Below, in pieces: positions 1 through 64,000 of a DNA stretch of 64,000 bases. Source of the stretch: Nitrospirota bacterium. Lineage in GTDB: Bacteria > Nitrospirota > UBA9217. A model generated the notes under the pieces. It saw only the letters and a program-made list of their open reading frames with translations. It searched no databases and had not been told where the DNA came from. The first letter of the stretch is position 1. Each line of letters starts with the position of its first letter. The position numbers were made by a program, and so were the translations under genes. The stretch is taken from assembly GCA_963749655.1 (NCBI GenBank), contig CAVVOB010000028.1:256001-320000 (forward strand). The letters run 5' to 3'.

Positions 1-1262
1 ACGGCCGGACCATCGATTTTTCAAAAATGAAGCCGCAGCAGGGAGACGATCCGGCGCCATTCTTCTCTTTTACAGAGAATCTACACCCTCTCCCACAAAT
101 GCCCTGTTTTCTAACTTATACGAATCGGACGACCCATGAATTTATTTTAAAAAACCTTGATCGCTCCCCACTGTATGCCGGTGTTATTAAAGGAATAGGG
201 CCGCGCTATTGTCCTTCTATAGAGGACAAGGTCAAACGTTTTTCAGAGCGTGACCGGCATCAGGTGTTTCTCGAGCCTGAGGGCCTTGATACCGAGGAAT
301 ACTACGCCAACGGCGTATCAACAAGCCTTCCCTATGATGTTCAGGTCATGATATACCGGTCCATAGCCGGACTTGAGGATGTCGAGATCATGAGGCCGGC
401 TTATGCCATAGAATACGATTTCGCGCCGCCTACACAGATCCTGCACACACTGGAAACAAAGAAGGTCCGCGGGCTTTATTTCGCGGGCCAGATCAATGGT
501 ACGTCGGGTTATGAGGAAGCTGCAGCCCAGGGACTCATGGCCGGAATCAATGCCGCGCTTAAGATCCAGAAGCGGTCCCCGCTCATTCTTTCCCGTGCTG
601 AGGCCTACATCGGTGTGTTGATCGATGATCTTGTCACGCGCGGTACGAATGAGCCTTATCGTATGTTCACCTCCCGCGCCGAATACCGGCTTCTTCTGCG
701 CGAAGACAACGCCGATCTGCGGCTCCGCGCGCGGGGGCATGAAATCGGCCTTGTGCCTTCAGACATATATAATGAGTTTCTTGAAAAGAAACAAAACATC
801 GAGAGTGAAATTGGACGGCTGAAAAAAACCTGGGTTAAGCCGACTCAAAGCATAAATGACATCCTTATCAAAGCTGATTCTACGCCTCTTGTGGGAGAAA
901 CTTCTCTTGATCAACTTTTGAAGCGGCCAGAGGTGGGATATCATCACATCTATACCCTCTGTCCAGGAGACAGTACGCTTGCTCCTGCAGTTGCCGAGCA
1001 GGTGGAGATCCAGGTAAAGTACGAGGGATATATTCAGCGTCAGCTCCAACAGGTGGAGCAGTTTGCATCAATGGAGCAGAAAGGTGTGCCCGCAGACATG
1101 GACTATGATGCTATTACCGGTCTGGGCGCTGAGGTGAAGCAGAAACTGAAGCAGGTGCAGCCGGTTTCGCTCGGTCAGGCATCGCGCATATCAGGCATCA
1201 CTCCGGCCGCCATATCCCTGCTCATGGTCGCGCTCGATAAGCGGAAGAGGGGACGGGCATGA
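1..1262 (+). CDS. mnmG: tRNA uridine-5-carboxymethylaminomethyl synthesis enzyme MnmG/GidA (5' end outside window)
   Basis: GPRYCPSIEDK, AGQINGTSGYEEAAAQG and EPYRMFTSRAEYRL motifs. Confidence 0.98.
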   Translation, partial: GRTIDFSKMKPQQGDDPAPFFSFTENLHPLPQMPCFLTYTNRTTHEFILKNLDRSPLYAGVIKGIGPRYCPSIEDKVKRFSERDRHQVFLEPEGLDTEEYYANGVSTSLPYDVQVMIYRSIAGLEDVEIMRPAYAIEYDFAPPTQILHTLETKKVRGLYFAGQINGTSGYEEAAAQGLMAGINAALKIQKRSPLILSRAEAYIGVLIDDLVTRGTNEPYRMFTSRAEYRLLLREDNADLRLRARGHEIGLVPSDIYNEFLEKKQNIESEIGRLKKTWVKPTQSINDILIKADSTPLVGETSLDQLLKRPEVGYHHIYTLCPGDSTLAPAVAEQVEIQVKYEGYIQRQLQQVEQFASMEQKGVPADMDYDAITGLGAEVKQKLKQVQPVSLGQASRISGITPAAISLLMVALDKRKRGRA

Positions 1263-1317
1263 CCGGTCCGGACAAAAGGCCTGTCGTGCGCGCTGCGACA
1301 GCGACGGAGTCCAGGCG

Positions 1318-1963
1318 ATGACCCCAGAGGGAGCTGCTCTCTGACGGCGCGCGCGAGCTCGGGATCGATCTATCGCTTGAGGAGATCAACTCCCTTTTCC
1401 TCTTTCTGGCAGAGCTGAAAAAGTGGAACCGGAAGATCAACCTTACGGCCATCAGGGACGAGCAGGACATTATCATAAAACATGTCCTTGACTCCCTCTC
1501 GTACCTGAAGGGCTTTGATGAGACCCCGGGATTGAGGCTTCTGGACATGGGATCGGGCGCAGGCTTTCCGGCTTTGGTGATCAAGATCGTCCGGCCCGGC
1601 ATAGCCGTCACGCTCGTCGAATCGGTGAAGAAGAAGGCCTCCTTTCTGCGCCATTGCATGAGGACCCTCAGGATAGCAGGGCTCGAGGTCATGGACATAC
1701 GGCTCGAAAAGCTTGAGGCCTCCACCCATGCATCCTTCGATGTCGTAACAGCCCGGGCATTTGCGGACATGTCCTCTGCGGTTTCCGCAGGCTCTGTTTT
1801 TCTTAAGCCCGGCGGTCGGATGGTATTGAGCCGGGGCCCGCAGGAGACCATCAGCGAGGCAGAGCTGGCAGAAGCGGGAATGTCACGGGAGAGCAGGATC
1901 GACCTTGTTCTTCCCCATTCGGATAATAATAGGTCGATCTGGATTTTTCGCAAAGCCGGATAG
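1318..1963 (+). CDS. rsmG: 16S rRNA m7G527 methyltransferase RsmG/GidB; apparent +1 indel right after the start (about 1330)
   Basis: KWNRKINLTAIRD, KHVLDSL, LLDMGSGAGFPAL, VESVKKKASFL, VTARAF; directly follows mnmG. The ATG at 1318 is one base out of frame with the body. Confidence 0.92.
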
Positions 1964-2083
1964 ATAACTGAAGGGAGTGTATTTCCCGGACCATCGCTCT
2001 GCGAAGAAGAGACTAAGACGGTACGCGATGTTGTCGCGTACCGTACCGGCACTCAGAAGGATGCTTTCCAGCCAAGGACAATC

Positions 2084-3151
2084 ATGTCAGAGACTACACT
2101 CAAAATACCGACGGAGTGGCGCGAGTGCGCTGCGGAAATCAACGCCCAGGGCGGACCGGTGCTTGCAATAGGAGAGACCGGCTCGGGCAAGACGACGTTT
2201 TGCCTCTACCTTGCAGGACTCGCCTGCAGGACCAACAAGCGGGTCGCCTGGATCGATGCTGATCCCGGGCGGCCTTATATCGGTCCGCCGGCAGCTCTTT
2301 CCCTGACACCCTTTACCGACGCATCAGATCTGCTGAAGCGAAAGAACCCGATGACCATGAGTTTTATCGGGAACACCTCCCCGGTGGGCAGGCTCCTCGA
2401 AATGATCTCGGGACTCCAGAAGCTGGTCTCTTATGCGCGGTCGCTCGAGTCGGACCTCATCCTCATTAATGCCTGTGGTCTCGTAAGCGGGGGAGCGGCC
2501 CGGGAGCTCAACTTCCATGAGATCGACATGATCTCTCCGCGCTATGTCGTCGGCCTGCAGAGAGGGGCCGAGATCGAGCATCTGCTTGCTCCGCACTCCC
2601 ATCGCGCGAACCTGCTGATCCGCCGTCTCCCGGTATCGCCTGATGCGAAGATGCTGACCCGAGAAGCCAGACAGGCCGCTCGGGAGCAGCGCTTCAAGGA
2701 CTACTTCCGCGGCGCGGATTTTCATGAGATCTCGCTCTATGATGTCGGCGTCCATGGCACCGGGCTGGGCAACGGCGAACGTCTCGGGTTCCGCGACATC
2801 AACAAGCTCTCGAAGATCCTTCAGGCCATCGTGGTCCACGCCGAACTGTCCACAGACCGCCTGTTCATCATCATTGACGGCAACTATGCCGAGGCAGAGT
2901 TGTATACTGCCAAAGACCAGTACAATGTACGCGATGTCGTGATTGTCAAAATGTCCGAGCTGGACCACCTGCTTGTCGGTCTGAACGATGACCGGAATCT
3001 TTGCCTCGGCCTCGGCATTCTGCGGACCATCGATGTAAAGGAACTTTCCATCAGGGTGATCACCCCGCTCAAAGACGTATCCAATGTTCGCCATATTTCC
3101 CTCGGCTCTCTTCGGGTAAGCCCCGCCGGCACCGAGCTGGGCCAGGTATAA
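2084..3151 (+). CDS. Clp1/Grc3/Nol9-family polynucleotide 5'-hydroxyl kinase-like protein
   Basis: P-loop GETGSGKTT, DADPG..IGPP, FIGNTSP, R..RFKDYF lid, C-terminal LVGL..CLGLG. Confidence 0.8.
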   Translation: MSETTLKIPTEWRECAAEINAQGGPVLAIGETGSGKTTFCLYLAGLACRTNKRVAWIDADPGRPYIGPPAALSLTPFTDASDLLKRKNPMTMSFIGNTSPVGRLLEMISGLQKLVSYARSLESDLILINACGLVSGGAARELNFHEIDMISPRYVVGLQRGAEIEHLLAPHSHRANLLIRRLPVSPDAKMLTREARQAAREQRFKDYFRGADFHEISLYDVGVHGTGLGNGERLGFRDINKLSKILQAIVVHAELSTDRLFIIIDGNYAEAELYTAKDQYNVRDVVIVKMSELDHLLVGLNDDRNLCLGLGILRTIDVKELSIRVITPLKDVSNVRHISLGSLRVSPAGTELGQV

Positions 3152-3196
3152 ACCCACACGTCCTGCATTCCCAGCCTTATCATTCACCAATCCCTA

Positions 3197-3212
3197 TGTT
3201 CCACGTGGAACA
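3197..3212. promoter_or_regulatory. parS site (ParB binding)
   Basis: Perfect palindrome TGTTCCACGTGGAACA matching the parS consensus, close to parAB. Confidence 0.93.
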
Positions 3213-3334
3213 TGATGCCGGACAGAGGGCCTTCCGACGGAGCCTGATTTCTTCCCACCTCTCTCATAGACTTCGGAATCAGCCGTCTGCAAGCAACCTT
3301 CCTCATTAAAATATTTTTAAGACAAGCCTCCCTA

Positions 3335-3377
3335 TATGATGCGCGTCATAACCATCCTGTTGCCCGTCCCGTATACT
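3335..3377 (+). promoter_or_regulatory. Crp/Fnr-family (HcpR-like) operator and -10 box of the hcp promoter
   Basis: Palindrome TATGA-N6-TCATA (3335-3350) and TATACT (3372-3377); spacing fits a class II site centred near -41.5. Confidence 0.65.
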
Positions 3378-3432
3378 GCGCCTCGACAAGGCAATTGAAA
3401 CAGCCATCTTAATTTAACCGAGGAGGTCAGGA

Positions 3433-5121
3433 ATGTTTTGTTATCAGTGCGAACAGGCTTCAAACGGCAAAGGATGCACCAAGATCGGGGTGTGCGGCAA
3501 GGACCCGGAGTTATCGGCTTTGCAGGACCTCTTGATCTATTCTCTGAAAGGGCTTTCGCTCGTTGCAGTTGAAGGCAGGGGGCACGGCGTCAATGACGAG
3601 GAAGTCAATCTCTTCCTGACCAAGGGGCTCTTTTCAACGCTCACGAACGTGGACTTCGATCCCCAACGGTTCGAAAAGCTTATCCGGAAGAGCGTCGAGC
3701 TCCGCGAGGGGCTGAAGGCAAAGGTCAAAGCAGCAGGCGGCAGAACGGACTTCGCCCACGGCAGCGCTTCCTACTAACCGGCTGCGACCGTTGAGGCAAT
3801 GGCAAAGCAGGGCCGCGAGGTCCGGGAGCGGGTGCCTGATGCCATGATCAACCCCGACATCCAGTCGCTCCAGGACATTCTTCTGTTCGGTCTCAAGGGC
3901 GTGGCGGCTTACGCGGATCATGCCCAGATCCTCGGGAAAACCGATGATTCGGTTTATGCATTCATGGCCGAGGCCCTGGCAGCTATGACCGGCACTGATC
4001 TCGGCCTGAATGAATGGATCGCGCTCGTGCTTAAATGCGGAGAGGTGAACCTCAAGACAATGGAGATCCTCGATGCGGCCAATACCGGAACCTACGGTCA
4101 CCCGGTGCCGACAAAGGTTCCCTTGGGATCGAAAAAAGGAAAGGCAATTCTCGTTTCTGGACATGATCTGAAGGACCTCGAAGCAATTCTGAAGCAGAGT
4201 GAAGGCAAGGGGATCAATGTTTACACCCACGGCGAGATGCTGCCTGCGCACGGCTATCCGGCGCTCAAGAAATATCCGCACTTCTACGGTCATTACGGAA
4301 CCGCCTGGCAGAACCAGCACAAGGAGTTCGCTCACTTCCCCGGCGCGATCGTTATGACAACGAACTGCATCCAGAAACCGCTGGCATCGTATAAGGACAA
4401 TCTCTTTACCTGTGGTCTTGTTGGATGGCCCGATGTCGCCCATATCGCAGATGGAAGCTTCAGGCCGGTGATCGAACGGGCTTTGGCGCTTCCCGGCTTT
4501 ACTGAGGACGCACCGGGCAAGGAGGTCTTCGCAGGTTTTGCACGGAATTCCGTGCTCGGTGTGGCAGACAAGGTGATCGATGCGGTGAAAGAGGGCCAGA
4601 TCCGCCACTTCTTCCTCGTCGGCGGCTGCGACGGCGCCAAGCCGGGAAGGAACTATTATACCGAATTCGTGGAAAAGGCCCCGAAAGACACCGTGGTCCT
4701 GACCCTGGCCTGCGGCAAGTTCCGGTTCTTTGACAAGAACCTCGGGGACATCGGCGGCATTCCCCGGCTGCTCGACATCGGCCAGTGCAATGATGCCTAT
4801 TCCGCTATTCAGATCGCCCTTGCCCTCTCAAAGGCCTTCAACCTCGGCGTAAATGATCTGCCGCTGTCGCTTGTCCTGTCCTGGTACGAGCAGAAGGCCG
4901 TCGCGATCCTGCTGACGCTGCTCCATCTCGGCATCAAGGACATCCGCCTTGGCCCGACGCTCCCGGCCTTTATAACGCCGAATGTGCTCGACGTTCTCGT
5001 CAAGAACTTCAGCATCCGGCCCATTGCTGCGACCGCCGATGAGGACCTTGAGGATATTCTCGGTCCCTGCTGGAACCGGACCAAGGCAGAATGCCCGGAA
5101 GCAGACGAAGTGAGCGCTTAA
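3433..5121 (+). pseudogene. hcp: Hybrid cluster protein (hydroxylamine/NO reductase) interrupted by one in-frame TAA at 3775-3777
   Basis: MFCYQCEQ..GCTKIGVCGK, YTHGEMLPAH, TTNC, GGCDG, LACGKFRF, GQCNDAYSA, SWYEQKAV; both halves are in the same frame. Confidence 0.9.
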
Positions 5122-5198
5122 AACTTCCATATATATGCTACTAAAGAAACCTCCGTGCGGCAGGTCGGAAAATCCGTCCTGCCGTTCCTTTTTCTCGA

Positions 5199-5214
5199 TG
5201 TTCCACGTGGAACA
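5199..5214. promoter_or_regulatory. parS site (ParB binding)
   Basis: Second identical TGTTCCACGTGGAACA, about 210 bp upstream of parA. Confidence 0.93.
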
Positions 5215-5423
5215 TTGGACAAGGGATGGACGTCGTAACCGAAACTGCCGCCGCTTCCGCTCCCTTTTCACGAGCTGTTAGAAAGAATCCGGCGAATATC
5301 CATCGAAAAAATTCCTGTCAATTCGCGGCAAGCCTCTGTTTCCTAATTTTTTCTTCCTTTTGTCATGCTCCTATGGTAAATTGATCCGGTTCTGAACCAA
5401 TTATCGGAGGGCAGCATACGAGC

Positions 5424-6200
5424 ATGGGCAAGGTCATAGCAATCGCCAATCAGAAGGGCGGAGTCGGCAAAACAACAACCACGGTGAACATCGCCGCGTC
5501 GCTTGCTGCTGCTGAAAAAAAAGTGCTCCTCATCGATTCGGACCCCCAGGGAAACTCCACGAGCGGCATGGGGATCGACCGAAAGGACATCGCCGGCAGC
5601 ACCTACGACCTCTTTACCTCCAGGAAGACCATCCCGGAGATCAAGAAATCAACGCATTTTCCCTGGCTCGACGTGGTCCCGGCGAAGATCGATCTCGTCG
5701 GCGTCGAGGTTGAGCTCATTCAGATGATCGCCCGCGAGCGGGTGCTGAAGAAAGCGATCGCTCCCTTCAGGGATGAATATGATTACGTGCTCATCGACTG
5801 CCCCCCGTCCCTTGGCCTGCTTACGGTGAATGCCTTGACCGCGGCCGACGGAGTCATTATCCCGGTGCAGTGCGAATATTACGCCCTCGAAGGCCTGTCC
5901 GCTCTTACCAATACCATCAAGCTCATCAAGCAGGACCTGAATCCCGATCTCGCCATCGAGGGTGTGCTCCTCACCATGTACGACAGCAGAAACAACCTGG
6001 CGGACCAGGTGGCATCAGAAGTCAGAAAGTACTTCGGAAGCAAAGTATATACAACCGTCATCCACAGGAATGTGGCTCTCTCCGAAGCGCCGAGCCACGG
6101 CAAGCCCGTGCTGCTCTACGACATCCGGTCCCGCGGCGCCCAGAGCTATCTCGAACTCGCCAAGGAGGTCATCAGCCATGCAAAAGCAGGCGCTCGGTAA
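5424..6200 (+). CDS. parA: Chromosome partitioning ATPase ParA/Soj
   Basis: NQKGGVGKTTT, DSDPQGN, IDCPPSLGLLTVNAL, EAPSHGKP. Confidence 0.97.
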   Translation: MGKVIAIANQKGGVGKTTTTVNIAASLAAAEKKVLLIDSDPQGNSTSGMGIDRKDIAGSTYDLFTSRKTIPEIKKSTHFPWLDVVPAKIDLVGVEVELIQMIARERVLKKAIAPFRDEYDYVLIDCPPSLGLLTVNALTAADGVIIPVQCEYYALEGLSALTNTIKLIKQDLNPDLAIEGVLLTMYDSRNNLADQVASEVRKYFGSKVYTTVIHRNVALSEAPSHGKPVLLYDIRSRGAQSYLELAKEVISHAKAGAR

Positions 6201-7023
6201 GGGGCTCGGCGCCCTCATCCCGGACCTCTCGTCGCTCGATGATTCGGAGAAGAAGGCGCTCGGCATCAACGAGATCGAGCTCGACAAGATCATCCCGAAC
6301 GAATACCAGCCGCGCAAGGTCTTCAATGATGAAAAGCTGAAGGAGCTCGCGGCCTCAATCAGGGAACAGGGTGTGATTCAGCCCGTGATCGTGCACAAGT
6401 CCGGCAGCGGCTATCAGTTGATCGCCGGAGAACGGCGATGGCGGGCGTCCCGTCTCGCAGGCCTCAAGACCATACCCGCACTCGTGAAGGAAGCTACCAA
6501 GCGCGAACTGCTCGAGATGGCCCTGATCGAGAACATCCAGCGCGAGGACCTGAACCCCCTCGAAGCAGCCGAGGCGTACAAACGGCTCCAGGATGAATTC
6601 AAGCTTACGCAGGAAGACCTCGCGAGGCGTGTGGGCAAAGAGCGCTCGACGGTCACGAACTTCCTCCGCATCCTCCATCTGCCGAAAGAGGTAAAGCAGG
6701 ATCTGTCCACGGGCGCGCTCTCCATGGGCCACGCCAAGGCACTGCTGTCGCTCGAGCGCAGCCGCGACCAGATCCAGGCAGGCGCCTTGATAGTAAAGAA
6801 GGGGCTCTCGGTGCGCGAAGCCGAGGTACTGGCCAACAGACTCAAGAACCCGCAACGGGAAAAGAAGGCCTCTCAGAGCGCTGATCTGAAATCGCTCGAA
6901 GAAAAGCTCAGGAAGTCTCTGGGCACGAAGGTAAGCATCGCCCGGAAAGCGAAGGGCGGACGGATCGTGATTGAGTATTACTCGGCAGAAGAGCTGGACC
7001 GGATACTGGAAAAAATCAGTTAG
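6178..7023 (+). CDS. parB: Chromosome partitioning protein ParB/Spo0J
   Basis: ALGKGLGAL N-terminus, QPRK, IAGERRWRA, ENIQREDLNPLE. Confidence 0.97.
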   Translation: MQKQALGKGLGALIPDLSSLDDSEKKALGINEIELDKIIPNEYQPRKVFNDEKLKELAASIREQGVIQPVIVHKSGSGYQLIAGERRWRASRLAGLKTIPALVKEATKRELLEMALIENIQREDLNPLEAAEAYKRLQDEFKLTQEDLARRVGKERSTVTNFLRILHLPKEVKQDLSTGALSMGHAKALLSLERSRDQIQAGALIVKKGLSVREAEVLANRLKNPQREKKASQSADLKSLEEKLRKSLGTKVSIARKAKGGRIVIEYYSAEELDRILEKIS

Positions 7024-7109
7024 CCACGAATTAACACGAATTTTCACGAAAAGAACTCGGTGTTTGGTTCTGCCTTTACCATTCGTGTCCATTCGTGAAA
7101 ATTCGTGGC
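7022..7109. repeat. Imperfect decamer-based inverted repeat (CACGAATTAA.. / ..TTCGTG)
   Basis: GCCACGAATTAACACGAATTTTCACGAA pairs with TTCGTGTCCATTCGTGAAAATTCGTGGC; a related half-copy lies at about 39383-39410. Confidence 0.8.
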
Positions 7110-7136
7110 AAAAAATAGAGTTTTCGGAGGTTATCC

Positions 7137-7532
7137 ATGTTGAAGAAAGGTTCTGGTTCACCTGAGCAGGCGGAAATCACCGCATTCCTGGGGAAGGGAA
7201 CGGAATTCAAGGGCGTGCTGAGTTTCGAGGGCACCATCCGCGTCGACGGCAAAGTGGAAGGCGAGATCGTCTCCAAAGACACCCTCATCGCGGGCGACGG
7301 CGCATTCCTCCAGGGCGAGATCACCATCGGCACGCTCATCTCGAGCGGCAAGATTGTGGGCAACGTCAACGCGACCCAGAAAGTTCACATCCTGGCTCCC
7401 GCGAACATCCAGGGCAACATCCGCACTCCCAAGCTCATCATTGAAGAAGGCGTGACCTTCGACGGCAAGTGCGAAATGGCCGGGGAAAAGAAGGCAGCGG
7501 AACAGAAGGTCGTGTCGCTCACGGACCGGTAA
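7137..7532 (+). CDS. Bactofilin (polymer-forming cytoskeletal protein)
   Basis: FLGKGTEFKGVLSFEGTIRVDGKVEGEI ... LIIEEGVTFDGKCEM; typical position after parB. Confidence 0.92.
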   Translation: MLKKGSGSPEQAEITAFLGKGTEFKGVLSFEGTIRVDGKVEGEIVSKDTLIAGDGAFLQGEITIGTLISSGKIVGNVNATQKVHILAPANIQGNIRTPKLIIEEGVTFDGKCEMAGEKKAAEQKVVSLTDR

Positions 7533-7656
7533 TTTTCTTCGACGCACAATACCAGGAAAAAAGAAGAAGGGGGGAGCGGCGGTGAAGTGCGTCATACCCC
7601 ATTCGCGCGTTCATCCTTCTTCTTAGGATTTTCCCCCGGGAATATAAAAAACACTC

Positions 7657-10600
7657 ATGACTCTTTTCCATCTCTTCCGCACTCCGGCTCTCTCTCCATA
7701 CCAGACCGCGGGCCTGCTCGCAGCAGCACAGCAGAACGTCTCATCCGTCATCACGGCGCTCGAGACCGAGTTCTGTTTCAACGTGGCATCCGACAGCGCG
7801 CTCTCCGCTGATGAGATGCGTCTGCTGCGCTGGCTCCTGGCCGAGACCTTCGAGCCGGAAAAATTTTCCACGAGCAGTTTCCTAACTCATAACTCCAAAC
7901 TCCGAACTCAAAACGCGGTTCTTGAAGTCGGTCCCCGCATGAACTTCACGACAGCCTGGTCCACGAACGCGGTCTCGGTCTGTCATGCCTGCGGTCTTTC
8001 GAAGATCACGAGGATCGAGCGCTCGCGCAGATACCGACTTGACCTCAAACCAGGGGCATCCCTTTCCGCGGAGCAGACAGGGAGATTCCTTTCCCTCGTT
8101 CATGACCGGATGACCGAGTGCCCCTATCCCGCGCCGCTTGCAACCTTCGAGACCGGGATCAAGCCCGAGCCCGTCAGGACCATCCCGCTCCTGCAGGAGG
8201 GGAGGCCGGCACTGGAGCGGATCAACCGCGAAATGGGGCTGGGGCTCGATGACTGGGACCTTGACTACTACACGAACCTCTTCGTCAAAGACATCGGACG
8301 AAACCCCACCAACGTGGAATGCTTCGACCTGTCCCAGTCCAACAGCGAGCACTCACGCCACTGGTTCTTCCGCGGCAAGCTGGTCGTCGACGGGAAGGAA
8401 ATTCCCGAGACCCTCATGAAGATCGTGAAGGCGACCTGGGAGGCGAACCGGAACAACAGCGTCATCGCCTTCAGCGACAATTCCAGCGCCATCATCGGCT
8501 ATGACATCACGACGATCGTACCCCGAGTCCGTGGGCAGGCCGTCCCCCTTCCGGGAGACGAAGCGGAAATATCATGTGATCCTGACGGCCGAGACGCACA
8601 ACTTCCCGTCGGGCGTGGCCCCTTTCCCGGGCGCCGAGACCGGCACGGGCGGCCGCATCCGCGACGTGCAGGCCACGGGCACGGGCGGCCTGGTGGTGTC
8701 CGGCACGGCGGCCTACTGCGTGGGCAATCTCCGGATCCCGGGGTACGAGCTTCCGTGGGAAGATCCGGCATATGCATATCCGAATAATCTCGCCTCACCG
8801 CTTCAGATCGAGGTCGAGGCAAGCAACGGCGCTTCGGACTACGGCAACAAGTTCGGCGAACCAGTGATCCAGGGCTTCACCCGCTCCTTCGGCCTGCGCC
8901 TGCCCGACGGCGAGCGCAGGGAGTGGCTCAAGCCGATCATGTTCTCCGGCGGCATCGGCCAGATGGACAGCCGCCATACGGAAAAAACCGCAGCCCGAGA
9001 AGGGCATGCTCGTGGTGAAGGTGGGCGGACCGGCCTACCGCATCGGCATGGGCGGCGGGGCCGCCTCGTCCATGATCCAGGGCGAGAACGTGGCCGAACT
9101 CGACTTTAATGCCGTGCAGCGCGGCGACGCTGAGATGGAGCAGAAGCTGAACCGCGTGATCCGCGCCTGCGTGGAGCTGGGGGACAAGAACCCGATCCAG
9201 AGCATTCACGACCAGGGCGCAGGCGGCAACTGCAATGTGGTGAAGGAGATCGTCCATCCGGCCGGCGCCAAGATCGAGATCCGGAAGATCCTCGTCGGAG
9301 ATGCAACGCTCTCGGTGCTCGAGATCTGGGGCGCCGAATATCAGGAGCAGAACGCGCTTCTGCTGAAGCCGGAGCACGAAGACCAGTTCCGCTCGCTCTG
9401 CAGGCGCGAGAAGGTTCCCGTGGCGATCATCGGCACGGTGACCGGCAGCGGCTACTATCGTCCTCTATGACGCAAACGACGGATCGACGCCCGAGAACCT
9501 GGAGCTTGCCAAAGTCCTGGGCGACATGCCGCAGAAGGTGTTCAAGCTCGACCGGCTGCCGCGCACCCTCAAGCCGCTTGAACTTCCGAAAGACCTTACC
9601 GTGCGCCAGGCACTCGACCGGGTGCTGCGGCTTCTTTCGGTCGGGTCCAAGCGCTTTCTTACGAACAAGGTCGACCGCTCGGTCACCGGCCTCATCGCCC
9701 GGCAGCAGTGCGCAGGTCCGCTTCAGCTCACGGTGTCCGATGTGGCCGTCATTGCTCAGTCCCACTTCGGCCTGACCGGCGCCGCGATCTCGATCGGCGA
9801 GCAGCCGGTGAAGGAGCTTATCGATCCCGCTGCCATGGCCAGAATGAGCGTGGGCGAAGCCCTGACGAACATGGTCTGGGCCCGCGTCTCCGGTCTCGGC
9901 GACATTCGCTGCTCTGCAAACTGGATGTGGGCACCGAAGCTTCCCGGCGAAGGGTCCCGTATGTACGACGCCGCGGTTGCCATGCGCGACGTGATGATCG
10001 AGTTCGGCATGGCCGTGGACGGAGGCAAGGACAGCCTGTCCATGGCCGCCCGGGTGACGAATGCGGACGGCACCCACGAAACCGTGAAGTCGCCGGGCAC
10101 GCTCGTGATCTCCGCCTATGTGACCTGCCCGGACATAACGAAGACCGTGACGCCGGACCTCAAGGCGCCGGGGAGAAGCAAGCTCCTCTTCATTGATCTC
10201 GGAAGCATCCAAAACCGCATGGGCGGTTCCGCCCTCGCGCAGGTCTTCGGCCAGGTCGGCGACCGTTGTCCCGACCTCGATGATCCGCAGGCTCTCACCA
10301 GGACCTTCAATGCCGTCCAGCAGCTCGTTTCCGACGGGCTGATCCTCTCCGGCCACGACCGGTCCGACGGAGGACTCGCGACGACGCTGCTCGAAATGGC
10401 CTTTGCCGGCAACTGCGGCATCGAGATCGATCTCGGAAAACAGGACGATGAGCATAGCCGCGCTCTTCTCGGAAGAGCTCGGGCCTCGCGATCGAATATC
10501 TCCCGTCGCTGAAGAAGCGAAAATATTCTCGATTCTTGATAATGCCGCAGTGCCGTATCAGGTGATCGGCAAAACGCTCGCGGACAAGCGAGTCGTCTTT

Positions 10601-11624
10601 TCACTCCGCACTCCTCACTCCTCACATCCGCACTGTCCTTGACGAGGACATGCGCGTTCTCCGCGACATCTGGGAAGAGACGAGCCACCAGCTCGATCTC
10701 CTGCAGCGAAACCCGGAAAACATCGGGACGAGCGGAAGAACATCTATGACCGGAAAGGACCGTCCTTCAGCCTTTCCTTCAACCCGAAGCAGACAGCCGA
10801 TGATCTCCTCTGCAGCCCTTCGAAACCGAAGGTTGCCGTCATCCGCGAGGAAGGAAGCAACGGGGACCGTGAGATGGTCTCGGCCTTCTTACCTGGCCGG
10901 GTTCGAGCCCTGGGACGTGACCGTGACCGACCTGCTCGACGGCCGCATCAAGCTCGACCAGTTCCGCGGCGTTGTCTTCGTGGGCGGATTCAGTTATGCC
11001 GACGTGCTCGATTCCGCCAAGGGCTGGGCAGCCTCCATCCGGTTCAACAAAAAGGTCTGGGACCAGTTCGAGAAGTTCTATCACCGCCCGGACACCTTCA
11101 GCCTCGGCGTGTGCAACGGCTGCCAGCTCATGGCGCTTCTGGGCTGGGTGCCCTGGCGCGGCATCGAGGACCAGCTTCCAGCCGCGCTTCATCCACAACA
11201 AGTCGGGAAGATTCGAGTCCCGCTTCTCGACCGTGAAGATCCTGAAGAGCCCGTCCATCATGCTCTCGGGAATGGAAAAGTCCGTGCTCGGCATCTGGGT
11301 GGCCCACGGCGAAGGCCTGGCCTATTTCCCGGACAAGAAGATGTTCAGGGAATGCGAGCACGGCCTGGCGCCGGTCCGATACGTCGATGACGATTCAAAG
11401 ATCACCGAAGCCTATCCCTTCAATCCCAACGGCTCGCCCGCAGGCATTGCCGGCCTCTGCTCCCCTGACGGACGCCACCTCGCCATGATGCCTCACCCCG
11501 AGCGCGCGGTGCTCAACTTGGCAGTGGGGCTGGATGCCCGAGGAGCTCAAAAAGATCCCTCGACGCTTCGCCCTGGCTCAGGATGTTCCAGAATGCCCGG
11601 GAGTGGTGTCAGAGAAACAAGTAA
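7657..11624 (+). CDS. purL: Large single-chain phosphoribosylformylglycinamidine synthase, split by about ten frameshifts
   Basis: EVGPRMNFTTAWS, QSNSEHSRHWFF, AETHNFP, GAETGTGGRIRD, IHDQGAGG, DGGKDSLSM, GHDRSDGG, GGFSYADVL, GVCNGCQ, MMPHPER across successive frames. Confidence 0.93.
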
Positions 11625-11711
11625 GCAGTTCTACGACAGGGAACGACGGCAGATGCAGGAGTCTCGATGACGGAGATCGTTATCCGGGAAGTCACGAAGA
11701 AAGGAGCGGCA

Positions 11712-12095
11712 ATGCCTCTCGTACGAATTTCATTGATGCAGGGAAAGCCGGAGGGTTTCGGCAAAAAGGTAGGCGAGATCGTGTACCGCGCCATGACCGA
11801 GACGCTGAATGTTCCCCCGAAGGACAATTTTCAGATCATTACCGAACACGACAGCAACTCGCTCATTTACGACCCCGCGTACCTCGACATCCCGCGCACC
11901 GACGGCGTGGTCTTCATCCAGATCACGCTCAATGAAGGCAGGACCGTTGATCTCAAAAAAACATTCTACCGGGTAACAGCCGACCGTCTGAACAAGGAGC
12001 TCGGCATCCGGCCGGGGGACGTCCTCATCAGCCTCGTTGAAGTGAAGAAGGAGAACTGGTCCTTCGGAAACGGCATCGCCCAGTACGCTTCATGA
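11712..12095 (+). CDS. Tautomerase family protein (4-OT/MSAD-like)
   Basis: MPLVRISL with catalytic Pro1, DNFQIITEH, ENWSFGNG; RBS AAGGAG. Confidence 0.88.
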   Translation: MPLVRISLMQGKPEGFGKKVGEIVYRAMTETLNVPPKDNFQIITEHDSNSLIYDPAYLDIPRTDGVVFIQITLNEGRTVDLKKTFYRVTADRLNKELGIRPGDVLISLVEVKKENWSFGNGIAQYAS

Positions 12096-12355
12096 ACAAT
12101 AAACGGCTCGGCCTCGCCTTTCCCTGTTCCTTTCCCATCAAGGTCATGGGGCTCAATACCGATGCCTTCTCGTCGGCAGTATATGCTGCCGTGAACAGAC
12201 ACCTCGAGCAGGGCCGCTATACCGTCGAATCCAAGCTCAGCAGCGGCAGCAAATATCTCTCCCTGACGATAACCTTCACGGCCCAAAGCAAAGAGCAGCT
12301 CGATGCCATCTATGAAGAACTGAACGCAAGGGAAGAAGTCTTAATGACGCTTTAA
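12092..12355 (+). CDS. DUF493/YbeD family protein
   Basis: FPCSFPIKVMG, SSGSKYLSLTIT, QLDAIYEEL. Confidence 0.88.
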   Translation: MNNKRLGLAFPCSFPIKVMGLNTDAFSSAVYAAVNRHLEQGRYTVESKLSSGSKYLSLTITFTAQSKEQLDAIYEELNAREEVLMTL

Positions 12356-12584
12356 CCCGGGAAACATCCCCGGTCCGCCCGGCGAAAAATTTCTCTCCCT
12401 CAGGCCGATACTCCTCTCAATCACAAGGCAACTGCATTAATACCTCGCGCCTTGCGATACTATTCGGTTCCTGCTCCACAACGAGTCCCGTTTCCGACTC
12501 CTGACACTCCTCTCCCGGAACCGGCCCCTGATCATGCACCTTTGCTATTGACTTCGTCAGGTGTTCTGGATATATTTCGAATAA

Positions 12585-13385
12585 ATGATGACCATCACTG
12601 AAATCGACGTCGTGCGGGCTTGCCAGACGCTTTTCGGAAAAGAAATCAATATCAGCAGAGATTTTCTTTTTTACATGCAGCCCAGCGGCGTCAAGTCCGC
12701 CTACCGCAGGAAAGCCAAGGAAACCCACCCCGATCTGTACGCAGCCGATCCTCTTGATATTCAGCAGAAACAAACCGTTCTGTTCCGTGAAGTACTGGGC
12801 GCTTACGACGTCCTGAGCCTTTTCTTCAAGCAGCGTGAAGAAGGGGGCTGGAAGCATGTCAAGGCGCGTCCGGCAGCGCCAATACGGCCCCGGACCGAGC
12901 GGCGCACTAAATCGCGGCCGGAATCCGCTTCAAGCGGCAAAGGGGACGAGACGTACTACCATGGCAGCGTCCCTTTCCGCAGGCTTCAGGTCGGGCAGTA
13001 CCTCTACTACCGCGGAATGATCTCCTTCGGCGCGCTGATCGATGCGCTGGTGTGGCAGCGCAAGCAGCGGCCCACGATCGGCGATATCGCGATTCGCTGG
13101 GGGTGGCTCGACAGCGAGCGCATCAAGAAATTGTTTGCCGCCACGGACATGCCGCGGCGCTTTGGAGAAAAGGCGGTCGAGCTCGGCTTCCTTACCGTCT
13201 TTCAGGTGAATACCATCCTCATGTACCAGCGCACGCAGCAGATCAGGCTGGGGAACTACTTCATCGAGAAAGCTATTCTTACGACCGAGCAGCTCGACCA
13301 GCTGGTACGCGATCTCCATGAACACAATGCCGCGGTTTTTACCCGCATAAAGCCATCGAAAGACCGCCGCCCGTCCTTTGTCTGA
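12585..13385 (+). CDS. J-domain protein with C-terminal MshEN-like repeats
   Basis: VKSAYRRKAKETHPD (HPD motif); repeated (R/Q)xGxx(L/A/F)xxxG(L/F/M/W) segments. Confidence 0.75.
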   Translation: MMTITEIDVVRACQTLFGKEINISRDFLFYMQPSGVKSAYRRKAKETHPDLYAADPLDIQQKQTVLFREVLGAYDVLSLFFKQREEGGWKHVKARPAAPIRPRTERRTKSRPESASSGKGDETYYHGSVPFRRLQVGQYLYYRGMISFGALIDALVWQRKQRPTIGDIAIRWGWLDSERIKKLFAATDMPRRFGEKAVELGFLTVFQVNTILMYQRTQQIRLGNYFIEKAILTTEQLDQLVRDLHEHNAAVFTRIKPSKDRRPSFV

Positions 13386-13401
13386 ACCTTGCCGCTGTAC
13401 C

Positions 13402-14067
13402 CTACTCGAATGCGAATTGATTGATAACGCCCGGGGGGTTCACAGCTTCCTTTCCCGCCCGGGGAATCAACCTGCTCTGCTCCAGGTGAAGCACGATCGC
13501 TTCAACGCACTCCTTGATGGACAAAAGGTCCGTGCGCAGGTGCAGTTCGGGCTTCTCGGGCTCCTCGTAGGGAGCACTGATACCCGTGAAGTCCTTGATG
13601 ATGCCCGCCCTGGCCTTCTTGTACGCGCCTTTGGGATCGCGCGACTCGCATGTTTCCACCGGGCAATCGACGAAGACCTCGATGAACGAATCCTCTCCGC
13701 AGGTCTTCCGGGCGAGAAGACGGTCGCTGCGGTAAGGGGATATGAACGCAGTGAGATTGATGATGCCGCAGTCGGTGAAGAGCCTTGCGACTTCGCCGAT
13801 CCTTCGGATGTTCTCGGTGCGGTCTTCGGGGCTGAAGCCGAGGTTCCGGTTCAGTCCGTGCCGGATGTTGTCTCCGTCCAGGATATAGGTATGCATGCCC
13901 CGTGTGTGGAGCGCGGCCTCGGTCGCAACGGCAAGGGTCGACTTGCCTGATGCCGACAGGCCCGTGAACCAGACGGTGAACCCGCGATGGCCTTTCAGGA
14001 GCTCCCGCTCCCTGCGGCCCACTACTCCGTGATGCCAGACTATATGCGTTGTATTCTGCTCATCCAT
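13402..14067 (-). CDS. cysC: Adenylyl-sulfate kinase
   Basis: [52 protein letters not shown]. Confidence 0.96.
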
Positions 14068-14183
14068 TCGTGCCTCCTTCTTGTGGTATCCCCTTGTTGA
14101 AGCCGGTCTAGGTCCTATTCCGAATTTACCTTTGCCTTGGCGATATTGTCTATATAGTTAGTAGGCATTACGTTCAAAAAAAA

Positions 14184-14591
14184 TCATGCTTTCAGCAGGT
14201 CGGCAAAGGTCGTCGCTTCCAGGAGGCGCGAGGTGTAGTCACGGATGTTCTTCATGAGCTTGGTCAACGATTTGCTCTGCTCGATCGGCGTGGAGTGATA
14301 ATAATGCCTGCTCACCGATCCGACAGGCGCAAGCGCCCCGTCCATAAGCCGGACGATCTCGGCCACCGACACCTCCCCGGGCTGCTTGATCAGTTCGTAT
14401 CCGCCGTCGGCGCCCCGCTTGCTTCGAATGTAGCCTGCTTTATTCAATAGGAGCAGGATGTGCTCGAGGTATTTCCGGGGGATCTTCTTTCTTCGAGCGA
14501 TATCATCCGTCTTCACCAGACCGGCATCATAATGTTCCGCCAGATCGAGCAAAGCCAGACAGGCATATTCGCTCTTGGTCGTCAATTTCAT
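14184..14591 (-). CDS. Rrf2-family regulator, CymR-like (no Fe-S cysteine triad)
   Basis: MKLTTKSEYA, YLEHIL, SKRGADGGY; adjacent to cysC. Confidence 0.88.
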   Translation of the reverse strand: MKLTTKSEYACLALLDLAEHYDAGLVKTDDIARRKKIPRKYLEHILLLLNKAGYIRSKRGADGGYELIKQPGEVSVAEIVRLMDGALAPVGSVSRHYYHSTPIEQSKSLTKLMKNIRDYTSRLLEATTFADLLKA

Positions 14592-14816
14592 GGTTTAATT
14601 ATACTAATTAGGTAGGCTTTGTCAAGATTGAAGATCGCCGGCACTACAAAGCTTGAAAGACATCAGGAGAAAAGGAAGGAACGGGTGGCGGGGAGCATCC
14701 GGAATATTCGCTTCCGGTTCGATCCATACAAGACCAAGGCAGCTGATCAGGTGACTGCGGGATATTCTTGGCGGGTCTCTCCCGGACAACACTCTCTGCG
14801 GACGCTTCTGCCGTCA

Positions 14817-15551
14817 CTATTCGAGAGCGACCGAAAAGCTGCCCGGATAACCGTGATCAGCAAATTCCTGCTCCGCATGCTCCGCGGTCTTCAGGGAAGA
14901 ATATTTTCCTGCATAAACGCGATAGAAGATGTCGCCGCTGATCTCGGTCCGGTGAACTTCCGAGAATCCGTACAGCTTTCGCATTTCGCGGGACAGCTTT
15001 TCGGCATTGCCGGGATCCTTGAACGAACCTACTTGCACGGAGTAATTACCTGCGTCGTAGCTGTCCAGGGCCCGGTACTCGTCCGTGCCGCTGCCGCGGT
15101 AACCGAGCGCCTCGATCCTGACCGGCGCTGTTCCGGCCACATCAACGCCCAGTTTCTTTGCGGCGGAATAGGACAGGTCGATGATCCGGCCCTTTACAAA
15201 GGGGCCGCGGTCATTGACGCGCACGACCACCTCCCGCCCGTTGTCCCTGTTCCGCACCTTTACGAATACCCCGAGCGGAAGCGTCTTGTGCGCCGCGGTC
15301 ATGGCGTGCATATCGTACACTTCGCCGTTGCTCGTCTTCTTTCCATGAAAATCCCTGCCGTACCAGCTCGCAACGCCGGTCTGCACAAAGCCCTCATGGC
15401 TCGCGAGCGGCTCGTACCGCTTGCCGTCTACAACGTAGGGCTTTTGCGACGGTCTCGACGCGGGCCGAACGCCGCCTTTAGGCGGCCTCTTCGGTCCGCA
15501 TGCCGTCACAACGAGCAAACAGCAGAGCAGTATGATGAGCCGGTTTATCAT
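14817..15551 (-). CDS. rlpA: Septal ring lytic transglycosylase RlpA with SPOR domain (lipoprotein)
   Basis: Lipobox VVTAC, GVASWYG, TAAHKTLP, RVNDRGPF, IIDLSY, VQVGSF. Confidence 0.93.
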   Translation of the reverse strand: MINRLIILLCCLLVVTACGPKRPPKGGVRPASRPSQKPYVVDGKRYEPLASHEGFVQTGVASWYGRDFHGKKTSNGEVYDMHAMTAAHKTLPLGVFVKVRNRDNGREVVVRVNDRGPFVKGRIIDLSYSAAKKLGVDVAGTAPVRIEALGYRGSGTDEYRALDSYDAGNYSVQVGSFKDPGNAEKLSREMRKLYGFSEVHRTEISGDIFYRVYAGKYSSLKTAEHAEQEFADHGYPGSFSVALE

Positions 15552-15718
15552 GACCCTTGCTTTTAGTGCATTTCTCCTGTTATGATGACAATCAAACGGA
15601 TGCCCGGTATAAAGCGAATAATACAAAGTATTGTTCGGCAGATCAACACAAAAAGGGTGCATTCGCGATCTTGATGCAGGGCCGCAGCAGCAGGCCCGAA
15701 CGCAGGTATGATTTGGAT

Positions 15719-17347
15719 ATGAGCCCCTCTGAGAACAGCCGTGAATCCGTCAGGGTCTTTCGCAGCGTCGGTCCCCTGGCAGCCGACGAAACGCGTTCCC
15801 TTCTCGCGAAGTTCCGCATCGCCCTGCCTGACCGTCCTGGCTCCCTTGCCGGATTCGCGTCCGCCATTGCCCAGGCCGGCGGCAACATTTCTTTTTTCCA
15901 CTACGACCGCTCCATTGACAGCAGCCGCGTTGCCGTCGAGGTCAGGCTCGAAGACGAGCCGTCTCTCGCCGAGCTCCTGTCATCGCTTAAGGACAAACAG
16001 TACCATGTCGAAGCGGAGGGGGCGCTGCAGGACGACATTCTTGTTACCGCGGCCGAGAGCGTCCTTGAAATCAAGGTCAGACTCGTGAACGAGCCGGGCT
16101 CCCTGGCCGCCTTTGCCCGGCTCCTGGCAACGCACGACGCGAACGTCATCTATATGCTCTATGACGAGGACATCGACGCCGGCTCGGCGGACATCGCCCT
16201 GGCTACTGCGAGCCCGCAGGAGATCGACCTCCTGCTGCGCGCCGTGAACGAAAAGGGATATCATTACCGCGTCGTGTACCGCGGCAGCGACGAGCAGGCC
16301 GCGGCCGACATCATCGGTCTCAAGCTGATCGAGAAGTTCTTCCTCCGGCTGAAATCGCTGCTCTCCTCCGCTGATGTGGCAGAGATCAAGTCCCTGGTCG
16401 AGTCCTCCCGGGACCTGCAGCAGGACCTTGCCCGGTTCGCGGCCGAGGCCGGGAACCATCTCGAGGCCGGCGACGTGTTCGAGACCGTGCTCACTTTCGC
16501 GTCCCGCTCGCGGAGCAGGACCGGCAGCAACTTCTCGGCCGCGGAAATGAAGCCGATCAAGCTTCCCGGAGGCGTGGACCTTCTCGGCTTCCGCCTGCCC
16601 ACGAGCGAAAACTTCTATCTCTTCCGCGAAACAGACGGCGCACTCACCATGATCGATGCAGGCCACGGCATCTACTACGCCGACATCAAGCGGCTCCTGT
16701 CGTCCCGCGGCATGGACCCCGCTCGGGTAACAAGAATCTTCGTGACCCACCCTGATACGGACCACATCGGCGCTGCAGGCTACTTCGAACGCGAGTACGG
16801 CACCGAGGTCTACCTGCACAGCGGAAGCGCGGATGTTATCGCGAACATGAACCGGGCGTACGGAGCTGCCGGCGGCCTGCTGAACCTGAACAAATACTAC
16901 ACAAGGCTGTCTGCGCGGTTCACCGAGTGCCTGTTCCCCGCGAGCCCCCGGTATTTCAAGGCCGCAGACGGTCCTGCCTTCGGCGCCTTTCCGGTCATCG
17001 ACGCCTTTGACCTCGGACCGTTGACGTTCGACGTGCTCGAAAGCCACGGAGGCCATACGCCGGGGCTGGTCTTCTTCCTCAACAGGCAGTGCGGCCTGCT
17101 CTTCACCTCGGATTTCCTGCTGAACGTGAAAAGCCTTACCCCCGAGGACAAGGAGCATCTGGGAATCTACCGCTACCTTTTGACCAGCCCGAACCGCGAT
17201 TCAAGGGTATACCGGAAAGAGACCGCAGACCTGCGGGAAATGATGTCCGCTCTGGATAAAAAGATGCGGCAGGAAAAGGGCGGCGAAGCAAGGATCTTTC
17301 CGGGCCACGGCGATTACTACGCTGTTCAGGAGCTGCAGGAGCCGTAA
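15719..17347 (+). CDS. Tandem ACT-domain plus metallo-beta-lactamase-fold protein
   Basis: LPDRPGSLA..A..GGNI and NEPGSLA..L...ANV (ACT); IDAG, THPDTDH, GHTPG, FTSD, FPGHG (MBL). Confidence 0.8.
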   Translation: MSPSENSRESVRVFRSVGPLAADETRSLLAKFRIALPDRPGSLAGFASAIAQAGGNISFFHYDRSIDSSRVAVEVRLEDEPSLAELLSSLKDKQYHVEAEGALQDDILVTAAESVLEIKVRLVNEPGSLAAFARLLATHDANVIYMLYDEDIDAGSADIALATASPQEIDLLLRAVNEKGYHYRVVYRGSDEQAAADIIGLKLIEKFFLRLKSLLSSADVAEIKSLVESSRDLQQDLARFAAEAGNHLEAGDVFETVLTFASRSRSRTGSNFSAAEMKPIKLPGGVDLLGFRLPTSENFYLFRETDGALTMIDAGHGIYYADIKRLLSSRGMDPARVTRIFVTHPDTDHIGAAGYFEREYGTEVYLHSGSADVIANMNRAYGAAGGLLNLNKYYTRLSARFTECLFPASPRYFKAADGPAFGAFPVIDAFDLGPLTFDVLESHGGHTPGLVFFLNRQCGLLFTSDFLLNVKSLTPEDKEHLGIYRYLLTSPNRDSRVYRKETADLREMMSALDKKMRQEKGGEARIFPGHGDYYAVQELQEP

Positions 17348-17354
17348 GCCGCCC

Positions 17355-18314
17355 TCAGCTCCGCCCTGGACCTGGCATAATGCCGTCACGGTAATGATCG
17401 GGCTCCGGATGGATGCGCTCCATGATCCCGGGAGAAAAAATGCGGTCCCGGATGATATCTCCGGTCATGTAGCCGCGCTCTTTCAGGACAGGCACGAACT
17501 TCATGGTTGAAGCAATATACTCCTCGGTAAGCTTGGCGCAGTACCGCGGTGAGAGGGACAGGGTGTCGAGGACAAAATCCCTGTCCACGACCGAGACATA
17601 CTCGGCGATCGTTCGCGCTGCTTCGGCTGGCTCATGGCGGATGAATGCCGTTGCCTCCTCGTGCAGTTTGAGGAACCCCTCCACTGCCGCTCCCGCCTTC
17701 TGCAGAAAACCCCTGTCCGCAACGATTCCATAGCTCGGATTGTCAGGCCAGAGCTGCGAAGGAGGAATAAGGGTCTTTCCTCTGGCAAAGCGTTCGACCG
17801 CTACCGCAAGGGCGGGAGTGCCGAAGGCCGCTGCGACCTCGTCATGCACCACGGCTTCCGTCACTAGGTCGGCCCAGGGATAATTCACGACTGCAATCGC
17901 ATCAGCGAGCCCGCATTGCTGAACGAGATCTCTCAGGATGACGTCGTGGATCGAGCCCCTGCCGGGGACGCCGATCCTGAGCCCCCGAAACTGCTCGAGC
18001 ACCCTGCCGAGATCGCGCGTGTCGGCATAACCGAGCAGGTGAGACTTGCCGGCCATGACCGTTCCTTCCATATGGCCGCCTGCCACGCAGACCACATCGA
18101 TGCCCCGGGCCATGCCGATCATCGCAGGAGGAAGCCCGATATAGGCCAGATCCAGCTCGCCCTGCTGAAACGCCTGCATGATCGCCGGACCGGTGCCGAA
18201 GAGCCGCCATTCGACCTCGGCCCCAAGACGCGAAGACGCTTGTGCTTGGGCCATCAGCACGATCGCCGTGTGGTAAAACGTGGAAAGATGTCCGATCCGA
18301 ATCTTCATGGCCAT
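17355..18314 (-). CDS. NitT/TauT/SsuA-family ABC substrate-binding protein (orphan)
   Basis: FGTGPAIMQAF..GELDLAYIGLPP, IGVPGRGSIHD. Confidence 0.8.
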   Translation of the reverse strand: MAMKIRIGHLSTFYHTAIVLMAQAQASSRLGAEVEWRLFGTGPAIMQAFQQGELDLAYIGLPPAMIGMARGIDVVCVAGGHMEGTVMAGKSHLLGYADTRDLGRVLEQFRGLRIGVPGRGSIHDVILRDLVQQCGLADAIAVVNYPWADLVTEAVVHDEVAAAFGTPALAVAVERFARGKTLIPPSQLWPDNPSYGIVADRGFLQKAGAAVEGFLKLHEEATAFIRHEPAEAARTIAEYVSVVDRDFVLDTLSLSPRYCAKLTEEYIASTMKFVPVLKERGYMTGDIIRDRIFSPGIMERIHPEPDHYRDGIMPGPGRS

Positions 18315-18488
18315 TATCAGTCCCTGAACGAGATATCCTCATAATAGTCGCCACAACCCCAAGAGTCAAGCCCTGCTGCAGCACGCTCCTCATTCCGCCA
18401 TTTACAATCCAGATCAATCCGCATTATGAATTACGGACCCCTTTCCTGTTGCCGGTCATGAAGTGCTGTGTTACTATATAGAAACGCC

Positions 18489-20518
18489 ATGAAAATCATG
18501 CTCGACAAGGACAGTTCGGAGCTGCTCAGGACGCTCGACGTGTTGGGAATGCCCGCGTTCATCGTGGACCGCCAGTGGACCGTCCTGTCGTGCAACGACA
18601 GCGTCCATGCCTTTTTCGAATACGACCGCTCCGATCTCATCGGACGAAGCCTTGAAAAATTCATCACCCTCGACAGTATTCTCCGCGAACGCGCGGCAGC
18701 CGGGTCGTCGCCGGCCGTGGAAGCCGCGCTTGACGGCGAATCGTCGTCGTCCCTCCGTTCGTTCTGCTTCCGGAAGAACAGCAGCCCGGCCCTGTCCCGC
18801 ATCGCCATCATTCCCAACCGCCGCCACCGGCCCGACCGCATGATCGTCGTGGTCCGCGACGCTTCGAGCCAGACGATCCAGTCCGCAGAGCCCGCGCCTG
18901 CCCCCCCGCGGGAAAGCGCTGCGCAGGGGGAGCTCATCAATGAGCTCTCGGGCATCATCAATTCCAGCCTGAGCATCGGGACCATCTTCCGCATGGTCGT
19001 GTCCGAGCTCCGGAAGATAATGCACTACAGCAGGGCCAGCCTGCTTCTGTACAGTGAAAAGGACGACAATCTCATGATCTTCGCCCTGGACACGGACATG
19101 AAGACGGTGATGAAAAAGGGGTGAAGGCCCCCATCGAGGGCACCAGCGCGGGATGGGTCGTCCGGAACAACAGGCCCTGGATCAGCTATGACCTGCAGGA
19201 GACGGCCTTTGCTCTCGACCGGAAGCTCCTTGCCGAGGGCATCCGCTCGACCATCAGCATTCCCCTGTTCCACGACCGCATGCTGGGGGTCTTCAACTTC
19301 GACAGCACCGCGCCTTCGCAGTACTCGGAAAAGGACTTCGACATCCTGCTGCCCGTGGCCAAGCAGATCGCCATCGCCCTCGAAAACGCCCTGCTCTTTG
19401 AAGAGATCTCCCGGGAAAAAAAGGAATGGGAGCGGACCTTCGATGCGATCACTGACCTGGTCTGGATCGAGGACGGCCGGCAGCGCGTGATACGCGCGAA
19501 CCACGCCCTTCTTGCAAGGACCGGCTTTTCCAAGGTTGAGCTCAGCGACAAGCTCTGCGCCGAACTGCTGGACAGGATCGGCATCGCCGTACCAGGCCCC
19601 TGCCTCTGCTCCGAAACGCTGTCCTGCAAGAGGCCGTCGTTCCAGGAGCTGAAGAGCAATACAGGCGGGATCTTCCATTTCTGGGCTTATCCGCTCATCG
19701 ACGAGGAAGGCAGCCTCTACGCCATCGTCCATTACCTCAAGGACGTGACGTCGCAGAAGCGCATCGAGCAGCAGCTCATCCGCACGGACAAGCTCGCCTC
19801 CCTCGGCACGCTCGTCGCAGGCGTCGCGCACGAGATCAACAATCCCCTGGGAATCATCGCCGGCTACGCCGAAGCGCTCCTGGACCGGGCCGGCGACGCC
19901 GATCTTGCGCGGGTCAAAGCGTTCGAGGATTTCCCCGAATACCTGAGGACCATCCACAGCGAGATCTTCCGGTGCAAAGGCATCCTGAAAAGCCTGCTCG
20001 AGTTCGCCCGGCCGTCGGGCGGGACTTTCCGCGAGATCGACATCAACGAGCTGATCAAGGAAGTGCTGCTCCTGCTCCAGCACCGGACGTCCCGCCTGAA
20101 GCACTCCCTCGCGTTGGACCTGAACCGCGATCTGCCCAAGATCTATGCCGATGCCGGGAGCCTTCGCCAGCTCCTGATGAACCTCCTGCTGAATGCCATC
20201 TACTTCACGCCCGAAGGCGGAAGCATCTTCATCAGGACCGCTCTCGACGACGGCATTCCGGACGCCAGGTTCGACGGCTGCCCGAGCAGGGTCCGTCTCT
20301 CCGTGACCGACACCGGCGCCGGAATACCGGGGGACCTGATCGCCCGTGTCTTCGACCCCTTTTTCACGACCAAGCCCGTGGGTGAAGGCACCGGCCTGGG
20401 CCTCACCATCTGCCACCGCATCGTGGAGGAGCACGGCGGCGCCATCGACGTGGAAAGCGAGCCCGGCAAGGGCGCAACCTTCCTCATCACGCTGCCGTCG
20501 ATCGAGTGCAGGGAGTGA
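18489..20518 (+). CDS. PAS-GAF-PAS sensor histidine kinase; frameshift at about 19115-19121
   Basis: KLASLGTLVAGVAHEINNPL, QLLMNLLLNA, DTGAGI, FDPFFTTK..GTGLGL. Confidence 0.9.
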
Positions 20519-20674
20519 TACGAAGTAAGATTGCATGGTCAAACACGCGTGTCACCGCGGAGGTCGACCGGGGACGCAGCTGACGAAATTGCTGAAGGGT
20601 TACCTCTGCGATTTCTCGTGCTCTGCGGTACGAAGTCGATGTGTTTTGATGTTGGTGAAACGAAGCGCCTTACT

Positions 20675-22005
20675 ATGATCAACATTCTTGCTATCGACGA
20701 TGAAGAACCCTTTCGCCGGCTCCTCGAAAAGAGCTGGCCCGCAAGGGGTATGCCGTGGAAGTGGCGGCCGACGGGAACGAGGCGCTGCGCGTCCTGCGCG
20801 ATCGCGTGTTCGACGTGATCCTCCTCGATGTGGTCATGCCCGGCGTGGACGGCATTTCCCTCATGAAGAAGATGAAAGAGGACCCCGGCGCGCCGGCGAT
20901 CATCGTGCTGACCGGCAAGGCCACGGTCGAGACCGCCGTGGAAGCGATGAAGAACGGGGCCTACGACTACCTCACCAAGCCCTACAAGCTCGATGAGCTG
21001 GCGATCGTGATCGACCGCGCCTACGAGTTCAGCAGGCTGTCCGTCAAGAGCAAGCTGCTCGAACAGGAGCTGGTCCGTCAGGAAGAGCCCTTTGCCTTTG
21101 TCGGCAAAAGCAGGCCGGTCCAGGAGATCCTCGCGCTCATTCAAAAGGTCGCCCCCACGGACTCGGCGGTCCTCATCCAGGGCGAGAGCGGAACGGGCAA
21201 GGAGATGGTCGCCAACACGGTCTGGCATTACAGCCAGCGCAAGAACGCGCCCTTCATCGCCCTGAACTGCGCCACGCTGTCGGAGAACCTGATCGAGAGC
21301 GAGATCTTCGGCCACGAGAAGGGATCCTTCACGAACGCCTATCAGCAGAAGCACGGGCTCGTCGAGGTCGCCGACAGGGGGACCCTGTTCCTGGACGAGA
21401 TCAGCGAGATGCCCGTCCCGCTCCAGGCAAAGCTCCTCCGGTTCCTCGATGCCGGCGAGTTCCGGCGCGTGGGCGGAACCAAGACCCTCCGCACCGACGT
21501 GCGGGTGGTCGCAGCAACCAACAGAGACCTGGGAGCGCTGATCCGCAACAACGGATTCCGCGAGGACCTGTACTACCGCCTGAACGTGATCAACATCACC
21601 ATCCCGCCCCTCCGGGAGCGGAAGGAGGACGTTGAGCTCCTGGCCCGGCATTTTCTCGAGCGGTACGCAAAAAAGCTTGCCAAGCCCGTGTCCGCCTTCA
21701 CCACCGAGGCGTTGGAGCTGCTGACGGCCTATCGCTGGCCCGGCAACGTGCGGGAGCTCGAGAACGTCATCGAGCGGGCCGTGATCGTCTGCGAGACCGG
21801 GACCATCGGCGCGGAAGACATCTCCATCTCTTCCTATGCGGCTGCCGGGGAGATCAGCGTCAATCCCTCGCTCGAGGAAATGGAAAAGACCTACATCCTC
21901 CGGGTCCTGAAGGAAACGAGCGGCAACCAGTCCAAGGCGAGCCAGCTCCTCGGCATCGATCGGAAGACGCTCTACCTCAAGCTGAAGAAGTACGGGATCA
22001 GCTGA
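20675..22005 (+). CDS. Sigma54-dependent NtrC-family response regulator; frameshift at about 20728
   Basis: Receiver domain, GESGTGKE, ESEIFGHEKGSFTNA, LFLDEI, WPGNVRELEN, Fis-type HTH. Confidence 0.93.
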
Positions 22006-22215
22006 TACTGTTTTCAGCATAGTTTATTAACGGCTACGGATAAATAAGAACCCACCTTTGCCGCAAAAAAGCACCTAAGGCGCAAAATAGGATCTGAATT
22101 AAACACGGGATTTTTTATGCGCATTTTGTGATTTATGTGGCTATAAAGACTTGTTCCGTTTCTGTAAAGGTGCAAATCCGTTCTGTGACGGGATAGGCAG
22201 TGAAGGTGAACCATC

Positions 22216-23071
22216 GTGAGTCTCGGTTTTTCCTGTGACACGGCGCTGGTCGTGGAAGGCGGCGGCATGCGCGGCATTTTTTCGACCGGCCTGCTCGACG
22301 GCTTCCTGGAGCACCAGTTCGACCCCTTCCTTATGTACGTGGGCGTGTCTGCAGGCGCCACCAGCATCGCGGCCTTTCTCGCCGGAATGCACGGCCGCAA
22401 CAAAAAGATCTACACCGATCTTTCCGTTCGCCCCGAGTTCATCAGTCTGTGGCGGTTCCTGCGCGGCGGCCATCTCATGGACCTGGACTGGCTCTGGAAT
22501 CTCACGATCTCGCGCATGCGGCTCGATCTTCCGAAGATCTACGGCAAGAACAAACCCTTCCTCGTCGGCATGACGTCCGTGGAAACGGGCAGGCCTCTAT
22601 TCAAGGAGACCGATGCAGGCAATCTCGAACAGGTGCTCAAGGCGTCGAGCGCCTTGCCTGTCTTCTACCGCGGCTTCCTCACCATCGACCATCAGCAGAT
22701 GACCGACGGCGGGGTATCGGACCCCATCCCCGTCGGCGAGGCCCTGCGCCGCGGCGCAACGCGCATCATGGTAGTCCGGTCACCGGCCGCTGGGCTTCCG
22801 CGGTAAAATCGATCCGTTGTCGTCGCTCGTACAATGGCGCCTGCGCAGCCACCCGGCGCTCCGGCTGGCCTTGATCAATCATGACCGGATCTACAGCGAA
22901 GCAGTCGAGCTCATTCGCAAACCGCCTGCGGGCGTGTCCATGATCGAGGTCTGCCCGCCCGACGACTTCCGGCCTGCGCGGTTTACGCGCGACGCCGCTG
23001 TGCTGAGCGAGGGATACGAGCAGGGACGGGCAATGGCGACGGCCGCGATTGCCCGGTGGAAGCAATCATAA
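22216..23071 (+). CDS. Patatin-like phospholipase (DUF6363-type C-terminus); frameshift at about 22790
   Basis: EGGGMRG, GVSAG, ASSALP, DGG. Confidence 0.85.
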
Positions 23072-23081
23072 GGAGAAACAC

Positions 23082-24257
23082 GTGTTCAGTATCACTCTGA
23101 TATCAGCGTTCACCTTTGCCCACGTTTATGTTCTGTGGCGCGCAGCGTCCGTGCCGCTTCTCAGGCCCTCCTTGACGCGGAAACGGCTCGTGGCAGGCGG
23201 GGTCTTCCTCTGGCTGCTGTTCGCGGCCGCGTTTTTTTACGGACACGGCAGTCCGCGTGCGTTCGGGCCGATAGTCGAGCTTGCGGGCATGACCTGGTTG
23301 GGCGCAGTGCTCCTGACCGGAGTTTCGCTGCTCGCCGTCGATCTTGTCACGGGCTTCGGGTTGGCTCTGCCGCGCCTTGCGCCGACCCTGCGCGGAGCGG
23401 CCCTCGTCTGGGGGCTCGTCCTGTCCGTGATCGCCACGGTCCAGGGCACCCGCGCTCCCCTGATCGGGAATTATGAGGTCGAACTCCCGGGGATCCCTCC
23501 CCGGCTGGACGGCACGGTGATCATCGGCCTTTCGGACCTGCACATCGGCGCGACGCTGGATGGGGAATGGCTTGCCAGACGCGTTGCCCAGGTCCAGGCT
23601 GAAAAACCGGACATGATCGTCCTGCTCGGCGACATCTTCGAAGGCCACGGCCGTCCTGCAAATGAACTTATAGAAATATTCAAGGGGCTCAAGGCTCCGA
23701 TGGGCGTGTGGGCCGTACTGGGCAATCACGAGCTGCACGGCAGAGAGGTCTTCGCCGGCCGGCTGCTCCAGGCCGCAGGCATCGCTGTTCTGCGGAATGA
23801 ACGTACGACGATCCGGCCCGGACTTGTGCTGGCAGGCGTGGATGATCTCACTACGAACTATCGCTCCGGGGCGAACAGCGATCTTGTCGCCAGGGCCCTT
23901 GCGACTCCGTCGGCCGGCGCTACGATACTCCTGTCGCATACGCCCTGGAAAGCCGACCGGGCCGCACAAGCAGGCGCAGAGCTCATGCTCTGCGGCCATA
24001 CCCACGGCGGTCAGCTTTGGCCCTTCGGCTACCCCGTCAGGCTGTTCTATCCTCTGCTCGCGGGACAATACGACGTGGACGGCATGACCGTGATCGTGTC
24101 CCGCGGCGCCGGCACCTGGGGTCCGCGCATGCGGTTGTGGCGGCCCGGGGAGATCATTCGCGTGACGTTGAGGACGGGGAATACGAGGGTCCGGCCGGTG
24201 CCGGAAAAGGCGAAAGAGGAGCAGGGGCGCCCACTTCGGCATTTGGTAGCACGATGA
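23082..24257 (+). CDS. Membrane-anchored metallophosphoesterase (YkuE-like)
   Basis: SDLHIG, LGD, LGNHE, LSH, GHTHGGQ; N-terminal TM helices. Confidence 0.9.
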   Translation: MFSITLISAFTFAHVYVLWRAASVPLLRPSLTRKRLVAGGVFLWLLFAAAFFYGHGSPRAFGPIVELAGMTWLGAVLLTGVSLLAVDLVTGFGLALPRLAPTLRGAALVWGLVLSVIATVQGTRAPLIGNYEVELPGIPPRLDGTVIIGLSDLHIGATLDGEWLARRVAQVQAEKPDMIVLLGDIFEGHGRPANELIEIFKGLKAPMGVWAVLGNHELHGREVFAGRLLQAAGIAVLRNERTTIRPGLVLAGVDDLTTNYRSGANSDLVARALATPSAGATILLSHTPWKADRAAQAGAELMLCGHTHGGQLWPFGYPVRLFYPLLAGQYDVDGMTVIVSRGAGTWGPRMRLWRPGEIIRVTLRTGNTRVRPVPEKAKEEQGRPLRHLVAR

Positions 24258-24467
24258 GTAAATCACCATCAAGGCGGGACCTGCGCTGCTTCCCGGACAC
24301 CGCCTTCACTTCTGCGCGATTTCCCCTGTACGGCGCTTGCTGATCTCAGCGAAAAATATTCAGGTCCTCCGTCTTGACACAGATCGCAATATCCCTATAA
24401 TCAAAATACTCATAAACGCCCCCATACCCTGCCGTCCAGCGGCATCGATGATAAAGGAGGCATTGCG

Positions 24468-24893
24468 ATGCAGCAACTGCAAGCTCTGGCCTTGTCTATC
24501 GTATTTTTTATATTGTTCTTTGCATCGGTCCCGGGAAACGCCGACGCTGACATCACAGCACCGGGACATACGATCTCGATCCGGTTTCCGGCTTTTTCCC
24601 TCACGCCGGGCCAGAAAATCTCGGGCTTCAAGCTGAAGTCCTCCCGGGGACGGCTTCAGAGTTCCTGCCTGCCTTCGCGTTGGACCTGCGAAAATCAGGG
24701 TAAAACACTTCACTGCTTTACCATTCATCCGTCCTATGCCACTGCGATGACCGGCAGGCTGCCGGAGATCTTTGTCAGAGACCTGCCTGCAAGCGGGTCG
24801 CAACTGACCATCGAGGCTTCAATCGAATATCTTGAAGGAGACGGTTCGGAACGTTCCGGGGAATTCAAGGAGTCCGACCTGATCATAAAATAG
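24468..24893 (+). CDS. Hypothetical exported protein
   Basis: RBS AAGGAGG and signal-peptide-like N-terminus. Confidence 0.65.
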   Translation: MQQLQALALSIVFFILFFASVPGNADADITAPGHTISIRFPAFSLTPGQKISGFKLKSSRGRLQSSCLPSRWTCENQGKTLHCFTIHPSYATAMTGRLPEIFVRDLPASGSQLTIEASIEYLEGDGSERSGEFKESDLIIK

Positions 24894-25137
24894 GGTTGCT
24901 GGCTCGGTACTCACCCAGCAAAAAAATGAACGCCTCCATTGCAAAAAAACATACTCGGGATTGACCGAATGTTGCACAATGATGCTTAGCTCCGCCTCAA
25001 TTCGCATACCCTAAAAATACCCCATCGAAAGAATTGACTTCTGCCCGCGACATAATATACAGTTCAGTCTCAATCAGATAATTTCGCGAAGCGACTTCTG
25101 AATTTCCCTTGAAGTATCAATATACTCATAGGCGGCT

Positions 25138-26042
25138 ATGAAAAGAAAAACCATATTGATCGTCGAAGACGACAAGGATGTCGCCCGGTATTATTCGGCG
25201 ATCTTTGAGGAAAAGTACGAGGTCATAGTTACCTTCTCCGGCAGGCATGCCCTGAGGCGTTTGAATCAACTCCCCGAAACGCATCTCGCAATCATTGACT
25301 ACAGGCTCCCGGATATTTCCGGCCTCGACGTTCTGAGGGAGATTAAAAAATGCCGGCCCTCCGTGCCGGTCATCCTGGTAACAGCGTATGGGGACGAGAA
25401 TGTGGCAGTTAAAGCGCTGCGATACGGAGCTAAGGACTATATCAAAAAGCCCGTTGCATACGACGACCTCTTGGAAAGAGTCGAATTTTTCCTGTCACTG
25501 CACAATGCGGAAAAAAAAGAGCGTAAATCAGTATGCCCGGAAGAACATCATGCCGCGCCTGCGCCGCTGAAAGACATTGCGTCTTGTCGACAGTTGAATT
25601 ATATTGACGCACAATTCCACAAGCCACGGAGAATCTTTGCGAGTAATGGAACGGCACCTTGTTCGTTCGATCATTCAAAAATTAAAAAAGCGCTTCAATT
25701 CATCGACGATAACTTCACGATAAAGATCAGTCTTGAGTCAGTGGCGGAAAAAGCCTGTTTGTCCCGGTATCACTTCTCGCGCGCATTCAAGAGAGCGACG
25801 GGCATTACGTATCAGGAATATCTTACGATGCGCCGGGTCGAGCAGGCGAAAAAGCTGTTAATGGATCCCGGCGGAGCATCACGGAAATCGCGCATTCTCT
25901 CGGCTACGATGATATGAACAACCTTATAAGAAACTTCAAAAAGCACACCGGCCTCACTCCCTCTGAATTCAGAAACGGCGTACTTCTTTCCAACTCCATC
26001 AGTGTTCATACTGGCCCAGGAGAGGTATTTTCCAGGAAGTAG
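25138..26042 (+). CDS. Response regulator with AraC output domain; frameshift at about 25870
   Basis: Receiver (VEDD, IIDYRLPD, DYIKKP); SRYHFSRAFK; after the shift ITEIAHSLGYDD..FKKHTGLTPSEFR. Confidence 0.85.
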
Positions 26043-26355
26043 GGACCTCTGATTTACAGGTGTCCGCAAAAAGCCGTCAACCCTCATAAACATGTTCCGT
26101 TCAGCTCTCCTCTTCTCTTCCTCCAAGCAATAACAGCAATAAAAGCCTGAAAAAAAGCAACATTAGCCGAGACAGGAATGCAGAAATAATATGATAATGC
26201 AAACTGATGCGGAAGGCTCTATCGTTTTTATCATGGTTCGACATGAGATGTCGGTTGCGGAAATGGCATTACTTGAAAGAAAGGAGGGCGGGATTACGCT
26301 GCGATAGAAAAAATCTAGCTCAATTTTATATTCCGAATCTAAAAAGGAGACAACC

Positions 26356-27402
26356 ATGCGTAAAACAGTATTGATCCTTAGTATCGCTGTGCTATCCCTA
26401 TTTGTCACTTCGGTCGTTATTGCCGCAACCTGGACAATTCCGGCGAATGTGAAGATTGTGCAAAAAACAGCTGCTTCTGGTGTTTATACTTCAATCCGGG
26501 CAGCGCTCGCTTCGATACCAGCTGGCTCTCCGTCAGCAGACAATCCCTTTGTGATAAAAGTCATGCCAGGAGTCTACGATGAAGGCCAAATAAATATGAG
26601 ATCCTATGTCGATATCGAAGGCATGGGCCGGGAGAGCACCATCATCAACTCGGATGTAAGCAATGTCGACTTTGATACCTGCACGGCCGGAACGATCGTC
26701 ATGGCGCCTAACAGTGCAATCAGAAATCTCAGAGTAAAAAATTACGCCGCTACGCAGAATCTTGCTGCCGGCATAGTCTTTAATAATGTCGAGGCAAAGG
26801 CCGAAATGATCGACGTCTCCGTAGGAGATTCCGACACCTTTAACGCAAGAAATGCGGGCATTTGTTCCACAGGAACTCAGGGACATGCCATTCTCAACAA
26901 CATCTTCGTTGAAGTCCACAACGCCACTGACGGACACTCCAATCCTATCATGGCTCTCGCTGACGGAAACGTGACGCTTTCAAACTCAAAGCTCCTTGCG
27001 TTTTCCACCGGCGATATCGGAGATATTTATGCGATAGACTGTGTTTATGGAAACGGGCTTGGAACAGTTAAAGTTGATAATAGTTATATTGAAGGAACGG
27101 CTGGGACCGGAGTTGTTACGATGTTGCATATTGATGACTGCAAGGCGTCCATTTCGGACTCTATTCTCAACCCACTCAATGGAGGCTGGATAGGTACTGT
27201 AACAGCACGTTATGATTTTAGTATTGTAAACACACAAATTTTCACGGGACCTGGCGGGACCAGCATTAGCTGGGCGGCTAGTGGGACTGCGAAGATTGCC
27301 AACAACTTGATTCAAGGCGGTTTGGGCAGTATCGATAATTTGTCTAATATGAAGCTTTTCAATAATTATGATGAAAATTTTAACATGATTCCGAATCAAT
27401 AG
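26356..27402 (+). CDS. Secreted protein, probable pectin-lyase-like beta-helix
   Basis: RBS AAGGAG, signal peptide, SIRAAL..VIKVMPGVYDE..VDIEG; Asn/Gly/Ile-rich; visibly AT-richer DNA. Confidence 0.65.
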   Translation: MRKTVLILSIAVLSLFVTSVVIAATWTIPANVKIVQKTAASGVYTSIRAALASIPAGSPSADNPFVIKVMPGVYDEGQINMRSYVDIEGMGRESTIINSDVSNVDFDTCTAGTIVMAPNSAIRNLRVKNYAATQNLAAGIVFNNVEAKAEMIDVSVGDSDTFNARNAGICSTGTQGHAILNNIFVEVHNATDGHSNPIMALADGNVTLSNSKLLAFSTGDIGDIYAIDCVYGNGLGTVKVDNSYIEGTAGTGVVTMLHIDDCKASISDSILNPLNGGWIGTVTARYDFSIVNTQIFTGPGGTSISWAASGTAKIANNLIQGGLGSIDNLSNMKLFNNYDENFNMIPNQ

Positions 27403-27494
27403 GTCTCAAGTGGGACCGGCTGCACATTGACGAATACAGCCGGTCCCCGATCTTTAGCATACAATAAATTAACGGCCACACCTTCTTTCGAAAA

Positions 27495-28369
27495 TCAAAC
27501 AGAGATTGTCATCCTTACCTCAACCGCCTGCCTGTCCAGTTCCTCACCAATGACCACCATCCTGCTGCTCCCGATTTCCCTCTCGAAAACTACCTTGTCC
27601 ACTCTGCCGTAGGTGCTGTCGAACCGCCACGGTCCCTCCTGCGTGTTGACGAGTGCCTTTGCCCGGGCAACTGATCCGAAACGGTCCTTTCGACAGTTCT
27701 TCGAAAAAGTGCGGTGAAATCCGCCAGTGCCGGTCTGTTCTTGACTGCGAACGACAGGGTCTCGAAATGAACATGACAGTCATCAGACCGGATATCGCGC
27801 TTCCGAGGCGCTCGGGAAGGGCGCTGCTGATCGTGGCATTTCTGTACGAAACAGAACTGCGCGGGGATTGAGGGAGGCGATCAGCTGCTCTGCTTTGTCG
27901 ATAGCGGTCGCATCTGCAAGGTCCACCTTGTTCACCGCGATGACGTCGGCATTAACGATCTGTTCCTCGAAAAAACTACCGTACATGCCTGATTCAAAGA
28001 GCTCGGCGAATTCGACGGCGTCGACGATGCCCACGACCGATGCAGGGCCTGTTCCCGCGCTTTCCAACGCTTCGAGCACGCCGGAAGGCGAGGCCACGCC
28101 GCTCGGCTCGATCATCAGGTGGTCGGGCGCAAACTGGTTCACGATCCGCTTGATCGTGGTGATCAGATCGAATTTGAGCGTGCAGCAGACGCAGCCGCTC
28201 GGAAGCTCGACTGACTCGATACCGCAGCGGAAAAAATCTCTCCGTCGATGCCGGCCTGGCCGAAGTCGTTCACGAGCACGACAGTCTTCTCCGTGCGGTC
28301 CCTCAGGTAGTTTCTGATGAACGTCGTCTTGCCTGAACCCAGGAGCCCGCATACAATGGTCGTCTTCAT
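27495..28369 (-). CDS. CobW/COG0523 G3E GTPase metallochaperone; several frameshifts
   Basis: CGLLGSGKTT, VNDFG..GID, ELPSGCVCC, IEPSGVA, NKVD. Confidence 0.85.
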
Positions 28370-28749
28370 GCTGTCTTCAAGTGCAACGATGATGCCACGT
28401 CGTTTGGTCAGTGATGACATCAAGCAGCAAGGGCATCAACAGAAGGCCGGCCTCCTGCAATGGCTGATCAAAGACGCATAAACAGTTACAGCGCACTGAG
28501 GCAAAACGCCCCGTGTCGTGGGGAATTTTTCATCTATCTTCCAGATGAAGAAGTTCTCAAGTTCTGAATGCATGCCCGCACAGAGCGTTGTTCTGTTTCT
28601 CCGCAACCTGCTGTCTCCTTCGCCGCAGACGCAAACTCAATAACATCAGTACGATCGACCAAGACGAACCTCTTGGCCATTCCCGAAAGACCTATAAGGC
28701 AAAGACCTCGGCCTGACAGAGCGCATCTCTGCAATGTATGATTTATTGC

Positions 28750-28765
28750 TGGCATTGCAGTTGCA
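28750..28765 (+). promoter_or_regulatory. Sigma54 (-24/-12) promoter of the methyltransferase cluster
   Basis: TGGCATTGCAGTTGCA, i.e. GG-N10-GC with canonical TGGCA and TTGCA. Confidence 0.75.
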
Positions 28766-28780
28766 GAATACTGCATTGCA

Positions 28781-29113
28781 ATGAAAAACATCCTTCTCTG
28801 TTCCTCAAATCCCATTCTGACCAAGAACCTGTACGCTATCCTGCGCGACGCGGGCTTTACCGTGGAATCTATTGAACATCCTGCTTTTGCAGTACAGAGC
28901 GTGATGACCAAAAAATTCAACGCCGTTATCATCGACTCGGAGCCTTTCGGACTTTCGGCTGAAGACGCGGTCGAGATCATCAGGACCGTCGCTCCCGCGC
29001 TGCCGGTCCTGTTCGTGGGAGAGGATGCCCATGGCGCGATGCCTGCTGCGGAAAGGCCGCTCGATCTCGAAGAGTTGAAGCGAACGATCCGCACCATTGC
29101 TGTTAACGGCTGA
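28781..29113 (+). CDS. Small degenerate receiver-like protein
   Basis: Receiver-like pattern (NILL.., AVIIDS, PVLFVG, RPLDLEEL) lacking the N-terminal acidic pair. Confidence 0.65.
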   Translation: MKNILLCSSNPILTKNLYAILRDAGFTVESIEHPAFAVQSVMTKKFNAVIIDSEPFGLSAEDAVEIIRTVAPALPVLFVGEDAHGAMPAAERPLDLEELKRTIRTIAVNG

Positions 29114-29137
29114 ATAAAAAGCATGAAGGGAGAGACC

Positions 29138-30166
29138 ATGAAACCAAAGGACGTGCTTTTCAAAGCATTCGAGGGGGGCAAGACCGACCGGCTTCCCGTA
29201 ACCCTGTTCGGAGCGGGGATGTGGAGCATCAAAGGCTGGGGTTCGTCGTTCCAGGAGCTCTCGCAGGATGCGGACAAAATGACGGCGGTGCTCGTCGACA
29301 TGAGCGAGAAGCTCAAGTGCGACGTGGTCTACGCAGGATCAGGGTACAACAACTTCCATGCATCGGCCCTGGGCGGCAGGATCAAATTCCGGGAAATGGG
29401 CGCGCCGGACCTGGAAAACCATTTCGTTTCTTCCGAGGAGGACCTGGCAAAGCTGAATCTTGGCGACCTTGACAAGGATGGGACCATCAAAACCGTGATG
29501 AAGGCGCTACGCCAGACAAAGGCTAAGATCGGCGACAATTATGCCGTCACCCTGACGGCCTGGGGGCCTTTTACACTCGGCGCCCGGCTGGTCGGTGAAG
29601 AGGCGATGATGAAGGCCACGTTCAAAAAGCCCGCCTTTGTCGAGAAGGTCATCGACTTTGCGACGGACATACTGATCCATCTTTATGAGCCGGTGGTCGC
29701 GGACAAGACCCTCGAGCTCATCAGCCTCGCCGATCCCACGGCATCGGGCGACCTTATCTCCCGGAAGCAGTTCGAGAAGTTCGCGGTGCCCGCTCTCAAG
29801 AAGTTTACCGACTGGGCGAAATCCAAGGGCGCCTACACGCTCGTCCATATCTGCGGGAACACGACCGACCGGCTCGACTTGTTTCCGGCAACCGGCGCGT
29901 CCTGCATCAGCCTGGACCACAAGACGGACATGGCGAAAGCGAAAGAAGCGCTCCACGGCAAGATGTGCTTCGGCGGCAACGTGGACCCCGTCAAGATCAT
30001 GCTGAACGGCACCGTCCAGGACGTGGAGAACGCCTGCAAGGACGTTATCAGGACCGCCGGCATGGACGGGGGGTTCGTGCTCATGCCGGGATGCGACATC
30101 CCGCCGACGGTGCCTTATGCGAACATTCAGAAATTAATCCAGGTCGCGTATGAGACAAAGCTGTAG
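29138..30166 (+). CDS. MtaA/CmuA-family (URO-D fold) methylcobamide:thiol methyltransferase, copy 1
   Basis: GPFTL, ADPTAS, HICG zinc motif, GNVDP, MPGCDIP. Confidence 0.85.
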   Translation: MKPKDVLFKAFEGGKTDRLPVTLFGAGMWSIKGWGSSFQELSQDADKMTAVLVDMSEKLKCDVVYAGSGYNNFHASALGGRIKFREMGAPDLENHFVSSEEDLAKLNLGDLDKDGTIKTVMKALRQTKAKIGDNYAVTLTAWGPFTLGARLVGEEAMMKATFKKPAFVEKVIDFATDILIHLYEPVVADKTLELISLADPTASGDLISRKQFEKFAVPALKKFTDWAKSKGAYTLVHICGNTTDRLDLFPATGASCISLDHKTDMAKAKEALHGKMCFGGNVDPVKIMLNGTVQDVENACKDVIRTAGMDGGFVLMPGCDIPPTVPYANIQKLIQVAYETKL

Positions 30167-30430
30167 TTGAAGCCATGGATAAAAAACAAAACTTGATTGG
30201 AACCACAGATGAACACGGGTGCGGTGAAGCCGCACGCACAGATAAAAAAACGCATCTTTCTCTTTAATGATTGACCGTGTGCGGCGAAGCCGCCTGTGGT
30301 CGATGACTTCTTTAAAAGGAGGTGACACAGTTCCTAGAAGCGAAAGGAGGTCGATACATTGGGTATCTTGGAAGAGTTGAAAAAACTGTTTTTCCGGTCG
30401 CAATCAGCAACCGGGCAAGGGGAGGCAAAA

Positions 30431-30874
30431 ATGGCTGACAAGAAAATGACGTTGGAAGAAGTGAACGAGTACATGAAGAAGCAGTGCGGTTTCGTGCCGA
30501 GGATGTTCCAGATCATCAACACCGTGACCCCGGAACCGGGCAGGACTTTCGCCGACTTCTATGCAAGCATCTTCGGCGACGGGGCACTCTCCCGCAAGGT
30601 GAAGGAGCTCATGTTCATGTCCGGCGGCGTCGCCTACTGCTCGCCGCGCTGCATCATTCACGTGATCCCGGCGATCAACGCCGGCGCGACCACGGGCGAG
30701 ATCTTCGAGGCCGCATCGGTCGGCATGATCCTCGCCGGCTTCGTGCCCGGCGGCCCCGGCATACCCTATGCCTTTGAATATGCCTTGAAGTGCCTTGACA
30801 TCGAGGCCAAGTTCCGCAAGGGCGAGAAGTGGGAATACCTGCCGCAGCCGAAGTTCGATCATGGCGTGTTTTAA
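30431..30874 (+). CDS. Carboxymuconolactone decarboxylase/AhpD-like protein
   Basis: GFVP, GALSRKVKELM, CSPRCIIH, AGAT.GEIFEA; RBS GGAGG. Confidence 0.8.
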   Translation: MADKKMTLEEVNEYMKKQCGFVPRMFQIINTVTPEPGRTFADFYASIFGDGALSRKVKELMFMSGGVAYCSPRCIIHVIPAINAGATTGEIFEAASVGMILAGFVPGGPGIPYAFEYALKCLDIEAKFRKGEKWEYLPQPKFDHGVF

Positions 30875-31069
30875 CTTTCATACAACGGGGGAGCGTTCTC
30901 GGACCTCCCCCGGTATTTTGGACTTATTAAACAATTCATCCAGCAAAAGCGGTTAACCGCAGAGAACGCAGAGGTCGCAGAGATGTCGAAAACATTGAGG
31001 CCGTGCTCTTCTCGGCGTTTCTGCAGAAAAAAAATAGGTCTATTCCTTGTCGTATGAAAAGGAGTCACG

Positions 31070-32017
31070 ATGTTTCGATTCAACACCGAACAAAAAGTCT
31101 TTTCTCTGGGCGGCATGAAGGTCGGCGGACAGCCGGCCGAGAACCCGCCGCTCCTGATCGCGTCCATGTTTCACAACAAGGACCGGATCGTCACGGACCG
31201 GAAGGGCAACTTCGACCGTGCGGCGGCAACCGCCCTGATCAAGAAGCAGGAAGAGCTCTCGGCCTCCACCGGCATCCCCTCCATGGTGGCCATGGTGGCG
31301 AACTCGCCCGAGGAGGCGAAGATCTACATCGACTTCTACCGAGAAACGACGTCCATGCCCTTCGGCATCGACATGTGGGTCGCGGAAAAACGCGCCCAGG
31401 CCACGGAATACGTCGCGAAGCTCGGCCTCCAGGACAAATTCCTCTACAACAGCATCACGCCCTGGGACAAGGACATCAAGGGCCAGGTGCAGAAGCTCAA
31501 GGACCTCGGGATCAAGCATGTCGTGGTCCAGGCTTTTGACGATACGGACCAGTCCCCCGCCGGCCGGCTCAAGTCGCTCGAGAACATTCTGAGTCAGGGC
31601 GCCGACTGCTTCGAGACCATCATCGTGGACACCTCGGTCATGAATCTGCCGGCAACGTCGTTCTCACTCGTCGCCAACCGCATGATCAAGGAGAAGCTGG
31701 GCCTCCCCTGCGGCGGCGCCTATTCGAACGGCACGCACATGTGGAAAGACGCGAAGACGATCTGGAGCCTGGACGGCTTCAAGGCCATGGACGCCGTGGT
31801 GCAGGGCATGGCCTCGGCGATCTGGAGCGACTTCAACTTCTACGGCCCTATCGTCACGGCGCCCCGGATCTTCCCGGCCGTGGCCGCGGCGCAGGTCCTG
31901 CTCTCGACGCTGGTGTACGACGAGACGAAGAAGATCTCGGAGAACGAGAACGTTCCGATCAGGAAATATTTTTCCGACTTCCTCGGCAAGCTGACCTCGG
32001 GAGCGGCGAGAAAGTAA
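31070..32017 (+). CDS. mtrH: MtrH-family pterin:corrinoid methyltransferase (MtrH/MtgA-like)
   Basis: MFRFNTEQKVF..GGMKVGGQP.ENPPLLIASMFH, YNSI, KLGLPCG, FYGPI..A..IFPAVA. Confidence 0.88.
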   Translation: MFRFNTEQKVFSLGGMKVGGQPAENPPLLIASMFHNKDRIVTDRKGNFDRAAATALIKKQEELSASTGIPSMVAMVANSPEEAKIYIDFYRETTSMPFGIDMWVAEKRAQATEYVAKLGLQDKFLYNSITPWDKDIKGQVQKLKDLGIKHVVVQAFDDTDQSPAGRLKSLENILSQGADCFETIIVDTSVMNLPATSFSLVANRMIKEKLGLPCGGAYSNGTHMWKDAKTIWSLDGFKAMDAVVQGMASAIWSDFNFYGPIVTAPRIFPAVAAAQVLLSTLVYDETKKISENENVPIRKYFSDFLGKLTSGAARK

Positions 32018-32025
32018 AAAAATCC

Positions 32026-32099
32026 GTGAGGAGTAAGGAGTGAGGCGTAAGGGGATGAATACCATCTCCTCACTCCTCACACCTAACTCCTTACTCATC
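32026..32099. repeat. Heptamer (GTGAGGA/TCCTCAC) inverted tandem repeat
   Basis: GTGAGGAGTAAGGAGTGAGGCGTAAGG ... CTCCTCACTCCTCACACCTAACTCCTTACTC. Confidence 0.8.
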
Positions 32100-32116
32100 G
32101 ATACTGAGGAGGAACC

Positions 32117-33136
32117 ATGAATTCACGAGAACGCGTGCTGAAGCTCTTCGCCGGCGAGGAAGTGGACCGGCCGCCCTGCTTCAGCGGCATGGGCAACGTG
32201 ACCACCGAAGGCCTGAAATCGCTGAACCAGAAGTTTGCGGCTACTCATCTGGACGCGAAGATGATGGCCGGGGCTGCGGCCTCGACCTACAAACTCTTTG
32301 GGTTCGAGTGCGGCGTGGCGCCCTTCGACCTCTGCATTGAGGCCGAAGCCCTGGGGTGCGAGATCAACGTCTATGCCCATTCCGAGGACCTGCTGTACCC
32401 CACGATCAAGAAAAAGCTCATCCACAGCGAAGCGGAGATGGAGATTGCCGTTCCCGCGGACTTCACGAAGCGCGGACGGGTGCCGCTCATGGTCGAGGCA
32501 CTCGGGCTCCTCAAGAAGGACATCGGCGGAAGCGCCGCCGTCGGCACCTACGTGCTCGGACCCTTCACGCTCGCGGGGCAGGTGATGGAACTGAACGACC
32601 TGCTGAAGCTGTCCTTCAAGAAGCCCGACAAGGTCGGCAAGCTGCTCGATACGCTCACCGGCGCCATCATCCAGACCGCGCGGGAATACCAGAAAGCCGG
32701 CGTCGACTACATCACGGTCCGCGAGATGGGGGCCACCTCGGACGTGCTTTCCCCCCGGGTGTTCAAGAGCCTGATCCTGCCCTATCTTAAGAAGATCTTC
32801 GAGGCCATTACCGTGCCAAGCGTGCTTCACATCTGCGGCAAGACGAACGACATCGTGCCGGCCATGGTCGAGAGCGGGGCCAAGGCGATCAGCGTGGACC
32901 AGAAGAACGATCTCGCTGAAACGCGCAAGAAACTCGGACCCAAGGCGCTCGTGTTCGGGAACTACGATCCCTACAATGTGCTGGTCGCCGGCACGCCGGA
33001 CCTGGTGCGCCAGACGATCAAAAAATGCATGGACGACGGTGCGAGCGCGGTTTGGCCCGGGTGCGACATCTGGCCCACGGTGCCGGCGGACAATTTCAAG
33101 GCAATGATGGATGAAGTCAACAATTACAGGAGGTAA
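32117..33136 (+). CDS. MtaA/CmuA-family methylcobamide:CoM-type methyltransferase, copy 2
   Basis: MNSRERVL, PFDLCIEAEALG, GRVP, GPFTLA, LHICG, PGCDI. Confidence 0.88.
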   Translation: MNSRERVLKLFAGEEVDRPPCFSGMGNVTTEGLKSLNQKFAATHLDAKMMAGAAASTYKLFGFECGVAPFDLCIEAEALGCEINVYAHSEDLLYPTIKKKLIHSEAEMEIAVPADFTKRGRVPLMVEALGLLKKDIGGSAAVGTYVLGPFTLAGQVMELNDLLKLSFKKPDKVGKLLDTLTGAIIQTAREYQKAGVDYITVREMGATSDVLSPRVFKSLILPYLKKIFEAITVPSVLHICGKTNDIVPAMVESGAKAISVDQKNDLAETRKKLGPKALVFGNYDPYNVLVAGTPDLVRQTIKKCMDDGASAVWPGCDIWPTVPADNFKAMMDEVNNYRR

Positions 33137-33140
33137 TCCG

Positions 33141-33829
<689 letters not shown>

Positions 33830-33833
<4 letters not shown>

Positions 33834-34495
33834 AAGAGGACCTGCGGAGCGAACTCCTGGAGCACGGCGCCGCGCTCGTGGGCATTGCCGGCCTGCGCGG
33901 CTACCTGAGCGGCGAGATAAGCCACCTGGACCGGGCGGTCTCCATTGCCGTCGACCGGCGGCTGAACGAAGACACCGTCGTCATCCTGGTGAAGCTCCAG
34001 AAGCGCGCGGTGCGCTTTCTCAAGTCCCGGGGGTACCGGACGCTGGCCATCCCGCCGGACTCGGACAGGAAGAAGAACACATTCATCTCGAAGCTCTACT
34101 CCCTGTTCAACCACAAGATGGCCGCCACGTCGGCGGGCCTGGGCTGGATCGGGAAGAACGGGCTCCTGATCAACCCTGAATACGGCCCGCGCCTGACGCT
34201 CGCTACGGTGCTGACCGATGCGCCGCTCGGGCCGGACCGCCCCGTAGAGCAATGCCTCTGCGGTCTGTGCACGCTCTGCAGGGACCACTGCCCTTCCCGG
34301 GCGATCACCGGCGCGGAGTGGTCCCGCACCAGACCCTTCACCGAACTGGTGAAGCTGTCGGAATGCAGGAGCCACAAGACGACAAAGAGGAAGACCGAGG
34401 GAAAGCCGAATTGCGGGTTATGCATCAACATTTGTCCCTTTGGGAGAAAAGAAGTAAATGCGGAATTCACCCTGCACGCACGCAAGCACTCGTAA
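33830..34495 (+). CDS. QueG-like 4Fe-4S dicluster protein
   Basis: HKMAA..AGLGWIGKN.LLI.PEYGPR, CGLCTLCRDHCP, CGLCINICP. Confidence 0.8.
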
Positions 34496-34630
34496 ACGCA
34501 GGGCACAAGCGGAATGCGGAAAAGCAAGATGTCATTTCCGCGAAGGCGGGAATCCGGGGTTTTCCTGATCTTCATCCGTGTCCATCAGTGTTCATCCGTG
34601 GTTTCATAAGTCCATTCTTGGAGGAATTGC

Positions 34631-36616
34631 ATGTCGAAGAAACACAAAGTCATATTCCAGCCCTCGGGCAGACGCGGCGAGGTTGAAGAGGGGCAGACCC
34701 TGCTCCAGGCCGCGCAGTCCCTGGGCGTTGATATCGAAGCGCTCTGCGGGAACAAGAAGGTCTGCGGCAAATGCAAGGTCCGCATCGAGGAAGGCTATTT
34801 CGAGAAGGACAACATCGACTCAGGCATGGCCCACATCTTCCCGCCCGTGCCGTCGCCCGATGAGATGAAGCACATCAAGCCCCAGGACGGGCCGGGGATC
34901 AGGCTCGCGTGCCAATGCGAGGTCCGGGGCGACGTGAAGGTCTTCGTGCCCGAACGTTCGCGGGCCGGCAAGCAGGTCGTCCGGAAGGCGGCCAAGGAGC
35001 TCACGATCAAGCTCGACCCCGCAGTCAAGAAATACAATGTCGCGCTCACAAAACCCTCCCTGCACGATATGACGACAGGAGACTGGGAGCGCGTGCTCAA
35101 GTCCCTGGAAGACAACTACGGCCTGAAGGGCCTGACCTTCGACTACCTCGTCTTGAAAGACCTCCAGGACACCCTGCGGAAGGGCGAATGGAATGCAACA
35201 GCCACGGTCTGGATGGACAAGGAGATCGTCAAGATCGAGCCGGGATTCGTCGAAGCAAGCTACGGCCTGGCCGTGGACATCGGCACCACCACCTGCGTGG
35301 GCTACCTCACGGACCTGAACACGGGCAAGGTGGTGAACACCGAATCCATGATGAATCCCCAGGTGCCCTACGGCGAGGACGTGATGTCGCGAATCACCTA
35401 CGCCATGAGCAATCCCGGCGTGGGCCTGGACACCATGCAGAAGGCGATCATCGAGGGCTTGAACGAGATCATCGAACGGGTTGTGACGGAAATCAATAAA
35501 AACGGTCCCCATCCCGGGTACGTCATCGACGACCTCACCATCGTGTTCAACACGGCCATGCACCATATCTTCCTGGGCCTGAATCCGGAGTACATCGGCC
35601 GATCGCCCTTCATTCCCGCGGTCCAGAACTCGCTGGACATCAAGGCACGCGACCTGGGCATCAGAATCAATCCCTCGGCCTACATCCATGTGCTTCCCAT
35701 CGAGGCCGGCTTCGTAGGCGCGGACAACGTCGGCGTCCTGATCGCCGAGGAACCCTACAACCAGGACGAGAACGTGCTGATCATCGATATCGGCACGAAC
35801 GGCGAGCTCCTCCTGGGCAACCGGAACAAGGTCTGCTCCACGTCCTGCGCAACGGGGCCCGCCTTCGAAGGCGCACAGATCAAGTTCGGCATGCGCGCGG
35901 CGCCGGGAGCCATCGAGACCGTGGAGATCGACCCCGTGACCAAGGACCCCCGCTACAAGGTCATCGGCAAAGCCGACTGGTCCTCCCATATCGAGAAAAT
36001 GAACGTCAAGGGCCTCTGCGGGTCCGCCATCATCCAGGTCGTGGCCGAAATGTTCAAGGCCGGCATCATCGACAAGTCCGGACGGTTCGTGCCGGACCTG
36101 GGCACTCCGCGGGTCCGAAGGGACGCTGACGGTAAGCCCGAATACGTGCTTGCCTGGGCAAGCGAGACCTCCATCGGCCAGGACGTGACCATCACCCAGG
36201 GCGACGTGCGCGCCCTCCAGCTGGCCAAAGGCGCTCTCTATACCGGGGCCAAGCTCATGATGAAACGGCTGGGCATAACCACCCTCGACAAGGTGATCCT
36301 GGCAGGCGCTTTCGGGAGCCACATCGACCGTGAGGCGTCGCTCCTGCTGGGTATGTTCCCGGACTGCAGCATGGACAAGATCTACGCCGTGGGCAACGCC
36401 GCGGGCGACGGTTCGCGCATGGCGCTTTTGAACCGCGGGAAACGAAAGGAAGCCAACGAACGGGCCCGGTGGGTCGAGTTCGTCGAGATCGCCACGGACC
36501 CGGCCTTCGAGAAAGAGTTCATGCAGGCCATGCACATCCCGCATATGAAGGACAAGTTCCCGAACCTGAAGGCGCTGCTCGAGAAATCGAAGAGTCTTGT
36601 GGAGATAAAGGCGTGA
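34631..36616 (+). CDS. ASKHA-type ATP-dependent reductive activator of corrinoid proteins (RACE/RamA-like)
   Basis: N-terminal 2Fe-2S (CG...CGKC, RLACQ), AVDIGTTT, NPQ..GEDVMSRI, FVGAD, DIGTNGE, ATGPAFEG, LAGAFG, GNAAG. Confidence 0.93.
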   Translation: MSKKHKVIFQPSGRRGEVEEGQTLLQAAQSLGVDIEALCGNKKVCGKCKVRIEEGYFEKDNIDSGMAHIFPPVPSPDEMKHIKPQDGPGIRLACQCEVRGDVKVFVPERSRAGKQVVRKAAKELTIKLDPAVKKYNVALTKPSLHDMTTGDWERVLKSLEDNYGLKGLTFDYLVLKDLQDTLRKGEWNATATVWMDKEIVKIEPGFVEASYGLAVDIGTTTCVGYLTDLNTGKVVNTESMMNPQVPYGEDVMSRITYAMSNPGVGLDTMQKAIIEGLNEIIERVVTEINKNGPHPGYVIDDLTIVFNTAMHHIFLGLNPEYIGRSPFIPAVQNSLDIKARDLGIRINPSAYIHVLPIEAGFVGADNVGVLIAEEPYNQDENVLIIDIGTNGELLLGNRNKVCSTSCATGPAFEGAQIKFGMRAAPGAIETVEIDPVTKDPRYKVIGKADWSSHIEKMNVKGLCGSAIIQVVAEMFKAGIIDKSGRFVPDLGTPRVRRDADGKPEYVLAWASETSIGQDVTITQGDVRALQLAKGALYTGAKLMMKRLGITTLDKVILAGAFGSHIDREASLLLGMFPDCSMDKIYAVGNAAGDGSRMALLNRGKRKEANERARWVEFVEIATDPAFEKEFMQAMHIPHMKDKFPNLKALLEKSKSLVEIKA

Positions 36617-36908
36617 CACAAATGCGGAATTCGGAATGCGGAGTGCGGAATAGAAAAACAGGATTTGTAACCACGGATAAACACGGATAAGAACAAGCCC
36701 TTCACCCGGTTAAATGATTTTCACTTGTGTTCATCTGTGTGTCCGGCGCAGCCGGACCCGTGGTTGCCAAAGTCGTTCGTTATGTGTTTTAAAGGTTACC
36801 GACGGAACCCCTTCCGGCGGTAATGTGGATGCAGGGGCGGGAAGGTTGACCTTTCCCCGGGCCTTTCCGCCCCTTCTTCCTTAAACAGATCGAAAAGGAA
36901 ACAGGTTC

Positions 36909-37226
36909 ATGACAACAGTCGTCGTACACTCGGGAGCCTGCGGGTTCACGGTCACGATCACGGCAAAAAAAGGACAGGCAGGCAAGATCGTCCTTTCGCT
37001 GGACACGGACTGCGAAATGGTGAAGAAAATGCTCGCAGACATCGCGGTCCTCGACCGCTTCGCGCCGCTCGCGGGATTCACGACCAACCCCGTGCACCAG
37101 GCTGCGGCAAAACATTTGAAGCATGCGGCCTGCGCGGTCCCTTCCGGGATCCTGAAGGCGATCGAGGTGGAAGCCGGACTCAATGTTGCAAAAGACGCGA
37201 CCATCGTGTTTGTCACGGAGAAGTGA
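36909..37226 (+). CDS. Small Cys/His protein (DUF6951-like)
   Basis: V.SGACGFT, TDC, HAACAVPSGILKAIEVEAGL. Confidence 0.7.
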   Translation: MTTVVVHSGACGFTVTITAKKGQAGKIVLSLDTDCEMVKKMLADIAVLDRFAPLAGFTTNPVHQAAAKHLKHAACAVPSGILKAIEVEAGLNVAKDATIVFVTEK

Positions 37227-37337
37227 CGCTACCGGACGGTTCCCCAGTTGACGATTCGAATCCCGCTCCCTGCTCATTCTCAAGGGTTGTTCCTGTGATG
37301 TGTTATACTTTTTACAGCAAGTCAGGAATGAGGTGTC

Positions 37338-38024
37338 ATGGGAAAATTACTCGTTGTTGCCGCGTACACGGCACTCGCGGCTTTCTGGACGCGCTTTGGA
37401 ATGCACTTTCTGCTGTGGCAGCGCGCCGCGCGCCGGTCAGGAGAATCCTTCTTTCCGAAGCCGAAGCCGCGTTCAAAGGCCTGCGCGCAAACAGCGCTCG
37501 ACCTTCTGTTCTTCGGCAGGCTCCTGGTGCGGAACCCGGCCCTGTGGCTGGGAGAATGGGTGTTTCACTTCACCTTTCTTCTGGTCCTGCTCCGGCATCT
37601 TCGGTACTTCCTGAACCCGGTCCCCTCCTGGGTTTGGAGCATGCAAACGCCGGGATTGATCGCCGGGTATATTCTTCCCCTGTCCCTGCTGTACATTCTC
37701 GCTGTCCGGTTCCTGTCAAAACGGGAAAAATACTCCTCACCAGCCAACGTGTTTCTGCTGGCAGTGGTGCTGATCATCAGCACCCTGGGCGTGTTGATGC
37801 ACGGGTGGCTGAAGCCGAACCTGGTGGACGTAAAACTCTTCGTCCTCGGCCTCGCTGTCCTGAAGCCTGTCGCGGCCCCGGCAAGTCCGTGGTTCTGGGC
37901 CCACTTCCTGCTGGTCCTGGTTCTTGCGGTCTTCGTGCCCACGCACATCTTCTCCGCGCCGCTGGTGATGTGGGAGGCGAGGAAGCGGGAGCAGGCGCTG
38001 CGTTTGGTGATGCATGAAAAATAA
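37338..38024 (+). CDS. NarI/DsrM/HdrE-like membrane b-type cytochrome subunit
   Basis: About five TM helices with His pairs (VFH..LLRHLRYF; AHFLL..PTH). Confidence 0.8.
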   Translation: MGKLLVVAAYTALAAFWTRFGMHFLLWQRAARRSGESFFPKPKPRSKACAQTALDLLFFGRLLVRNPALWLGEWVFHFTFLLVLLRHLRYFLNPVPSWVWSMQTPGLIAGYILPLSLLYILAVRFLSKREKYSSPANVFLLAVVLIISTLGVLMHGWLKPNLVDVKLFVLGLAVLKPVAAPASPWFWAHFLLVLVLAVFVPTHIFSAPLVMWEARKREQALRLVMHEK

Positions 38025-38161
38025 TGAAAGAGCGAAAGATTCAAGACCCGGAGATTTACCACAGAGAGCACAGAGATAAAGCAGCTGATCTCGATTTTCT
38101 CTGTGAGTCTCTGTGGTTAATAAAGATATTAATCCGGCAATCTTGCCGACTGTATGTTTTT

Positions 38162-39365
38162 ATGAATAAGAAACGTTCATACAGCCGAGGAGCTTTCCGC
38201 GGCCCAGATCATCGAGATCGACGCCTGCACGCAGTGCGGCGAGTGCCTCAAGCACTGCCCGGTGCAGGACGTGACCGGCAATTCTACGGTGTCGCCGCCC
38301 GAGAAGATCCGCATGTTCCGGGAGTTCCTCCGCTCGACGGACGGGCTCAAGGCGCGGCTCTTCGGACCGGCTGACGCGGACAAAAAGCTCCTCGACGACT
38401 TCACGAAAGCGGTCTACGAGTGCACGACCTGCGGCGCCTGCGGCCAGAACTGCCCGGTCGGCATCTTCACCCAGCGCCTCTGGCCCATGCTCAGGAAAGA
38501 AATGGTGAAGCGGGGGCTCGGACCCCTCGGCGTCCAGGCAAACATGCCTGCCGCGATCATGAAGAGCGGCAACCCCTACGACAAGCCTGCGTCGGAGCGG
38601 TATGCGCCCTGGTTCCCGGAGCAGGTGAAAGTCGCCGAGAGATCGGAGATCGCCTACTACGCAGGATGCACCGGCGCATACGAAGCGCAGCCCATGGTCA
38701 GGGCGGACGTGCAGGTCCTCCATGCGATCAACGAGCCCTTTACCATGCTGCCCGCCGAGGAAGAGGTGTGCTGCGGCTTTCCGCTCTTCATCACCGGACA
38801 GCACGACCAGCTCAAGGACCTGGTGACGCGGCTGGTTGAAGGATACCGGAGCCGCGGCGTCAGAACGCTCGTCTGTTCCTGCCCCTGCTGCGTGAACATC
38901 ATGACCAGGGACTGGCCCCTGTTCTACGGCAGGGAGCTGCCCTTCAGGATACGGCACATCACGCAATATGTATCCGACGCGATCAGCGCGGGCAAACTCA
39001 GATTCTCGCAGGAGCTGAAGGAACGGATCATCTACCACGATCCCTGCTATCTCTCGCGCGGCGTGGGCGTTATCGAAGAACCGCGGGCCGTCCTGAGGAG
39101 CATCCCCGGTTTAACGCTCCTCGAATTCGAGCGCTCTGGCCTCAACTCCCGATGCTGCGGGTCCGGAGGGGCAGCGAGAAAGGTCTTTCACGAAAATGCC
39201 ATTGCCATGGGCAGGCTGACCATCGACGAGGCAGTAGCCAAGAAGGCTGACCGTTTGATCCTGTCCTGTCCGGCATGCTACGCCAAAGTGAACGAGGCCA
39301 TGAAAGGGCACAAGAACCAGATCCGGATCACGGACATCATGGAGCTGGTGAGCGGATTGATTTAG
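38162..39365 (+). CDS. HdrD/GlpC-like Fe-S oxidoreductase with two CCG domains; one-base indel just after the ATG
   Basis: CTQCGECLKHC and CTTCGACGQNC; YYAGC..CCG..CPCC; YHDPC..CCG..CPAC. Confidence 0.88.
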
Positions 39366-39520
39366 ATTCAGGAGCACGCTTTGCCACGAATTAACGCGAA
39401 TTTGCACGAATGGACAAAAAATAGAACCCCTGTCAGGCTTGAGGGTTGCTCTCTTCGTGCTGATGTCTTATAGAGTTGGGAAGCGGTTGATTCGAAATTG
39501 TCCGGCATTGAATTCGATCA

Positions 39521-39597
39521 GTCATTCCTGCGAAAGCAGGGATCCAGGTTCCCTCACGAAATGCCGCTGGATTCCGGGTCAAGCCCGGAATGACGGC
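39521..39597. repeat. REP-like palindromic element
   Basis: GTCATTCCTGCGAAAGCAGGGATCCAG ... CTGGATTCCGGGTCAAGCCCGGAATGAC; related half-copy at about 34531-34556. Confidence 0.8.
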
Positions 39598-39611
39598 GTG
39601 AAGAAAAGAGT

Positions 39612-40871
39612 ATGAGCCACTTTTCGATAAAATGCAGTAAGTGCGGCAAGATCCTCGAGAACGCCTTCTGCGCCTTCTGCGAGCACTGCAAGGACGCGCT
39701 TCTCGTGACGGATTATCACGACCGGCGTTTCGCTGAGCAGGACCGGCCGGGCGTCTGGCGGTTCAACTGGCTGCCGATTCATGAGGGCCCGGTGCCGCAG
39801 ACCGGACCGTTGGTGTACCGCTCGCAGGGACTTGCCGCGTCGCTCGGCCTCGAGAACCTCTTCATCGCCTTCAACGGTTACTGGCCGGAGAAGGGCGCCT
39901 TGATCGAGACCTGCACGTTCAAGGAGTTCGAGGCCGCTATCGTGCTCCAGAACGCGCGGGAGAACGGCGTCGAGGGCCTGATCGTGGCTTCGGCCGGAAA
40001 CACCGCGCGGGCCTTTGCCCACCTGTCCGCAGTCACGGGCTTCCCGATCGTTATCGTCGTGCCGCGCATGTGCATCATGGAAATGTGGTACCTGGAACGG
40101 CAGTCCGTGATCCCGACGCTTGCCGTGGCAGACGGCGACTATGCTGACTCCATCGACGTGGCAAAGCGGATCGCCATGGCTACGGGGTATCCCTTTGAAG
40201 GCGGCGTGAAGAACATTGCGAAAAGAGACGGCCTCGGCATCGTGATGCTCGAAGCGGTCTCGAAGATCGGAAGGCTGCCGGACCATTATGTCCAGGCCGT
40301 GGGCAGCGGCACCGGAGCTGTGGGCGGATGGGAGATGGCTGAGCGTTTCTTGAAAGACGGGCGATACGGTTCGCGTCTGCCGATTCTGCACCTGGGCCAA
40401 AACCTGCCTTTTGCTCCCATGCTTCATGCCTGGGAAAAAGGGAGCAGGACCCTGGCCCCTGAAGATCTTGATCCGGCGCTCATCTCCCGGATCACCACCC
40501 GCGTGCTGTCCACGCGGTATCCTGCGTACTCGGTCCAGGGCGGAGTGTACGATGCGCTCTCGGCATCGAACGGCAGGATGTACGGCGTTGAGAACGATGC
40601 GGTCTACAGCGGCATGGATCTGTTCCTCAAGACCGAAGGCATGGACATTGTTCCTGCCTCAGGCGTTGCCGTGGCAGTTCTCGAGGAAGCCCTGCGCAGG
40701 GGCGCTATCAGCAGGAGCGAAACGATTCTTCTGAACATCACCGGCGGAGGAGAAGCGAGGCTGCGGCAGGACCGGAGGACCTTCGCTGTTGTGCCGAAAT
40801 ACATCTCCAAAAACATCACTGATAAAGAGATCGAGGAGCTCTTGTGCAACAGCCTGAAGAAAAGCTCATAG
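39612..40871 (+). CDS. Cysteate synthase (PLP-dependent, threonine-synthase-like)
   Basis: GYWPEKGA.I.TCTFKE.EA, ASAGNTARAF, GDY.D.I, EGG.KN.A.RDG, YVQAVGSGTG, QNLPF.PM; closely resembles Methanosarcina cysteate synthase as recalled. Confidence 0.9.
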   Translation: MSHFSIKCSKCGKILENAFCAFCEHCKDALLVTDYHDRRFAEQDRPGVWRFNWLPIHEGPVPQTGPLVYRSQGLAASLGLENLFIAFNGYWPEKGALIETCTFKEFEAAIVLQNARENGVEGLIVASAGNTARAFAHLSAVTGFPIVIVVPRMCIMEMWYLERQSVIPTLAVADGDYADSIDVAKRIAMATGYPFEGGVKNIAKRDGLGIVMLEAVSKIGRLPDHYVQAVGSGTGAVGGWEMAERFLKDGRYGSRLPILHLGQNLPFAPMLHAWEKGSRTLAPEDLDPALISRITTRVLSTRYPAYSVQGGVYDALSASNGRMYGVENDAVYSGMDLFLKTEGMDIVPASGVAVAVLEEALRRGAISRSETILLNITGGGEARLRQDRRTFAVVPKYISKNITDKEIEELLCNSLKKSS

Positions 40872-42047
40872 CCGTTCTGAAAAAGAACAGCGTCGACTTC
40901 ACGGCGTCGCTTCCTTGCGAGAAGATCAAAACGCTCCTCGAAATGGTCGGCGGCTCTTTCCCTCATGTTCCGCTGACGCGCGAGGAGGAGGGTGTGGGCA
41001 TCTGCGCGGGTGCTGCGCTCGCGGGCAAACGGCCGGCCCTGTTCGTCCAGAGCTCGGGCCTGGGCAATATGATCAATGCCTTGCTGTCTCTCACCCAGTT
41101 TTACGAACTTCCGCTTGCGATCTTTGTGAGCAGGCGCGGTGTATACAAAGAAAAGATCGAGGCCCAGCTCCCCATGGGACAGCGGCTGGGCGGCATCCTT
41201 TCCGGCGCAGGCATCGGTTGGACCGAGATCAATACGGCAAACGACCTTGCAAAGGTAGAGCAGGAACTGCCGGAGGTGTATTCGAAAAATCTCGTTCATG
41301 CGTTTTTAATGAGCCCGGCGGTGTGGGAAGGGTCCCAGTGCGGAACGACGGAGAAACAAGGCGGAATTCGGAATTCCCGCGCACTCCGTGCATCCGCACT
41401 CGTAAACGCTGGGGACAGGTCGGAATGCGGAAGTGAAACCGCAAAAGCCGGTGCAGACTCCTCACTCCGTACTCCTCACTCCTCACTGCCGCAACTCACC
41501 CGCTACGACCTCATCAAGATCATAGCGCCCTATCTGGAGAACAACGTTGTCGTGAGCAACCTCGGCTGGCCTTCGAAAGAACTCTATGCGATCAAGCACC
41601 AGCCGTCGAACTTCTACATGCTCGGGAGCATGGGGATGGCTAACGCCTATCGGCCTGGGTATCGCGCTTTCGACGAAGAAGAAAGTTTTCGTGCTCGACG
41701 GCGACGGGAGCCTCTTGATGAATCCCGGCACGCTCGCAACAGCAGCCGGACAAGGGCCGAAAAACCTGACCATCCTCGCCATCGACAACGGCGCCTACGG
41801 GTCCACGGGAAATCAGCCCACTCTTGCCGCAAGCTGCGTCGACCTGGAGCAGGTGGCACAAGGGTTCGGGATCAGGAATACAGTGAAGGTTTCGGAAGAG
41901 AAAGAAATCAACGAAGCGATGAAACAGCAACGGTCAGGATTTACCTTCATTCACATTCTGGCGGTGCCGGGGAACAAGGACGTGCCGAACATTCCGGTTC
42001 ACCACCTGGAAATCAAGAAGCAGGTGCAGGAGTTCTTGCGGGGTTAA
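40844..42047 (+). CDS. comDE: Fused sulfopyruvate decarboxylase ComD-ComE (TPP); frameshift at about 41640
   Basis: LPC, LTREEEGVGICAGA, QSSGLGN.INAL.SL, AQLPMG (alpha); SNLG.PSKEL, NFYMLGSMG, DGDGSLLMN, DNGAYGSTGNQ (beta). Confidence 0.88.
41361..41432 (+). repeat. 72-bp dispersed element, in frame inside comDE
   Basis: Three mismatches to 60246-60317 by eye; diverged copy at 34460-34521. Confidence 0.9.
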
Positions 42048-42099
42048 TAAAGCAGACCGTTAGCAGACTGCTTCGCTGTTGTCGAAAGTCATCGCGGCA

Positions 42100-42510
42100 T
42101 CACTCATTGGCTGTGACCATCAGCCGTTCCCTGTCCTTGAACAGCATATTGCATTTATTGTTCAGCAGATTTACCACGACGCCCTTGCCGAAGGTCTCGT
42201 GATTGACAATGTCACCGACCCGGTATTTCGAAGCCCTGCTGTAATCGCGCTCTTTTCCCTTCGCCTCTGCAAGACTGGCTGCCCAGACGAGCTCCGCTGT
42301 CGCCGCTTCGTCGACGACTTTTTTAGCCCTTGCCTTATGGACCTTCTGAGCGTCAATCTGAACCCTGAATTTGTGCATACTGCCGCAGGTCTTGCATCTC
42401 ACTTTTACGATCGTCTCTCTAGCCATCATCATGATGGTATGATCGCTGTTCGCCTTGCACTTCCCGCAATAGGAATCGATGTTTTGACCAGAATTAAATT
42501 TCTCCACCAT
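42100..42510 (-). CDS. Conserved hypothetical protein with two CxxC pairs
   Basis: CGKCK..HTI, VRCKTCGS.H, Y.VGD.V.H..FG.GVV. Confidence 0.7.
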   Translation of the reverse strand: MVEKFNSGQNIDSYCGKCKANSDHTIMMMARETIVKVRCKTCGSMHKFRVQIDAQKVHKARAKKVVDEAATAELVWAASLAEAKGKERDYSRASKYRVGDIVNHETFGKGVVVNLLNNKCNMLFKDRERLMVTANE

Positions 42511-42717
42511 ACCGGCTCTCCCTGTAATGCCAAAATTTGCATAAAGAGGCTTCTGTGGGACAGTGGCAGCATACACCCTGTGGTCTGGAAAAGCTGTACC
42601 TCTTTTTACGATAATGCAAGGCAAAGGGAAGGAAGGGGCGACGTCGCAATCCAAGAGTGTATTATATTGAACGCGCGCGTGAGGAGCGTGCTTTTCGCGA
42701 CTCACTCGACGCGCTCG

Positions 42718-43227
42718 TTAATTTCTAATTTCAACTAAAACATCTTGCGGGAAGTTCATCTGATATGACCCAAACTCCACAGCTTTGACTCTTTCCCGTC
42801 CAACCTCAAGCTCGACGGTTTCAATTTGGCCACTGTACATATGCACGAACACAAAGAGACTTTTCGGTGTGTTTGCGACTGATGCTGTTAACCAATTTAG
42901 AAAATCGTCACGGAAGCCCTCACGTCTCACCTTCATGTTCTTTTCGTGATCGTCCAGCGCTCTTTGAATTTTGCTTTCAGACCAGTTCTTTTTCTTATAT
43001 TTATGCCGAAGTGCTTCTTTTGCTCTTTTTTCTTCGCCCGGTCTAGCAGGCGCGTAAAGATCACAAGAACACATTGCCGTAATAATGGCGAGGGAATCAT
43101 AATCTTTTGGCAAAAGGTTGGTAATGGCCTGATTAGTAATCCTAAGTGGCTGCAATCCCTTGGGCAACACCGCTAGAATCGAATTTGCCGTCGTTTTAGG
43201 AAATGCGACTGTAATGTAATAGCACAT
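42718..43227 (-). CDS. Hypothetical protein (AT-richer DNA)
   Basis: 169-aa ORF with RBS-like AAGGAAG; MCSCDLY. Confidence 0.6.
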   Translation of the reverse strand: MCYYITVAFPKTTANSILAVLPKGLQPLRITNQAITNLLPKDYDSLAIITAMCSCDLYAPARPGEEKRAKEALRHKYKKKNWSESKIQRALDDHEKNMKVRREGFRDDFLNWLTASVANTPKSLFVFVHMYSGQIETVELEVGRERVKAVEFGSYQMNFPQDVLVEIRN

Positions 43228-43320
43228 AGACTTCCTTTAAAAATTAACCAGTTATTATCGAGACGGAAAAAGCATCTATGCTTTTCGTGCGCATATCAAG
43301 TACCAGGGAGCACACCACCA

Positions 43321-44106
43321 TCACAATCCCCGGCTCGCTGCCCAGCCCAGAATCCGATCTGCAACGACCTGCCAGCCCGGCTCCAGCATCATGTCATGCG
43401 CCATGTTGGGAAAGATCTCTGCTTCTCTTCCATAGGCATGTGCCGTTGCCTTTTGTTCCGCTACGGAAAAGATACGGTCATTTTCAGCTGCGAGAACCAG
43501 CATCGGGGTCTTGATGTTTTCAGGGCGCGGAAGATCGAAAAGGAGCGTCTCGAGCTGCATGCGGAAGGACTCTTGCTGCAAACGCGAAAAATGTCGTGCG
43601 ATCTCGGCCGGAGGAACCTGCTGAGAGAAGAAAGAATCGCGCGCAAGTTCCTGCGTTCGTATTGCCTCCTGCAAGCTCATAAACACCTGCGATCTTATAA
43701 ATGGCCCGGGATGCCGCAGGGCGTAGCGGACGGCAAAGCCGATCGTCCCTGATACGGGGATCGTGGCCAGGAGAACACAGGCCGCGGCAGAGTTCTTTTC
43801 CAGATATTTTTGCGCCACGTACCCACCCATGGAATGACCGACGATCATCGGCGGCCGGGGGAGAGATTCCGCCACCTTTGCTACATCGGCAACGTAGCCA
43901 TGTGCAGCGCTGTGCCAACGAATGTTTTCCCGCCCTTCACTCGCGCCATGGCCGCGCAGGCTGACAGCGTAGGTGGCATACCCGTGCTGAGCAAAATAGG
44001 GCTGGAATTTCTCCCAGCACCATGCACCGTGCCAGGCGCCGTGCACAAAGAGAATCGGTGTCGGACGGGTCGCGTTCGTTGTATCGGCAATAACTTCGAG
44101 TTTCAT
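43321..44106 (-). CDS. Alpha/beta-fold hydrolase
   Basis: FVHGAWHGAWCW, LRGHG, GHSMGG, AHDMML. Confidence 0.9.
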   Translation of the reverse strand: MKLEVIADTTNATRPTPILFVHGAWHGAWCWEKFQPYFAQHGYATYAVSLRGHGASEGRENIRWHSAAHGYVADVAKVAESLPRPPMIVGHSMGGYVAQKYLEKNSAAACVLLATIPVSGTIGFAVRYALRHPGPFIRSQVFMSLQEAIRTQELARDSFFSQQVPPAEIARHFSRLQQESFRMQLETLLFDLPRPENIKTPMLVLAAENDRIFSVAEQKATAHAYGREAEIFPNMAHDMMLEPGWQVVADRILGWAASRGL

Positions 44107-44575
44107 GGCGCAATTGATCCTTTCGACAAGAGGTCTTCCGAAGATATCTCGGACACCAAATTCTTTAAATCACAAGATCAGATCAAGCGGTCATGCTTGG
44201 GAGGAGTCGAGATAAGGTCGAACCGCGGCTGGGAAGGGCCTCCCGGAGAACGACATTACTATACTTGGACAAATTAGGCAAGGACTCCGATGGGGTATTT
44301 TTGCGGGAGGGAATACTACAGTTATGAGTTCGTAATTTTTTGTTTTCAGTTAAAAATCATGGGTATTCAGTCGCAGTTCCTTGATCTTACGGAGTTTCTT
44401 GACCGATACCGCGGAGCAGGAGAAAAGACGAAAAAGGAGGAATGTGGACGGTAGTTTCTCTGCGCTCAGCGTGTTTGCGCTCCAACGACGAGATGGGATC
44501 GGGAAGGGAAAAACACTCCCAATTATGTTGTAGAATCATTGGTTTGGTCCGTCCGGACGATAAAGATGACGGCCT

Positions 44576-45184
44576 CTACAGTTTCCCGGTCTTCTGGTAC
44601 TCCTGCACATAGACCTTGATGGCCCGAAGGATGATCCAGTCCAGGGTAACGCTGTTGTCCTGGGCGATCCGGACGAGGGCATCGATCAGTTCCTTGTCTA
44701 TTGCAGGCATGCCCTGTGACGGTGTCGAAGCTTCGGGCTCGGGCGAGGATGCCGTTGAAGGCACGCTCTGTTCTGCGCCGGGATTACGCTTCACATGCTC
44801 GCGCCGAAGTTGTTCCATCAAGTTATGAACATCGCCGCTCATGATCGCCTGCCGTACGTCATCGGGTACGTCGCCAGCCGGTGGTGTCTCTTGCTGCTGT
44901 GGTGAAGGCGGCGACTGTTCCGCGGCAGGCGATGGCGGCATTGCCATACCGGGCCCCGGCATCATGCCGGTCATGCCCATCATCATGTTTGCCAGGTTCC
45001 TGGCGTATTCATTGTCCGGCATTTCTTCCTTCAGAAACTCGTCGAGCTTTCCCTCTGCCATTGCTTGCGCCATGCGGTCGGCTGTCAGGTTGCCTGCGTC
45101 TTCCGGCTGTTCGAATCCTTTTTTTCTGCCAAAGGCTGTTGTCGGCGGTTTGGGAAGCGGTTTATCTTTGTGGGATTTCCTCAC
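44576..45184 (-). CDS. Hypothetical Pro/Met-rich protein with possible C-terminal ribbon-helix-helix
   Basis: GTG start after GGAAAGGAG; C-terminal IDKELIDAL..IA..V.LDWII.RAI..YV. Confidence 0.6.
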   Translation of the reverse strand: MRKSHKDKPLPKPPTTAFGRKKGFEQPEDAGNLTADRMAQAMAEGKLDEFLKEEMPDNEYARNLANMMMGMTGMMPGPGMAMPPSPAAEQSPPSPQQQETPPAGDVPDDVRQAIMSGDVHNLMEQLRREHVKRNPGAEQSVPSTASSPEPEASTPSQGMPAIDKELIDALVRIAQDNSVTLDWIILRAIKVYVQEYQKTGKL

Positions 45185-45201
45185 TGATCTCCTTTCCCGT
45201 A

Positions 45202-45903
45202 CTACCTGAAGTACGCTGCGAAATAGGGCTTGAGCGCCTTCAACGTGTCGTCTGCAACGAGCGGCACCATGGACGCAAAACAGTCGAGGTTGACGAGTGC
45301 GTTGATGTTCGCGTCCTTCTTGGCCGCATCGCGCAAGCGGACAGCGAAATCGCGGTTCACCTTGCCCACCTCGGCATAGACCTTGGTCAGGCCGTCGAGC
45401 CGCCACTCGGCGTGCTGGTTTTCCTGGTTTTTGTAATACTGGACCAAAAGATACATCGAGACCATCCTGAAAACCGTCTCGTCGAGCGACGCGAAGGGCA
45501 GGTGGAACCGAACCATGGGTTTGAGGTGCTCCATGACGGGGCAGCCGCTCGTGGTCATGATGATGCCGATGAGCGGGCTCAGGCCGAGCTGGATGGTGGT
45601 CTCCTTGGCGAAAATGCGCTCCTCCGTCGTCACGGTCACGACGACCTCTTCGTGGGAGAGCGTGTCCTTGAACTCCTCGGCAATGTCCCCGAAGTTCAGG
45701 GCCACGGGACAATAAATGGTCTTCTTCACATCAAGGGGGCAATTCTCGCATTGTTTGTGCGTGAGCAGGGCCCAGAGGGGCTGGTGATTGTTCGTTTGAT
45801 CCCTCTGCAGGGCAAGCGTGTCGCGGTCCAGGCTGACGATGAACTTCTTGCTCGTACCTTTTTTGAATTTGTAGGCATACTCGATTACAATTGGCGCGGC
45901 CAT
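45202..45903 (-). CDS. DUF6901-like protein
   Basis: W..L...QC..CPL....CP, M.TSGCP...LKPM.RFHLPFA. Confidence 0.7.
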   Translation of the reverse strand: MAAPIVIEYAYKFKKGTSKKFIVSLDRDTLALQRDQTNNHQPLWALLTHKQCENCPLDVKKTIYCPVALNFGDIAEEFKDTLSHEEVVVTVTTEERIFAKETTIQLGLSPLIGIIMTTSGCPVMEHLKPMVRFHLPFASLDETVFRMVSMYLLVQYYKNQENQHAEWRLDGLTKVYAEVGKVNRDFAVRLRDAAKKDANINALVNLDCFASMVPLVADDTLKALKPYFAAYFR

Positions 45904-46108
45904 GTGTCCCTCCGTCTAGGGAATACAATATCTCATGGCCCGGACCTTGTCAAGACAACTCCCGTCCCCGGACTTTGAAAATAGCGGGCGGAATTGAGGC
46001 GAATTATTGTTGCACGAATTCCGGAGAAAGGGTAAAGTGGGGGCACAAAAAACACTGATCAACGCTTCAGGAAAGCATCTTCCTGGAACGGAAAACAAGG
46101 AGATTCTC

Positions 46109-46537
46109 ATGGCGCAGGCAAAGCAGGGCGACACTGTTCAGATCCATTACACCGGCAAGCTGGGAGACGGCACCGTGTTCGATAGTTCCCGGGGCCGCCG
46201 GCCGCTCCAGTTCACCATCGGCAAGGGAGCGGTCATTGCCGGGTTCGAACAGGCTGTGGTCGGCATGGAGACCGGCGAGTCCAAGACCACGACAATTCCC
46301 GTGGACCAGGCATACGGGGCCCGCAGGGACGATATGATCGTGACCGTGGAGCGGAGTCAGCTTCCCGCGGAGGTGAATCCCAAAGTCGGACAGCGGCTCG
46401 AACTTACCCAGGAGGACGACCGGACCATTCTCGTTACGGTCATGGACGTCACGGATTCAACCATGACCCTTGACGCGAACCATCCTCTTGCGGGCAAAGA
46501 CCTTATCTTCGACCTCGAGCTTGTCGGGATCCTGTAG
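46109..46537 (+). CDS. FKBP-type peptidyl-prolyl isomerase (SlyD/SlpA-like)
   Basis: GDTV.IHYTGKL.DG.VFDSS, AYG, DANHPLAGKDL.F. Confidence 0.93.
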   Translation: MAQAKQGDTVQIHYTGKLGDGTVFDSSRGRRPLQFTIGKGAVIAGFEQAVVGMETGESKTTTIPVDQAYGARRDDMIVTVERSQLPAEVNPKVGQRLELTQEDDRTILVTVMDVTDSTMTLDANHPLAGKDLIFDLELVGIL

Positions 46538-46563
46538 ACCCGGCAAGCTTCCTCGGCAACGAC

Positions 46564-47210
46564 ATGCAGGACCTTTCCCCCTTCGATCATCACCGGGATG
46601 AATATGAGGCGTGGTTCGTGCGCCATGCCGCGGTCTACCGATCCGAGCTGTCGGCAATCAGGGCCCTGATGCCGGACCACGGCAGGGGGCTCGAGATCGG
46701 CGTCGGAAGCGGTCTCTTTGCGGGACCGCTCGGCATGCAGGCCGGCGTCGATCCATTCGCCAAGGATGCTCGAACTGGCCCGACAACGGGGCATCGACGT
46801 TGTCCAGGGCGTTGCAGAATCACTTCCTTTCCGGACCAATCCTTCGATCTCGCGCTCATGGTCACTACGTCTGTTTCCTCGATGACATCGACCTTGCTTT
46901 CAGCGAGGCCTTCCGCGTACTGAAAAATAATAAAGGCGTCTTTCTGGTCGGCTTCGTGGACAAGGCAAGCGCCATCGGCCGGTCCTACGAGGAGAAGAAG
47001 GACAAGAGCCTTTTCTACTGCAACGCGGAATTCTATACGGTCCCTGACCTGCTTGCCCATCTCAGCCTTGCCGGCTTCATAAACTTCCGCATTGTCCAGA
47101 CACTCTTTCATTCCCTTTCCGAGAGCACAAAACAAGAACCGATTCGCGAGGGACACGGGGAAGGATCTTTTATCGTGATCAAGGCGGAGAAGGAGGGTGA
47201 CAGCCCATGA
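46564..47210 (+). CDS. Class I SAM-dependent methyltransferase; frameshifted
   Basis: LEIGVGSG, GVDP, F.D.SFD, CFLDD, EAFRVLK. Confidence 0.8.
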
Positions 47211-48110
47211 CTAGAGCCGGAAACCGCAGAGCGAAAGTCGCACTCGTCAGGACAGCAGACCGCGAAACCGGCGTTCCTGCGGTGATCGATCCGCTCAAGA
47301 TCGATGCCTTCCAGGGAAAGAACGTACTGCTCAAGCCAAACTTCAATACCGACGACCCGTATCCCGGCTCAACCCACAACGACACCCTGCGGTACCTGAT
47401 CAATCGACTCCGGACCCTGGGCGCGGGCAGGATCACCGTGGCAGAACGAAGCGGACCTGCTGATACGAGCGAAGTGATCACGTCAAAGGGCGTGGACAAG
47501 CTCTGCAAGGAGCTGAGCGTTGATCTCCTCAACTTCGAGGACCTTCCGCCTGACGCATGGAAGCGGTAAAGCCGGAGCACTGCACGTGGAAAACAGGCTT
47601 CGACATTGCCCGGCCCGTGCTCGACGCCGATTCTGTCGTAACAACTGCTGCCTCAAGACCCACGGGTACGGCGTCGTCTTCACGATATCCCTGAAACTTG
47701 CCGTTGGCATCACCCACAAGCGCAACATGGCCGAACTGCACTCCTCAGGTGGGAACATGGGCAGGCTGATCGCCGAGATCAACCAGGCTTATGCACCGTC
47801 TCTCATCCTCCTCGACGCCATCGAAGCTTTCGTGGACCGCGGCCCCATGACGGGCCCCCGCAAGCGGGCTGATGTCCTTGTCGCAAAATCGGACCGGACC
47901 GCCATCGGCGCGGTCGGCCTCGCGATCCTGCAACATCTCGGCAGCAACGCGGCCATCATGGGAACGAAGATCTTCGAGCACGACCAGCTCCGCCGCGCTG
48001 TGGAGCTCGGTCTCGGCATATCAGACCCGCAGCAGATCGAATTCGTGACTGGTGACAAGGAAAGCCGGAAGTATGCGGAAAAGCTGAAAGAGATCCTTAG
48101 AAGGGGATGA
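47207..48110 (+). CDS. DUF362 family protein; frameshifted
   Basis: VLLKPNFN, STH, VAERSG, CLKTH, SLKLAVG, GP. Confidence 0.78.
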
Positions 48111-48165
48111 AACATCTAAAAACAATCAGCCACGGACAGGTAATTAAGAAGATATCGGAGGGGAC

Positions 48166-48205
48166 AAAAAAACCGCTCCCTGCTGGTCAAAGCAGGGAGC
48201 GGTTT
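48166..48205 (-). terminator. Intrinsic terminator downstream of yidC (possibly bidirectional)
   Basis: AAACCGCTCCCTGCT-loop-AGCAGGGAGCGGTTT with an A-tract, between convergent genes. Confidence 0.85.
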
Positions 48206-48220
48206 CCGTCAGTCAAAAAA

Positions 48221-49915
48221 CTATGATAAAGCGGGCGGCGCTGTTACGCCGATGAGTTTCCGCACGTACAACTGCTGTCCGATGGAGAGCAGGTTGCTCA
48301 GCGTGATGTAGAGCAGCAGTCCGGCCGGCAGCCAGGCAAAGAGGAAGATAAAAGCGATGTTCATGAACATCATGATCTTGGCCTGCTGGGGGTCCGGCGT
48401 GGTGGACGTCATCTTCATGGTGAAGATCATGCTCACGCCCATAAGAATCGGCAGAATGTAGTAGGGATCGAAGACCGAAAGGTCCTTGATCCAGAAGGGA
48501 ATGAACGACGCCTGCCGGAGCTCGATGGACACGGACAGCACGTTATACAGGGCCACGAAGAACGGCAGCTGGAGCAGCATGGGGAGGCACCCGCCGAGGG
48601 GGTTCACCTTGTGCTCCTTGTACAGCTTCATCATCTCCTGGTTCATGCGGGTCGGGTCTTTCTTGAACTTCTCCCGCACGGCCATGAGCTGCGGCTGGAT
48701 CTTCTTCATCTCCTCCATGGCCTTGGCGCTCTTGAGCGAAGGATAGAAGAGCAGTGCGCGGACCACGATCGTGAGAAGAATGATCGCGATGCCGTAGTTT
48801 CTCGTGATGCCGAAAAATAGCTCCAGGAGCCAGAACATGGGCTTTGCGAGGATGCTGAACCAGCCGTAGTCGACCATCCGCTCCAGACCGTGCCCCTGCG
48901 CCTGCAGGAGCGTAAAGCTCTTCGGGCCGGCGTAAAGCGTGAACTTCTGTTCCTCCGGCTTTTCCTTGACCGTCAGCTCCGTCGTGAGCAGATCGCCCAC
49001 TTCCTTGGGAGCCGCTGTTTTTTTGCTGGTGACGATGCCGTTCGCGCCGTAGATCAGGGCAGCGGTGAAATACTTGTCGTCCTGGGCAAGCCAGCCGATA
49101 TTGCCGGCATACTGCACCTCGCCCTTGATGCTGTCCACCTTGTCTGCAATAAGCTTGTTGTCGGCAACGGTGACCATGCCGACGCGGCCGCTTGCGTCCT
49201 TGCTCACCTTGTCCGCGAGCCCGAAGTCCGTGCCGAGGTCAAGAGAGTATCCGTCGAGGTTCTTCGTCGTTACGGCCACATCCACCTTGTAGCTGTCGTT
49301 GTAGAAGACGAGCTTCTTTTCGATGACGATGCCGCCGGGACCGGAATAGGAAAGGACCAGGGTCTCGGAAGGTTTATCCTTGCCGAGATGCAGCGCGTCT
49401 CGGTCCGCCTGGAACGCGACGCCTGCGAGACCGGCGAGGTTCTTGTCAAGCGGGACCACGGTGAGCGGGGGCGTCATTTCGTTTCTGCCTATTCCCTCGT
49501 ATACGGGAACGAGCTGCACATTGCCCAGTTCCTTTTTCGGCTTCTCCTCTTTTTTCGCCTCTCCGGTGAACTTCTTGTACAGCGCACCAAGGCCGACTTC
49601 GGTCTTGTCCGCTTCCCGGTAGTGCTTGAGCTCCCAGTGCCTGATCACGCCGCCGGCCGTATTCACCACGGCCTTCATCAGGTCTGTTTCGATGACGATG
49701 TCCTTCCCCTTGACGGACGGCTCGATTTTCGCCGCGACTTCAGGCCGTACTGCGAGCGGTTTTTCCTGCTCGGCTGCTTTTTGCCGGACCGGCTCCTGCT
49801 TAGCGGACTCCGGCGCTACGGGCTTTATTGGCGGTTTTGGCGCAAAAAAACGTACATACACCAGAAAAACCAGCAGAGAGAGCGATAAAGCTAAAATGAA
49901 TCTTCGTGTTTCCAT
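48221..49915 (-). CDS. yidC: Membrane protein insertase YidC
   Basis: YAGPK, VDYGWF, NYGIAIILLT, VNPLGGCLP, DPYYILP. Confidence 0.97.
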   Translation of the reverse strand: METRRFILALSLSLLVFLVYVRFFAPKPPIKPVAPESAKQEPVRQKAAEQEKPLAVRPEVAAKIEPSVKGKDIVIETDLMKAVVNTAGGVIRHWELKHYREADKTEVGLGALYKKFTGEAKKEEKPKKELGNVQLVPVYEGIGRNEMTPPLTVVPLDKNLAGLAGVAFQADRDALHLGKDKPSETLVLSYSGPGGIVIEKKLVFYNDSYKVDVAVTTKNLDGYSLDLGTDFGLADKVSKDASGRVGMVTVADNKLIADKVDSIKGEVQYAGNIGWLAQDDKYFTAALIYGANGIVTSKKTAAPKEVGDLLTTELTVKEKPEEQKFTLYAGPKSFTLLQAQGHGLERMVDYGWFSILAKPMFWLLELFFGITRNYGIAIILLTIVVRALLFYPSLKSAKAMEEMKKIQPQLMAVREKFKKDPTRMNQEMMKLYKEHKVNPLGGCLPMLLQLPFFVALYNVLSVSIELRQASFIPFWIKDLSVFDPYYILPILMGVSMIFTMKMTSTTPDPQQAKIMMFMNIAFIFLFAWLPAGLLLYITLSNLLSIGQQLYVRKLIGVTAPPALS

Positions 49916-49996
49916 GAATCCTCCGGATCTCGGGTTACTCCGTTACGACGGTGTTTGTCACATCGGGCCCGGCACTTCTCTTCCCGACGAGGGTTG

Positions 49997-50233
49997 TCAT
50001 TTCTTTCCAGACTCTTCGGCCACGGGATCGACGGGATCGTAGCCGCCGGGATGAAAGGGATGGCACCGGGCGAGCCGCGCCCCCGTCATCCACATCGCCC
50101 GTATCGTGCCTTTCTTCTCGAAGGCCTCGAGCGCGTATTCCGAACACGAGGGGGTGAAGCGGCAAGCTTGAGGCAGGAAAGGAGAGAGAATAAGCCGATA
50201 GAGGCGGATGAGAGCGATAAAAAATCGATTCAC
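49997..50233 (-). CDS. yidD: Membrane protein insertion efficiency factor YidD
   Basis: CRFTPSCSEY, RCHPFHPGGYDPV. Confidence 0.95.
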   Translation of the reverse strand: MNRFFIALIRLYRLILSPFLPQACRFTPSCSEYALEAFEKKGTIRAMWMTGARLARCHPFHPGGYDPVDPVAEESGKK

Positions 50234-50598
50234 GATCGTGCGCCTTCCGGACGTTGATTGCGAAGGGCCGTCCTCTTGAGGACCGCTTCCACCGCTTGTG
50301 CGATCTGCGCGTACGAGGCCGTGTACAGCTCCCGCCGCGCCACAAAGACCAGATCGAACCCCAGGGAATAGCCTGCGAGCGCCTGCATGACACTGCTCCG
50401 TATCCGGCGCTTCAGTCTGTTTCTTCCGACTGCATTCGCAAACTTCTTGCTGACCGATATGCCGACCCGGAAATTGCCCTTGTCGTTGCCGGCATAAAAA
50501 AGAGAAAGACCGTCGAGAGACAGTCTTTTTCCATTCATCGTTGAAACGAACTCCGTATTTTTCCGCAAGCGCTCGCTTTTACGGTAGGCGTAGGGCAT
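50230..50598 (-). CDS. rnpA: Ribonuclease P protein component
   Basis: ERLRK..EF, RVGISVSKK..NAV.RNRLKRRIR. Confidence 0.93.
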   Translation of the reverse strand: MPYAYRKSERLRKNTEFVSTMNGKRLSLDGLSLFYAGNDKGNFRVGISVSKKFANAVGRNRLKRRIRSSVMQALAGYSLGFDLVFVARRELYTASYAQIAQAVEAVLKRTALRNQRPEGARS

Positions 50599-50619
50599 CA
50601 CACCTTCCAGCCGGCAATG

Positions 50620-50757
50620 CTAGACCGCCAGACGCTTTCTTCCCTTGGCCCTGCGACGGTTGATAACGTTCCTTCCGTTCGGGGTGCCCATCCGCTTCCT
50701 GAAGCCCTGCGCGCGCTTCTGCTTGAGATTGCTTTTTTGTGCTGTTGTCTCCGACAT
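50620..50757 (-). CDS. rpmH: 50S ribosomal protein L34 (not in the ORF track)
   Basis: [45 protein letters not shown]; RBS AGGAG. Confidence 0.95.
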
Positions 50758-51005
50758 CGTTCCTGCTCCTTCATTGGTAATTTGGACAGGGGGGTATTAT
50801 AAGCGAAAACAGAAATATGTCAAGGGAAAAACCAGTGGAAACAGGCTTTTGACATTGCCGTCCCGGTTTGGTACAGTACGGGCGTGATGGCATGGCCTCA
50901 CGATGAGCTGTGGTTTCTCCTGAAGACGCTGAATACCGGGACCTGCGGGACCTGAAAGACCCGTTCGTTCCTCCCGCCTTCAGACTGTCTGAGTGCTTTT
51001 GACGA

Positions 51006-51441
51006 ATGAAAAAAGGCATAGACTATATCGGCGTAGGCGTTGGTGCCGTCATTCTAGACCGTGACGGCAGGGTCTTTCTCGCCAAGGCGCGGCCGCGAAG
51101 TTCGCAACGAAAAGGGCAGGTGGGAGTTCCCCGGCGGAAGCGTCGAGTTCAACGAAACGCTGGAACATGCCCTTGTTCGTGAAATCCGGGAAGAGTACGG
51201 CGTCGAGATCGAGGTCCGGGAGCTGCTTGACGTCGTCAGCCATATCCTCCCGGCTGAAAAGCAGCACTGGGTGTCTCCCACGTTTCTGTGCACCGTGAAG
51301 AGCGGCACACCGTCCATCCGGGAGCCCCACAAGTGCGACGAGATCGGCTGGTTCGCGGTCGATGAAATTCCCGAGGACCTTCTCACGCTTGCCTCACGGA
51401 AGAGCCTGGAGAGCGTTAAAAAAAGAATTTTTCCCTTCTGA
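51006..51441 (+). CDS. NUDIX hydrolase; frameshift at about 51087
   Basis: MKKGIDYIGVGVGAVI; WEFPGGSVEFNETLEHALVREIREEYG Nudix box. Confidence 0.88.
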
Positions 51442-51451
51442 AAGGAAGTGT

Positions 51452-52123
51452 ATGTCTTACACCTATCCCATCGACGCCATGCTCCTGCTCGGCCCTACGG
51501 GCGTTGGCAAAAGTCCGCTCGGCGATGCCATTGAGAAAAACGGGCTCTTCGGCAGATCATGCCGTCATCTCGATTTCGGATCAGAGCTCCGCGGTGCGGT
51601 CACCAGCAAGGAACAGTCAGCAGCCTACTCGAAAGAGGAGCTGGCTTTCATCCATGGCGTCCTTGAACAGGGGCTTCTGCTCGAAAACGAACACTTCGCC
51701 CTGGCAGAAAAAATCATCTCCCTTTTTCTGAGCCGGGTGGGCTTCTCCCTGCGCAGTATGCTCGTCTTGAACGGCATTCCCCGCCACGCAGGACAGGCGA
51801 AGGACATTGCCGCGATCGCCCGCGTTCATGCGCTCTGCGTGCTCGATTGCTCTGCAGACGTCGTGTTTTCCCGTATTCACTCGAACGTAGGGGGGGACAG
51901 AACCGAACGGATAGACGACAGCAGGGATCTGATCGGAAAAAAACTTGCGATCTTCAGGGAGCGGACCGCTCCGCTCATAGAACACTATGAAAAACTCGGC
52001 AGCAGCGTGTACCGCGTCACCGTTACCGGAACTATGACTCCCGATGATGCGTACCGAAGCCTCTCATCGCTTGCCGCCCTTCACCCACCAGTCGCCCTTG
52101 TCGCTGAACCACCACAACGATGA
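51452..52123 (+). CDS. Adenylate-kinase-like nucleoside monophosphate kinase
   Basis: LLGPTGVGKS, LNGIPRH.GQA, R.DD, F.ERT.PLI.HY. Confidence 0.8.
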   Translation: MSYTYPIDAMLLLGPTGVGKSPLGDAIEKNGLFGRSCRHLDFGSELRGAVTSKEQSAAYSKEELAFIHGVLEQGLLLENEHFALAEKIISLFLSRVGFSLRSMLVLNGIPRHAGQAKDIAAIARVHALCVLDCSADVVFSRIHSNVGGDRTERIDDSRDLIGKKLAIFRERTAPLIEHYEKLGSSVYRVTVTGTMTPDDAYRSLSSLAALHPPVALVAEPPQR

Positions 52124-52639
52124 ATCGGTTTCCAGGATGACCCTGGCCAGCTCGCGCGCCGCATCCGTCTGAAGCCGCTTGAGCGAGAACTCAAGCCATT
52201 CATCTGCGTATTTATTTCCGAGGTCTTTGTATTCCTTCAGCGCCAGGATCATTTCCAGCTGGTCCGCGTCCCGCGCAAGCCGCGCCTCCTCAGTTTTTCC
52301 CTCGATGAATTCGTGGATCAGTTCCCTGATCTCGCTTCCGAAGGGAAGGGTCGCCGCAAGATCATCTACTGCCTTCGACTCGTCTGCGTTCACGTATTTC
52401 TTGTTTACGTAATTCAGGTCCCCGGTCCTCGCTTCCGGAAGATCGTGGAACAGACAGAGCCTGATCAGACGATCGACATTGATACCCTCTGCCAGTCTGC
52501 CGAGCGCATACCCGATGTACGTGGTCCTGAAGATGTGCTCCGCAACGGACTCGGCGCCGGTGCCGAGGAACTGAAATCCGCTCCGCGGGGTCCGCTTGAG
52601 CATGCCTGCTTCGAAAAGAAAGTTTGCGATGTTTTTCAT
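52064..52639 (-). CDS. HD-domain 5'-nucleotidase-like protein (YfbR/HDDC2)
   Basis: LKRTPRSG, ESVAEH, HDLPEARTGD, DADQLE. Confidence 0.9.
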   Translation of the reverse strand: MKNIANFLFEAGMLKRTPRSGFQFLGTGAESVAEHIFRTTYIGYALGRLAEGINVDRLIRLCLFHDLPEARTGDLNYVNKKYVNADESKAVDDLAATLPFGSEIRELIHEFIEGKTEEARLARDADQLEMILALKEYKDLGNKYADEWLEFSLKRLQTDAARELARVILETDSSLWWFSDKGDWWVKGGKR

Positions 52640-52738
52640 GGCAGGTTCTTATACCACCTTTCCCGGAACGTGTAAAGCTTCTCTCTCGTATTCTTAAAAA
52701 AAATTAGTTTTGCGATGGGGATATTCGATTTTGGGAGA

Positions 52739-52979
52739 TTGTCTACAGGTTGCCCGGGGTAAGATCTATTATTAAGATATATTAAATAAATTAGCAGTAG
52801 TAGTAGTAGGTGTTGTGAATATGTTGGGATGTCTTTTATCTGTTTGAAAGGCTGAAAAAAAAAGAACAGCGCAGAATGAGAAAGCGGATGTGAATGACTG
52901 AGGACTGCGCTGTTGATAACCATGGATGCGTGATGATTCACAGGTTGTTCCACGGCAACTCACAGCAGGCTGTGCATTA
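52739..52979. other. Probable oriC unwinding region: AT-rich DUE, DnaA-trios and degenerate DnaA boxes
   Basis: AT-rich 52761-52791; TAG CAG TAG TAG TAG TAG 52792-52809; box-like TGTGAATAT 52814, TTGTCTACA 52739, TGTGAATGA 52889, TGTTGATAA 52911, TGATTCACA 52934. Confidence 0.8.
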
Positions 52980-53331
52980 TCCCGGAGGCCAGGAAAAACG
53001 GCGTCCGGACAGGATATGAAGATGAATATGGAACACTGTCTGGCCGGCACCGGAGCCGTTGTTGATGACCATGCGGTAGCCTTTTTTGTCCAGGTCCTTT
53101 TCCGTCGCAATCTGTTTTGCCACCCAGAAGAGGTGTCCGATCAAGTTCCCGGTCCGACTCGGCAATGCTGTGAATTTCGGGGATGTGCTTTTTCGGCACG
53201 ACGAGGATATGCACGGGCGCCTGGGGGTTCACGTCTTCAAAGGCCACCACGCTTTCGTCCTCGTAAACGATCTTCGACGGGATCTTTTTTTCGATGATTT
53301 TGCAGAAGATGCAGACAGGATCAAGGCTCAT
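52977..53331 (-). CDS. hinT: Histidine triad nucleotide-binding protein; frameshift at about 53145
   Basis: [36 protein letters not shown]. Confidence 0.9.
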
Positions 53332-53669
53332 GGTTTTTCTCCCTGGCGGCCGGAAAAGCTCCGGAAGAAGCAGGACCGCGCGCCGGTGTGACAGGCGGGG
53401 CCGGTCTGATCGACTTTGATCAGGAGCGTATCCTGATCACAGTCATAGAGGATGTCCTTGACCCGCTGAACATGGCCCGAGGTCTCTCCCTTTTGCCAGA
53501 ACTTCTGCCGGGAGCGGCTCCAGAACCAGGTGAGCCCGGTTTCAACGGTTCTTTTCAGTGATTCGGCGTTCATATACGCGACCATCAGGACCTCGCTGGA
53601 TTGCCAGTCCTGGATGACCGCGGGAATGAGCCCCTTGTCGTCGAATTTGAGGTTGTCGGGTATCTTCAT
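53328..53669 (-). CDS. hisI: Phosphoribosyl-AMP cyclohydrolase
   Basis: [36 protein letters not shown]. Confidence 0.95.
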
Positions 53670-53728
53670 GAAAAACGTTTTAACATAAACGCCGCAAAAT
53701 GTCCAGCGATCGGAGGCGGAAAAAAAGC

Positions 53729-53764
53729 AAAAAAAAACCGGTCTTCGGGAAGAGGACCGGTTTT
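53729..53764 (-). terminator. Intrinsic terminator after the tusA-dsrE operon
   Basis: AAAACCGGTCTT...AGGACCGGTTTT hairpin with a long A-tract. Confidence 0.75.
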
Positions 53765-53788
53765 GCATGATTGCTGTTTGAGTGAGGA

Positions 53789-54262
53789 CTAGATGAACAG
53801 GTTGATCTGTGAATCGGCAGCCACGTCCAGCCAGGTTGCAGCGCCGCCGAACTCAACGCCGTCAACAATGTCCGACTGCTTGACGCCCATGACGTCCATG
53901 GTCATCTGGCAGGCGATGAGTTTTACTCCGCTTTCCTTGGCCATATCCAGGAGCTGGCCGATGGATGCCACGCCGTGCTTGTTGAACATGGATTTCATCA
54001 TGGACGTTGCCATGGCCTCCATGCCCGGAAGCGAGCCGACCAGCGTGGGGATCGGCACCGGCATCGGCATGGCGGGGTTTCCGATCGGGGAAATCTTCAG
54101 CTTGTCGGCATTGCCTTTCTTGATGATATCGAGGCCGAAGAACGTGAAAAAGATCGTTACGTCCACATCCATGGCCGCGGCGGTTGTCGCCAGGATCAGG
54201 GGCGGATACGCCATGTCCAGCGAACCTTTTGACGCAATGATGGTCATCTTCTTATTTGCCAT
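53789..54262 (-). CDS. DsrE2-like sulfur-carrier protein
   Basis: [33 protein letters not shown]. Confidence 0.88.
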
Positions 54263-54279
54263 TGTGTTCTCCTTGGGGG

Positions 54280-54522
54280 TTAAGCCGTTTTCTTGATGAA
54301 GAACGTGAACGTTCCGGCACCTTCATCGACTTTGAGGATTTCGTTGCCTGTTCTTTTTGCCCACGACGCCATATCGTTTTTCGAGCCCGGGTCCGTCGTC
54401 TCGACCTTCAAAACCTGGTCTTTGGAAAGAGCCTCAACCGCTTTCTTGGTTTTCAAGATCGGGAGAGGGCAACTCAACCCCTTTGCGTCAAGAACCTGAT
54501 CAAACTTTATATCTGCTGACAT
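54280..54522 (-). CDS. tusA: Sulfurtransferase TusA family
   Basis: LDAKGLSCPLPILK, TDPGS. Confidence 0.9.
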   Translation of the reverse strand: MSADIKFDQVLDAKGLSCPLPILKTKKAVEALSKDQVLKVETTDPGSKNDMASWAKRTGNEILKVDEGAGTFTFFIKKTA

Positions 54523-55082
54523 GTTTCACCTCCGCGAAAAATAATAAAAGACGACATACTTTCTTGTTCTAAGAAACACCTGTTTTACTATACTGAGGTA
54601 TAGTTGCAAAGTCAAGCAATTTTTAAATCGTTTGCCGCACGACGTCATCCGCCTTTTTTAAAGCATATCACGGATGGTAAACCCGATTATGGCGGTCTTC
54701 ATCTGCAGAAAATGGGAACTGTGCCAGCCCTTTGATTGGGTAGAAAATGCCTCGACAAAATGGTCGATGCTCTTGATGTTTCATTTTTATCCAAGATGTT
54801 GATATCGAGACAGATGTATGATTTCCAATCGAAAGCAACACGATAGCCGCTCTGTTTTGAAAGGGTTCCGGGAGACAGAAATGCCTTGCCAGAACGGGGC
54901 GGTTCTGGTATAGTTTGCCCTCGTCAGCTCTGGCTATCCAGTCAGAGCATAATTTTTTGCAAGATGTGTGCTAAGCCCGGTATTTCTGCAGCTCTCAAAA
55001 TCACGCAAATATTGGGCAGAAAAAGCGGACAATTAGCCTCCTAGCGGACGCATAACCTTTCGAAAATACAATTAAAATCCTA

Positions 55083-55102
55083 TTGTCCACAGGTGTGGAT
55101 AA
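55083..55102. promoter_or_regulatory. Inverted DnaA box pair upstream of dnaA
   Basis: TTGTCCACA (55083-55091) and perfect TGTGGATAA (55094-55102). Confidence 0.88.
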
Positions 55103-55149
55103 GCATGTTTGTAACCAGGGCCGTTTTTCGGGGTATTTTTGGGGTATCT

Positions 55150-56478
55150 ATGGATCAGGAAAAAGTCTGGGAAGAGATTCTGCTGCTCATAGAAAATCGA
55201 ATGTCTAAGCAGGGTTACGACACCTGGTTTAGCCAATCGAAACTCCTGTCCATAGACGGCAACAGGTTGTTGATAGAAGTGCCCAGCAAGTTTCACCGGG
55301 ACTGGATCAAGGAGCATCATTGGGGCACGCTGAGCGAAGTGATCAGCGAGGTGACCAAACGCAAGGACGTGGAAATAGATTTTTTTGTCCAGCCCCAGCA
55401 GGCAAAAAAAACCGTCCGACACACCAAGGAAGAAAAGAAGGAAGGGCGGGAGGAGAAGATCGGTCTCTTCGAAAAAAAGTACACGTTCAACACCTTTGTT
55501 GTCGGACCGAGCAATCAGTTCGCGCACGCAGCGGCCAAAGCCGTTGCCGATGCTCCCGGCAGGGCCTACAATCCGCTCTTCATTTACAGCGGCGTCGGAC
55601 TCGGCAAGACCCATCTGGTCAATGCCATCGGCCACCACATCCAGAGCAGATCTCCCAGGACCAAGGTCGCCTATCTGTCGTCCGAACAATTCACCAACGA
55701 GCTCATCAACCGCATGAGCCATCAGCGGATGGAGGAGTTCCGCCAGAAGTACCGGAACATGGACATCCTGCTCATCGACGACATCCAGTTCATTGCCGGG
55801 AAGGAGCGGACGCAGGAGGAGTTTTTCCACACGTTCAACGCCCTGTACGAGGCGCAGAAACAGATCGTGCTGACCAGCGACCGGCAGCCCAAAGAAATAC
55901 CCGATATCGAGGAGCGCCTCCGCTCGCGGTTCGAGTCCGGTCTCATCTCGGACATCCAGCCGCCCGACCTGGAGACGCGAATCGCCATTCTGAAAAAGAA
56001 AGCGGACTTCTGGGGCATCCGCCTTCCCGACGACGTTGCCGAGTTCCTCGCCTCGATCATGAAAAGCAACATCCGTGAACTCGAAGGCGGCCTGGTCAAG
56101 CTCGGTGCGGTCTCGTCTCTTACGAACACCGAGATCACCCAGGAACTTGCCAAGAACGAGTTGAAATATCTGATCGACAGCAGGGAAAAAGTCATAACCA
56201 ACGACCTGATCCAGAAGATCGTTGCGGAATCCTTCGGCGTGAAAATTTCCGATCTGAAGTCGAAACGCCGCACCAAGGCAGTCGTTCTGCCGCGACAGGT
56301 TGCCATGTATCTGTGCCGGAACCTCGCCAATTCCTCGCTTCCCGAGATAGGCAATTTCTTCGGCGGTAAGGACCACAGCACGGTAATCCACGCAGTGAAA
56401 GTCATCGAGGAAAAGAAAGAAAAGGACCCTGATCTGAGGGCCAGAATAGAGATGTTGATTAGGCAGATAAAACATTGA
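55150..56478 (+). CDS. dnaA: Chromosomal replication initiator DnaA
   Basis: YNPLFIY.GVGLGKTHL, LLIDDIQF, QEEFFHTFN, RLRSRF, DHSTVIHA. Confidence 0.99.
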   Translation: MDQEKVWEEILLLIENRMSKQGYDTWFSQSKLLSIDGNRLLIEVPSKFHRDWIKEHHWGTLSEVISEVTKRKDVEIDFFVQPQQAKKTVRHTKEEKKEGREEKIGLFEKKYTFNTFVVGPSNQFAHAAAKAVADAPGRAYNPLFIYSGVGLGKTHLVNAIGHHIQSRSPRTKVAYLSSEQFTNELINRMSHQRMEEFRQKYRNMDILLIDDIQFIAGKERTQEEFFHTFNALYEAQKQIVLTSDRQPKEIPDIEERLRSRFESGLISDIQPPDLETRIAILKKKADFWGIRLPDDVAEFLASIMKSNIRELEGGLVKLGAVSSLTNTEITQELAKNELKYLIDSREKVITNDLIQKIVAESFGVKISDLKSKRRTKAVVLPRQVAMYLCRNLANSSLPEIGNFFGGKDHSTVIHAVKVIEEKKEKDPDLRARIEMLIRQIKH

Positions 56479-56564
56479 AAGTAAAAACAAAAATACCAAA
56501 ACTTTTTATTGCTATTTCGTAGGGATTCTGATACTATTCGGGATGTGACAGGAGGCTTCCCTAG

Positions 56565-57680
56565 ATGAAATTGAAAATCCGGAAAGAGGAAATCCTGAAA
56601 GGGTTGCAGAGGATCCAGGGCGTTGTGGAAAAGAAAAACACCATGCCCATTCTCTCCAATATGCTTCTGACTGCCGAGGGGTCGAGCATCGAGATCATCG
56701 CCACCGACCTCGAAATCGGTCTGCGCGGCCGCTACGCCGCCGAAGTGGAAAAACCCGGTTCCGTCACGGTATCCGCAAAAAAAATGTACGAGATCGTGCG
56801 GGAGCTTCCGGCTGACGAGGTGCAGATCTCGGTTGAGGATGCGAACTGGGTCCGGATCGTCTCCGGGCAATCACAGTTCAAGCTCGTCGGGTTGCCGAAG
56901 GATGAATATCCCGCCCTGCCCGATGTTGCAGAAGAGGGGATGATCGTCATCGACGGCAACACTCTTCGGGACATGATCAAAAAAACGCTCTATTCCGTGG
57001 GAGAAAACGATGCACGGTATGTGCTGAACGGCCTGTTCATCCACATGACCCAGACCAAGGACGGCCTGAATATCCGCATGGTCGGCACCGACGGTCACCG
57101 GCTTTCCATGATCGACCAGGTCGTCGATGCCAAGCACAAGGAAGAGAGCCTGATCATTCCCAAGAAGGCGATGTTGGAACTCCGCCGTCTCCTTGAGGAG
57201 GATGCTCCCCAGGCGGAGCTTCGGCTGGGCTTCAGCAAGAACCACGCGCTTTTCAAGCGCGACGGCCTTGTCATGGTTTCGAAGCTTATCGACGGGAACT
57301 ACCCGAACTACCTCCAGGTCGTTCCCACCAAGAGTACAAAAAAGGTCACGATCTCCAAAGAAATGTTTACTCACGCAGTGAAGCGCGTGTCGATCCTGTC
57401 CAAGGAAAAAACGAATGCCGTCAAAGTGCAGCTGGAAAAGGACCGCCTTGTTCTCTCGACGAACAATCCGGAAGTGGGGGAGGCGAGCGAAGAGCTCGCC
57501 GTGGATTACCGGGGGGAAGCCATCGCCATCGGATTCAATTCCCGCTACCTCATGGACGTGCTGACGGCGCTTGACCGGGAAACAATCGCACTTGAGCTTA
57601 GCGACCCTCTGAGCCCGTGCCTCATCACGGAGGATGGAAACGCGAGTTACAAGTGTGTGGTCATGCCCATGAGGGTGTAA
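56565..57680 (+). CDS. dnaN: DNA polymerase III beta clamp
   Basis: ATDLE, TDGHRL, LIDGNYPNY, GFNSRYL, VVMPMR. Confidence 0.98.
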   Translation: MKLKIRKEEILKGLQRIQGVVEKKNTMPILSNMLLTAEGSSIEIIATDLEIGLRGRYAAEVEKPGSVTVSAKKMYEIVRELPADEVQISVEDANWVRIVSGQSQFKLVGLPKDEYPALPDVAEEGMIVIDGNTLRDMIKKTLYSVGENDARYVLNGLFIHMTQTKDGLNIRMVGTDGHRLSMIDQVVDAKHKEESLIIPKKAMLELRRLLEEDAPQAELRLGFSKNHALFKRDGLVMVSKLIDGNYPNYLQVVPTKSTKKVTISKEMFTHAVKRVSILSKEKTNAVKVQLEKDRLVLSTNNPEVGEASEELAVDYRGEAIAIGFNSRYLMDVLTALDRETIALELSDPLSPCLITEDGNASYKCVVMPMRV

Positions 57681-57835
57681 GAAGTCAATCTCGAACTTCT
57701 AAGCTCGAAATCCTAAAGATGAACAAGGGGGCCGATCGCTTGTCCGTTTAGAATTTCGAGATTCGGGTTTAGAACTTGCTGTGTTGACGAGGGATTGATC
57801 CGCTGCGGACAAATCCCTCTTTTTGCGAGGAGTGA

Positions 57836-60238
<2,403 letters not shown>

Positions 60239-60245
60239 ATAAAAT

Positions 60246-60317
60246 GCGGATTTCGGAATTCCCGCGCACTCCGTGCACCCGCACTCGTAAACGCTGGGGA
60301 CAGGTCGGAGTGCGGAA
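60246..60317 (+). repeat. 72-bp dispersed element (intergenic copy)
   Basis: Near-identical to 41361-41432. Confidence 0.9.
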
Positions 60318-60350
60318 TAAAACCAAAACCGCAGAAAGAAAAAGAGCTAG

Positions 60351-62843
60351 ATGGAACCCCAAGAAATAAAATCACAGATCAATATCGAGCAGGAGATGAA
60401 GACCTCCTATCTCGACTACTCCATGAGCGTGATCGTGGGACGCGCGCTTCCGGACGTGCGGGACGGTTTGAAGCCCGTTCACCGCAGGATTCTCTATGCC
60501 ATGTTCCGTGAAGGCCTCGTGCACAACAAGAAGTACTCCAAGAGCGCGGGCGTCGTCGGGGAAGTGCTGAAGAAGTATCATCCCCACGGAGACAGCGCCG
60601 TGTACGATACGATGGTGCGCATGGCCCAGGATTTCAACATGCGCTATCCCCTGGTCGACGGGCAGGGCAACTTCGGCTCCGTTGACGGCGACCCGGCTGC
60701 TGCGTACCGGTATACCGAGGCGAGGCTCACGAAACTGGCCGAGGAAATGCTCGCCGACATCGACAAGGAGACCGTGGATTTCACCCCGAACTTTGATGAT
60801 ACCACGGTCGAGCCCTCCGTCCTCCCCACGCGCGTGCCGAACCTCCTGATTAACGGCTCGGCGGGCATTGCCGTGGGCATGGCCACGAACATTCCGCCGC
60901 ACAATCTGTCGGAAGTGGTCGAGGGGCTTGTCATGATGATCGACAACCCCGAGGTCTCGATCCCGGACCTGATGACGGTCATAAAGGGCCCGGACTTTCC
61001 CACTGCCGGGTTCATCCACGGATACGAAGGCATCAAGCAGGCCTATATGACCGGCCGCGGCATCATCCAGATGCGCGCCCGGGCCACGATCGAGGAGGGC
61101 AAAGGGGACCGCGAAAGCATCGTGGTGACCGAACTGCCCTATCAGGTGAACAAGGCCAGGCTGCTCGAACGGATCGCCGAACTCGTCCAGGAAAAAAAGA
61201 TCAACGGCATATCGGAGATCCGCGACGAGTCCGACCGCGAAGGCATGCGCGTTGTGATCGACCTCAAGAAGGGCGAGATCACGAACGTTATCCTGAACCA
61301 GCTCTTCAAACACACGGCCATGCAGTCCACCTTCGGCGTGATCATGCTTGCGCTGGTGAACAACCAGCCCCGGGTGCTGAACCTCAAGAAGCTCCTGTCC
61401 AATTTCATCCAGCACCGCCGGGAAGTCGTGATCCGCAGAACGAAGTACGATCTCAAGAAGGCCGAGGAGCGCGCCCATATTCTTCTGGGCCTCAAAATAG
61501 CGCTCGATAATCTCGATGCCGTGATCGCCCTCATCAAGGCCTCGGCGAATCCCGACGAAGCCAAGACAGGCCTTGTCCGTGAGTTCAAGCTGTCTGAAAT
61601 CCAGGCCCAGGCTATTCTCGAGATGCGGCTGCAGCGGCTCACGGGGCTGGAGCGCGACAAGATCATTGCCGAGTACGAGGAAACGCTCAAGGAGATCGCC
61701 CGGTTGAGCGAGATTCTGGCGTCCGATGCGCTGGTGATGAAGATCATCAAGGACGAACTGCTGGCGCTCAAGGCCGAGTACGGCGACCCGCGCCGGACCG
61801 AGATCATTGCGGAAACGAGCGAGATCGACATCGAGGACCTGATCAAGGACGAAGAGATGGTGATCACCATCTCCCATGCCGGGTATATCAAGCGGAACGT
61901 CCTCACGACCTACCGGGCGCAGAAACGCGGCGGCAAGGGCAAGATCGGCATGGAGACCAAGGAAGAGGATTTCGTAGAGCGGCTCTTTACGGCCACGACC
62001 CACAGTTATATCCTCTTCTTCACGAATAAGGGCCGCGTCTACTGGCTCAAGGTCCACCAGATCCCCGAGGCCAGCCGACAGGCCAAGGGAAAAGCCATTG
62101 TAAACCTCATCCAGATCGGCCAGGAGGAACGGGTCACGGCCGCGCTCCCGGTCCGCGAGTTTACTCCCGGCCACTTTATCCTCATGGCGACCAAGAAGGG
62201 CATCATCAAGAAAACGGAGCTCGAGTCCTACAGCCATCCGCGGCCCTCGGGCATTATCGCGATCACCCTGGAGGAAGGCGACGAGCTTATCTCCAGCGAG
62301 GTGACCGACGGCAAGTGCGACGTGTTCCTGGGTACCCGGGACGGCCTGTCGATCCGGTTCTCCGAGACCGATGTCCGGGAGATCGGGCGAACGGGCAAGG
62401 GCGTCATCGGCATCAGGCTCGACGAAGGCAATGAGGTTGTGGGCATGGAGATCGTACGCGACGACTCCACGATCCTGACGGTGACCGAGAACGGCTACGG
62501 CAAGCGGAGCACGCTCGAAGATTACCGGAGCCAGGGCAGGGGCGGCAAGGGCATCATCACCATCAAGATCACCGAGAAGAACGGCCGGGTGACCGGCATG
62601 GCCCAGGTGTCCGAAGAGGACGAGATCATTCTGATCACCGGCAACGGAAAGGTCCTGCGAATCCGGGCGAAGGACATCTCGGTGCAGGGCCGCAATACGC
62701 AGGGCGTGCGTCTCTTTGACATCGAAGAGAGCGACAAGGTCGTCAGTTTCGCCAAGGTGGCGGAGCGCGAAGATGAGAAAGAAGCCGCGTCCGACAAGAG
62801 CGCCCCCGGGCCGGCCGCAGCCAAGGACAGCAACGGATCATGA
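60351..62843 (+). CDS. gyrA: DNA gyrase subunit A
   Basis: [30 protein letters not shown], GyrA-box QKRGGKG. Confidence 0.99.
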
Positions 62844-63634
62844 AGAGGATACTCACATCGCTCCTGATCGGAACGCTTCTCGTTCTGGCCGGGTGTGAGG
62901 TGTTTGACAAGGCAGCCGGCAACGAATACGAAGCAGCGATGAAACGGTGGAACGCCGGCGACTACCAGGTCGCGGTCAAGCAGTTCTTCGATCTGGTGAA
63001 GGAGCACCCCTCCAGTCCGAAAGCCGATGATGCGCTCTACTGGGCGGGAGTCACGCAGTTTCTGTATCTCGGCGAGACAGACAAGGCGCTCCAGACGCTT
63101 CGGCTCTTGCTCAAGACCTACCCGCGTCGCGACATGGCGCCTCAGGCACAGTGGTACATCGCCCAGATCTACGAGCTGGGATACAGTGATTACGAGCGGG
63201 CGATCGAGGAATACCGCAAGGCATCTACCTACGCGAACCGCGAGGTCCGGGAAAAGAGCCTGTACAGCGTTGCCGAATGCCTGTTTCGCGTCGGACGGAT
63301 AGAAGAGGCGAGCAACACTTGGCTGCGCCAGATCACGGAATTCCCGAACGGGACGCAGTCGCGACTGGCGTATTTTCGCCTCGGAACCGCGGCCTTTTCA
63401 AAAGGCGACCTAGATCTTTCGGAGCAGTATTACCGCAAGGCACTGGAGCAGAATCCGGACCGGGAACTCGTGATCAAGGCGAAGTTCGCTCTCGCCGAAT
63501 GCCTGGAGCTGGGGGACAACCAGAAGGAAGCGCTTGCGCTGTACCGCGAGCTTGAGCCCGTTTATCCCAATCCTGAAGCCATTCAGATAAAGATCAAGGC
63601 GCTCGAGGCGAGGATCCTCAAGAAAAGCTATTGA
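62840..63634 (+). CDS. TPR-repeat lipoprotein (BamD/CpoB-like)
   Basis: Lipobox VLAGC; repeated TPR helices. Confidence 0.8.
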
Positions 63635-63661
63635 CAACGTACAAGGAGAATGTTACCTTTT

Positions 63662-64000
63662 ATGCTCGATTTGCGGATTGTCAGGGAAAATCCCGATGCG
63701 GTAAGTGCCGGACTCCGGCGCCGGGGCGTCAACCTCGACTTGACGGAGTTCCTTGCGCTGGATGCAAAGCGGCGCGCGGCGCTGCAGGAGATTGAAACAC
63801 TCCGCCGCAGACGCAACGAAGTGTCGGAAGAGATCGGCCGTCTGAAGAAGACCGGACAGGCTGCAGAGGACAAAGTTGCGGAAATGCGCGCGGTGGGCGA
63901 TCAGATCACCGCGCTTGAGAATAACTCCCGCGAGGTTGAAGAATCCCAGAGGAGCATTCTGCTGACGATTCCGAACCTGCCGCATGCATCAGTTCCCGAC
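63662..64000 (+). CDS. serS: Seryl-tRNA synthetase (3' end outside window)
   Basis: MLDLRIVRENPD, coiled-coil arm, LLTIPNLPHASVP. Confidence 0.95.
   Translation, partial: MLDLRIVRENPDAVSAGLRRRGVNLDLTEFLALDAKRRAALQEIETLRRRRNEVSEEIGRLKKTGQAAEDKVAEMRAVGDQITALENNSREVEESQRSILLTIPNLPHASVPD

Follow-up and report, generated by a model that had tools for sequence, protein, structure and literature searches.

Why does an uncultured bacterium of the Nitrospirota carry, side by side, genes of the type with which Methanosarcina begins the synthesis of coenzyme M (CoM), and what does it make with them? The cofactor is regarded as characteristic of methanogens, of archaea that oxidise alkanes and, among aerobic bacteria, of a few alkene oxidisers whose route to it is unrelated. 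The locus lies in a window of 64,000 nucleotides (contig CAVVOB010000028.1, positions 256,001 to 320,000), from which a previous sequence-only reading had deduced an archaeal-type route to CoM or another C2 sulfonate. The host, an uncultured, anaerobic member of the Nitrospirota, is sulfate-reducer-like and possesses DsrAB as well as acetyl-CoA synthase; profile searches detected both DsrA (560 bits) and AcsB in the source MAG, i.e., the genome of the window (completeness 86.6%). The answer that we regard, on balance, as probable from homology and gene order is that the pair makes sulfoacetaldehyde for the synthesis of CoM or a close sulfonate thiol, which is used by an adjoining methyl-transfer and Hdr-like module.

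The gene at 39612–40871 (plus strand, 419 aa) encodes, by family membership, a true cysteate synthase (CS), as the sequence-only reading had it. Its product reaches 470.7 bits against TIGR03844, a curated equivalog model for cysteate synthase (EC 2.5.1.76; cut-off 324.9 bits), and is the single match over this cut-off in a whole-genome search of the source MAG, while no threonine synthase (ThrC) model exceeds 86 bits (cut-off of the best one, 303 bits). The PLP lysine K104 is invariant in all 81 aligned CS and ThrC rows. Eighty-four alignment columns show the same residue in 72 or all 73 of the CS rows, and 49 of these, the WPE insert among them, differ from the ThrC majority; the window protein contains the CS-specific WPEKGA insert and has the catalytic lysine and the CS-specific columns in common with archaeal CS. 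In a phylogenetic tree, a fully supported branch (100%) divides the CS rows from eight ThrC rows, and rooting on ThrC leaves the bacterial, the Hydrothermarchaeota and the other archaeal clades as a trichotomy that favours no direction of horizontal transfer, for an archaeal sample of only 16 rows, those among the best 80 loci. The nearest non-bacterial relatives are archaeal (42–49% identity), which agrees with the earlier description of the proteins as archaeal-type.

The following gene, comDE, starts with a GTG at 40844, so that it overlaps the end of CS by 28 nt, and a GAGGAG motif precedes this start by 6–11 nt. An overlap of 25–28 nt is found in all nine Nitrospirota relatives examined, compared with −6 to +7 nt in four archaeal loci. 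In the window, the protein is read in two pieces, both on the plus strand: 40844–41641 (frame A) specifies the ComD domain, a linker and the first 40 ComE residues (TIGR03845, 180.2 bits, cut-off 147.95; TIGR03846, 48.0 bits over residues 220–259), and 41643–42047 (frame B) specifies the remaining ComE with its GDG...N ThDP motif (TIGR03846, 161.9 bits; PF02775, 63.7 bits). The cut-off of the ComE model TIGR03846 is 221.5 bits; four intact relatives score 226.7, 216.3, 221.9 and 222.5 bits, three of them just over it, and all four exceed the ComD cut-off (174.9–212.8 bits). The same CS-ComDE arrangement recurs in 63 bacterial loci, which is far beyond chance.

The pair forms the end of a conserved cluster of 13 plus-strand genes (28781–42047), and this context is the most informative part of the observation. 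The cluster opens with a stand-alone response-regulator receiver (28781–29113; PF00072, 25.2 bits, under the gathering score of 30.2), a gene kept at the same place ahead of the first URO-D gene in the loci of three relatives (L018, L019, L056). There follow a URO-D family MtaA/CmuA-like methyltransferase, U1 (29123–30166; PF01208, 204.6 bits; TIGR01463, 188.1 bits, under the cut-off of 235.4; HICG...PGCD His-Cys-Cys zinc motif); an AhpD/CMD-like protein (30431–30874; PF02627, 26.8 bits; the ORF opens with TTG at 30359, the first ATG being at 30431); an MtrH-family methyl-pterin:corrinoid methyltransferase (31070–32017; PF02007, 184.4 bits; NF002142, 329.2 bits, cut-off 287; MtgA model, 158 bits, under cut-off); a second URO-D family protein, the MtaA-like methylcobamide:thiol methyltransferase U2 (32117–33136; NF004889, 265.5 bits, cut-off 244; TIGR01463, 244.1 bits, cut-off 235.4); a corrinoid (B12-binding) methyl-carrier protein (33111–33833; PF02310 and PF02607; TIGR02370, 202.5 bits, under the cut-off of 215.3); and a protein with two [4Fe-4S] clusters, similar to the ferredoxin portion of RDH/QueG (33830–34495; PF13484, 34 bits; TIGR02486, 73 bits, and TIGR00276, 62 bits, both under cut-off). 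Between these and CS lie genes for a RACo-type ATP-dependent corrinoid reductive activase (34631–36616; PF14574, PF17651, PF17650 and PF00111; AcsV model, 474 bits, under the cut-off of 800), a DUF6951 protein (36909–37226; PF22263, 98.6 bits), a DsrM/HdrE/NarI-like membrane subunit (37338–38024; DsrM model NF038037, 65.7 bits, E = 3.8e-18, under cut-off) and an HdrD/DsrK/TfrB-like protein with two CCG domains (38162–39365; PF02754 in two stretches, PF13183; TfrB model, 173 bits, under cut-off).

U1, the corrinoid protein, the RACo-type activase and the DsrM-like and HdrD-like proteins thus stay under the curated cut-offs of named models, and neither URO-D protein scores high enough for the MtaA and MtbA equivalogs. 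Both U1 and U2 keep the His-Cys-Cys zinc site, and U2 matches M. mazei MtaA (4ay7) with E = 5.4e-45 and with the HICG and PGC zinc ligands aligned; such a site is typical of S- and Se-methyltransferases, according to PMC10418091. The HdrD-like and NarI-like proteins together have the architecture of HdrDE/DsrMK, with no curated equivalog cut-off (DsrK, TfrB) reached, and the counterpart of the DsrM-like protein in one relative (locus L033) matches PF02665. In the window assembly, the HdrD-like gene changes frame about six codons past its ATG (near 38180); in relatives it is an ORF of 399–453 aa starting MKNKRSF.

How firmly the pair is tied to this neighbourhood is apparent from its distribution. 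CS exceeds the cut-off in 67 of 401 sampled Nitrospirota genomes and in 35 of 162 genera, and the cluster is still kept where CS identity has fallen to 61%. Within the host family (64 genomes), CS and U2 are both present in 35 genomes and both absent from 23, leaving two with CS only and four with U2 only; five of these six discordant genomes are cases of contig ends or of a heavily frameshifted copy. Among the bacterial loci with room, the HdrD-like gene lies immediately upstream of CS in 49 of 56 and the DUF6951 gene upstream of CS in 48 of 51. The HdrD-like/DsrM-like pair stays with CS-ComDE even where methyltransferase genes are not adjacent. Loci of the Hydrothermarchaeota, which are non-methanogenic archaea, share ten gene types with the window (U1, U2, corrinoid protein, RACo, MtrH, CMD, DUF6951, HdrD-like, CS and ComDE). 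When a CS labelled Phycisphaerae served as the seed of a metagenome scan, nothing obtained was nearer to it than 48%.

From family membership, CS would form L-cysteate from O-phosphoserine and sulfite, the latter an intermediate of the host's sulfur metabolism, one of nine general aminotransferase candidates (PF00155 matches in the source MAG) would convert cysteate to sulfopyruvate, and the fused ComDE, translationally coupled to CS, would yield sulfoacetaldehyde. Conserved gene linkage suggests that sulfoacetaldehyde may then be converted to CoM or a very similar two-carbon sulfonate thiol, by way of either the plentiful sulfide or an enzyme encoded in the cluster that is not orthologous to ComF. 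Among the cluster proteins, the best candidate for a ComF replacement would be the HdrD-like/DsrM-like pair, because it accompanies CS-ComDE even without adjacent methyltransferase genes. To judge from linkage, the thiol could serve both MtaA-like zinc thiol-methyltransferases, and these, with the corrinoid protein, the RACo-type activase and the MtrH-like protein, may move methyl groups between the thiol or a thioether and tetrahydrofolate, the pterin that ties in with the Wood-Ljungdahl pathway, while the HdrDE-like pair would keep the thiol reduced or reduce its disulfide with quinol. A cofactor role with small flux fits the presence of DsrA and AcsB and the finding that Xsc exceeds its cut-off in none of 15 genomes of the host genus.

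Completion of CoM in the manner of Methanosarcina would call for ComF, also known as methanogenesis marker 16 protein (MMP16), for which the sequence-only reading had suggested a search. The best match to its model TIGR03287 in the source MAG has 30 bits and covers the ferredoxin part only, and the COG1900 enzyme (PF01837), the back-up for ComF, has no match there. Neither protein was found in five further cluster-bearing genomes, one complete chromosome included (0/6 overall), nor in two more Hydrothermarchaeota genomes, while the positive controls (M. jannaschii, M. acetivorans and one Methanosarcinales genome) matched. The CS and ComD identities proposed at the outset hold up against curated models, as ComE does in three of four intact relatives, and the neighbours resemble CoM users, but no ComF accompanies them in the six genomes searched. 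The missing ComF is nevertheless weak evidence against CoM, since an M. acetivorans mutant without MMP16 grows without added CoM when given sulfide, as reported in PMC12068725, and since a Methanoperedens genome with McrA and CS-ComDE likewise has no match to MMP16 or COG1900. McrA (PF02249) was found neither in the source MAG nor in the complete relative and two Hydrothermarchaeota genomes, so that the only well-understood sink for methyl-CoM is missing. As MtaA accepts many thiols (PMC13618148), homology does not name the thiol, and in the literature examined we found no CoM sulfonate-binding residues of MtaA from which the specificity of U1 and U2 could be read.

These results leave room for another product. 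Sulfoacetaldehyde from CS-ComDE could give rise to taurine, isethionate, sulfoacetate or another sulfonated metabolite, and the methyltransferases could make up a conventional methyl-sulfide, methyl-selenide or methoxy:tetrahydrofolate system and do without CoM, a combination that we consider rather unlikely although it is the most serious competitor. A URO-D protein, a corrinoid protein, an MtrH-like protein and a RACo-type activase are the standard make-up of bacterial methyl:tetrahydrofolate systems needing no CoM. Besides the missing ComF/COG1900 and Mcr in the genomes searched, this explanation draws on the MtaA-like clusters of Firmicutes, for which roles with methyl-sulfur or methyl-selenium compounds without CoM have been proposed (PMC10418091), on weak matches of the AhpD-like protein to selenoprotein-linked families (E about 1e-5) and on the presence of ComD at only 43 of 80 diverse CS loci; about half have no adjacent ComDE, which indicates that CS has uses other than CoM. 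On this view, however, there is no apparent reason for CS-ComDE to come and go with the thiol-methyltransferase genes within one family, for Hydrothermarchaeota to have this gene set as well, or for an Hdr-type disulfide reductase to be fixed to CS-ComDE. The lack of Xsc matches in the genus also speaks against it, and production in osmolyte quantities seems unlikely, the sequencing runs that best match the window DNA being labelled freshwater sediment or wetland.

The preferred reading, a route to CoM or a close sulfonate thiol, can be set against several known systems. The phosphoserine-dependent ("type 2") CoM pathway of M. acetivorans comprises MA3297 (cs), MA3298 (fused comDE) and MA3299 (MMP16/ComF), according to PMC12068725. 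The window resembles it in that CS and a fused ComDE are adjacent on the same strand and are recognised by the same curated models, and in that a general enzyme would carry out the aminotransferase step. It differs in the bacterial host, in the lack of a detectable Mcr, in the 42–49% identity of CS to archaeal copies and in the HdrDE-like pair and corrinoid methyltransferase set that precede the Nitrospirota pair. MMP16 was found neither beside this pair nor elsewhere in the genome, whereas it adjoins CS in the Methanosarcinales genome searched. With the MtaA/MtbA/MtsA systems of Methanosarcina, which work with corrinoid proteins and RamA, the cluster shares the match of U2 to MtaA, a corrinoid protein and a reductive activase. 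In contrast to these soluble systems, it has an MtrH-like pterin methyltransferase and an activase of the RACo type, and no substrate-specific partner of the MtaB/MttB type is seen. The membrane NarI-like subunit and CCG protein recall Methanosarcina HdrED, but the HdrD-like protein fits the TfrB/DsrK models best, under every cut-off. Type 1 mlp clusters of anaerobic bacteria, for which S- or Se-methyl transfer has been proposed (Kountz and Balskus preprint, PMC10418091), are similar and, unlike the window cluster, lack a pterin methyltransferase; the text of the preprint does not contain the terms cysteate, sulfopyruvate, MtrH or Nitrospir.

Bacterial CoM synthesis as such would have a precedent in the Xcb pathway of Xanthobacter autotrophicus, in which CoM is made from phosphoenolpyruvate via ComA for alkene and epoxide metabolism in aerobes (PMC9457059). 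The enzymes are unrelated, and ComA (PF02679), which occurs in 23 of the 401 Nitrospirota genomes, has no match in the source MAG. Twelve ComA loci were inspected: U1, U2, the corrinoid protein and MtrH are absent from the vicinity of all of them, and in a single one DUF6951-DsrM-HdrD lies no more than 9 kb away from ComA. The Mto-type methoxy:pterin systems of Kurth et al. reportedly consist of a URO-D family enzyme, a corrinoid protein, an MtrH-like enzyme and an activase. The window cluster has these same four component types; it departs from the Mto-type systems in that the zinc site kept by both of its URO-D proteins is of the thiol type and in that CS-ComDE and the Hdr-like pair are linked to the set.

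A wider proposal, which we put forward as a tentative possibility, is that anaerobic Nitrospirota and the non-methanogenic Hydrothermarchaeota with the same module make CoM without ComF and use it outside methanogenesis. The soluble MtaA-like/corrinoid/MtrH-like system might then be a cytoplasmic counterpart of Mtr, through which the chemistry of methyl-thioethers or methyl-CoM connects with the Wood-Ljungdahl pathway. For the DsrM/HdrD-like pair, two roles are conceivable: it might synthesise CoM by thiolating sulfoacetaldehyde reductively at the expense of quinol, or it might reduce the CoM disulfide and thereby tie the thiol to the quinone pool of the membrane. In the literature searched, we found no description of an archaeal-type CS-ComDE module in bacteria; here, genes of the archaeal route occur in a widespread group of sulfur-cycling bacteria of sediment and groundwater. 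Should these bacteria indeed make CoM, it or a near analogue serves to carry methyl groups or in redox reactions although no methane is formed; ComF is replaced by an undescribed enzyme or by a step that sulfide drives, with a bearing on CoM completion in archaea that also have no MMP16; and CS and ComDE genes in metagenomes cannot be read as methanogen markers. The cluster also defines a set of genes for a corrinoid methyl-transfer metabolism, so far uncharacterised, of sulfate-reducing Nitrospirota.

A separate matter is the state of ComDE in the window. The overlap of CS with a single-chain ComD-ComE that the sequence-only reading had described is present (28 nt) and the end it gave, 42047, is the true ComE stop, but the window copy has no uninterrupted frame: a DNA comparison with 13 relatives reveals one extra base at about 41642, and intact ComDE proteins (14 ORFs of relatives) align across this site in two frames. 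The fusion itself holds in relatives, with intact ComDE in 53 of 57 bacterial loci with room. Should the gene be truly broken in the window strain, it would be a recent pseudogene of a decaying pathway. In favour of this, the HdrD-like gene is out of frame too and, of four read runs compared with the window, the one that matches best (share 0.28) has no contig over 41448–41783; contigs of two other runs that end at 41639–41640 are only 90–95% alike to the window and so stem from relatives. Against it, both halves of ComDE are 65–80% identical to relatives without further stops, all broken copies come from MAGs of one label series (four of its 16, compared with none of the 41 others), and frame changes are scattered over unrelated genes of the assembly (DUF362, near 51090 and near 19120, apart from the HdrD-like gene), even thrC being spread over three frames. 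Because of these other indels and the intact genes of relatives, the split is probably an assembly indel, and we regard decay as improbable.

The least credible explanation, misnaming of a threonine synthase paralogue and of a phosphonopyruvate decarboxylase for phosphonate synthesis, a grouping for which the sequence-only reading had advised to check, starts from the descent of CS from threonine synthase, weak ThrC matches (86 bits or less) and 200.8–213.5 bits of intact relatives against the phosphonopyruvate decarboxylase model TIGR03297 (88.5 and 99 bits for the window pieces), and it is very improbable, as all four relatives and both window proteins lie far under the alternative cut-offs (303 and 312.5 bits), CS and ComD lie well over their own, and the ThrC rows branch apart from CS with full support.

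Some smaller observations concern the block as a whole. Neither the frameshift in ComDE nor the 13-gene context had figured in the sequence-only reading. Three open reading frames were rejected as genes: a 452-aa minus-strand ORF (32123–33481), which is a shadow over the plus-strand URO-D-2 and corrinoid genes, an ORF at 37223–38017 in the wrong frame, in place of which the DsrM-like frame was found, and a 452-aa ORF (40844–42202), in which frame A of ComDE runs on into nonsense past the extra base. A scan of 28000–43000 gave promoter and terminator counts not above those of shuffles (5 versus 4.0 and 16 versus 15.5), and therefore has no bearing on operon structure; none of the seven listed runs containing window DNA is recorded as RNA. 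The term DUF6951 was not found in the literature searched. The AhpD-like protein is the most conserved of the block (78–94% identity in most relatives, 53–65% in Hydrothermarchaeota), and its nearest Atlas clusters belong to the AhpD family; for it and the DUF6951 protein, the Atlas look-ups gave family names only, with hints of relatives in Chloroflexota and Thermodesulfobacteriota.

Judged from sequence, the Nitrospirota MAG studied here (4.27 Mb, 39 contigs, completeness 86.6%, contamination 5.8%) has the phosphoserine route of archaea towards coenzyme M (CoM) in a real, conserved bacterial variant, which sits within a module similar to CoM-using enzymes. The window spans positions 256001-320000 of its contig C28. 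The gene for cysteate synthase (CS; 39612-40871, + strand, 419 aa) yields 470.7 bits with the equivalog model TIGR03844 (cut-off 324.9), and among threonine synthase models the best gives this ORF 86 bits (cut-off 303). ComDE, the fused ComD-ComE sulfopyruvate decarboxylase, starts on the same strand with a GTG at 40844, 28 nt upstream of the CS stop codon and preceded by GAGGAG. Its first piece runs from ComD (TIGR03845, 180.2 bits, cut-off 147.95) through a linker into ComE, of which it includes the initial 40 residues, and the remaining ComE follows in the next frame (41643-42047, +; TIGR03846, 161.9 bits; PF02775, 63.7 bits; ThDP motif). The sequence-only reading had proposed a CS gene overlapping a single-chain ComDE: model scores and frames bear out overlap and fusion, not a single open frame at this site, and the profile-model check upheld the enzymes named, with the CS and ComD parts above curated cut-offs and the threonine synthase model far below its own. 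Both identities are shown as far as curated models and residue conservation can show them, and the gene overlap is a conserved feature. The NCBI and JGI pipelines already label bacterial proteins of this group 'cysteate synthase'.

The break in ComDE is very probably technical, an assembly indel. In relatives the site reads ...ATGGGCATGGC(C/A)ACGCC(C/A)ATCGGC... (M-G-M-A-T-P-I-G), a single additional base stands at ~41642 in the window, and intact ComDE proteins (14 ORFs of relatives) align over this position in two frames. Among the best 80 of 380 relatives, 57 of the 63 bacterial loci fetched had room for ComDE 3' of CS, and 53 of these 57 keep the fusion intact in an ORF of 365 aa or more; broken versions occur in 4/16 MAGs of one label series versus 0/41 others. 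That the assembly carries frequent single-base indels is indicated most strongly by the genome's own threonine synthase gene (contig C39:13400-14800, -), which is spread over three frames inside 1.2 kb. The reading frame also shifts near 38180, where the HdrD-like gene begins, and again near 51090 and 19120. Contigs of the best-matching read run leave 41448-41783 uncovered, i.e., the frameshift site itself. A DUF362 gene (47207-48110, +) consists of two overlapping ORFs (47207-47569 and 47520-48110) matching the halves of PF04015, probably owing to another assembly indel.

CS and ComDE close a conserved block of 13 genes (28781-42047), all on the plus strand and separated by short gaps or overlapping. 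It opens with a receiver domain (28781-29113) and continues with U1, the first MtaA/CmuA-like protein of the URO-D family (29123-30166), an AhpD/CMD-like protein (CMD, 30431-30874), an MtrH-family methyltransferase (31070-32017; NF002142, 329 bits, cut-off 287), the second MtaA-like protein U2 (32117-33136; NF004889, 265.5 bits, cut-off 244), a corrinoid protein (33111-33833), a two-cluster Fe-S protein (33830-34495), the corrinoid activase RACo (34631-36616), DUF6951 (36909-37226), a DsrM/HdrE-like membrane protein (37338-38024) and an HdrD/DsrK/TfrB-like protein with two CCG domains (38162-39365). ORF length had at first also suggested genes at 32123-33481 (-) and 37223-38017; both were rejected as shadow or wrong-frame ORFs. 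U1 and U2 both keep the H-x-C...C zinc site, and U2 matches Methanosarcina mazei MtaA (4ay7) at E=5.4e-45 with the zinc ligands in register; Kountz and Balskus take the His-Cys-Cys site as the criterion that tells S-/Se-methyltransferases from O-demethylases (PMC10418091). Just upstream of the cluster, and at the same place in the relatives' loci L018 and L019, lies a CobW/COG0523-type GTPase gene (27783-28352, -), whose product might deliver zinc, as a chaperone, to the zinc-dependent MtaA-like enzymes. GC content dips to 0.48-0.52 in 24001-28000, a stretch that encodes an AraC-type HTH response regulator (25138-25917) and a 348-aa product that matches no family.

We linked CS to its genetic environment in a scan at one genome per species, which returned 380 relatives; the best 80 comprise 63 bacterial-labelled and 17 archaeal loci. 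Nearly all of these 63 are labelled Nitrospirota or Thermodesulfovibrionales, the others being one 'Betaproteobacteria', one 'Rokuibacteriota' and one unclassified. Counting same-strand genes, and only bacterial loci of this set with enough upstream sequence, CS is accompanied by the HdrD-like gene in 49/56, DUF6951 in 48/51, RACo in 44/47, the DsrM-like gene in 43/52, the corrinoid protein in 36/42, U2 in 35/40, MtrH in 30/36 and CMD in 26/34 cases. There are departures from this pattern: neither L018 nor L019 has the DsrM/HdrD pair, and L049-L052 and L058 have CS-ComDE without the HdrD-like gene. The tightest unit is the Hdr-like pair plus CS-ComDE, since L033 keeps these four behind unrelated genes. 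CS scored above the cut-off in 67 of the 401 phylum genomes sampled (35/162 genera) and in 36/63 genomes of the source organism's family; a U2 orthologue is present in 39/64 family genomes, source genome included. Across these 64 related, non-independent genomes 35 have both genes, 23 neither, two CS only and four U2 only. Five of the six discordant genomes were fetched (all but G232): in four the cluster meets a contig end, and in one CS is there, heavily frameshifted. Within three genera (g2, g4 and g10) presence and absence of CS and U2 vary together. The block is co-inherited.

The same gene types adjoin CS-ComDE in three Hydrothermarchaeota loci, one of which (L068) has U1, U2, corrinoid protein, RACo, MtrH, CMD, DUF6951 and an HdrD-like gene; similar metagenome contigs (L137, L150, L185) carry parts of this set. 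Methanoperedens and Methanosarcinales loci have CS-ComDE alone of the set. Of 80 diverse CS loci from metagenomes, 43 have ComD next to CS, and Hdr-like/methyltransferase genes are confined in this set to Nitrospirota-like or Hydrothermarchaeota-like contigs. One genome with CS elsewhere (L205, G334:C38:7500-27400) has, ~7 kb from a gene for ComA (phosphosulfolactate synthase), a further set of DUF6951, DsrM-like and HdrD-like genes that lacks CS-ComDE. In the phylum sample as a whole, an association of ComA with the enzymes of the module was not supported: of 12 ComA loci fetched, none had U1, U2, the corrinoid protein or MtrH close by. In a CS tree rooted on eight threonine synthases, all 57 bacterial rows (from the best 80 of 380 relatives) form one clade (SH-aLRT 94), and bacteria, Hydrothermarchaeota and other archaea meet in a trichotomy; a single inter-domain transfer in either direction would fit this topology. 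Graham et al. 2009 reportedly dealt with the origin of CS. The enzyme occurs in other bacteria too, for instance as a Phycisphaerae-labelled protein at 43% identity. In some archaea CS appears fused to PAPS reductase: to go by the names of its members, a 62-member cluster of proteins of 670 aa labelled Thermoplasmatota and Euryarchaeota (P0151, P0280-P0293) combines CS with a PAPS-reductase-like part, which, if true, would couple sulfite production to sulfite use.

DsrA (560 bits in the source genome; 14/15 genomes of the genus) and acetyl-CoA synthase (15/15) are present, so sulfite and a methyl-pterin pathway are at hand. Nine class I/II aminotransferase matches occur in the source genome, a search there for methyl-CoM reductase (McrA) gave no match, and Xsc was above cut-off in 0/15 genomes of the genus. 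We propose that sulfoacetaldehyde would be converted into CoM or a closely similar thiol, which would then serve the MtaA-like enzymes, and that the Hdr-like pair would either make this thiol or hold it reduced; such a cofactor-scale role fits a sulfite-consuming enzyme in a sulfite-respiring organism. The main rival holds that another C2 sulfonate is the product and that the methyltransferases work on methyl-sulfur or methyl-selenium compounds, CoM-free. Against CoM speaks that neither the archaeal CoM synthase MMP16/ComF nor the back-up enzyme COG1900 was found in the source genome, in four further cluster-bearing Nitrospirota genomes, including one complete chromosome, or in three from Hydrothermarchaeota; positive controls matched. 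This argument is weakened by an MMP16 deletion mutant of M. acetivorans, which needs added CoM only when sulfide is lacking (PMC12068725), and by Candidatus Methanoperedens G406 (L075; 3.3 Mb, completeness not given), which has McrA and CS-ComDE and no match to MMP16 or COG1900 (PF01837); the final step of CoM synthesis may still have to be found in this group too. The C2-sulfonate explanation, the less likely but still plausible one, leaves both the co-inheritance and the Hdr-like linkage unexplained. This bacterial variant of the route is apparently unpublished; full-text literature searches turned up no account of CS/ComDE, or of CoM synthesis, for Nitrospirota. Nitrospirota MAG papers mention MtaA solely as a methylotrophy marker (PMC9326234, PMC6081815), and for Hydrothermarchaeota Carr et al. 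report mtrH without mcr and raise an alternative fate of methyl-CoM (PMC6775978).

Downstream of ComDE, the stretch 42079-44106 (GC ~0.50 vs 0.58) has three ORFs on the minus strand, two of 201 aa and 169 aa and one for an alpha/beta hydrolase, and looks like an insertion, because the counterpart of the next gene (44576-45712, -) directly follows ComDE in many relatives. That gene, convergent to ComDE, encodes a 378-aa protein without a match in Pfam or NCBIfam that is conserved at 40-64% identity in most Nitrospirota loci. In the Rokuibacteriota-labelled locus L051 a ThiF-family gene (11154-11954, +; PF00899, 273.9 bits) lies directly 3' of ComDE, and ThiF-type sulfur-carrier activation could hint at another route of sulfoacetaldehyde thiolation.
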